From positions 243 through 32,242 of the forward strand of contig JBCBIE010000022.1 in NCBI GenBank assembly GCA_038524995.1: a stretch of 32,000 bases of DNA. Direction: 5' to 3'. Positions 1 to 32,000 of the stretch are shown here, piece after piece (position 1 is the stretch's first letter; the number at the start of each line of letters is the position of its first letter). A program made the translations under genes and the position numbers. Below the pieces are notes generated by a model that saw only the letters and a program-made list of their open reading frames with translations, made no database searches and was not told the DNA's origin. Source of the DNA: Cyanobacteria bacterium J06621_8. GTDB lineage: Bacteria; Cyanobacteriota; Cyanobacteriia; Cyanobacteriales; Xenococcaceae.

Positions 1-5
1 ATTCT

Positions 6-587
6 ATGACTGCACTAATATTGAATCTTTCTTCTCTGGTTGACAGAATTAGCGATCGCGAACTAGAGCTTCTGTCTCGCGATAATCCTGGTACTCGATT
101 GGAAACTGATTGTCATGGTCATTTAATTTCTATGTCTGTTACTGGTAGTGAAACTAGCGAACGTAATTCCGATCTTTTGATTCAAATTGGAATTTGGAAT
201 AAACAAAGCAAGCTCGGCAAAGTATTTGATTCTTCTGGTGGTTTCAAGCTGTCTAATGGTGCTGTACGCTCTCCTGATGTTAGCTGGGTTAGAATTGATA
301 CTTGGAATAGTTTGAGTAAGGAATTGAGAAAAAAATATGCACCTATCGATCCCGATTTTGTTCTCGAACTTATGAGTCCGACTGACAGTCTTGATGAAGT
401 ACAAAACAAAATGACTGAATACATGGAATGTGGGGTCAGATTAGGTTGGTTGATTAATCCTGATGATAAACAAGTAGAAATCTATCGTCAGGGAAAAAAT
501 ACAGACATCTTAGATAATCCGCAAACACTATTGGGAGAAGATATTATGTCTAATTTAATTGTGAACTTGTCAGAAATTTTTGCTTAA
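6..587 (+). CDS. Uma2-family (DUF820) putative restriction-endonuclease-like protein
   Basis: 193-aa ORF of typical Uma2 length and layout. It is a paralog by family of the two Uma2 copies at 14352-14855 and 18014-18619. A HIP1 site lies inside the gene. Confidence 0.75.
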   Translation: MTALILNLSSLVDRISDRELELLSRDNPGTRLETDCHGHLISMSVTGSETSERNSDLLIQIGIWNKQSKLGKVFDSSGGFKLSNGAVRSPDVSWVRIDTWNSLSKELRKKYAPIDPDFVLELMSPTDSLDEVQNKMTEYMECGVRLGWLINPDDKQVEIYRQGKNTDILDNPQTLLGEDIMSNLIVNLSEIFA

Positions 588-853
588 CAAAGGCGATCGC
601 ATTCATGATTTGAATATACTGACGATCTTCTCTATTGTACTTGTAATTATATGCGCGGTCTCCCAATGTGACCGCCAATATTAAATGGTGGTTACTACCA
701 TGGCGTACATGGTGGCTGTTTATAGGTTTACCAGTAGGTGAGGAAAGAGAATAAGCAATCTCCTTCCAGTTTTAGTTGGTTTTATAACTCAAACTTATAT
801 AAGTTGTGGTTTTGCTTTTTCTCCGATTTTCTTGATTTGCTTTCTTGAAGGCA

Positions 854-3800
854 TCATTGACAAAGCTGTTGCTCACTTTCCTTAACGTTGGGATTAGTAG
901 CTAAATAATCAGACAGGCGATCGCATCCTTTCTCGATCAAATTATCTAAATCTAAATTCCAAGAGAATAAACCCTGCTGTTCTTCCCCGCTAATAATCGA
1001 TTGATTATTACTGCTAAATGCCAAGGTGTTGATTTGACTGGTGTGTCCCCGTAAATTTTTAATTAACTCCCCTGTTGGAGTATGCCAAATTTTGATCGTG
1101 CGATCGCCGCTTCCTGTAGCCAACATTGAGCCATCGTTATTAAAGCTAAGGGTAGTTACGCCGTCTTGATGTGCTGTCAAAGTATGCAGTAAATCGCTGC
1201 TTTTACCTGAATTATTAATTGACCACAGCTTAACTGAATTATCCCAACTAGCAGAAGCCAAAATATTGCTATCGGGGGTAAACGCTAGGGTAGTAATTGC
1301 TAAATCATGAGCATCAATTGTTTGTAATAATTGACCCTGAAGATCCCAGATTTTAATTGTATTATCGTAGCTACCTGAAGCAATTAATTTACCATCAGGA
1401 CTGATAGTTATGGTTTTGATACTATCAGTATGTTCTTCAAGGGTAGCAACTACTTGAGGCTGGTTATTAAGATTCCAGACCTTAATCGTTTTATCTTCAC
1501 TAGCAGAAATTAAAGTCTGACCATCGGGAGTAAAAGTAATGCTGTTAACTCCACCATGATGTTTTTGAAGAGTGCTGATTAACTGACCTGACGCCGCATC
1601 CCAAAGCTTAATGGTTTTATCCCAGCTAGCGGTGGCGATCAATTTACCATCAGGACTATATTTAATTTGGGAAATATTATCCTCGTGTGCCTGCCAAGAA
1701 TTAACTACTTTTTGTGTCCCATCAGCATTGGTTTGCCATAGATTAACTTTGCCATGCCAATCAGCAGCAGCATAATTATCGTTGGCACTGGGTGCTACGG
1801 CAATGCTATAGATTCCTGTTGCTTCTTGATAGCGGTTAAAAACTTGCCAAATCCTAGCGGTTTTATCGACTCCCGTGGAGATTAACCGATAGCGATCGCC
1901 CGTATCCTGGGATGGCATAAACTTAAGATCAGTAACTTCTCCCACATGACCATTTAAGGTTTGTTGGAGAATACCGTCCTGATTCCAGATGTGGATCTTG
2001 CCGTCAACGGTGGCAGTGGCTAGTAATTTTTCATCGGTACTCAGGCTAAAATTACTGACTGATTCTGGATGTTCGTAAGACATCAGCACTTGATCAGCGG
2101 AATTTAGCTGAATTAGGCGATCATTATCGGGGGCGATAGCATAAGTGCCCTTTGCATTAGAGAGAGCGTGCTCTGGTGATTTTAATCCAGGATTACTAAT
2201 TTGCTGTTGATTAGCATTAACTTTGATAGCGATAGGATCGCTTTGCGCCTCTTCCTGAGTCAGAGTTTTTAATAAAGTCCCGTCTTGCTGCCAAACTTTT
2301 ACCGTGCCGTCATCACTAGAGGTAGCAAATAGCTGTCCATCGTCACTAATGCTTGCAAGATTAACCCGCTGGCTGTGTCCCTGAAGCCGATTTAATTCCT
2401 GAGTACCATAAAGGGACTGTTGCAGGGTAGCAGTAGCCTGGTATTTAGTTTTGTGCCATAAATCTCCACCGACTAATAATTTACCTAAGCCATTGATTTT
2501 CTCTAGCTGCTTACCTGCGGTAACGCTGGTGGTTAAAGACTCTAGCTGCTGATTGGATAATAGCTGGGCTTCAGAGACGGCGGATAAATTGGCAATATTT
2601 TCCACTTTAGTGATTACCTGCTGACGGTATGCCCCGACGCCAAATGCCGTAGCCGCCAGTCCCAACACCCCTAAAGCAGTGGCAGTTAATTGAGCTTTCC
2701 TTAGCCGTTGTTTCGCGGCTTTTTCTGCTGCCAGACGAGCATCGATACAGCAGGATACAAACTCCTTGGCAGTATCCGATAGCTCATCGTTATAGTTAGT
2801 AAAGATTTCTTCCGCTTCCCCCAGACGTACTCCCCGTAAAAGAAAGTCATCCTGCTGATCCTGGTGTTGCCAAAGCACTGCCGCCTGTTCAATTTGCCGT
2901 TGCGATCGCAAACGGGAACGATTTTCTTCTAGCCACCAGCGCAGACTTGACCAGTGACGGATTAGAATTTCATGAACTACTTCAACCGTCGCTTCCTGGC
3001 GCATTGCCTCCAGGAATAATTCGTCGTCTTCATCAGGTTCACTGGCGCTGCGACTCTGCCCAATACTATTACCGTTATCGAGGTTAATTACCAACAGCTT
3101 GGCATCGGTCAACACTCGTAATGTTTGGTTAACCAAAGGGGCAGGATATTTCGCGACGATTAAATCAGATTTAGTTACCCGACGACGAGTATCTTCGGTA
3201 CCCTCCCCTAATTGAGTTAAATTAAGGAAAATCCAGCGGGCACAGTCTTGGGATTGAGTATCCAGATTTTCATAGACTGCCTGAGCTTGTCTTTCTAAAG
3301 CCCCCTTAATTCCCCCCAGTTCTTGATAGGCATTGAGGGTTAATTTACCCTGCTGACGACGCTCCCAAAGCTGCTGTAGAGCAAACTGTAACAAGGGCAG
3401 ATCACCAGCAGAACGGTCTAAATCTTGTAATAAGATTTCCACTAACCCAGGTTCAACTGATAATCCCACCTGAACGGCAGGCTTAACAATAGCACTGCGA
3501 TAATCCGCTTCTGTGAGATAGGGCGGCACTAGAACGCTATTTTGCTGGAGAATTCGGGCTAATTCAGGGGTTTCTAAACAAGCAGCGACAAAATCAGCTC
3601 TAATAGTTAGCACCAGCTTAAAGCGATCGCCCGCATATTTTAGAGCACCGAGAATTAACTCCATAAATTCTCGTCGTTCACTTTCCCCAGCTAGGGTAAA
3701 TAGCTCCTCAAACTGGTCAATGACCAAAACCAGCATCTCTTCGGTACGGGTGCGTAACCAGCGGACAAAACCCTCTACTCCTTGATAAAGTAAACCCTCA

Positions 3801-5737
3801 AGCTGTAGCTGTTCCTGCGCCTGTTCTTTCTGACCTTGGTTGCTGGTTAATAATTTAGCCAAAGCCTGGATCGGATTCTTTCCTGGGCGAAAACAGCCCA
3901 ACCACCAGCGATCGCTACCAGGAATCTGCTTTCCCTGCCTCAGCTTGGCTAGTAATCCCGCCTGCACCGCTGAAGATTTACCGCTACCAGAAGCCCCCAC
4001 CACCGCAAGACTGCTTTGATGAGAAAGCTGATTGAGCAACTTTTGCACCAACGCTTCACGACCATAAAAATATGCCGCGCTATCTTCGTTAAATGCCTGC
4101 AACCCCATGTAGGGACAGATTCCCAGATCTAATACGGGTTGCCGACTCTTACTAACGCCATTCCTAATCGTTAGCAGTTCAATCACCCCTTGAGTTCCCG
4201 ATAACCAGACCTGGGGCTTAATTTTACTTCCTGCTAATGCAACCTGTAGCTGGCTGATCCAGGCTGCGATGGGCAATCCTACTTCTGAATGATCATTTTG
4301 TAGGGTTTGTAATACAGTATCGGCAAACTGCTGTGGATTATCCTGAGGGGAACTAGCGGCGATTAAACATTGCCCCCGATCTGTTGCTAGCTGTAAATCT
4401 TCAATCCATTCCCCTAGATTATCTTCCCCAAGGCAGTCTAAAATTACAATCTGTTGATTAGCCTGAGATTGCCGCAAAATTTTTCTCAGCCACGAGCGGG
4501 ATAGATAAATATTGTCCTGCAATAGTAGCCAAGATTCTCCAGTATCACTGGTTTCTAGCTTACCCCTTAGATAAAGTAAAGCTGTACTGATGTTAGTTTC
4601 TGCTGGCTGCGTCTGAAGACAATCGGCGATCGCCTCTTGGACTTTTGACCAAGGCTCATTAGTCTGGGGAAAATATCTTAAATTAAAGTTACCTGCATTT
4701 TGTAGGATCTGACTTAGGGCAAGAGTAGTACTATTGGCTTTAAATCCTCCATCCACTATCAATGCCTGACGGGGACTAGTTTCCAGCTTATCCTCAGCCC
4801 GTTTCCCCAGGATAACTTTACCAAAGCCTTCTACAATTCGCTTGGGAGTCTGGAGAGGGAATTCCGACTGAAGCTTATTTTCTCCCCGACTACTTTTTTG
4901 CTGATTAATCAGGCGGATTTGCTGATTGGTTTTATCAATATAGCGAAGAGTTTGATGATAGACATATTGATAAAGGGCATCCGCCTCAATTACTCCTTGG
5001 GTATCTGCTGCTTCTCCCCTCAAGCCCCGCATCAGGTAATAGGTGAATACTCCATGTCCCAATTCAGGAAATTCCCACGACTGCTGAGTTTGATCGCAGG
5101 ATAACAGAGCATAAAAACCCTTACTTTCCGCCGCCTGATGCCGCAATACTTCCACCAGTTGCGAACTAGGATCTGCCAGGGAATTCCCCGTCCCCCGTAA
5201 AGTCATCCCGCCGCTATGGCAGGCATCTAGCCAAACAAGCTGTTGACTAGCCGCACAGTTACTTAACTGTGCCAACAAATTATTTAAAGGTAGTCCTGTA
5301 GCGATTAAATCTTCCGTTTGGGTATCCGCCAAACACAATACTACCTGTTGCGTCTTAGTTTCTAAAATCCCGTGTCCTGAAAAGTAAAACAGGATCGTAT
5401 CCTTGACCTTAGCAGAACTCAAAATATGCTGAATACTCTTTTGTACCGCTGCTAATTGGGGGGCAGAATCAACAAAATCATGATGAATAATCACCTCTTT
5501 ATTCTCAAAGCTAGCAGTAGCTTCCGTTAAGGCTTCTCCCAACCCCTGACAATCCACCGCTGAATACTGCAACGACGATAGATGATGGCGATCATGATAC
5601 TGATTGACTCCCACCAGCAAGATCCAAAGTTTGGCAGGTTCAATAGTAGTTTGGGGTTTGGTACGAATTTTAGCGCGGGGACACATCGCTGATGCTAGGT
5701 GGTGGTTAAAGGTCAGTATATCTTTATAGGTTTGCAC
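854..5737 (-). CDS. Multidomain STAND protein: caspase-like C14 peptidase, degenerate second caspase-like domain, P-loop NTPase, hydrophobic segment, about 10 WD40 repeats
   Basis: Caspase His/Cys dyad motifs are FYFSGHG (His codon about 5392-5394) and WLDACHSGG (Cys codon 5220-5222). The pre-P-loop motif CPYMGLQAFNEDSAAYFYGRE is followed by Walker A GASGSGKSS and Walker B VLVIDQFEELF. A hydrophobic stretch LTATALGVLGLAATAFGVGAY lies at about 2625-2690. It is followed by repeated GH..(D/S)G..(A/S)S.D.T(I/V)K(I/L/V)W WD40 units down to the C-terminus. Confidence 0.85.
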   Translation of the reverse strand: MQTYKDILTFNHHLASAMCPRAKIRTKPQTTIEPAKLWILLVGVNQYHDRHHLSSLQYSAVDCQGLGEALTEATASFENKEVIIHHDFVDSAPQLAAVQKSIQHILSSAKVKDTILFYFSGHGILETKTQQVVLCLADTQTEDLIATGLPLNNLLAQLSNCAASQQLVWLDACHSGGMTLRGTGNSLADPSSQLVEVLRHQAAESKGFYALLSCDQTQQSWEFPELGHGVFTYYLMRGLRGEAADTQGVIEADALYQYVYHQTLRYIDKTNQQIRLINQQKSSRGENKLQSEFPLQTPKRIVEGFGKVILGKRAEDKLETSPRQALIVDGGFKANSTTLALSQILQNAGNFNLRYFPQTNEPWSKVQEAIADCLQTQPAETNISTALLYLRGKLETSDTGESWLLLQDNIYLSRSWLRKILRQSQANQQIVILDCLGEDNLGEWIEDLQLATDRGQCLIAASSPQDNPQQFADTVLQTLQNDHSEVGLPIAAWISQLQVALAGSKIKPQVWLSGTQGVIELLTIRNGVSKSRQPVLDLGICPYMGLQAFNEDSAAYFYGREALVQKLLNQLSHQSSLAVVGASGSGKSSAVQAGLLAKLRQGKQIPGSDRWWLGCFRPGKNPIQALAKLLTSNQGQKEQAQEQLQLEGLLYQGVEGFVRWLRTRTEEMLVLVIDQFEELFTLAGESERREFMELILGALKYAGDRFKLVLTIRADFVAACLETPELARILQQNSVLVPPYLTEADYRSAIVKPAVQVGLSVEPGLVEILLQDLDRSAGDLPLLQFALQQLWERRQQGKLTLNAYQELGGIKGALERQAQAVYENLDTQSQDCARWIFLNLTQLGEGTEDTRRRVTKSDLIVAKYPAPLVNQTLRVLTDAKLLVINLDNGNSIGQSRSASEPDEDDELFLEAMRQEATVEVVHEILIRHWSSLRWWLEENRSRLRSQRQIEQAAVLWQHQDQQDDFLLRGVRLGEAEEIFTNYNDELSDTAKEFVSCCIDARLAAEKAAKQRLRKAQLTATALGVLGLAATAFGVGAYRQQVITKVENIANLSAVSEAQLLSNQQLESLTTSVTAGKQLEKINGLGKLLVGGDLWHKTKYQATATLQQSLYGTQELNRLQGHSQRVNLASISDDGQLFATSSDDGTVKVWQQDGTLLKTLTQEEAQSDPIAIKVNANQQQISNPGLKSPEHALSNAKGTYAIAPDNDRLIQLNSADQVLMSYEHPESVSNFSLSTDEKLLATATVDGKIHIWNQDGILQQTLNGHVGEVTDLKFMPSQDTGDRYRLISTGVDKTARIWQVFNRYQEATGIYSIAVAPSANDNYAAADWHGKVNLWQTNADGTQKVVNSWQAHEDNISQIKYSPDGKLIATASWDKTIKLWDAASGQLISTLQKHHGGVNSITFTPDGQTLISASEDKTIKVWNLNNQPQVVATLEEHTDSIKTITISPDGKLIASGSYDNTIKIWDLQGQLLQTIDAHDLAITTLAFTPDSNILASASWDNSVKLWSINNSGKSSDLLHTLTAHQDGVTTLSFNNDGSMLATGSGDRTIKIWHTPTGELIKNLRGHTSQINTLAFSSNNQSIISGEEQQGLFSWNLDLDNLIEKGCDRLSDYLATNPNVKESEQQLCQ

Positions 5738-6185
5738 CCCTAAATTTATGCTAGGTAATTTTTAAGATTTTGCTCCTTCGCTCAAACTTATTAAGTGTTG
5801 CACACGGATTACATTATGGTAGATCTGATAAGCGCTGCCGAGCAAGACCTGATGATCAATAGTATTACTGGGGTAGGGAGTTCTTTAATTAATGCCATCA
5901 CTGTGAATAATGATACGCTGGCGATCGCCGATAGGGTTAATAGTAATGATTGGTAACGCTGATAAAATTCCACTGTAAGTAAGCCTCGATGATGGGTGAT
6001 TGCTTACTTAATTAATAGGTATTAAAAGTGTATTTCATGCAGATTCAATTTTGCTAAGTAAGTCGGTATGAATAAAATTTACTGGTTAAGATTGTTAGTA
6101 GTTAGTAGAAAGATTGAGATGTATCTCATAAACCGAGAGTTGCTATATTCATAGTGAGCATCAATCACAACTATATTAAATTTCC

Positions 6186-8981
6186 ATGTCGGATAAATCT
6201 GGGATCAAGGTTGAAAATCGTCGTTCTCTTCTGCAAAAAGAACTCAAGGTAGATTTTAAATCTCTGTTATTGACTTTGGGCAAAAGTGCCGTCAACATCG
6301 GTTTTTTGCAGTTTGATGATCTGGCTGAGAATGGTGTTGAGCTTCTAGAGTCTTTGGGGTTAGAGACGAAAGCGGAAGAAATTGCTGGTTTATTAATAGT
6401 GCGATCGCTTAAACAGGCTATCATCAATCTTAACGAGGAATATATTGAGTCTTTTCGCCCAGAACAGATAGAAAATATCCCAGCCAGCCTCAAGGATTTT
6501 TCTATCACCTTAAGTGATGCTATCGGTGAGGGTGAGTTAACTATTGATAGTGACTTTTTCGCTCATCCAGAACAGTTAGCCCTTGTCTCGGATATTAAAT
6601 TAGCTTACGGTGATTGGTTACAAGATTTTGTTAACCGCCCTGTTGATGCAGAAAAGGTTAGCAGTAGCTTTCCTGCCTATTTTGTCGAGGCGCTTAATGA
6701 GGAATGGTTAAGCCGCAGCGATGAATATGCGGTATTGAGGGAAACCCTCGATACTCCCTTTACTCAGGCTAATAAGAGACAACAGCAATGGTTACGTTAT
6801 CGAGCATGGCTGCAAAAGCAAATTGAAGAACCCATGTTTGCTGAAGCTTTTAGCTTGAATGAGATTTACGTACCGTTAAGAGCTTATTATGAGCGAAAAA
6901 ATCAGGAAAAAGAAAATGAATCAGTTGACGGAACATTAGATTTACATAGAGAGTATCAAAGAGTAGCGGTAAGACTTGATCAAGCCCTCCAGTCATGGCT
7001 GGATAAAAATAATCGCGATGATGCGATTCGCTTGATCACTGGTAGCCCAGGAAGCGGAAAGTCTTCCTCCTGCAAGATATTTGCCGCCGAACAAGCAAGA
7101 AAAAGAGATATTAATACCTTATTTATTCCTCTGCATAAATTTAGTCATGGGGAGGATTTAGTAAAAGCGATCAATGAATTTGCTCAAACTGACTGTTTTC
7201 TCTCTGGTAATTTAATCGCCAGAGATAACGAAGATTTACGGTTATTAATTATCTTTGATGGCTTGGATGAGCTATCAATGCAGGGCAAAATTGCCGAAAA
7301 TGCCGCTAAAGACTTTGTGGAAGCAGTAAAATTTCTAGTCTCGCAGTTTAATACCCATAAAACTCGACTACAGGTAATTATTAGCGGGCGGGAAGTCGTA
7401 GTACAGGCTAACCGTAACCAACGTCAACTCCATCAGCTACTTTATTTATTACCCTACGTGTTGTCTGATAGTGAATACAACATCAAGAAGTATGTTGATG
7501 AGGCAAATATTCTGAAATCAGATCAACGACAAACCTGGTGGCAAAATTACGGCAGGGCTAAAGGGAAAGAATACGATGGTTTACCGCCAGCGTTAGATCA
7601 AGATAACTTAGTGGAAATCACCACCCAACCCCTGCTTAACTACCTGATTGCCCTGAGTTACGAACGAGAGAAAATAGAGTTTACTGCGGATACTAATCTG
7701 AATGAGATTTATGCGGATTTGTTAGAGGCAGTTTATGACAGAAAGTATGAAAAACATGGTTATTTACCCCTAGAAAATATTGAACTAGAGCAATTTATCG
7801 GGATTTTAGAGGAAATTGCCCTATCTTGCTGGCATGGCAACGGCAGAACTACCACCATCAAGGAAATTAAGTCTCACTGCGACAACAGCGGTTTGGGACA
7901 GGTTTTAAAGGAATTTCAGGCTAGTTTTGAGCAAGATTCTAAAGGCTGCATCACTCGCTTACTTGCCGCATTTTATTTCCGAGAAAGTGGAGGGCTGCGA
8001 GATAGGGATAAAACCTTTGAATTTACCCACAAGAGTTTTCGCGAATATCTTACCGCCAAGCGCATTATTGAGGAAGTCAAAAATATCCATGAAGAGTTAG
8101 CAGCCAGAAGCAAGAACTTCCGCAAGGGGATTAATGAAACCGAGGCTTTAGTTCGCTGGGCTAAACTATGTGGACTTTCGGCGATGGATGAATATCTGTT
8201 TAGTTTTGTTTGGGACGAAATTGAATTGGAATATGCCCAAGATCCTCAATTAATTAAAGACTGGCAAAAAATGCTTTGTCATTTGATTGAGGTGATGTTA
8301 GTCAACGGTATGCCCATGGAGAGTATCGAACCTCGTCCCAATTTCCAGTCGGAAATGTTCCAGTCTCGCAACGCCGAAGAGTCATTACTAGCGGTATTAA
8401 ACGCCTGCGCTAGAATTACTAGGGAAATTTCTCATATTAAATGGCATTCTCCTACAGCTTTTGGTTCTTGGATTGCTCGATTACAGCCACAGAGAGAAGC
8501 ACCGAAAAATACTCTAGCATTTAGCTGTTTAAGCTGGCTGAATCTCGATAATTGTATGCTTGACTTGAGAGATTTTTATGCAGCTAATTTTGAATATAGC
8601 TCTTTAGTCAAATCAGATCTACAGGTAGCAGTTTTATTAAATGCTAATCTTGCGCGGGCTAATCTTGCGCGGGCTAATCTTGCAGGGGCTCGTCTTGCGC
8701 GGGCTAATCTTGTAGGGGCTCATCTTGCAGGGGCTCATCTTGCGCGGGCTCATCTTGCAGGGGCTCATCTTGCAGGGGCTCATCTTGAGGCGGTTGATCT
8801 TGCGCGGGCTGATCTTGAGGGGGCTAATCTTGAGGGAGCTAATCTTGAGGGGGCTAATCTTCAGAGAGCTAATCTTAATGGGGCTATTCTTCAAGGAGCT
8901 AATCTTAATGGGGCTATTCTTAAGAATACAATTCTAGAAGGTCAAGATATTGCTAAAATCACTGGCGTTAAAAATGAATAA
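6186..8981 (+). CDS. NACHT-type STAND NTPase with C-terminal pentapeptide-repeat domain and an unassigned N-terminal module
   Basis: Walker A is ITGSPGSGKSS and the NACHT-style Walker B is LLIIFDGLDEL. The C-terminus is a run of A(N/H/D)L(A/E)(R/G) pentapeptides (ANLARANLARANLAGARLARANLVGAHLAGAHL...). ATG start at 6186. Confidence 0.85.
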   Translation: MSDKSGIKVENRRSLLQKELKVDFKSLLLTLGKSAVNIGFLQFDDLAENGVELLESLGLETKAEEIAGLLIVRSLKQAIINLNEEYIESFRPEQIENIPASLKDFSITLSDAIGEGELTIDSDFFAHPEQLALVSDIKLAYGDWLQDFVNRPVDAEKVSSSFPAYFVEALNEEWLSRSDEYAVLRETLDTPFTQANKRQQQWLRYRAWLQKQIEEPMFAEAFSLNEIYVPLRAYYERKNQEKENESVDGTLDLHREYQRVAVRLDQALQSWLDKNNRDDAIRLITGSPGSGKSSSCKIFAAEQARKRDINTLFIPLHKFSHGEDLVKAINEFAQTDCFLSGNLIARDNEDLRLLIIFDGLDELSMQGKIAENAAKDFVEAVKFLVSQFNTHKTRLQVIISGREVVVQANRNQRQLHQLLYLLPYVLSDSEYNIKKYVDEANILKSDQRQTWWQNYGRAKGKEYDGLPPALDQDNLVEITTQPLLNYLIALSYEREKIEFTADTNLNEIYADLLEAVYDRKYEKHGYLPLENIELEQFIGILEEIALSCWHGNGRTTTIKEIKSHCDNSGLGQVLKEFQASFEQDSKGCITRLLAAFYFRESGGLRDRDKTFEFTHKSFREYLTAKRIIEEVKNIHEELAARSKNFRKGINETEALVRWAKLCGLSAMDEYLFSFVWDEIELEYAQDPQLIKDWQKMLCHLIEVMLVNGMPMESIEPRPNFQSEMFQSRNAEESLLAVLNACARITREISHIKWHSPTAFGSWIARLQPQREAPKNTLAFSCLSWLNLDNCMLDLRDFYAANFEYSSLVKSDLQVAVLLNANLARANLARANLAGARLARANLVGAHLAGAHLARAHLAGAHLAGAHLEAVDLARADLEGANLEGANLEGANLQRANLNGAILQGANLNGAILKNTILEGQDIAKITGVKNE
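8643..8927 (+). repeat. In-frame tandem repeat, 19 units of 15 bp (consensus GCTAATCTTGCGCGG), encoding the pentapeptide-repeat domain
   Basis: Read directly. Units start at 8643, 8658, 8673 and so on to 8913. Several neighbouring units are identical or differ by 1-3 nt, including at third codon positions. Confidence 0.9.
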
Positions 8982-9295
8982 TAAATAATTATTTAGCCTT
9001 TTAAATTATCTCAGTAAAGCGCATTTTCTTTGATGTTGCGATTCCACTTATGGTTTATGCGATGCTCGCATTTATGGTTTAAATAAAGGCATTACCTAGC
9101 TATAGATCTATGATAATTAACCTTGGGAAATTATTAGAATCTAAAAAAACTAATGGCTATTGGTGACAAGTTCAGAAACTTACCCATTAGTCAACTACTA
9201 TACATAGCATCGTATTTATTACGTCTGATGTGAATTAAAAATGTCTAAATATTTATGTTTGTTCTATCTACAATTCATCTTTAGAATCAGACCTT

Positions 9296-9460
9296 AAGAC
9301 TGGGGGAACTTTTCCCCATTCGAGGACAAGCCCCCAGACCCCCCCTCGCGCGTTCCCTTGCGCCTGTCGGCGGCGCGGGGTCGCTCGTTTGTTGGGGAAG
9401 TGACGGCTTCCCCATATGCGAAGCGGTATCCTTTAGGAAGCCCCTTCGTAACTAAAGTTA
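9296..9460. repeat. GC-rich mosaic of short dispersed repeat modules in an AT-rich intergenic region
   Basis: Module A termini TCGCGCGTTCCCTTGC (9346-9361) and CGCGGGGTCGCTCGT (9374-9388) recur at 19611-19626 and 19762-19776. Module B (CATATGCGAAGCGGTATCCTTTAGGAAG, about 9412-9440) recurs in inverted orientation at about 19709-19758. GGGGAA/TTCCCC hairpins lie at 9301-9318 and 9392-9413. Confidence 0.7.
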
Positions 9461-9722
9461 AGCCATAGATTAATCCTTCTATTTAAAGCTGACTTATGCG
9501 GCATTAGCAACATGAAGCTATTGCTTCGCGCTGTGGTAGTTGGTTATGGGATTTGTTTTATCTGCTAGTCTTTATTGAAAATAACAAATTTAATTCACAT
9601 TAAGCGTTTATTTTATAACTCTATATGTAGAAGAAATTAAAGATGACATGGCGATCGCATTATCAATTGGAAAGTTGGCTATAAATATTTTAAAAGCTAA
9701 AGGCTAATGGCTAATAGCTTTC

Positions 9723-11216
9723 TTAAGAAAATGTACCATCACTACCTTGAGATTCCTCTTGCTTAGAGACTCTAATTCCTGCTCTAGCATAATGTAAGTA
9801 CTTATAAATACCTCGATAACTATCTTTAACCTTGCTGTCCCCATCTTCTCTGGGAATAACCCTCGCTTTTAACTGACGATTAGCAGACTCAATCCCATAC
9901 AGCACCAGACCAATTGCCAGCCAAAAAACCAGGCTCAAAATCAATATCGTGCCGTTAATTGCCAAGATACCTGCGCCCTGAGCCAGTATTTGCTCAAAGC
10001 GAATAATCGGCTGATTTAGATCAGGAATTGGCTGATTAACAAATAATCCCGCTGCTAGAGTACCCCAAACCCCACAGCCTAAATGAACGGGAATTGCTCC
10101 TACAGGATCGTCAACCCGCAATCGACGCAGCAAATCTTCCAGCACAATAATCCACAAACTGCCAATGGCACCAATCAGGATTGCTACCGCTAGGCTAACG
10201 TAAATAGATGCTGCGGTAATACTGACTAAGCCACCTAAAATACCGTTAATTACTAAAGGTAGCCCTGGCTTTTGTCCCCGTATTCCCCGTAGCAAGAGGA
10301 TAAAAACCCCTCCTGAAGCTCCCGCCAGCATGGTTGTAACAATTACGTGGGGCACATCATTAATGGAACCTGCGGAACCGCCATTAAACCCTAACCAGCC
10401 CAACCAGAGGATTAAACACCCCAAAGTAGAAAGGGAAAGATTATAGTACTTAAAAGATTGTCTTCGAGCCGAAAAGCGATTTCCCCTTGGTTCATCGGGA
10501 TTGAACCCATACCATCCCCGCCGTGGTCCAATCAGGATTGAACCGACTAATCCCGCCATACCGCCTACAGAATGGACTACCGTTGAACCAGCAAAATCAA
10601 TAAAATTTAGGTTAGTGGCTAGCCAGCCATCAGGATTCCAAGCCCATCGCCCAGTTATCGGATATGCCAAGGCAACTAATAAAAAGCTAAACCAGAAAAA
10701 AGCCCAAAATTTAACTCTTTCTGCCATCGCGCCCGAAACAATAGTGGCTGTTGTCCCCGCGAACACTAGCTGAAAAAAGAACGCTACCATCCAAGGTTTC
10801 CCTGGGTAAAGCTCATTGAGGCTATCGTATCCCAGGTCAAAGCTACTTACTAAAGGAGGTACAAACGCCTTAAAGAAAAACCCCGTAGTTCCCACTACAG
10901 AATTGCCGTTGCCAAACATCAGACCAAAGCCAAGCAGCCAAAAAGCCACAATTGAAACACAGAAAACAATCAGGTTTTTTGCCAGTACATTGGTGGCATT
11001 GCGCGTCTGACATAACCCTGCCTCCAGCATGGCAAATCCAGCGTTCATAAAGAAAACCAGGCTACCTGCTACTATTAACCAGAGTGTTTCAATATAATTG
11101 ATTATCTCTGCTGTTTCTGGAGCTTGAGCCATCCCTGGCTGAGGCAAAATTAGCAGCAAAATTCCCGCTAGCAATAAGCTTATAAATCCGAGCTTGAGTT
11201 TCTTGGCGATCGCCAT
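9723..11216 (-). CDS. amt: Ammonium transporter (Amt family) with signal peptide and C-terminal extension
   Basis: Multi-pass membrane protein with typical Amt blocks (FFMNAGFAMLEAG, VVHSVGGMAGLVGSILIGPR, AIPVHLGCGVWGTLAAGLF). The ORF track starts at a TTG (11231). The ATG at 11216 (MAIAKKLKLGF..., signal-peptide-like) is the more likely start. Confidence 0.9.
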   Translation of the reverse strand: MAIAKKLKLGFISLLLAGILLLILPQPGMAQAPETAEIINYIETLWLIVAGSLVFFMNAGFAMLEAGLCQTRNATNVLAKNLIVFCVSIVAFWLLGFGLMFGNGNSVVGTTGFFFKAFVPPLVSSFDLGYDSLNELYPGKPWMVAFFFQLVFAGTTATIVSGAMAERVKFWAFFWFSFLLVALAYPITGRWAWNPDGWLATNLNFIDFAGSTVVHSVGGMAGLVGSILIGPRRGWYGFNPDEPRGNRFSARRQSFKYYNLSLSTLGCLILWLGWLGFNGGSAGSINDVPHVIVTTMLAGASGGVFILLLRGIRGQKPGLPLVINGILGGLVSITAASIYVSLAVAILIGAIGSLWIIVLEDLLRRLRVDDPVGAIPVHLGCGVWGTLAAGLFVNQPIPDLNQPIIRFEQILAQGAGILAINGTILILSLVFWLAIGLVLYGIESANRQLKARVIPREDGDSKVKDSYRGIYKYLHYARAGIRVSKQEESQGSDGTFS

Positions 11217-11340
11217 CTTACTACAGTGCAAATGTAATATTTAGTATTGAAAATACTGAAATTTTAAGTCGATTGGGTAACATAGCACAAGCAATACTTG
11301 GCTATATTAAGATATTATTTGACTTGGACTTTATAGCCGA

Positions 11341-11372
11341 TAACCTATAACCTATAACCTATAACCTATAAC
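11341..11372. repeat. Heptamer tandem repeat (TAACCTA x about 4.5), STRR-like
   Basis: Read directly: TAACCTATAACCTATAACCTATAACCTATAAC. It lies about 125 bp upstream of the amt start on the minus strand. Confidence 0.9.
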
Positions 11373-11582
11373 GGACATAGCTTTTCAAAGATCTCAATCA
11401 CAGGTTGCTTTAAATCCCTAGCGTATAATTAGTGTAATAGACGATACAGTTATTGTTTTTTTACAAAGTCTCGTATCTTCTGTTACAATTCTTATTAAGT
11501 CAAAGAATAATGCTAAGTTGCTTTTGTTAAGGAACGCGCAACTAAGATTTTTTCCAGACTTATAACAACAACAACTTTCAAC

Positions 11583-11617
11583 AGCCAACTATGGAACAGC
11601 CTGGTTGGCGTTTTTTT
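11583..11617 (+). terminator. Intrinsic-terminator-like hairpin followed by T7
   Basis: GCCAAC(T) at 11584-11590 pairs with (G)GTTGGC at 11603-11609, with a 12-nt loop. It is followed by CG and TTTTTTT (11611-11617). The T-run is present only on the plus strand. No upstream plus-strand CDS is present. Confidence 0.45.
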
Positions 11618-11657
11618 AATTGGTTTCAAGTCTTCATTTACATAACTGACTTAAACT

Positions 11658-12353
11658 ATGCTTTGTATCGGTCATCGTGGTGCTATGGGTCACGAACCAG
11701 AGAATACCTTGCGCTCCATCCAGAAAGCCTTATCTCTTGGGGTTGATGTGGTTGAAGTTGACGTTTATAACGTTGAGAGACGGCTGGTAGTGATTCATGA
11801 CCGTGATTTAGGGCGAACTACCAACGGTACGGGATATGTTGAGGAGTATAGTTTTGCGGATTTGCGGGCTCTGGATGCAGGAAAAGGAGAGAAGATTCCC
11901 ACTCTGGAAGAGGTATTTAATACAGTCAATCGTCAGGCTGTGATTGATATTGAATTGAAAGGCAATAATACTGCTGAATTAGTCGTAGATTTAATTCGGG
12001 AATATCTAAACCAGGGTTGGTCTTGGTCAGATTTTATTGTTTCTTCCTTTAACCATGAAGAATTACACCAGGTAAAGTCTATCTGTGCCGAGATTAAGAC
12101 AGGGATGCTAATTTATGGTTTACCTTGGCGATATCTGGCTATTTTGCAGCAGTTACGGGCTGAAGTTCTCATCGCCAGCATAGATTTTGTCAACCCAGAT
12201 CTGATTGCCTCAGCGCATCGGTTGGGGGTTCCTGTGTGGATTTATACCGTCAATCAAGCTAAGGAAATTGATCGTCTGAGAGGATTAGGGGTTGATGGCA
12301 TAGTTACCAATTACCCTGAAAGAGTTCTTGGTTCAATAAGTAATAGTCATTGA
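11658..12353 (+). CDS. Glycerophosphodiester phosphodiesterase (GDPD family)
   Basis: N-terminal GDPD signature IGHRGAMGHEPENTLRSIQKALSLGVDVVEVDV. The size is typical of UgpQ-like enzymes. Confidence 0.85.
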   Translation: MLCIGHRGAMGHEPENTLRSIQKALSLGVDVVEVDVYNVERRLVVIHDRDLGRTTNGTGYVEEYSFADLRALDAGKGEKIPTLEEVFNTVNRQAVIDIELKGNNTAELVVDLIREYLNQGWSWSDFIVSSFNHEELHQVKSICAEIKTGMLIYGLPWRYLAILQQLRAEVLIASIDFVNPDLIASAHRLGVPVWIYTVNQAKEIDRLRGLGVDGIVTNYPERVLGSISNSH

Positions 12354-12357
12354 TCAA

Positions 12358-14124
12358 TTAATCTAAAGGCTGCATTAACCCCATTAATTTCCGCTTGCGA
12401 CCATGAACTTCCACGAGCTTGGCTCGATAGTCCGACCATTCTTGAGGGCGATTCGCTGTTAAATATGCCTGACGTACTCGTCTGAGCCAGGAGATAGCTG
12501 ACTCATAATATTTTGCCTTTCCCTCATTCATAATTGCTTCTGCTCTGGGAGTAGCGTTGTTGATCACCCAATCAGGATTAGTCTCCATTGACGCATCCAT
12601 CACTCTTTGAATCAGACGATGCCGATAGTCACCCACATTTTCTACTACTGCGATCGCCTGTTTAATCATCCCCTCATCCAGATGAATGTCTACTTTAGCG
12701 GCTGCTGAATTCCAACTATCATCCGCTGCTAACGTCCCCAGTAGTTCCCCCTTCAGATTTGACCAATTATCACCCGCTAGCTGCGCCACTTGACGATAAT
12801 CTGCAAAATTGGGACTGGCTTGAAAAGCTTTGACCTTAGCCTTAACTGCCGTAACCTGGTCATCCAATTCCAGGGCAATTTCGCTCGTCCAGGTAGCCAA
12901 ATCATATTGACAACTTCCAGGTAATCCTAACCCTGCTCTGGCGATCGCCAGAGCTTCAACTTGAGCATTTTGTTCAGTTACTAAGCATCTAGATAATGCC
13001 AGCGCATCCTCCTTATTAGCTAGTAAAGACTGCGCCGCCGTCATCGCTTCGCTGATCCTTCCCAAACTTACTAACTTAGTCAAATATTCAACTACCTGTC
13101 CCGATGCTTCGGCAAAATAAAGATATTCCTCCAGCCGTCCTTGCCGTTCTAAAATATCAAGTCTGATTGCCGCTAAATCCTCAGCATAGGGTGGTGCTTC
13201 TCCTGTCCAGATATTAGAACTCACATTACCCTGAAGTATCCGCTTGAGAGCAGGATTTGACCAACCTTGTTCCAAAGCCGCCAATAAGATGTCAAAACAA
13301 TTCCCCCAGCTATCACGCCAGTACTCAAAATTAACCTGGAGATCTACCTTGTCCGCCTCATCAAGTTTTCCATTAAGAATCGTCTCGCACCAGACACGAC
13401 TCAATAGATAAGCGACATCATCATAATCAACGCCATACTCATCAACTAAATCCCAGTTTTCCAAGCAGGATTCAGTAATAGCAGTTAACATGGCGATCGC
13501 ATTATCAGAATCACCCTGTTGGTTATAGTTACTAGCCTCCTCGATCAGGCTACAAATCTCTTCCGTCGCTGGATCTTCTTCCCCTCCGTATTCATAATGA
13601 CGCACCGAGTCTTCCAGAATATATCTGACTTGGGATCTGATGGCGTTAACATTGACGGTAACTTTTTTCTGGGGTGAACTGCCTTCGGTGGTAACTACTA
13701 CAGGGGGTGCTAGGCGATCTGTAATTCTCTCAATATCATTAACCAGTTCAGGCTTTTTAGCTGCTAACTGCTGAATGAGACTTTGAGTTTGGATTTCGTT
13801 AAGACGATCTAGAATCTCCTCTAAAGTAGCGCGCACTTGAATATGCTCAGGTTCTCGCAAACAAAATAGCAGAGTAGCAACGATATGTTTACAGTAACCA
13901 CCCCAGTCATAAGGACAAGTACAGCTAGCCGTGAGGATGTCATGATCAGCAAACTCAATACTGACAGAATAAAGACTGCTCCCAATAACTTCGGCGCTGA
14001 TTAAATTGCCTCGCTGATTAACCTGTCTTACACAACCTTGGTCGTAATATGATTCTCCCCGTTGCCAAGACTTATGAGTAGCGGATTGACGAATCAGTTC
14101 GAGAGTAAGCTGGGTAATCGACAT
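12358..14124 (-). CDS. SWIM zinc-finger domain protein with long helical C-terminal region
   Basis: SWIM CxC...CxH motif ASCTCPYDWGGYCKHIVATLL near the N-terminus. The rest is unassigned. Confidence 0.7.
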   Translation of the reverse strand: MSITQLTLELIRQSATHKSWQRGESYYDQGCVRQVNQRGNLISAEVIGSSLYSVSIEFADHDILTASCTCPYDWGGYCKHIVATLLFCLREPEHIQVRATLEEILDRLNEIQTQSLIQQLAAKKPELVNDIERITDRLAPPVVVTTEGSSPQKKVTVNVNAIRSQVRYILEDSVRHYEYGGEEDPATEEICSLIEEASNYNQQGDSDNAIAMLTAITESCLENWDLVDEYGVDYDDVAYLLSRVWCETILNGKLDEADKVDLQVNFEYWRDSWGNCFDILLAALEQGWSNPALKRILQGNVSSNIWTGEAPPYAEDLAAIRLDILERQGRLEEYLYFAEASGQVVEYLTKLVSLGRISEAMTAAQSLLANKEDALALSRCLVTEQNAQVEALAIARAGLGLPGSCQYDLATWTSEIALELDDQVTAVKAKVKAFQASPNFADYRQVAQLAGDNWSNLKGELLGTLAADDSWNSAAAKVDIHLDEGMIKQAIAVVENVGDYRHRLIQRVMDASMETNPDWVINNATPRAEAIMNEGKAKYYESAISWLRRVRQAYLTANRPQEWSDYRAKLVEVHGRKRKLMGLMQPLD

Positions 14125-14216
14125 TGCTTTTGCAGGATGGCTTTTGTTTCATCTTACAGCGAGGGAATATATAGCCGTACAACTTTAATTTAGGACAACT
14201 TTTATGTATCTGCTCG

Positions 14217-14250
14217 TAAGTAATAAGTAATGAGTAATAAGTAATAAGTG
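14217..14250. repeat. Heptamer tandem repeat (TAAGTAA x about 5), STRR-like
   Basis: Read directly: TAAGTAATAAGTAATGAGTAATAAGTAATAAGTG. It lies about 95 bp upstream of the SWIM gene start. Confidence 0.9.
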
Positions 14251-14351
14251 TTCTAATCTAAGTCTGTGTTGCTCAATCAAATAATGTCCTAATCTAGATC
14301 CGTAATGCTATACATGCTAATTTTTAGGTAACAGTTAACTCTAAGAAAGAA

Positions 14352-14855
14352 TCACAAACTACGGTTAATTGCTTCAATAAAATCGGCTTCAATAGTCAAA
14401 GGACTTTCAGCTATCCCCCGATTAACAAAAGTAACCAAATCCTTTGCAACCAACTTCGGCAAACAAATACTATCCGCAACTTCCTGATAGCCAGCATCCT
14501 CCAAGCGATAAAAAGTAAGCTGGTTATTCTGCCAAAACCAAACCTCTGGCACGCCTAAAATGCAGTACTTCTCTAAATCTTCTATGCCACCACTGGAAAA
14601 AATAACCTCAATTGTCAGATCGGGAATATCTTTATCTGTATTAAAAGCATAGGATACATCAGGCTCTTTACCAACTAGAGGGTTCTTCTTCAGCGTAGTA
14701 GAGCCACGAGGAAAGTATGTGAGTTTAAACTGACGACAATAAGCAGCAATCAAAATTGGGAAGATTTGAGCAATTTTTTCATGGTTAACACTGGGAGACA
14801 TCAGAGTAATAACTCCATTGAGGAAAGACGTTAGAGGATATCTGAAAAGTCTCAA
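14352..14855 (-). pseudogene. 5'-truncated duplicate of the Uma2-family gene at 18014-18619
   Basis: The encoded residues from NGVITLMSPS to EAINRS are identical to the full-length copy. The N-terminal ~55 residues of the full copy are replaced by 11 unrelated codons (MRLFRYPLTSF) after a TTG. Confidence 0.8.
14362..14835. repeat. Left copy of a 474-bp direct repeat
   Basis: 14362-14816 is identical base for base to 18021-18475 (455 bp). Three mismatches follow in the next 19 bp, then the sequences diverge completely. There is frayed partial identity for about 12 bp beyond the other end. Confidence 0.9.
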
Positions 14856-14999
14856 TTGCTACTTTATAGCCAATCCTATCCAACGGAATCATAATAGTTT
14901 CAACATTGTTATCTAGGTCTGAAATCTGATTTAGAGGTGACAAAATTTACTTTTCAGATGACCTCTCAGAATTCATCTAGTTCAAAAAATAACTCTCTG

Positions 15000-15089
15000 A
15001 TGCCTAAGCTGCCAGCCTTTAGAGCCAAACAACTAATCTCTGTGCTTGAAAAAATTGGTATTGAGATAGTATCGCGATCTCTACTATGA
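15000..15089 (+). pseudogene. hicA: HicA/YcfA-like toxin gene fragment (N-terminal ~27 residues only)
   Basis: MPKLPAFRAKQLISVLEKIGIEIVSRS matches the characteristic HicA-family N-terminus (MPKLP..(K/R)..I..LEK.GF..V). The conserved downstream GSH region is absent and a stop follows after 29 codons. An in-frame ATG at 14958 could extend it. Confidence 0.55.
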
Positions 15090-15214
15090 ATTAATTGGAT
15101 GTGTAAAGAATTACAAAATATCATTACAAAAATACTAGCCCAAGTGTTGAAGACACAAGATTAGATAGAATCAAATTACTTAAGCTATGTTTTAAACAAA
15201 TCTAGTCTAAAGCT

Positions 15215-15670
15215 ATGGTGGACTTCTTTATAAGCTATAATTCAGCAGACAAAGATTGGGCGGAATGGATTGCATTCATACTGGAAGAGAATCAGTATAC
15301 TACTGTGATCCAAGTTTGGGATTTTAGACCTGGCTCTAATTTTGCACTAGAAATGCAGAAAGCAGCTTCAGATGCAAACAAAACAATTATTGTTTTATCA
15401 AATAATTATCTTAAATCTAGGTATACTCAGCCCGAATGGGCAGCAGCTTTTGCAGACGATCCCACAGGGAATCAAAGAAAGTTAATTCCAGTAAAAGTAG
15501 AAGAATGCAGCCCCAATGGATTGTTAGATAAAATTGTTCACATTAATATTGCTCATCTAGATTCTAAGGAAGCAGAGAAAGCTCTACTTAGTGGTCTAAA
15601 AGAAGATGTAAGACCTAAAACAAAAGTTAAGTTTCCTGGAAAAAAAAAGTCTGTGATAAAAAGTGCTTAG
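15215..15670 (+). CDS. TIR-domain protein (151 aa in the zero frame)
   Basis: Bacterial TIR hallmarks are present: FFISYNSADKDWAEWIAFILE, IIVLSNNYLKSRYTQPEWAAAF, with a candidate catalytic Glu in QPEW (residue 74). The zero-frame stop TAG is at 15668-15670. Confidence 0.85.
   Translation: MVDFFISYNSADKDWAEWIAFILEENQYTTVIQVWDFRPGSNFALEMQKAASDANKTIIVLSNNYLKSRYTQPEWAAAFADDPTGNQRKLIPVKVEECSPNGLLDKIVHINIAHLDSKEAEKALLSGLKEDVRPKTKVKFPGKKKSVIKSA
15640..15649 (+). promoter_or_regulatory. A9 homopolymer containing an in-phase A_AAA_AAG heptamer (candidate -1 frameshift / transcriptional slippage / phase-variation site)
   Basis: Zero-frame codons are GGA AAA AAA AAG TCT. The heptamer at 15643-15649 is in the X_XXY_YYZ phase. 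The -1 frame (GTC at 15649) is open from 15631 and runs into the NB-ARC ORF. Confidence 0.6.
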
Positions 15671-15720
15671 AGAATTTAAAGCACAAAAATTGCGAAGTCT
15701 TAATTGGTAGACAAAATGAA

Positions 15721-17673
15721 TTGAAATTGCTACTTAAAAGAATTTCTCCCAGCTATACTTTACATATGAATGAGGTAGTTGGAGTTGGCGGTTTGGGTAA
15801 AACAGCTCTGGTATTAGAAGTAGCATACCTATGTAAAAAAGCAAAAGAAGAAGGACTTGAGCAGCTAAATGGACTCAATATCCCCATTTTTGATGCTATT
15901 ATTTTTAGCTCTGCAAAGACAAAAAAACTAGAATCAAGAGGGATTGTAGAGATATCTTCAGAAGCCAGAGATAAATGTTTGCAAGATATATTTCGCACTA
16001 TTGCCGCTACTTTAGATACTCCAATCATTAATCAGGCTACTGCATCAAATCAGCTATCTCAAGTTTATAAATGTTTGGATAATCAACAAACTTTGTTGAT
16101 TATTGATAATATGGAGACCTTAGAAAGGAGTGAAAAAGAGCGAGTTTATGAATTTTTAGGTGATGTGCCTCCAACTACACAAGTAGTCATAACTACTAGG
16201 GAAAAAATTGGCTATCTCTCTATTACTTTAGATGAGCTGTCAAAAGAAGATAGTCTAGAGCTAATTAAGCAAGAAGCTTCTCTTAAAAATATCAATATAT
16301 CGTTTACAGAAGCTACTAAACTGTATAAAAGATTTAAAGGAATTCCTTTAGCATTAAAATATACTATAGGAAAAAAGGCTTCTGGTAGGAGTGTAAACTT
16401 TGACGCTCCATTAGATGATAATATTGCTCAGTTTTGCTTTGAAGACTCATTATCATCTATTAGGGGTAACTACTCTTATAAACTGTTAATGGCTTTAGCA
16501 ATTTTTCCTGGCGATCCTTTAAAAGATTTTTTAGTTGAGGTTGCTGGCTTATCCTCTATCGACCCTGATAAAATTAGCAAAGAATTAGATGAGCTTAAAG
16601 TATTGAATTTAGTTAGTGAATATGATGGAAGGTATCATCTACTAACTATGACCAAAGAGTATACAAGAATAGAGATAGGTAAGAATCAAGAGTTTGAAGA
16701 TATAGCTAGAGAAAGACTTGTTAACCGTTATATTTTATTTACTCAAAAACATGGTGGCTTAGATTGGGAGGAATGGTACGAAGATTCTAAGCAAATCCGA
16801 AATGAATTAGAGAATATAAAGGGAATACTTGACTGGTGTGCTGTAAAAAATCGCTATGAAGATGTTAAAGCAATCTGGAAAAATATAAGTAATTATATAG
16901 ATTTATTAGGTGACTGGCAACTTTGTCTTTATTGGACTGACTGGCTAATTCAAAAATCAATTAAGCGTTCTGAACTAGATACATATATTAGTTTATTAGC
17001 TAGCAAAGCCTGGATTCAAATTTTGATGGGAGGTGAAACAATTCATGATGCCAGAAATCTTTTAATGACTGCTTGGAAGTTAAAGAGTCACTCCAGTGAT
17101 TTGACAAAAACTGAATTAGCTAAAAACTTAGCATTTTTAGACTTAAACCATAAACATCACTATAGGCAATCTATTAGATGGTTAAATCATGCAGAGGGTT
17201 TTTTGAAGCTTACAAAACTTGCCAAAAAAGAGTATAAACGATATGAAATATTGTTTGCATATTATCGCGGTAGGGTGGAGTATTTTCAAAAGAACTTTGA
17301 AATAGCAAAAGAACATTTTGAGCAAGTTATCAAACTTGGAGAAGAAATCAAATGGCAACGTTATTCTAATTATGCTAAACATAGGCTTGGAGACGTAGCC
17401 TTGGAATTAGGTCATTTAGAAATAGCAAGGCAACTTTTAGAAACTGCTTATATTATCGCTAAAAATAACTCAGAGCCTAGAAGGGTATTTTTATGTTTAA
17501 TATCCAAAGCAAAACTAGAAAAAAAATCTGGAAATCTTGAAAAAGCTTGTAAATTAGAAGCTGAAGCTAAACTTCTTAAAGCTAATAATCCTGTCAGTAC
17601 TAGGGATGAAGAAGATTTTAAATTATTACATGATGATTTAGCTTGTGATTTTAGACAATTTGAAACTGTCTAA
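15721..17673 (+). CDS. NB-ARC (AP-ATPase clade) STAND NTPase with C-terminal TPR-like repeats. It has no credible start of its own.
   Basis: P-loop GVGGLGKTAL, Walker B LLIIDNME, VVITTRE, and GLPL-type FKGIPLALKY. The C-terminal ~300 aa is helical and TPR-like. The frame is open from 15631 and already encodes conserved pre-P-loop sequence (VLIGRQNELKLLLKRI). The only start-like codon before the P-loop is the TTG at 15721. The first ATG (15766) lies 5 codons before the P-loop. Confidence 0.8.
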   Translation: MKLLLKRISPSYTLHMNEVVGVGGLGKTALVLEVAYLCKKAKEEGLEQLNGLNIPIFDAIIFSSAKTKKLESRGIVEISSEARDKCLQDIFRTIAATLDTPIINQATASNQLSQVYKCLDNQQTLLIIDNMETLERSEKERVYEFLGDVPPTTQVVITTREKIGYLSITLDELSKEDSLELIKQEASLKNINISFTEATKLYKRFKGIPLALKYTIGKKASGRSVNFDAPLDDNIAQFCFEDSLSSIRGNYSYKLLMALAIFPGDPLKDFLVEVAGLSSIDPDKISKELDELKVLNLVSEYDGRYHLLTMTKEYTRIEIGKNQEFEDIARERLVNRYILFTQKHGGLDWEEWYEDSKQIRNELENIKGILDWCAVKNRYEDVKAIWKNISNYIDLLGDWQLCLYWTDWLIQKSIKRSELDTYISLLASKAWIQILMGGETIHDARNLLMTAWKLKSHSSDLTKTELAKNLAFLDLNHKHHYRQSIRWLNHAEGFLKLTKLAKKEYKRYEILFAYYRGRVEYFQKNFEIAKEHFEQVIKLGEEIKWQRYSNYAKHRLGDVALELGHLEIARQLLETAYIIAKNNSEPRRVFLCLISKAKLEKKSGNLEKACKLEAEAKLLKANNPVSTRDEEDFKLLHDDLACDFRQFETV

Positions 17674-17883
17674 ATGATGATTGAGTTTACGTGAAGCGTA
17701 GAGAAGCACAGCTCTTAAATCATCTATTTCTAAATTGGGAAGCTCCTCCAAAATCTGCTCGGAACTTAACTCTGCTGCAAACAGATCTAGAACATCAGAT
17801 ACTCGAATCCTCATCCCGCGAATACATGGACGACCACCACATTGTCTGGGGTTTACTGTAATTCGTTCAAGTAGCTTTGACAT
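17638..17883 (-). CDS. DUF433-domain protein (antitoxin-like), with no partner toxin gene
   Basis: ITVNPRQCGGRPCIRGMRIRVSDVLDLFAAELSSEQILEELPNLEIDDLRAVLLYA is a typical DUF433 core. Its last 36 nt overlap the 3' end of the convergent NB-ARC ORF. Confidence 0.75.
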   Translation of the reverse strand: MSKLLERITVNPRQCGGRPCIRGMRIRVSDVLDLFAAELSSEQILEELPNLEIDDLRAVLLYASRKLNHHLDSFKLSKITS

Positions 17884-18013
17884 TTGTAGAAAGCTCCATT
17901 ATAGGTTCTTAATCCTTCTGACTAGGCATATAGTCACACTTCATATTATCCCAAACAGACGAGTTACAAAATAGAAGATGTTCCCTCTTAAAACTACCTC
18001 TGAGACAAAATTA

Positions 18014-18619
18014 CTAACTGCGGTTAATTGCTTCAATAAAATCGGCTTCAATAGTCAAAGGACTTTCAGCTATCCCCCGATTAACAAAAGTAACCAAATC
18101 CTTTGCAACCAACTTCGGCAAACAAATACTATCCGCAACTTCCTGATAGCCAGCATCCTCCAAGCGATAAAAAGTAAGCTGGTTATTCTGCCAAAACCAA
18201 ACCTCTGGCACGCCTAAAATGCAGTACTTCTCTAAATCTTCTATGCCACCACTGGAAAAAATAACCTCAATTGTCAGATCGGGAATATCTTTATCTGTAT
18301 TAAAAGCATAGGATACATCAGGCTCTTTACCAACTAGAGGGTTCTTCTTCAGCGTAGTAGAGCCACGAGGAAAGTATGTGAGTTTAAACTGACGACAATA
18401 AGCAGCAATCAAAATTGGGAAGATTTGAGCAATTTTTTCATGGTTAACACTGGGAGACATCAGAGTAATAACTCCGTTGAAGAAAGACGCTAGATAGCCT
18501 GGATATTCATCAGAAAGTAATTGTTCGTAATCAGCCCAATCCATACCAGCTAAACGAAGCGTCTGATCTTGCTGATTTAGGCGATCGCTATTTATCGGGA
18601 GGTTGGCATTGATTAACAT
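18014..18619 (-). CDS. Uma2-family (DUF820) putative endonuclease, full length
   Basis: 201-aa ORF with an ATG start. A HIP1 site lies in the unique 5' part (about 18585-18592). The 3' 474 bp are duplicated at 14362-14835. Confidence 0.85.
   Translation of the reverse strand: MLINANLPINSDRLNQQDQTLRLAGMDWADYEQLLSDEYPGYLASFFNGVITLMSPSVNHEKIAQIFPILIAAYCRQFKLTYFPRGSTTLKKNPLVGKEPDVSYAFNTDKDIPDLTIEVIFSSGGIEDLEKYCILGVPEVWFWQNNQLTFYRLEDAGYQEVADSICLPKLVAKDLVTFVNRGIAESPLTIEADFIEAINRS
18021..18494. repeat. Right copy of the 474-bp direct repeat
   Basis: See the left copy. Same orientation, offset 3659 bp. Confidence 0.9.
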
Positions 18620-18771
18620 TACTAATTTGGTAGAAAATAAATAATTAAGTTTATTCTAGAATAATCGTAAATAGACAGTGGATAGTTAACGATTATTCGC
18701 TAGATTATTGATTACTTATGCTGGCTAATATAGTAGCTGTACGATCACTATTAAACTATTATTTATTGAAT

Positions 18772-19269
18772 CTAATTAAGCTCTAGCTTGGCTCGCCATT
18801 CCTGTACTTTTTTATCCGCTTCAGCTTTGGACATACTCCATCTATTTAGTTGATAGGGAATATTAACTTGACCATTATCAAATACTAATCTAACGAAATA
18901 GCTTGGTATATTACTGTCTACACCGTAATCAGCTACTTTTTTGACCTTCAAAAAGCCTTCTGATGAACCTTGATAGGTAAAATTTTTTCGCAAAGATTTT
19001 CTATGTAATTTGATGTGTTTGGCTCGAACATTATAAATAAAGACGCTTTTTGAAAATGATACGTCTAACAGTGCGTAAACTATAATCACAACAGACAAGA
19101 CAACTCCGCCCTTGATGAATGCAGGCAGATCTAAGGTTAAGCACCAGATAATTCCTAGAAGGAAAAGGAAAAGTAGGATTACTGTGAGAAATTTATCCCC
19201 TGTTATTGTAAGTATTTTTCCTTTAAAAGACACTTTGTTGAAAAATGTTGAGAAACCTGTTTTACCCAT
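18772..19269 (-). CDS. Hypothetical membrane protein (two predicted TM helices plus a small C-terminal domain)
   Basis: Hydrophobic stretches are FLTVILLFLFLLGIIWCLTL and GGVVLSVVIIVYALL. No family recognised. AT-rich and HIP1-free. Confidence 0.5.
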   Translation of the reverse strand: MGKTGFSTFFNKVSFKGKILTITGDKFLTVILLFLFLLGIIWCLTLDLPAFIKGGVVLSVVIIVYALLDVSFSKSVFIYNVRAKHIKLHRKSLRKNFTYQGSSEGFLKVKKVADYGVDSNIPSYFVRLVFDNGQVNIPYQLNRWSMSKAEADKKVQEWRAKLELN

Positions 19270-19335
19270 GTTTGAATTTACATGTCAATAGCTATATGGC
19301 TTCTCAAGCATAAACGCTAAATCATTATTTGTTCT

Positions 19336-19527
19336 CTAAATTGCTTCATCAGTATCATCTAGTAGTTCAATGGTGGTGCGCAGGAGTCGGTTTTCATAAC
19401 GGCGATCTCGTCTACGTCCTTTAGCTTTCCCTGCTCGTTTGCTACTTCGACCATCTACAACGATTTCATCTAAATGCTGTGCATCATCTAGGTTGTTCCA
19501 GCCAGTTTGTGGTGTACGCTTACCCAT
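19336..19527 (-). CDS. Small basic hypothetical protein (63 aa)
   Basis: ORF only. It contains a Lys/Arg-rich segment KRAGKAKGRRRDRRYENR. No family recognised. Confidence 0.3.
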   Translation of the reverse strand: MGKRTPQTGWNNLDDAQHLDEIVVDGRSSKRAGKAKGRRRDRRYENRLLRTTIELLDDTDEAI

Positions 19528-19609
19528 TTATTTCATCAATTCTAATTTTATTACTTTTTATTAATTATTGTAAAAAAATCAGCCTTGATTATCCACATAA
19601 ATGCTCAAT

Positions 19610-19777
19610 CTCGCGCGTTCCCTTGCCCCCATTCGTCCCGTCGGGGCGGGATAATAAGGGTAAACGTCTTTCGCCGATATTATGCCCCTGTCCTAAAGGA
19701 TTCCTAAAGGATATATTATGCCCTTATGGTACACCTTCGGATAACCGCTACGCATATGGTACGCGGGGTCGCTCGTC
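19610..19777. mobile_element. 168-bp MITE-like composite short dispersed repeat flanked by a 10-bp direct duplication
   Basis: AATGCTCAAT occurs at 19600-19609 and again at 19778-19787, immediately abutting the element. The element termini match module A at 9346-9388. The interior carries module B, itself interrupted by a ~31-bp segment flanked by GGATA. The interior also has duplicated CCTAAAGGA and ATTATGCCC motifs. Confidence 0.5.
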
Positions 19778-19866
19778 AATGCTCAATGTTTAAATTCCAT
19801 AGCTGAGACTTAAAACACTACATTTATCCTAAGTCTCAGCCTTTTCTTTGTTGGAAAAATCTGCGT

Positions 19867-21012
19867 CTAGTGATGATGGTGGCTATGACTATGTTCCGCC
19901 TGAACTTTAGCTAGTTGAGGATTAACAGTATTGCCAGATTCCCCTAGCAAAGCTTCAATTTGGGGACGAGCCCATTCGGCTACCATGTGGAGAAATTCTG
20001 GGTTACTGTTGACGCAGGGCATACGGACAAAGGTAACATCCTGATGCTTATGCTGGAGATGATGAATAATATGATCTACATCCAGCAGAGTTTCATGGTT
20101 TTCTGTAGCAAAGCCAATGGGCATCATGACAATGGAAGTCGCGCCCAACTCCATTAAATTCTTCGCGGCTAGCTTAACGTTTGGCTGTGTCCATTCAATC
20201 AGCGGCGTATCATGGTTGAGCCAGCCGACGGAAATGAGGGGATATTTATCAATTAGCTGTTCTCTCACTAACTCATATAAAGCCTGGCTTTCGTCAATTC
20301 CTGAAGTAAAGCCTTTAGCCTTATGAGGACAACCATGATTCATCAGGATAATGCCAATTTGGGAAGCTAAATGACCCTGGGCTAGTTCGGCTTCAATTTT
20401 CTGTTCCACCATCTGCGCTAGGAGCTTGATGTATTCTGGCTGATTAAAGAATGAGGGAATATAGCGGGAACTTTTTAACCAGTGGCTCTCTCCTTCTGCT
20501 TGTTTGGCTAAAGCTTTGTTCACCTGTTCTACGGCAATACCGCTGGTAAAAATTGAGTCAACCACCAGCAGAGGATAAATTAAAATTTTCTCAAAACCTT
20601 GCTCTTTAATTTCTGCTAATACCTGTTCAGGTAGAAAGGGAGCGCAAAAGTTAAAGGATTTAAATACTTTGACCTGATTTCCCCAGGTTTCCTGTAATTC
20701 TCGCTCGATTCCTACTCTCTGTTCTTCAAAAATAGCGTTGTGGGGGGAAATAAAATTATCGTGCTGATGACTCCATTCATGGAGATCGAAAATGGCTAAT
20801 ACTTTGGCGATCGCTGGATAGATCCAGGTCGGTACGGGGGCAAACTTAGCCGTCAATAGGTTTAATGCCTGCTCATTATAGTTGGCAAAGTCTTCGTAAC
20901 TTTCTACCTCACCGTAGCCCATTAATAGCACCGCTACGCGATTATTTTTATTTTGCTCTGAATGATGATGTTCGTGGACTGTCGAGGTAGATTGATGAGA
21001 AATTATAACCAC
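19867..21012 (-). CDS. Ferrochelatase-family (class II chelatase) protein with His-rich N- and C-termini
   Basis: Blocks are collinear with ferrochelatase: VAVLLMGYGEVESYED, ILMNHGCPHK (metal-site His), SVGWLNHDTPLIEWTQP, MMPIGFATENHETLLDVD (conserved Glu), NSNPEFLHMV. The termini are HEHHHSE and HSHSHHHH. No C-terminal CAB/LHC-like segment is seen. Confidence 0.8.
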   Translation of the reverse strand: MVIISHQSTSTVHEHHHSEQNKNNRVAVLLMGYGEVESYEDFANYNEQALNLLTAKFAPVPTWIYPAIAKVLAIFDLHEWSHQHDNFISPHNAIFEEQRVGIERELQETWGNQVKVFKSFNFCAPFLPEQVLAEIKEQGFEKILIYPLLVVDSIFTSGIAVEQVNKALAKQAEGESHWLKSSRYIPSFFNQPEYIKLLAQMVEQKIEAELAQGHLASQIGIILMNHGCPHKAKGFTSGIDESQALYELVREQLIDKYPLISVGWLNHDTPLIEWTQPNVKLAAKNLMELGATSIVMMPIGFATENHETLLDVDHIIHHLQHKHQDVTFVRMPCVNSNPEFLHMVAEWARPQIEALLGESGNTVNPQLAKVQAEHSHSHHHH

Positions 21013-21306
21013 TTGCTACTTCCTTATGATTTGTTGAACTAATTTGTAAGCCAGATTTAGAAGATATTTTTGCCTTATTTTGCCGAGATTAACCCAAATC
21101 CTAGACCAATTAAGGATTAAGCTAGCACTCAATTTTTAGCCAGTAGCCGACGATTTTCTAAAAGTTAATAAATAGCAGCATAAGTTAAAACTGGATTAGA
21201 AAATTAGACGTTACTAATTTGTCTAGCTGGAAATTATAATATTATGGGTCTTAGTCAGCAGCCACTAAGCAATTAGTTGTTAGTTCTTAGTTTCTAAAGT
21301 AAAAAC

Positions 21307-21645
21307 TTGTCATTTTGTAACAAAAAGCAAAATTTAACTTCTTGTCCCAAGAAGTCCCGATCCAGTATAGAAAAGCACTCAATTGTTGTGTGTCGCGGTC
21401 GTAGCTGTCGTAAATATGGGGCAGAGCGAGTCTGGCATAATTTTCAGCAAAATTTGCCCGCCAATAGGCAACTAATGTCGGTACCTTGTTTAGGACAGTG
21501 TGGTAATGGGTCAATGGTAGTAGTTGAACCCGAGCCTATTTGGTACTGGCAAGTCCATCCTGACGAAGTACAGGTGATTATTGAGCAACACATCATTGGA
21601 AAATCTCCTGTCAAGGCAATGCTATATCCTAAATTTCATAAATAA
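21307..21645 (+). CDS. Thioredoxin-like [2Fe-2S] ferredoxin domain protein
   Basis: The Cys pattern VVCRGRSCRKYGA ... VPCLGQCGNGSMVVV (C-x4-C ... C-x3-C) is typical of the thioredoxin-like 2Fe-2S fold. The start is uncertain (TTG at 21307, no early in-frame ATG). Confidence 0.65.
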   Translation: MSFCNKKQNLTSCPKKSRSSIEKHSIVVCRGRSCRKYGAERVWHNFQQNLPANRQLMSVPCLGQCGNGSMVVVEPEPIWYWQVHPDEVQVIIEQHIIGKSPVKAMLYPKFHK

Positions 21646-21795
21646 TTTAGATTTCTTTCCGAGTCTTGAAAATATAGGTCATTTCAGGAATAAGTACTAA
21701 GGTACTTAGAGACTTAAGGTACTATGCTACGGGACGTTCTGAGCAACAATTTCTAAAATAAAGACTGCTGAAATTGTAGAACCCCAGCAAATAAA

Positions 21796-22716
21796 TTGAG
21801 CAAGATCACTAAGCGCAATCAGGCTATCCTCAAAGCGAGAAACATCTTAGCAAATTTAGAGCGATATATTGTTGTTAGCAGTGCAACATCAGAATTAAAT
21901 ACTCGTGGGGAAGTAATTGAGCTGTGCGCGATGTCTTTGCAAGGGGAAATCTTATTCGATTTTTTCTTTAATCCTCAAGGAGAGATTTACCCTGAGGCGA
22001 TCGCCAAACATGGATTGACTCAAGAGATTTTAAAGCAAAACGGGGCGATAACTTGGGATACTTGTGAGGCAGAAATCTATCAGACCTTTGCGGATAGAAT
22101 CATGCTGGCATACAATGCTCGCCGAGAGCAAAAAGTAATTGAGCACACTGCTGCCCTGTATGACTATGACAGTCCGATAGAAGACGCATTCTGCGTCATG
22201 GCTCTATATCAGCAATTTTCGGGAAGACAAAACACTCAGCTAGGGGACAGGAAGCAGAAACCACCAGCCAGGTGTGCCAAGATCCTGGAGATGTTACGGG
22301 AAATAGCGACGGCTGAATTCATAAAAGATCCTGAAGAGCTTGAAATTACCAATAATGAGCAATTAGTTGCCAAATGTCGAGAATTAGAGAAAATCAAGGA
22401 GCAGCGGTTAGCTCTAGCGGAAAAAGAAGAGCTTATCAGAGCTAAGTGCGGTCTTTATCTCAAAAAAATGAAGCTCGACAATATACTTTTAGAGAATGGT
22501 CAAAAAGTAGAGCTGTGGCACACTATTACTAGAGTAAAATCTAGAATTCCTGTAGAGGATCTTGCGGCTCGGTTTAAGACAATTCGTCTCAATCAAAATG
22601 CCGTCCAAAAGCTGTGGCAGGATGGAAAGCTGGACGATGGACTATTCCGCTATGAAGAAACTTGGAGCATTAAAATTAAGTCAACCTCATCTGATTCTCA
22701 GCAAACCCCTGAATAA
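21796..22716 (+). CDS. DnaQ/DEDD-exonuclease-like fold protein with C-terminal coiled-coil-like extension. Catalytic motifs are not recognisable.
   Basis: The layout resembles epsilon-like exonucleases (IVVSSATSELNTRGEVIELCAM ... AIAKHGLTQEIL ... MLAYNARREQKVI). The expected DxE and H/YxxxD-type acidic residues appear substituted. TTG start, so the start is uncertain. Confidence 0.4.
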   Translation: MSKITKRNQAILKARNILANLERYIVVSSATSELNTRGEVIELCAMSLQGEILFDFFFNPQGEIYPEAIAKHGLTQEILKQNGAITWDTCEAEIYQTFADRIMLAYNARREQKVIEHTAALYDYDSPIEDAFCVMALYQQFSGRQNTQLGDRKQKPPARCAKILEMLREIATAEFIKDPEELEITNNEQLVAKCRELEKIKEQRLALAEKEELIRAKCGLYLKKMKLDNILLENGQKVELWHTITRVKSRIPVEDLAARFKTIRLNQNAVQKLWQDGKLDDGLFRYEETWSIKIKSTSSDSQQTPE

Positions 22717-22750
22717 TAAGGAGGGTAAATTGTAAATTTGGCGTTCGGGC

Positions 22751-23368
22751 ATGAAACAAAAATTGGGGATTTGGCTGTTGAGTTTAGTCGTAGTCATTGG
22801 TGCAACTAATTTTACGCAGAATACATGGGGGCATCAATCTACCTTGGCGCAATCGACACCAGCAGAATCTGGTCTTGAACTAATGGACGTTGAGAAACTA
22901 GACGCGATTTTGCGTGAGCAGGTGAATGGCGACATTAGAGCTCAACCTGGACAGTGGCGATTCTCCATCAACGAGATCTCCATTATCGTTCTTGCAGACC
23001 CCAGCGCTAACCGTATGCGAATTTTTTCCCCAGTGGTTCGCGCCGATGAATTAGACCCAGGACAAATAGAAAGAATGATGTTGGCTAACTTCCATACTGC
23101 ACTAGATGCCCGTTATGCGATCGCCAATAGCGGCTTAGTAGTCAGCACCTTTATTCATCCTCTATCTTCCCTTCAGGAATCAGATTTACTATCTGCATTA
23201 AACCAGGTATCAAGTCTGACGCAGACTTTTGGCAGTAGCTACAGCAGTGGAGAAATGCTGTTTATTCCTGGTGGCGGAGACAGAAATAGCCCCCCGCCTG
23301 CTCCAGGGGATTCTTTCTCAAATGATATCAATACGCGAAAATTAGTCTTGAATGAACGATCAGAGTAA
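22751..23368 (+). CDS. Secreted hypothetical protein, possibly with a YbjN/CesT-like chaperone fold
   Basis: N-terminal signal peptide MKQKLGIWLLSLVVVIGATNF. The fold assignment is a weak impression from WRFSINEISIIVLADPSANRMRIFSPV...MMLANFHTALDARYAI. Confidence 0.45.
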   Translation: MKQKLGIWLLSLVVVIGATNFTQNTWGHQSTLAQSTPAESGLELMDVEKLDAILREQVNGDIRAQPGQWRFSINEISIIVLADPSANRMRIFSPVVRADELDPGQIERMMLANFHTALDARYAIANSGLVVSTFIHPLSSLQESDLLSALNQVSSLTQTFGSSYSSGEMLFIPGGGDRNSPPPAPGDSFSNDINTRKLVLNERSE

Positions 23369-23557
23369 TTTCAGCAAGGGTCACTAGTATACTTATGCTA
23401 TTTTTTTCTGCCCGTATACGCTTTTTATAAACTTTAATTATCTGAAATTCTCTAAATAGCTTTTCAAAAGATGGCGATGATATTTTTTTTCAATTTAGGG
23501 CTAGAGGAGGGGAATACTTAATCCATCAGGACATTATCATTTCTGGAAAAACCTGCC

Positions 23558-24352
23558 ATGGAAATTATTGCTCAAACCTCCCGCCGTTTGGAGTTGGGAT
23601 ATCGTCAGGACAATTCGCTGCTGGGTGTCGTGGCGCTAACTCTGGTTGGCTTAGGATTCTTAGGATTTGGCGTTTGGGGAATATTTTCAGGACGGCAAAA
23701 GATACTAAAATGTGCTCGTATAGAACCAGAATTAGTCGAGTGCCAAATTAAATCTTCAGGAATCATCGGTTCACAAACCACCAAGCTTTCTGGAGTGGAA
23801 AAAGCCGAAATCATCACTCGCAAAAAGACCAATGTAAATAATCGTCTGAGAAAAGATACTTATGGCGTAGTTATTCTGGGGTCAGGACAGAAAATAAGCA
23901 TTTCTGTAGTCAGCACTTCTAATAGGAACGCTAAACAAGCTGACGTGAGGCGAATCAACTCATTCATTAATAACCCCCGACAGTTTACCCTAACCATGGA
24001 AGAGGATGGTCGTTGGCTTGGCTTTATTATTGGCAGTATTCTTATTGCCGTAGGTAGCGTTGTTATATATGCTATGTGGCAAATGACCCTTATAATCGGT
24101 GCTGTGTTCGATAAAACACTGGGGATACTGAGAATTCAAAAGCGATCGCTCTACGGTAAGACAGAAAAACGGTCTTGGAATCTGCAAGAAGTTGAGGAAA
24201 TATTTCTTGAACGATCCAAAGGCAAAAACAGCAATATGTATAGCGTTAATTTAAAATTGCATTCCCAACTAAAATGCCTAACTCTTTTGCGGACTGAAAA
24301 TAGTTTGGCAGCAGAGACTATAGCTAATAACGTTCGCAAATTTTTAAACTGA
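23558..24352 (+). CDS. Hypothetical membrane protein
   Basis: Hydrophobic segments are LLGVVALTLVGLGFLGFGVWGIF and WLGFIIGSILIAVGSVVIYAMWQMTLIIGAVF. No family recognised. Confidence 0.5.
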   Translation: MEIIAQTSRRLELGYRQDNSLLGVVALTLVGLGFLGFGVWGIFSGRQKILKCARIEPELVECQIKSSGIIGSQTTKLSGVEKAEIITRKKTNVNNRLRKDTYGVVILGSGQKISISVVSTSNRNAKQADVRRINSFINNPRQFTLTMEEDGRWLGFIIGSILIAVGSVVIYAMWQMTLIIGAVFDKTLGILRIQKRSLYGKTEKRSWNLQEVEEIFLERSKGKNSNMYSVNLKLHSQLKCLTLLRTENSLAAETIANNVRKFLN

Positions 24353-24601
24353 CATTCTGTACCTCCAAAATAATGCTCTGATAATGTCGATACATCTTAA
24401 GCCAAGCAAAAATTATAAAATAGTAGATAGATGTAGGTAATCTGAGAGTTGATTTGTTAACTTGCTGTAACCCCTGTAAGATAAAGCTTTAATTGCATCT
24501 GATTTGAAAGTATTTGAACAAGATAAAATAAGAAAATATACGAACTTTAAATATAATTTGAACATATAAAAAAGTATATAAAAGGAGAATTAGGAGAATA
24601 G

Positions 24602-27199
24602 ATGTTAGAAGCATATCGCCAACAAGCAGCCTTGAGAGGGTTACAGGGCATTCCCGCGCTACCCTTAACAGCGCAACAAACCTCAGAATTGTGTGAGCTA
24701 TTAAAAAATCCCCCAGAAGCTGAACAAGAAGAACTTTTAAACCTTTTGGTGGAGCGAGTTCCCCCTGGAGTAGATGACGCAGCCTATGTCAAAGCAGGTT
24801 TTTTGACTGGGGTAGCCAAGCAAGAGATTAACTGCCCTGTAATCTCAGCCCAATATGCCGTAAAGCTGCTAGGAACCATGATCGGTGGCTACAACGTCCA
24901 ATCACTAGTAGATCTCTTACAGTCCGCTGATCAGGCGATCGCCGCAGCAGCAGTAAAGGCACTAAGTAAAACCCTGCTGGTGTTTGATGCTTTTAACGAT
25001 ATTTTAGAACTTTCCCAGAGTAATTCCTATGCCCAACAGGTGATTGATTCCTGGGCAGCGGCAGAGTGGTTTACCAATCGTCCCCAACCAGCAGAGGCGA
25101 TTACCGTCACCGTATTTAAAGTTCCTGGAGAGACTAATACTGATGATCTTTCCCCTGCACCCCACGCCACAACCCGCCCCGATATCCCTCTCCACGCCCT
25201 AGCCATGCTGGAGTCAAAAATGCCTGATGGTTTGGACACCATTGCTAAGTTAAAGGAAAAAGGTCATCCCGTAGCTTACGTAGGAGACGTTGTGGGTACT
25301 GGTTCCTCTCGGAAGTCGGCGATTAATTCTGTACTGTGGCACATTGGTGATGAAATTCCCTTTGTCCCCAATAAGAAAGCGGGGGGCTATATCCTGGGTA
25401 ATAAGATTGCGCCAATTTTCTTCAACACTGCGGAAGACTCTGGGGCATTACCTATAGAGTGTGAAGTTACCCAAATGAATACAGGGGATGTAATTACCAT
25501 TCATCCCTATGAAGGCAAAATCACTAACGAAGCTGGGGAAACCATATCTAACTTTGAACTCAAGCCCGAAACTATTATTGATGAGGTACGGGCTGGAGGA
25601 AGAATTCCCCTGCTGATTGGACGGGCATTAACCGACAAAACCAGGGAAGCCTTAAGTTTACCAGTCTCTGAAGTGTTTACTCGCCCCTCCATGCCTGAAG
25701 ATACAGGCAAGGGCTTTACCCTGGCGCAAAAGATGGTGGGTAAAGCCTGTGGTTTACCAGGGGTGCGCCCAGGAACTTCCTGTGAACCGATTATGACCAC
25801 CGTAGGCTCTCAAGATACCACAGGACCTATGACCAGAGATGAGCTTAAAGAGTTAGCCTGTCTTGGTTTCAACGCTGATTTAACCCTCCAAACCTTCTGC
25901 CATACCGCAGCCTACCCTAAGCCTGTGGATATTCAAACCCATAAGAATTTACCTGACTTCTTTTCCACCCGTGGCGGGGTGGCGCTACGCCCAGGAGACG
26001 GGATTATTCACTCCTGGCTAAACCGCATGTTGTTGCCCGACACCGTTGGGACTGGTGGCGATTCCCATACCCGCTTCCCCTTGGGCATTTCCTTCCCCGC
26101 AGGTTCGGGGCTAGTCGCTTTTGCTGCTGCCCTGGGAGTTATGCCCCTAGACATGCCTGAGTCGGTTTTAGTCCGCTTTACAGGCGACTTACAGCCTGGA
26201 GTAACTCTAAGAGATATTGTTAACGCCATTCCCTGGGTTGCTATTCAGCAAGGAAAACTTACCGTAGCGAAAGAAAATAAAATCAACGTCTTTAACGGGC
26301 GAGTGATGGAAATGGAGGGATTGCCTGACCTTAAGGTAGAACAGGCGTTTGAGTTAACTGATGCTACTGCCGAACGTTCCTGTTCAGGCAGTACAATTAA
26401 GCTCAGTGAGGCAACGGTAGCCGAATACTTACGCTCTAACGTAACCTTATTGAGAAATATGGTTGCCCGTGGTTATGGAGATGACCGTACAATCATGCGC
26501 CGTGTAGCAAGGATGGAACAGTGGTTAGCCAATCCTGAATTAATGTCTGCCGATGCTAATGCTGAATATGCAGACACGATTGAGATTAATCTTAACGAAA
26601 TAGATCAACCCATCGTCGCTGCACCAAACGATCCAGATAACGTTAAACTCATGTCAGACTGTGCAGGAGAAAGAGTCGATGAAGTCTTTATCGGTTCCTG
26701 CATGACCAATATTGGACACTATCGCGCTGCGGCAAAAATTCTTGAAGGTGCAGGAGTAGTTAAAGGGCGTTTATGGATCTGTCCCCCCACCCGCATGGAT
26801 GAAAAACAACTCCGTGAGGAAGGAGTATACGGCGTGTTTGCTGCTGCTGGGGCACGTACGGAAATGCCTGGCTGTTCCCTCTGTATGGGTAACCAAGCCC
26901 GCGTTGAAGACAATGCCACTGTTTTCTCGACCTCAACCCGTAACTTTAACAACCGTATGGGTAAAGGGGCACAGGTATATCTCGGTTCAGCGGAACTAGC
27001 TGCCGTCTGCGCTTTGTTGGGTAAAATTCCTACCGTAGAAGAGTATATGGCGATCGTTCAGGAAAAAATTACTCCTTTTGCTGGAGATTTATATCGTTAT
27101 TTGAATTTCGATCAAATTGAGAATTTTGAAGATGAAGGTCGGGTAGTTCCCCCAGAGCAAATGCCTAAAGTAGAGGAAGCTTTAGAAATGTCTGTTTGA
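24602..27199 (+). CDS. acnB: Aconitate hydratase B (bifunctional aconitase 2 / 2-methylisocitrate dehydratase)
   Basis: Collinear over the full length with enterobacterial AcnB as I recall it (MLE.YR..., VTVFKV.GETNTDDLSPAP, VGSQDTTGPMTRDELK, TVGTGGDSHTRFP, GCSLCMGNQARV, STSTRNF.NR.G). An AGGAG Shine-Dalgarno lies upstream. Confidence 0.95.
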   Translation: MLEAYRQQAALRGLQGIPALPLTAQQTSELCELLKNPPEAEQEELLNLLVERVPPGVDDAAYVKAGFLTGVAKQEINCPVISAQYAVKLLGTMIGGYNVQSLVDLLQSADQAIAAAAVKALSKTLLVFDAFNDILELSQSNSYAQQVIDSWAAAEWFTNRPQPAEAITVTVFKVPGETNTDDLSPAPHATTRPDIPLHALAMLESKMPDGLDTIAKLKEKGHPVAYVGDVVGTGSSRKSAINSVLWHIGDEIPFVPNKKAGGYILGNKIAPIFFNTAEDSGALPIECEVTQMNTGDVITIHPYEGKITNEAGETISNFELKPETIIDEVRAGGRIPLLIGRALTDKTREALSLPVSEVFTRPSMPEDTGKGFTLAQKMVGKACGLPGVRPGTSCEPIMTTVGSQDTTGPMTRDELKELACLGFNADLTLQTFCHTAAYPKPVDIQTHKNLPDFFSTRGGVALRPGDGIIHSWLNRMLLPDTVGTGGDSHTRFPLGISFPAGSGLVAFAAALGVMPLDMPESVLVRFTGDLQPGVTLRDIVNAIPWVAIQQGKLTVAKENKINVFNGRVMEMEGLPDLKVEQAFELTDATAERSCSGSTIKLSEATVAEYLRSNVTLLRNMVARGYGDDRTIMRRVARMEQWLANPELMSADANAEYADTIEINLNEIDQPIVAAPNDPDNVKLMSDCAGERVDEVFIGSCMTNIGHYRAAAKILEGAGVVKGRLWICPPTRMDEKQLREEGVYGVFAAAGARTEMPGCSLCMGNQARVEDNATVFSTSTRNFNNRMGKGAQVYLGSAELAAVCALLGKIPTVEEYMAIVQEKITPFAGDLYRYLNFDQIENFEDEGRVVPPEQMPKVEEALEMSV

Positions 27200-27250
27200 T
27201 TCCTCTCTCAACTCCCTATTTCCCTAACTTTCTCTTTCTCTTTCATTTAA

Positions 27251-27299
27251 CAAGAATAAGAACAGCCCTCCCATCAAGAGAAGAGGGCTGATATTCTTG
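27251..27299. terminator. Long interrupted hairpin between convergent genes (possible bidirectional terminator)
   Basis: CAAGAATA-AGAA-CAGCCCTC, then a 12-nt loop, then GAGGGCTG-A-TATTCTTG. There is no strong T-run on either side. Confidence 0.4.
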
Positions 27300-27430
27300 A
27301 AATTGGCGTTGCAGGATCAGGGTATGATTCTAAATTTCTAACAATCAAACAAAATGGTTACAAGCTAATAGCCAAAAGCTAACGGCTAATAACTATCTCA
27401 ACAGATCTATTCTCTGATTCAAAACTAGCG

Positions 27431-29224
27431 TTAAATAACAGGAACATAGGGACCAACCACGTTATCCTTAGCTGCGATAATGCCTGTGGCGATTCCTGCT
27501 GACGCTGCTGCCTGTCCCATCAGGTTACCCCCTGGATAAACTTGTCCAGGACTATTGTTAGCACCATCTTTGCCCTGGAGTGCCACCCAGTCTCCCGCAA
27601 CCACCAGGTTAGAAAGATGCTCCTCGGCAAAGAACGGTGACGGGCGATCGCCTTGACCGACCTGATAACCAGTAAAGTTAAAGTAGCGCCCAATTTGTAG
27701 CCCATTCTCTGAGACAGGGGGGGCATCCGCTAGCTGGGATAAGCCGTCAATATCTCGCAATTCTTCTTTAATTGCATCCCATAATTCTTGGTCAGAAAGT
27801 TGCAGCAATAATTGCCATAGTTCGTCGTCGGTACAGCTTTCCGCCTTTCCTTTTAGATTGTCATACCTTCTGGCTAGAGAGGGACCCAGGTCGTAGGCGT
27901 GAACTTCAATGACCCATCGATCCTCTCCCGCAGGGGCAGCTTTGACCCAGGCGGTATCGCTTTGTTCGGTTTTATGAGCTTGAAAGACTAAATCTACGGG
28001 CTGATTTTCGGGTGTTTCAATTACGTCGGGTCGGTCGGGGTTTTCAGGTTTACCCAGCAGATAGGCGCGGGCAACCACATAGGGAGGGGCTGTTTTTAAT
28101 TTATTTACCCTTGACTTGACCTGATTTAGGTTAGCGGTAGTTGCCGCATCCTTTGCCTCTGTAGCAGCAAAAATTTCCTTTGTCCCTTTAATATCCGTTG
28201 CCATCACCAAATAATCAAGCTCGATACTCTCTCCATTAGTAAAGTTCAAACCCTTAACTAGGCTGTTATCTAACTTTAATTCTTTGACCCGATAGCCTAA
28301 ATGAATCTTGACTCCCAATTTCTCTAAGTGCTCGCGGAAGGGCAGCATAATCGAGGTGTAATGATTATCTGTGGGCACCACCCGCAACATCGCATTGGGT
28401 TTACGGATAAAGAAAGTCCACATTAAATGTAGTGCCTGAGCCGCGCTAATATCCTTGGTTCGGTTAAGGCTCACCGTTAGTACAGTTTGAATAAAGGTGT
28501 CGAAAAAAGACTTAGCGATTCTACCTTGAGAGTATTCCACCATAGTGATGTGATCCAGCTTTTTGATTACCCTCTCGTGGTTGTAGAAAAACAGAGACAC
28601 CATCCCAGGAAAACTTCTGATGGCATCCCACGTATTAACATTTGGCGATCGCCAGACAATGCCCAACATGTTGAGTAAATGGATATTGGGTCTAGCTTCT
28701 AGGAGCTCTTCCTCATAGTTCTCAAACTCCAGCAGCACGTCATTTACTGGTTTTAGGTTCTGATCTGCCCCAACTTCCTCCATTTTTTGCATCAGGTAGT
28801 CGTAGACGTTATGGAAAAAGTGATGTAAGCCATGCTCCCAAAAGCCCGAAGGGGAAGTTTCACTGGGTTTTGCTCCCAATCTGCCGCCAATGAAGTCCGT
28901 AGCTTCATAAATATCAACCTTGTAACCCCGCTTGACCAAATCCAGAGCCGCAATTAATCCTGCCAGCCCTGCGCCAACAACCGCCACCCGCTTTTCAACT
29001 CCTGGGGGCAGTTTCTCCAATCCTTTAGTTACAGGGGGTTCAACTACCCGACCCAAATCATTGAGCAGAAAAGGAGGAAAGCCCCGCAATTTCTTATTGA
29101 CCCTGAGTAAGATCTTTTCCAGGAATGGCGGAATACCTTTGTTTCGAGCTAGGAGAGTAATATTTTGCTGACCACTACCAGCAGCTTGGTTGTCTGAAGT
29201 AGCATTAGGCGATCGCTTTACCAT
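27431..29224 (-). CDS. FAD/NAD(P)-binding oxidoreductase (amine-oxidase / phytoene-desaturase-like superfamily) with ~80-aa N-terminal extension
   Basis: Rossmann dinucleotide motif VAVVGAGLAGLIAALDLVKRGYKVDIYEATDFIGGRL. C-terminal FAD motif region LVVAGDWV. Confidence 0.8.
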   Translation of the reverse strand: MVKRSPNATSDNQAAGSGQQNITLLARNKGIPPFLEKILLRVNKKLRGFPPFLLNDLGRVVEPPVTKGLEKLPPGVEKRVAVVGAGLAGLIAALDLVKRGYKVDIYEATDFIGGRLGAKPSETSPSGFWEHGLHHFFHNVYDYLMQKMEEVGADQNLKPVNDVLLEFENYEEELLEARPNIHLLNMLGIVWRSPNVNTWDAIRSFPGMVSLFFYNHERVIKKLDHITMVEYSQGRIAKSFFDTFIQTVLTVSLNRTKDISAAQALHLMWTFFIRKPNAMLRVVPTDNHYTSIMLPFREHLEKLGVKIHLGYRVKELKLDNSLVKGLNFTNGESIELDYLVMATDIKGTKEIFAATEAKDAATTANLNQVKSRVNKLKTAPPYVVARAYLLGKPENPDRPDVIETPENQPVDLVFQAHKTEQSDTAWVKAAPAGEDRWVIEVHAYDLGPSLARRYDNLKGKAESCTDDELWQLLLQLSDQELWDAIKEELRDIDGLSQLADAPPVSENGLQIGRYFNFTGYQVGQGDRPSPFFAEEHLSNLVVAGDWVALQGKDGANNSPGQVYPGGNLMGQAAASAGIATGIIAAKDNVVGPYVPVI

Positions 29225-29471
29225 AAAAAAATAGCTAAATTAAATACGTCTCTTAAATACTTATGTTAGTTTATGATTGTATTGTAATAATATTTTAATT
29301 GATAAATATTTCATTTTTATTAAATGATTGACTGTACTGCTCTGCTATAAATTAATAGAGATTCTGAAGACTAAAGTACATAATTCATCTTTAAGAATAA
29401 TGTTCACTCAAAACGCAAAATATCAATTTTTATTAAGCTTATAGTCCTATTGTCGCAAAGATAACCTCATC

Positions 29472-31877
29472 ATGACCGAAGCATCTGCAAGAACTAATCC
29501 TCATAGTTTTGATCGTCAATCGCAATTTCCCCAGACGGTTGTTGCCGTAAGTAGGGAAGAATTCATCGAACCAATTGAGCTAAAGATAAAACCTGCGCCA
29601 GGAGTCAAGGCGACTTTACCAGATGATCTACAGGGACATTATTTTATGGTGAGTCCTGTGGGTTCCCCCAATTCGTCTCAAGTTGAGGGAGATGAGCAAA
29701 CTGTTTGGGTGAGCAAGGATGGTTGGACAGCGCTATATAACGGCGACGGCATGGTTTATCGTCTTAGTTTTTCTCAAGGAACTGCCAGCTTAAAAACCCG
29801 TTTAGTTAAACCCCCTTCATACTTTGCTGACTTAGCAACCTCTGATCCAGCCAATAGCGAAGAATACAGCAAACTAAAATTTTACAATTTAGGAATTTCT
29901 CGCGGTTCCTTTAATATGTTAGGAATCCGCAATCAGCTAAACACCGCATTTGTCCCTTTTAAACTGGAGGATGATGAGAGCGAGCGTTTGTTAATCACCT
30001 GGGACGTTGGTAGACCTTTTGAAATTGATCCAGAAACTCTAGAAACTTTTACTCCTGTAGGTTTAAATAACAGCTGGTCTGAGTTATTGCCTGGTCAACA
30101 ACCCCTCCCCTTTAAAAATTTGATGGCTTCTGCCCATCCTGTATTTGATACCAATGACAAGAAATTTTATACCCTTAATGTAGGTAAATCATTGTGGACA
30201 ATGTTAGCCTTAACGCGTTCAATTAATGTTCGGCTGGCAGAAAATAGCGGAGCTTTCAAAGAATTAATCAGCAGAATTTTAACTGAGCGCAATTTAAACT
30301 TTACCAAAAGCTTTAAGAATATTTTAATCCTCTTTTATTCAGTAATTTTATACTCCCTCAGGTTTGTAATCTGGATTATGGATATCTTTGTCAGAATCCT
30401 CAAGATTTTTACTGGAGGCTATGATTTTGTTCATTTACTGGAATGGGAAGGTAAAGAGGTAGATATTAGTAGAAAGTGGAATATTGTTCTGCCTGGTAAT
30501 CGACCCCTAGTCATTGATCAAACTGTGCATCAAATGGGGATAACCAGAGACTATATTGTATTTGCCGAAACCTCATTTAAGTTTTCGTTGGAGAATACTT
30601 TTCCCTTTCAAAGAAACTCAATTCTTAGCTCATTCATAATTTTTATGACTGACTTTCTCAACTATCCTCAATATCCTGTTACGAAGCTCTTTATTATTGA
30701 CAAGGCTAATTTAGAAATAAAAGACACTAGTTTATTAACTAAAATCAAGAATTTTTTCTCTCGCAGTCAATTTAAAGACTTACCAAAAGTTGTGGCAAAG
30801 GAGGTTAAAATTCAGCCTGAATTTTCTCACTACGTACTCGACTATGACAATGCTAATGACCAGATTGTAGTTCACGCAGCTCATCTGGCAGCATCAGATA
30901 TTGCTGAATATATCCGCATTTATGACCGCTCTGCTTACGATGATCGCGATCCCGATGAGCTAGAAGATATTTACGACGATCCTGAAATAACCCACAGGAT
31001 ACAGCAGCTAGCAGGAAATATAGTCAGCCCCACAGATATCAGTAGATTAGGTCGTTTGGTAATTAATGCCAAAACAGGTGAGATTATCGACCATAAAATG
31101 TTTCCCAACCATTCAGACAAAAAAAATATTAATGATCAGCTTGCAGCTTATAAACAAGATCCCAAGAATAATAAGATAGACCCCAAATACTTACTTACTT
31201 GGTCTACCGCATTTTATGTTTATCCAGATCAAAGACCAACTCAAAAACTAACTGATATTTTCTGGAACAACTGGGGCGCTTGGCCCGACACTCTAACCAA
31301 TAGAGCAGTTGAAGCCTATCAGGATTATCCTCAACGTCTAGTTGATTTAGATAAGCTAGTGGACTTGACCTATGTTGGCGTACCTTCCAGCCTCTGTCAT
31401 ATCAAAATAACCACAGATTCTGAGCAAAAATCACAGATAGAACTCAATGAAAAGAATTTTTATCAGTTTGCTAAAAATAATTTGGGAACTTCGGCACAAT
31501 TTATTCCCCGTCCTAATGCTAAGGATCAAACCGATGGCTTCATTGTTTGTGTGGTGCTAACTTCCGATGAATTCTTAGCCCAAAGCGATCGCCCAGATAA
31601 CGATCCTGAATGGTCACAAAATAGCGAAATCTGGATCTTTGATGCCCAAAAGCTAAATCATGGACCGCTGTATAAAATGAGTCATCCTAAGCTCAATATT
31701 GGCTTTTCCTTTCATACTACCTGGATGCCAGAGGTTAAGTCCCCCAAGCGCCGCTTAAAATATGACGTGAAGAAAGATTATGAACATCTGGTAGAACAGC
31801 TAATAGAAAATCAGCCTCAGTTGGGGGACAAAATCCGTAAGCTGTTTGATGAAGAGATTTATCCTAATTTTGAATAA
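29472..31877 (+). CDS. Carotenoid-oxygenase (CCD/RPE65) family protein, unusually long (801 aa) with insertions
   Basis: Four candidate iron-ligand His contexts occur in family order: SAHPVFD, VHQMGITRDYIVFAET, FSHYVLDY, GFSFHTTW. An N-terminal LQGHYFMVSPVG block is present. A hydrophobic insertion NILILFYSVILYSLRFVIWIMDIFVRILKIF lies at about 30310-30412. Confidence 0.7.
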   Translation: MTEASARTNPHSFDRQSQFPQTVVAVSREEFIEPIELKIKPAPGVKATLPDDLQGHYFMVSPVGSPNSSQVEGDEQTVWVSKDGWTALYNGDGMVYRLSFSQGTASLKTRLVKPPSYFADLATSDPANSEEYSKLKFYNLGISRGSFNMLGIRNQLNTAFVPFKLEDDESERLLITWDVGRPFEIDPETLETFTPVGLNNSWSELLPGQQPLPFKNLMASAHPVFDTNDKKFYTLNVGKSLWTMLALTRSINVRLAENSGAFKELISRILTERNLNFTKSFKNILILFYSVILYSLRFVIWIMDIFVRILKIFTGGYDFVHLLEWEGKEVDISRKWNIVLPGNRPLVIDQTVHQMGITRDYIVFAETSFKFSLENTFPFQRNSILSSFIIFMTDFLNYPQYPVTKLFIIDKANLEIKDTSLLTKIKNFFSRSQFKDLPKVVAKEVKIQPEFSHYVLDYDNANDQIVVHAAHLAASDIAEYIRIYDRSAYDDRDPDELEDIYDDPEITHRIQQLAGNIVSPTDISRLGRLVINAKTGEIIDHKMFPNHSDKKNINDQLAAYKQDPKNNKIDPKYLLTWSTAFYVYPDQRPTQKLTDIFWNNWGAWPDTLTNRAVEAYQDYPQRLVDLDKLVDLTYVGVPSSLCHIKITTDSEQKSQIELNEKNFYQFAKNNLGTSAQFIPRPNAKDQTDGFIVCVVLTSDEFLAQSDRPDNDPEWSQNSEIWIFDAQKLNHGPLYKMSHPKLNIGFSFHTTWMPEVKSPKRRLKYDVKKDYEHLVEQLIENQPQLGDKIRKLFDEEIYPNFE

Positions 31878-31928
31878 GTTCTAGTTTTTCTTTCTAAAAA
31901 TGATGAAAATTGATTTTCCGTAGGCGGT

Positions 31929-32000
31929 TCAGATAACTGGAACATAGGGTCCAACTACATTATCTTTAGCCGCGATAATCCCTGCCGCAATTCCCGCAGA
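31929..32000 (-). CDS. 3' end of a second FAD oxidoreductase, paralog of 27431-29224 (partial, runs off the window)
   Basis: The reverse translation ...SAGIAAGIIAAKDNVVGPYVPVI* matches the C-terminus ...SAGIATGIIAAKDNVVGPYVPVI* of the 597-aa protein. The stop codon complement is at 31929-31931. Confidence 0.75.
   Translation of the reverse strand, partial: SAGIAAGIIAAKDNVVGPYVPVI

Follow-up and report, generated by a model that had tools for sequence, protein, structure and literature searches.

Gene conversion can keep the duplicated genes of a bacterium alike (concerted evolution), the textbook case being tufA and tufB of Salmonella. We analysed a locus in the draft MAG Cyanobacteria bacterium J06621_8 in which two copies of a Uma2 gene resemble tufA/tufB-type conversion, in that a block identical within one genome changes abruptly to diverged homology at both ends. 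Unlike the tufA/tufB-type case, one copy here is 5'-eroded and is not a working gene, the copies are direct repeats separated by 3.2 kb of foreign-looking DNA, and conversion is something that we infer. The locus also resembles Campbell integration, as in suicide plasmids, since the cargo lies between a full and a truncated copy of the same orientation, and the ORFs scanned include no site-specific recombinase gene. It departs from Campbell integration in its diverged edges and in a mosaic cargo devoid of genes for replication or transfer; no second example came to light, nor did an empty site.

The cargo itself can be compared with two other systems. Like cyanobacterial STAND (NLR-like) NTPases, it encodes a TIR_2 domain, an NB-ARC domain with a GxGGxGKT P-loop, and TPRs. 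The nearest STAND relatives are fused proteins of 818-844 aa, and distant ones carry caspase, trypsin, SEFIR, CHAT or HTH domains where TIR sits here. Unlike these relatives, the present gene is split by a frameshift at an A9 run, its STAND part has no PADLOC model, and its role in defence is putative. Like the toxin-antitoxin-like DUF433-DUF5615 modules, pairs of which are seen in L087-L089, the cargo contains a DUF433 gene; unlike them, it has no partner gene, and its last codons are antisense to the 3' end of the TIR-STAND gene.

A first-pass annotation had read the locus as a recent single-crossover insertion of a defence cassette, with Uma2 paralogs acting as landing pads. If true, this idea would mean integrase-free movement of cyanobacterial defence genes via abundant, portable homology. 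Here, we report that one draft genome carries an ordinary mosaic island at this locus, and that its perfect repeat is most likely better explained by gene conversion than by recent insertion.

A perfect Uma2 repeat lies within longer, diverged homology

The locus is on one 80,484-bp contig of the MAG. Coordinates refer to the 32,000-nucleotide stretch that was analysed (the window), and the Uma2 copies and their neighbours are as follows.

12358-14124, minus strand: SWIM-domain gene flanking the island (Pfam SWIM, 1e-05; PADLOC PDC-S62, 3.2e-23)
14336-14361, minus strand: 3' frayed edge of copy A, spanning the final two codons, the stop and some 16 nt beyond
14352-14855, minus strand: ORF of the 5'-truncated Uma2, copy A (Pfam Uma2, 2.4e-14)
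14362-14816, minus strand: exact core of copy A, identical to 18021-18475
14817-14870, minus strand: 5' frayed edge of copy A (19 nt at 16/19, then about 35 nt of weaker similarity, with a 6-bp deletion)
17995-18020, minus strand: 3' frayed edge of copy B
18014-18619, minus strand: full-length Uma2 gene of 201 aa, copy B (Pfam Uma2, 4.4e-16)
18772-19269, minus strand: 165-aa ORF of low GC content (34.5%) between the 63-aa gene and Uma2
19336-19527, minus strand: 63-aa gene, synteny anchor of the resident Uma2 (homologue beside Uma2 in L087-L089)

With assignments made by Pfam, the minus-strand order is a full-length Uma2, the insert, a 5'-truncated Uma2 and the flank, as the first-pass annotation had described. 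Both copies score above the Pfam PF05685 gathering cut-off of 27 (59.3 and 53.6 bits). Copy B, which consists of the core (18021-18475) and a unique 5' part (18476-18619), matches PADLOC PDC-S17 at 3.1e-58, and copy A has no recognisable first ~25-40 codons.

The direct repeat previously noted at 14362-14816 and 18021-18475 is indeed exact and in the same orientation, with 0 mismatches over 455 bp and a spacing of 3,659 bp. On the 5' gene side, the three mismatches reported for the next 19 bp were recovered as well: 14817-14835 and 18476-18494 match at 16 of 19 positions (p<0.0002), a score reached by no shuffle and no genomic control. The similarity had been said to end there, but about 35 nt of weaker homology with a 6-bp indel continues to ~14870 (p about 0.01), and similarity between the two copies is no longer significant only above ~14885. 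At the 5' end of copy A, homology has no clean end but fades, 84% giving way to about 60% in an indel-bearing stretch and this in turn to noise. On the 3' gene side, 14336-14361 and 17995-18020 match at 19 of 26 positions (p<=0.0004), and similarity between the copies is undetectable below 14336. This 3' homology was missing from the first-pass description. The tract of identity is bounded abruptly within longer, diverged homology, with 0 differences in 455 positions of the core, whereas the edges have 7 in 26 and 3 in 19 as well as an indel of 6 bp; the edge matches are all significant when set against shuffles and genomic controls.

Both copies have a derived 3' extension (AAC CGY AGT T..) that is absent in the L085 and L088 orthologues, indicating that they are each other's closest relatives; yet their edges diverge. 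At the edge, copy A reads SFLNGV and holds an independent state, the Leu codon of most homologues, and copy B reads SFFNGV. Identities of the 5' part and the core of copy B to outgroup orthologues are about equal (86.8/85.9% for L085 and 79.9/74.9% for L088), so copy B gives no chimera signal. The 63-aa gene is 79% identical at the amino acid level to a 64-aa gene directly upstream of a 78%-identical Uma2 in L087-L089. As this linkage also occurs in a relative, the 5' side of copy B would be the resident side. The 165-aa ORF is not at the corresponding position in L087-L089.

The insert is a mosaic with a frameshifted TIR-STAND gene

Between the two copies, the following features were found or had been proposed.

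15000-15089, plus strand: short ORF tail earlier called a HicA fragment (resemblance by eye only)
15215-17673, plus strand: one TIR-NB-ARC-TPR (STAND, NLR-like) gene, as ORFs of 151 aa and 650 aa
15215-15670, plus strand: TIR_2 ORF (Pfam, 1.7e-32)
15640-15648, plus strand: A9 homopolymer, the frameshift site and the longest homopolymer of the window
15721-17673, plus strand: NB-ARC/TPR ORF (Pfam NB-ARC, 6.5e-07, plus TPR families)
17638-17883, minus strand: DUF433 gene (antitoxin-like) with an aberrant C-terminus (Pfam DUF433, 1.7e-22)

The TIR and NB-ARC/TPR ORFs, listed separately in the first-pass annotation, are one gene of ~819 aa broken by a -1 frameshift in the A9 run, so that the insert holds no intact defence cassette. 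Its nearest homologues, 62% and 59% identical, are fused proteins of 818 aa, tblastn places the frame change at 15643-15649, and adding one A to the run creates a single 819-aa ORF like those homologues. The A9 sequence is also present in Logan contig L084. A TIR effector, a STAND NTPase with a P-loop and a repeat sensor are all encoded, but not in one polypeptide. PADLOC returned weak matches only for the TIR part (PDC-S66, bSEFIR, Aga TIR and ThsB; 1e-7 to 3e-3) and no model matched the STAND part; the gene may have a role in defence.

The DUF433 protein belongs to a cluster of 225 at 90% identity or more, typically of 74 aa, and its gene is 76-85% identical to five aligned members of 74-76 aa. 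Family homology stops after residue 69, at ~17674-17677, beside the TIR-STAND stop codon (17671-17673), and the remaining codons have been replaced by the antisense of the TIR-STAND 3' end. DUF5615, the usual partner of DUF433, is missing from the insert. Other TIR-STAND loci are homologous over 15212-17652 alone, and the flank differs from locus to locus. Together, the breakpoint at ~17674, the lost DUF5615 and the confined TIR-STAND homology indicate that the insert is not one contiguous donor piece.

Thus, of the contents listed previously, TIR, NB-ARC/TPR and DUF433 were borne out by Pfam, but the HicA fragment was not, as 15000-15089 had no HicA match in Pfam, NCBIfam (at loose thresholds), PDB or plasmid tblastn. 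The supposition that no integrase was involved agrees with our searches: no integrase or transposase domain was present among the ORFs scanned, and the 32-kb window holds no tRNA or tmRNA gene. An integrase, a tRNA/att target and short att repeats, the hallmarks of an integrase-mediated island, are not seen here. No Rfam family was found within 13000-20000.

Composition is shared within the gene family

The GC content of the insert (14836-18020) is 33.5%, versus a mean of 42.8% in stretches of equal length elsewhere (sd 2.2, minimum 38.8), in line with the earlier observation that it is more AT-rich than its flanks. The TIR-STAND gene is an outlier of the window in both GC and GC3, the latter being 22% in the NB-ARC/TPR ORF and 26% in the TIR ORF versus 35-47% in most other long genes. 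None of the 26 HIP1 sites in the window lies between 13493 and 18581; one site, at 18581 in the unique 5' part of the full-length Uma2, is lacking in both Uma2 orthologues (L085 and L088). That the insert is free of HIP1 is correct. The count of 0 compares with 2.6-2.9 expected (P about 0.06-0.075 only), and the window has a further HIP1-free gap of 3.25 kb (6401-9651). AT-richness and lack of HIP1 are both seen in four homologous TIR-STAND genes of other cyanobacteria as well. This result indicates that they are family traits of the gene, and that such a composition can be a gene-family property without being a sign of recent arrival.

Comparison with other loci and with a near-identical MAG

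Neither the 58 other Uma2 loci nor the four TIR-STAND loci that were compared have cargo between Uma2 repeats, leaving the proposal of Uma2 paralogs as landing pads with no second example. Adjacent same-strand tandem Uma2 pairs occur at 3 of the 58 loci, and two of these pairs are 96-98% identical, indicating that tandem Uma2 duplication or conversion does take place. The nearest genomes in the species collection show 60-64% amino acid identity at SWIM and no synteny. The one near-identical MAG, J06558_2, has other joins here and no clean empty site. Since no relative came to light in which both copies are present and their cores have diverged, the duplication can be dated only from the ~80 nt at its edges. 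Proteins identical to the TIR and DUF433 products are on record for this MAG and a single run only, and not for J06558_2.

The two-copy arrangement itself is known from a single contig of a draft MAG. In run SRR22824301, independent Logan contigs cover 11473-14196, 14871-15951 and 18446-19653, and none of them crosses the repeat or 14197-14870. One of the Logan contigs, L083, ends exactly 30 nt within the core, as expected at an assembly-graph branch. A difference from J06558_2 was located at the SWIM side of copy A.

14286-14316, no strand: structural breakpoint between the near-identical MAGs, at 14315/14316, 20 nt outside the Uma2 homology

In J06558_2, 18131 is joined to 12617, and 14315 to sequence flanking a TldD/PmbA gene. 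The latter join also occurs in an independent Logan contig (L169) of run SRR22824287, which terminates exactly 30 nt beyond the 14315/14316 junction, at window position 14286. The island borders appear to differ between the two near-identical MAGs.

Proposed gene conversion and alternative histories of the repeat

We put the chance at about even that the locus is an AT-rich, unstable mosaic island whose 455-bp identity came from gene conversion between older Uma2 copies. Several events would have assembled a small, AT-rich and structurally unstable island bounded by the 63-aa gene and SWIM. It contains a resident full-length Uma2 and, in the same orientation, a second copy whose 5' end is eroded. 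Gene conversion of the RecA type, with the full copy as the probable donor and the fragment as recipient, would have kept or made the 455 bp identical, and the ends of the Uma2 homology that escaped conversion would display the true, older divergence. At least two pieces of different origin may lie between the copies: a DUF433 antitoxin-like gene stripped of its 3' end and of its DUF5615 partner, and a horizontally mobile, single-gene TIR-NB-ARC-TPR (NLR-like) sensor, which would have been inactivated or phase-switched by a -1 slip from A10 to A9. A crossover between diverged sequences gives reciprocal chimeras and not two identical cores, which argues that the core was homogenised; its identity therefore says nothing on when the cargo arrived, and a perfect repeat is no clock where its edges have diverged. 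RecA-dependent conversion is not readily initiated at a divergence of 16-27%, as in these edges, and repeated conversion with shrinking tracts must be assumed.

The single recent Campbell-type insertion proposed at first retains its topology, but gene conversion, which the first-pass annotation had itself named as the alternative, is better supported by diverged edges around a perfect core. A circle carrying a 5'-truncated Uma2 and the cargo would have entered the resident Uma2 by one integrase-free crossover, with later polishing of the core by conversion. This history would account for the full copy, cargo and 5'-truncated copy all being direct, and it is in keeping with the lack of a tRNA gene and of integrase or transposase domains in the ORFs scanned, with the GC and GC3 of the TIR-STAND gene, and with the absence of the identical TIR and DUF433 proteins from J06558_2, which is compatible with a presence/absence polymorphism. 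We nevertheless regard it as rather unlikely, as one crossover cannot give diverged edges around a perfect core and a second process is needed anyway. The repeats are neither identical across the whole homology nor reciprocal chimeras of two parents, and the homology of copy A appears to fade gradually at its 5' end, where a sharp stop would be expected. The cargo is mosaic, with internal breakpoints and decayed genes (a truncated DUF433, no DUF5615 and a frameshifted TIR-STAND), the supposed circle has no replication or transfer gene, low GC and lack of HIP1 are family traits of the TIR-STAND gene, and the arrangement recurs at none of the 58 Uma2 and four TIR-STAND loci. The history that we propose and a Campbell-type event with conversion afterwards would leave indistinguishable traces.

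It is unlikely that the arrangement reflects the assembly, be it that a free circle of 3,659 bp exists beside an empty site or that the contig is mis-joined, whether at the repeat or at 14315/14316. If reads are shorter than the repeat, they cannot separate the integrated form from an empty site plus a circle, and the source is a MAG for which the SRR22824301 Logan contigs leave the repeat and 14197-14870 unspanned; the stop of L083 within the core and the differing joins of J06558_2, one of them seen also in SRR22824287, point the same way. However, an 80-kb contig running through both copies suggests support beyond overlapping k-mers, both unique core junctions (the 14817 and 18476 sides) are present in, or can be deduced from, independent contigs, and it is clear from the diverged edges that there really are two distinct sequences derived from Uma2. 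An empty site plus a circle would moreover be the same biological element, only excised. A recent segmental duplication, in which template switching or unequal exchange copied ~0.5 kb of Uma2 beside SWIM with no conversion, would give the perfectly identical core and the direct orientation; we consider it highly improbable, as a fresh copy should match to its ends, and here both ends are diverged, one of them with an indel.

As a by-product, homologous recombination between the 455-bp direct repeats could remove the 3.66-kb segment, leaving one Uma2 gene. An extension of this idea, which we hold to be quite improbable, is that the Uma2 repeats act as a recombination switch by which near-clonal strains gain and lose the segment with the TIR-STAND gene, and that the many cyanobacterial Uma2 paralogues would be integrase-free docking and rearrangement sites for defence genes. 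The joins of J06558_2 at 14315/14316 and 18130/18131, together with its lack of the TIR and DUF433 proteins, would then be traces of such switching.

Repeat anatomy and gene content

Pfam supports most of the gene content given in the first-pass annotation, as follows.

14124 to 12358, minus strand: SWIM
14855 to 14352, minus strand: 5'-truncated Uma2 (copy A)
15215 to 15670, plus strand: TIR_2
15721 to 17673, plus strand: NB-ARC plus TPR
17883 to 17638, minus strand: DUF433
18619 to 18014, minus strand: full Uma2, 201 aa (copy B)

A HicA fragment, also annotated there, had no match in Pfam, NCBIfam, PDB or plasmid tblastn and was left without support.

The exact direct repeat described at first pass was borne out, as 14362-14816 and 18021-18475 agree at all 455 positions (0 differences), in direct orientation and with a spacing of 3,659 bp. 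On the gene 5' side, the first 19 nt outside this core match at 16 positions. Similarity was said to end there, but past a 6-bp gap weaker homology runs for about 35 nt more. A second frayed edge, absent from the earlier description, lies on the gene 3' side (14336-14361 versus 17995-18020, 19 of 26 positions matching) and reaches from the final two codons through the stop codon into the 3' untranslated region. Both edges scored above all, or nearly all, shuffle and genomic controls. No repeat homology was detectable below 14336, and similarity above about 14885 was not significant. By tblastn, a Uma2 5' end left weak, colinear traces upstream of copy A; an N-terminal Uma2 profile HMM had no match in 14857-14976, local DNA alignment stayed at chance level, and colinear alignment was significant only to about 14885. 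We accept about 50-70 nt of extra homology here and reject a complete but degenerate 5' end as evidence for a full old gene. Immediately beyond the core, 7 of 26 positions differ between copies A and B, yet the two share a derived 3' extension without counterpart in orthologues, indicating that they are each other's closest relatives.

Gene conversion versus single-crossover integration

A perfect core with abrupt, diverged but homologous edges on both sides is the predicted signature of gene conversion between older copies, which the first pass had offered as its alternative and which fits better than its main proposal, a Campbell-type single crossover with a circular element. The latter agrees with the locus in topology only. 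However, a crossover between sequences differing as the edges do would yield reciprocal chimeras rather than two identical cores, whereas an incoming fragment identical to the resident gene should leave no diverged homology outside it. Diverged edges around identical cores are not its product, and the mosaic insert also speaks against it. Conversion within a multi-event mosaic island is therefore our preferred reading, to which we give about an even chance; Campbell integration as the founding event we regard as unlikely. Under conversion, homogenisation would be concentrated in the middle of the Uma2 copies while their ends decay. As identity of a converted core dates the last conversion and not the arrival of the cargo, the recency of insertion that had been read from the perfect repeat does not follow.

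The second Uma2 copy could plausibly derive from a tandem pair later split by insertions or from an old Campbell-type event. In favor of a tandem origin, 3 of 58 other Uma2 loci contain adjacent same-strand pairs, two of which are 96-98% identical (metagenome loci L117, 9271-10642, and L130, 3488-4867). Direct repeats of 90-320 bp, 83-90% identical, immediately flank a Uma2 gene at three further loci (L114, L139 and L149). At the present locus, homologous recombination between the direct repeats could remove the 3.66-kb segment.

The surroundings of the full copy were compared with a relative (contigs L087-L089, Uma2 78% identical) in which a 64-aa gene immediately precedes Uma2. A 63-aa gene of the window (19336-19527) is 79% identical to that gene, placing the 5' side of the full copy in a conserved context. 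In the relative the counterparts of the 63-aa gene and Uma2 are neighbours; in the window they are separated by a 165-aa low-GC ORF (18772-19269) without family assignment, which resembles a further small insertion into this island. Within the full gene, the unique 5' part and the 455-bp core resemble two outgroup orthologues about equally (86.8/85.9% and 79.9/74.9%), giving no sign that this gene combines two lineages. The HIP1 site in its 5' part is absent from both orthologues.

A mosaic insert with a frameshifted TIR-STAND gene

The TIR and NB-ARC/TPR ORFs are, as judged by alignment, one gene. Its nearest relatives carry TIR, NB-ARC and TPR in one 818-aa protein (62% and 59% identical), and their alignment to the window switches frame at 15643-15649, within an A9 run (15640-15648) that is the longest homopolymer of the window; with a single A inserted, an 819-aa ORF is regained. 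An L091 homologue (53% identical, from another metagenome) is interrupted as well, with its break at another A run (about 1560-1575 of L091). Repeated slippage or phase variation could explain both splits, as could plain decay. In more distant relatives, TIR is replaced by caspase, trypsin, SEFIR, CHAT or HTH domains, a swap typical of cyanobacterial NLR-like STAND proteins.

Homology of the window to four TIR-STAND loci is confined to 15212-17652, and the flanks differ at every locus. The DUF433 protein falls in a 225-member cluster (90% identity or more) whose members are normally 74 aa long. It tracks the cluster members to residue 69 and diverges at about 17674-17677, directly adjoining the TIR-STAND stop codon (17671-17673) on the opposite strand. 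Together, this breakpoint and the limits of TIR-STAND homology indicate that the insert is made up of two or more pieces, with one or more breakpoints inside it; damage affects two of its genes. The usual DUF433 partner, DUF5615, is present in L087-L089 and missing here. L087-L089 also carry a DUF433 gene downstream of Uma2, but the two DUF433 proteins have no detectable similarity, and we claim neither orthology nor a conserved Uma2-DUF433 linkage. Source names in the cluster come from lineages as far apart as Schleiferia thermophila, Thermosynechococcaceae and Candidatus Obscuribacterales, which suggests a very mobile module.

The insert was correctly described as AT-rich and HIP1-free: its GC content is 33.5%, against a mean of 42.8% in equal-sized windows elsewhere (sd 2.2, minimum 38.8), and no HIP1 site occurs between 13493 and 18581. 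The compositional outlier is the TIR/NB-ARC gene (GC3 22-26%), with DUF433 (39.8% GC) and Uma2 (40.3% GC) much nearer the rest of the window. These features do not mark a recent arrival. Zero HIP1 sites against 2.6-2.9 expected gives P of about 0.06-0.075, and a second HIP1-free gap of 3.25 kb lies at 6401-9651. The four TIR-STAND homologues in other cyanobacterial contigs have 33-40% GC against 41-47% in their flanks, and 0 HIP1 sites against 7-11, implying that both are traits of the gene family. Absence of HIP1, not significant alone and common to homologues elsewhere, was accordingly rejected as a sign of foreign origin. The locus is an ordinary mosaic island, and its NLR-like gene is a new member, though a frameshifted one, of a known family.

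Searches for an empty site and for further Uma2-flanked cargo

A scan of the genome collection for an empty site with the SWIM protein reached at best 64% amino acid identity, with no shared neighbours, and a metagenome scan with Uma2 reached at best 67%. Exact-protein look-ups matched only this MAG, MAG J06558_2 and short Logan contigs. Uma2 genes had been proposed as landing pads for defence cassettes. No second case was found: none of 63 Uma2-containing loci of 3 kb or more has cargo between partial and full copies, and at the four TIR-STAND homologues there is neither such cargo nor any Uma2 nearby. The literature searched describes an expansion in Uma2 copy number (PMC9403480) and places Uma2 among CRISPR type III accessory genes (PMC11855584); it contained nothing on Uma2 as an integration or docking site.

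Assembly and a near-identical MAG

The window comes from an 80,484-bp contig of MAG J06621_8. Independent Logan contigs of SRR22824301 cover 11473-14196, 14871-15951 and 18446-19653, and none crosses the repeat or 14197-14870. One ends exactly 30 nt inside the core, as expected for an assembly-graph branch. Where reads are too short to span the repeat, an empty site accompanied by a 3,659-bp circle yields an assembly graph identical to that of the integrated form.

MAG J06558_2 is near-identical to the window (0-1 mismatches over kilobases). The only recorded sources of proteins identical to the window's TIR and DUF433 proteins are J06621_8 and one Logan run. The contig order in J06558_2 (GCA_038533795.1, JBCAYB010000095.1; L082/L168) is TldD flank, 14315 to 12617, then 18131 to 24422, so that 12617 is joined to 18131 in inverted orientation. 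The join of 14315 to the TldD flank recurs in an independent Logan contig of SRR22824287. The 18131/12617 join has no microhomology and coincides with a 56-nt overlap to another J06558_2 contig. A Logan contig of SRR22824287 spans 12616/12617 with two SNPs relative to the J06558_2 contig, indicating that two versions of segment 12617-14315 coexist in that sample. These data point to structural polymorphism or assembly trouble at the island borders, where the J06558_2 joins may stem from a true rearrangement, from mixed strains or from a chimeric contig; neither J06558_2 nor the Logan contigs give a clean empty site. The locus is of note mainly for these unexplained differences between near-clonal MAGs.

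Neighbouring features

The full Uma2 protein matches PADLOC candidate system PDC-S17 (3.1e-58) and the SWIM protein matches PDC-S62 (3.2e-23); by these matches, the two flanking genes may themselves be defence-related. A third Uma2 paralogue (6-587) lies tail to tail with a gene for a 1,627-aa nSTAND1-WD40 protein (854-5737), which adjoins one for a 931-aa NNH3/NACHT-like pentapeptide-repeat protein (6186-8981). Counting TIR-STAND, the 32-kb window thus includes three genes for STAND NTPases and, with copies A and B, three Uma2 sequences. The third paralogue was rejected as a recombination partner, having only 29% amino acid identity over 76 residues. Upstream of SWIM, 14220-14248 is a short imperfect heptamer tandem repeat (GTAATAA/GTAATGA), and Logan contig L081 ends at 14196, just before it.

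Follow-up and report, generated by a model that had tools for sequence, protein, structure and literature searches.

The TIR and NB-ARC/TPR reading frames at positions 15215 to 17673 of the window (the whole 32-kb stretch of DNA analysed) probably represent a recent loss-of-function or attenuated allele of one gene, generated by ordinary mutation of an A10 tract to A9. An ancestral single TIR-NB-ARC-TPR gene, of the NLR-like STAND type, would have lost one base in the poly-A stretch formed by the Lys codons of its TIR/NOD linker; a change from A10 to A9 is the most likely event, the alternative being loss of the G from GGA-GAA-AAA-AAA. At the DNA level the resulting frameshift allele would be OFF or strongly attenuated. 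Standard decoding would yield a free 151-aa TIR without a docking tail and, at best, an N-terminally truncated NB-ARC/TPR protein as well, and the full-length 819-aa protein could be made if RNA polymerase added one A or if the ribosome slipped by -1 on A_AAA_AAA/G. We infer an ancestral A10, a lost or attenuated immune function and a leaky rescue, including its size. The features of the locus are:

15215..15670, plus strand: TIR ORF in the zero frame, ending ...CCT GGA AAA AAA AAG TCT..., with TAG at 15668-15670; annotated by NCBI as MEL6439989.1, 151 aa
15631..15667, plus strand: 37-nt interval open in both frames, between the -1-frame TAA (15628-15630) and the 0-frame TAG (15668-15670)
15640..15648, plus strand: A9 tract (GG-A9-GTC) formed by the Lys codons in the TIR/NB-ARC linker; inferred site of the 1-nt deficit
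15649..17673, plus strand: -1-frame continuation, with the N-terminal NOD segment, the NB-ARC/AAA_16 P-loop NTPase and a TPR (MalT-like) C-terminal region
15766..17673, plus strand: NCBI CDS MEL6439990.1, 635 aa, "NB-ARC domain-containing protein", with an ATG start 5 codons before Walker A
15781..15804, plus strand: Walker A / P-loop GVGGLGKT, invariant G190-T197 in the alignment

The TIR ORF encodes an entire TIR domain (TIR_2 match at residues 4-120) and the conserved FPG motif of the linker, followed by a six-codon out-of-frame tail, SVIKSA, and the TAG. Two in-phase heptamers lie inside the A9 tract, A_AAA_AAA at 15640-15646 and A_AAA_AAG at 15643-15649, the latter in X_XXY_YYZ phase and with the 0-frame stop 19 nt 3' of it. 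From 15631 to 17673 the -1 frame stays open, intact up to the stop, and encodes VCDKKCLENL...GVGGLGKT, its conserved N-terminal NOD segment reading CLENL...LIGRQNEL..LL..IS. Because 15631-15667 is the only interval in which both frames are open, a frame change that makes the fusion is confined to it. The TIR and NOD-TPR modules thus occupy frames 0 and -1, and hence form no single polypeptide by standard reading; replacing A9 with A10 or A7 produces one ORF of 819 or 818 aa, respectively. The original prediction had correctly described the TIR ORF sequence and its stop, the A_AAA_AAG heptamer and the start of the open -1 frame, and had rightly estimated that an added base would give a fusion of about 819 aa. 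Its statement that the NB-ARC frame has no ATG before the P-loop was mistaken, since an ATG at 15766-15768 (context H-M-NEVVGVGGLGKT) lies 5' of the P-loop and is the one used by NCBI for MEL6439990.1, and the TTG at 15721, presented as the only start available, is joined by a second TTG at 15727. The A9 is the sole run of nine within the window, where the other homopolymers, of 7-8 nt, are found within intact ORFs or in intergenic DNA.

The first ORF matches the Pfam TIR_2 domain at residues 4-120 (1.7e-32, 112.9 bits against a cutoff of 28) and TIR chains in the PDB by sequence search, and its (Q/H)PEWA motif, invariant across the TIR clade, would be predicted to supply the catalytic Glu. 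The second matches Pfam NB-ARC (29.7 bits against 23.5), together with AAA_16 and TPR, and its Walker A (GVGGLGKT) and Walker B (LLIIDNME) motifs are invariant among orthologues. In the C-terminal region, TPR_2 scores 27.3 bits (cutoff 27), TPR_MalT (25.3) and TPR_12 (23.2) are both under cutoff, and the region is collinear with orthologues bearing TPR annotations. The PADLOC search matched TIR models alone and no Avs or bNACHT model, neither NCBIfam nor PADLOC assigned the NOD-TPR part to a specific family, and a PDB sequence search with that part matched no solved structure. In 79 family homologues the match sets in at fusion residues ~146-154. Among homologues from the protein search, the TIR is exchanged for trypsin-like, HTH, SEFIR, caspase-like or PNP domains. 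The tripartite plan of TIR effector, P-loop NOD and TPR sensor is that of the NB-ARC-TPR NLR-like STAND proteins of filamentous cyanobacteria, in which N-terminal effector domains are swappable (Dyrka et al., 2020, bioRxiv 10.1101/2020.01.06.895854). The bNACHT/Avs systems share the same effector-NOD-sensor plan (10.1101/2022.07.19.500537), but the window gene is interrupted and its defence role putative.

With one A added, the virtual 819-aa fusion aligns end to end with uninterrupted TIR-NB-ARC-TPR orthologues (818-844 aa). The alignment is gapless at the junction, where the codons place FPG-KKK-VCDKKC of the window against FPG-GEK-IGEKKC of an orthologue. Uninterrupted orthologues comprise P0001, P0002, P0003, P0004, P0005/P0130 and P0123; the fusion is 63% identical to P0001 and 60% to P0002 (818 aa), and 48% to P0003/P0004 (843-844 aa), which carry a 28-aa insertion in the inter-domain linker. 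Neither the A-run nor its two-frame arrangement occurs in the fused orthologues for which DNA was read (L002, L170, L003, L004 and L165-167), the fused state of P0004 being judged at the protein level, and tract position and length differ among orthologues. The orthologues read as DNA are essentially all fused and free of a homopolymer at this position, the pattern that the original prediction had named as refuting a regulatory role, and its alternative suggestion of a frameshifted TIR-NLR is supported by the gapless collinearity and by a lesion of the same type in a sister lineage. In the alignment with the orthologues the 819 codons contain no further stop or indel, and the lesion is therefore recent or tolerated, although the lesion-free remainder would equally fit a maintained, functional arrangement and in that respect argues against a frameshift allele. 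At 63% identity even the nearest orthologue is saturated for a dN/dS comparison, and the near-identical contigs are free of differences.

Wider searches supplied a background rate for such splits. When the contigs of one genome per species were scanned, the best match to the window locus was 48% identical (L004), and the remaining 79 loci, where NB-ARC-TPR paralogues bear N-terminal domains of other types, inform on the background rate only. Many TIR-STAND loci were recovered from metagenomes, none of them near-identical (the best match, L084, is the same contig as L165), and tblastn against PLSDB plasmids gave no orthologue. Against an ordinary frameshift allele speaks the otherwise rare disruption by frameshift in this family: a split inside the NLR body occurs in 0/80 genome loci, and the N-terminal domain is in frame in almost all of them. 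The TIR subclade has two split members among ~8 lineages, both interrupted in the linker, at A-runs, and needing a -1 shift; this somewhat exceeds expectation, and allowing for the choice of the window the rates are 1/7 against 0/79 by our own informal count. Seven metagenome loci in which an overlapping ORF follows a short TIR ORF, considered as further splits (L109, L119, L127, L131, L135, L148 and L158), proved to be ordinary two-gene operons, in which the TIR proteins bear C-terminal tails of their own and the partners are unrelated to NB-ARC-TPR.

An erroneous base count in a genome that truly carries A10, and thus a plain fused gene, would account for the same data. The sequence comes from a metagenome-assembled genome, errors classically occur in homopolymers, and a mixed population could hide behind a consensus. 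However, exactly nine A's, with flanks identical to those in the window, are present in the Logan contigs of two Illumina runs, SRR22824301 and SRR22824287, and such agreement between two independent assemblies makes an assembly error improbable. The platform is Illumina, as indicated by a TruSeq adapter at the end of L169, and the shorter homopolymers of the window do not interrupt ORFs. Single-base consensus errors at A9-10 are uncommon in Illumina data. An exact look-up of the A10 (819-aa) and A7 (818-aa) products in the protein collection found neither, a weak negative in that it covers full-length exact matches only; the protein homology search likewise missed the window's own P0121, P0126 and P0127, and near-identical alleles may be hidden in the same way.

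A real A9 does not by itself constitute a signal. The TIR-NLR gene has 33% G+C and an AAA:AAG ratio of 67:16, and in synonymous-codon shuffles of the restored gene the longest A-run reaches at least 9 in 64% and at least 10 in 20%; the run is thus expected from composition and is no beyond-chance feature. The original prediction had proposed programmed recoding, in which a -1 frameshift on A_AAA_AAG or transcriptional realignment on A9 would set a fixed ratio of TIR to TIR-NLR. Under such a scheme both products would be needed. The heptamer is indeed in phase within an A9 run, with the 0-frame stop 19 nt downstream, and there are precedents in Citrobacter tssM1, where an A11 tract yields two functional length variants (PMC4256274), and in the A9 of Thermus dnaX, as cited in PMC1088944. 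Nevertheless, every A9 holds exactly one in-phase A_AAA_AAA and a 1-nt deletion always puts the downstream part in the -1 frame; whenever a tract of at least nine A's loses one base, phase and direction follow automatically, and the "correct phase" of the heptamer, which had been taken as informative, therefore carries no information.

The accessory elements of known recoding sites are likewise missing. The fold of 15650-15740 has a minimum free energy of -11.7 kcal/mol (z = -0.31), a stability equalled in 66 of 200 shuffles, so that a downstream hairpin or pseudoknot is no better than in shuffled sequence; the best downstream stem has 6 bp and begins 13 nt after the heptamer, against a tested stimulator window of 5-9 nt, and no GGAG or AGGA is present within 20 nt upstream of it. 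The frameshift sites of E. coli dnaX and the IS3 family share the identical in-phase A_AAA_AAG heptamer, but they have an SD-like element and a stable 3' hairpin or pseudoknot, which the window site lacks together with phylogenetic conservation. In tssM1 (A11), Shigella mxiE and Thermus dnaX (A9), a comparable poly-A/T tract precedes a premature stop and the long product needs an added base, the mxiE and dnaX cases being those described in PMC1088944. Both forms of TssM1, and their ratio, are required in Citrobacter rodentium, and tssM frameshifting is also found in Yersinia pseudotuberculosis (PMC4256274), whereas the window arrangement is lineage-specific and its orthologues are plain fusions. 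The arrangement is kept in no orthologue examined, the sole other split relative (L001) is split elsewhere and has intact siblings 99.85% identical to it, and the free TIR has no adaptor tail, unlike the separately encoded TIR proteins of metagenomes. With no conserved run, structure or SD-like element, programmed recoding at a fixed ratio is very improbable. Loss of one base from a poly-A tract automatically leaves an in-phase slippery heptamer followed by an open -1 frame, a combination that does not constitute evidence of recoding.

The two proteins of the NCBI annotation could also be read as a cooperating system, consisting of a free TIR and an NB-ARC/TPR protein independently initiated at TTG 15721 or ATG 15766, and metagenomes do hold separately encoded TIR effectors adjoining partner genes. 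Independent initiation, however, would cost 20-40 conserved N-terminal NOD residues: the AAA_16 match begins at nt ~15700, both candidate starts exclude the invariant N154, L155, I164-G165-R166 and L170, which are encoded further upstream, and the ATG, whose use drops ~40 conserved residues, additionally loses L173, L174, I177 and S178. Neither start is preceded by an SD or a promoter; the promoter scan found none in the ~100 nt between the ORFs, with the whole region no richer than shuffles, and the terminator scan of the region gave no terminator-like site. Furthermore, natural split TIRs have a ~90-aa coiled-coil tail that is mirrored in the partner, whereas the window TIR ends 9 residues after FPG, and nearly all of the 79 family homologues encode the N-terminal domain and the NLR in one frame. 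A functional split is accordingly very hard to credit, and the 151-aa TIR and 635-aa NB-ARC protein annotated by NCBI are probably products other than the functional unit.

An equivalent lesion of recent origin, a 1-nt loss in a poly-A tract, is present in the sister lineage. There the interruption of L001 falls at another in-phase run, GC-A7-C, and L165, L166 and L167, which are 99.85% identical to L001 in DNA and have like gene neighbours, carry A8 at that spot and an intact 837-aa gene; the signature of a slippery heptamer plus a -1 ORF can therefore arise by simple mutation. Another allele from the same sample, L168, has a 970-nt out-of-frame deletion, and together with the A7 of L001 it shows that loss-of-function alleles of this gene segregate in nature.

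The same alleles bear on the possibility of a contingency locus, in which the linker poly-A would be a selected, reversible switch holding a costly or autotoxic TIR-NLR receptor ON (A10 or A7) or OFF (A9 or A8). An A9 is prone to replication slippage (PMC1088944, PMC2831843), and the sister lineage holds both an intact A8 (n=3 assemblies) and a split A7. In addition, both splits fall in an inter-domain linker tolerant of changes in Lys-run length, as suggested by the insertion in P0003/P0004, and neither split gene has a second lesion. The same 1-nt change in a coding homopolymer of a defence-type gene is seen in the homopolymer-switched mod and hsdS genes of type I/III R-M systems, and in the sister lineage ON and OFF alleles coexist in a closely related population, as they do in phase-variable defence genes. 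Among Pgl/BREX genes, pglX of the Streptomyces Pgl system is phase-variable via a G-tract. Unlike the phase-variable R-M genes, however, the window lineage shows A9 only (in the MAG and in two runs), with the A10 and A7 products not in the collection, and the tract is neither conserved in position and length among orthologues nor longer than codon usage predicts. The A7 and A8 of the sister lineage are also short for a dedicated switch, and the irreversible 970-nt deletion in its population indicates plain decay. Phase variation is therefore unlikely. Slightly less likely still is that the linker Lys-codon tracts of the TIR-NLR clade form a selected rheostat, in which A(n) to A(n-1) would be a "standby" state. 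A few per cent of slipping transcripts or ribosomes would then supply full-length sensor, the OFF state would revert readily and the population would hedge the autoimmunity cost of a potentially suicidal receptor against phage protection, making this the first homopolymer-controlled bacterial NLR.

A recent frameshift allele need not be fully silent. Because the lesion sits in an A9 run, a little full-length 819-aa protein is probably still produced, a leakiness that in our view is incidental to the sequence and involves no evolved signal. The rate of single-base insertion in transcription grows exponentially as A/T runs lengthen (PMC5574713), C-AAA-AAA by itself gave 25-60% -1 frameshifting under E. 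coli overexpression (PMC1851650) and oligo-A tract frameshifts are partly corrected in chloroplasts (PMC8254509). On the other hand, slippage by E. coli RNA polymerase is poor at A-runs relative to T-runs (PMC6260861), and the rescue could therefore be negligible. The closest parallels are ORFs disrupted by a frameshift at 9A/9T runs (Baranov et al., 2005, PMC1088944), in which transcriptional slippage can restore the frame just as one A added in the A9 run would here, and "savior indel" correction (Atkins et al., 2016, PMC5009743), where base addition in the mRNA would likewise restore the ORF; the window gene differs from both in that it is known, in a cyanobacterial MAG, from its DNA sequence alone.

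In TIR-NLR genes of marine and filamentous cyanobacteria, intact, frameshifted and deleted alleles thus segregate at very short divergence, a diversity that would fit a rapid turnover of costly immune genes. Should switching or regulated low-level read-through prove true, NLR-like STAND receptors would join the phase-variable or slippage-attenuated defence genes. No tRNA genes were found in the 32-kb window, and the low-GC cassette around the TIR-NLR gene is bordered by the two copies of a 455-bp perfect direct repeat:

14362..14816, minus strand: left copy, a truncated duplicate of the 3' part of a Uma2 gene
18021..18475, minus strand: right copy, inside the full-length Uma2 gene (18014-18619)

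The TIR-NB-ARC-TPR gene is divided between two reading frames at a run of nine adenines (A9), and re-reading of the sequence reproduced the coordinates and codons of the original prediction for the TIR ORF, the A9 run and the open -1 frame:

15215-15670: TIR ORF (0 frame; NCBI MEL6439989.1), reading ...TTT CCT GGA AAA AAA AAG TCT... and ending at the stop codon TAG at 15668-15670
15640-15648: A9 run, the sole run of such length in the 32-kb window
15631-17673: -1 frame, opening after TAA 15628-15630, with NB-ARC/AAA_16 and TPR matches
15631-15667: the only interval in which both frames are open (37 nt), with the A-run inside
15766: ATG start of the NB-ARC CDS according to NCBI (635 aa, MEL6439990.1)

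Both annotated proteins are encoded on a contig of 80,484 bp in the MAG 'Cyanobacteria bacterium J06621_8'. The TIR domain is complete within the first ORF (Pfam TIR_2, 1.7e-32), and a single -1 step on the run, equivalent to A10, generates a virtual product of 819 aa with the trans-frame junction peptide ...VKFPGKKK/VCDK..., as against the 0-frame C-terminus ...FPGKKKSVIKSA. The NB-ARC frame had been described as lacking any ATG before the P-loop, but one is present at 15766 and is used by NCBI as the start. Independent initiation, there or at TTG 15721, would by sequence conservation cost the NOD module 20-40 conserved residues, a stretch that contains the invariant N154-L155 and I164-G165-R166 and in which the AAA_16 match begins (nt ~15700).

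The 819-aa fusion is collinear, end to end, with uninterrupted TIR-NB-ARC-TPR proteins (P0001, 818 aa, 63% identity; P0002, 818 aa, 60%; P0003 and P0004, 843-844 aa, 48%; and P0005 and P0130). The junction is ungapped, with FPG KKK VCDKKC LENL in the fusion aligned to FPG GEK IGEKKC LQNL in the orthologue, and this match to uninterrupted 818-aa orthologues bears out the proposal that a -1 slip or an added A would yield a TIR-NB-ARC-TPR fusion of ~819 aa. In 79 more distant NB-ARC-TPR homologues different effector domains stand at the N-terminus, and their match starts at fusion residues ~146-154, which places the A-run, as judged from these alignments, exactly at the boundary between the effector and NOD modules. 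The architecture is a known cyanobacterial NLR-like type; the PADLOC Avs and bNACHT models do not cover the TIR-NB-ARC-TPR family, nor does any solved structure. The homology search with the fusion omitted the window's own proteins (P0121, P0126 and P0127), though exact look-up finds all three in the collection, and near-identical alleles may therefore escape such a search.

The A9 run recurs in two Logan contigs, each from an independent assembly of a different Illumina run: L164 (SRR22824301) corresponds to window positions 14871-15951, and L169 (SRR22824287), which ends in a TruSeq adapter, to 15555-16617, both exact across the run. Since, in addition, the window's remaining homopolymers of 7-8 nt, which include A8 runs at 17519 and 31119, are intergenic or lie within intact ORFs, an assembly error behind the A9 is unlikely, and we consider it very improbable that a sequencing artefact accounts for the run. 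A mixed population may hide behind the A9 assembly consensus.

The heptamer A_AAA_AAG is present in the phase suited to a -1 slip, as first noted, but it fails as a mark of recoding. Any run of nine adenines holds exactly one in-phase A_AAA_AAA, and after any 1-nt deletion the downstream part of a gene can be reached by a -1 step. Since both the phase of the heptamer and the -1 direction are automatic, the signature provides no evidence of design, and an in-phase slippery heptamer with an open -1 frame is the plain look of an A10 tract that has lost one base. The run itself is expected from composition: the gene has 33% G+C and an AAA:AAG ratio of 67:16, and among synonymous shuffles of the restored gene the longest A-run reached at least 9 in 64% of trials and at least 10 in 20%. 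The predicted fold of the 91 nt downstream (-11.7 kcal/mol) is no more stable than those of shuffled sequences (z = -0.31), with a best stem of 6 bp that begins 13 nt past the heptamer, and neither a hairpin nor an SD-like motif was found upstream of the run. The ~100 nt between the two ORFs hold no promoter-like site, and over 14800-18000 promoter-like sites are no commoner than in shuffles and a terminator-like site was not found. The alignment of orthologues originally proposed as a check returned simple fusions, and where these were read as DNA the homologous codons form no run of similar length (GGA GGA GAA AGA ATT; GGA GGT GAA AAA ATT; GGT CAA AAA ATA TTT; GGA GAG GGA TCC TTT). With neither stimulators nor a comparable run in these orthologues, the suggestion that the locus makes free and tethered TIR in a fixed ratio loses its footing, and we attach very little probability to programmed recoding of this kind.

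The origin of such a split can be followed in a sister lineage. There, P0006 (locus L001, ~53% identical) is likewise divided into a TIR ORF and an NB-ARC-TPR ORF that require a -1 step, at an in-phase GC A_AAA_AAA C (A7) located ~20 codons upstream of the FPG motif and hence at a different site from that of the window. The same 90% protein cluster includes P0123, an uninterrupted protein of 837 aa encoded on three other assemblies (L165, L166 and L167) that have the neighbours of L001, with HicB upstream and an FHA-AAA gene downstream, and are 99.85% identical to it in DNA, the differences being four substitutions and A7 (L001) versus A8 at the split site. This A8/A7 site is represented in ERZ893895 and in the samples behind GCA_013332695.1 and GCA_029976255.1. 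Against these near-identical intact assemblies, the two-ORF state in the nearest examinable lineage is a very recent, derived loss of 1 nt from poly-A. The sample that yielded L001 also contains another allele (L168; ENA ERZ893895 k147_2994747, 1149-2695), 94% identical, which keeps A8 and has lost 970 nt, out of frame, from the A-rich linker to mid-NOD. Most alleles of this lineage are intact, and the A7 split allele coexists with them and with one disabled irreversibly by deletion. Of the four substitutions that separate L001 from L165, three fall within ~45 nt of the run (gene positions ~339-398) and at least one is common to L168, a cluster that points to a short tract of recombination or gene conversion, or else to the mixing of strains during assembly.

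Frameshifts within the NLR body are absent from 80 NB-ARC-TPR loci of species-representative genomes (0/80), nearly all of which have their N-terminal domain of 120-140 aa in frame. The TIR subclade holds two split members in about eight lineages, a somewhat high frequency; leaving out the window, which was picked for being split, the fair count is 1/7 versus 0/79, no more than suggestive and a count of our own rather than a formal test. The excess and the lack of a second lesion are together the main reason for retaining selected phase variation as a rival explanation, to which the A8/A7 polymorphism of the sister lineage also lends weight. The tract, however, is neither conserved nor enriched, and A9 alone was found in the lineage of the window, that of the J06621-type marine cyanobacteria, so that selection for switching seems rather unlikely.

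The most likely mechanism is a TIR-NB-ARC-TPR gene whose linker poly-A has recently come to lack 1 nt, probably by a change from A10 to A9; loss of the G from GGA-GAA-AAA-AAA would yield an identical sequence. Standard decoding would produce a free TIR that ends in six out-of-frame residues. Separate TIR effectors in metagenomes carry a coiled-coil tail of ~90 aa with a matching segment at the N-terminal end of the following gene, and the window TIR, which has no such tail, would be left with no evident means of recruitment or oligomerisation. That its two ORFs represent a functional two-protein split, with an independently started NB-ARC protein, is scarcely to be expected. The separate TIR proteins of five metagenome loci (L109, L119, L131, L135 and L148) measure ~230 aa, with TIR domains 57-61% identical to that of the window, and in the three loci translated (L109, L119 and L131) the tail …NAADxxDxERQLxxIAE… is repeated in the overlapping next gene; this partner, of ~460 aa, has no NB-ARC, and from sequence the two look like an effector/adaptor docking pair.

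Under a recent base loss, a minority of full-length protein is plausible through slippage, since the lesion lies inside the A9. In the transcription of A/T runs, single-base insertions predominate and increase exponentially as the run lengthens (PMC5574713), and such an insertion is the event needed here; C-AAA-AAA by itself yields 25-60% -1 ribosomal frameshifting under E. coli overexpression (PMC1851650), and chloroplasts partly correct oligo-A frameshifts (PMC8254509). As a counterpoint to rescue, slippage by E. coli RNA polymerase is lower on A-runs than on T-runs (PMC6260861). We regard any leakiness as incidental. A frameshift in a coding homopolymer, possibly leaky by slippage, is a known phenomenon to which the window adds an NLR-like immune gene, and the locus would be of interest only if switching or regulated read-through were real.

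The cassette that holds the gene (14817-18020; TIR, NB-ARC-TPR and DUF433) is bracketed by a perfect direct repeat, and two further large STAND genes lie elsewhere in the window among housekeeping genes (ammonium transporter, GDPD, ferrochelatase, aconitase B):

854-5737, (-): STAND NTPase with nSTAND1 and WD40 repeats, 1626 aa
6186-8981, (+): STAND NTPase with NNH3, P-loop and pentapeptide repeats, 931 aa
12358-14124, (-): SWIM zinc-finger protein, 588 aa, matching the PADLOC candidate defence family PDC-S62 (3.7e-23) and, weakly, DpdE
14362-14816 and 18021-18475: perfect direct repeat, 455 bp
17638-17883, (-): DUF433 gene (1.7e-22), convergent with the 3' end of the NB-ARC-TPR ORF, with a 36-nt overlap

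The DUF433 gene has no evident toxin partner, such as a PIN-like gene, beside it. The repeat corresponds to the 3' portion of a Uma2-family gene, its left copy being a truncated duplicate, and G+C content is 32-35% in the cassette versus 42-47% in the flanks. The cassette has the look of foreign DNA recently inserted by a single crossover (Campbell-type), or else of a loop-out deletion substrate. Unitig L164 from Logan starts just past the repeat.
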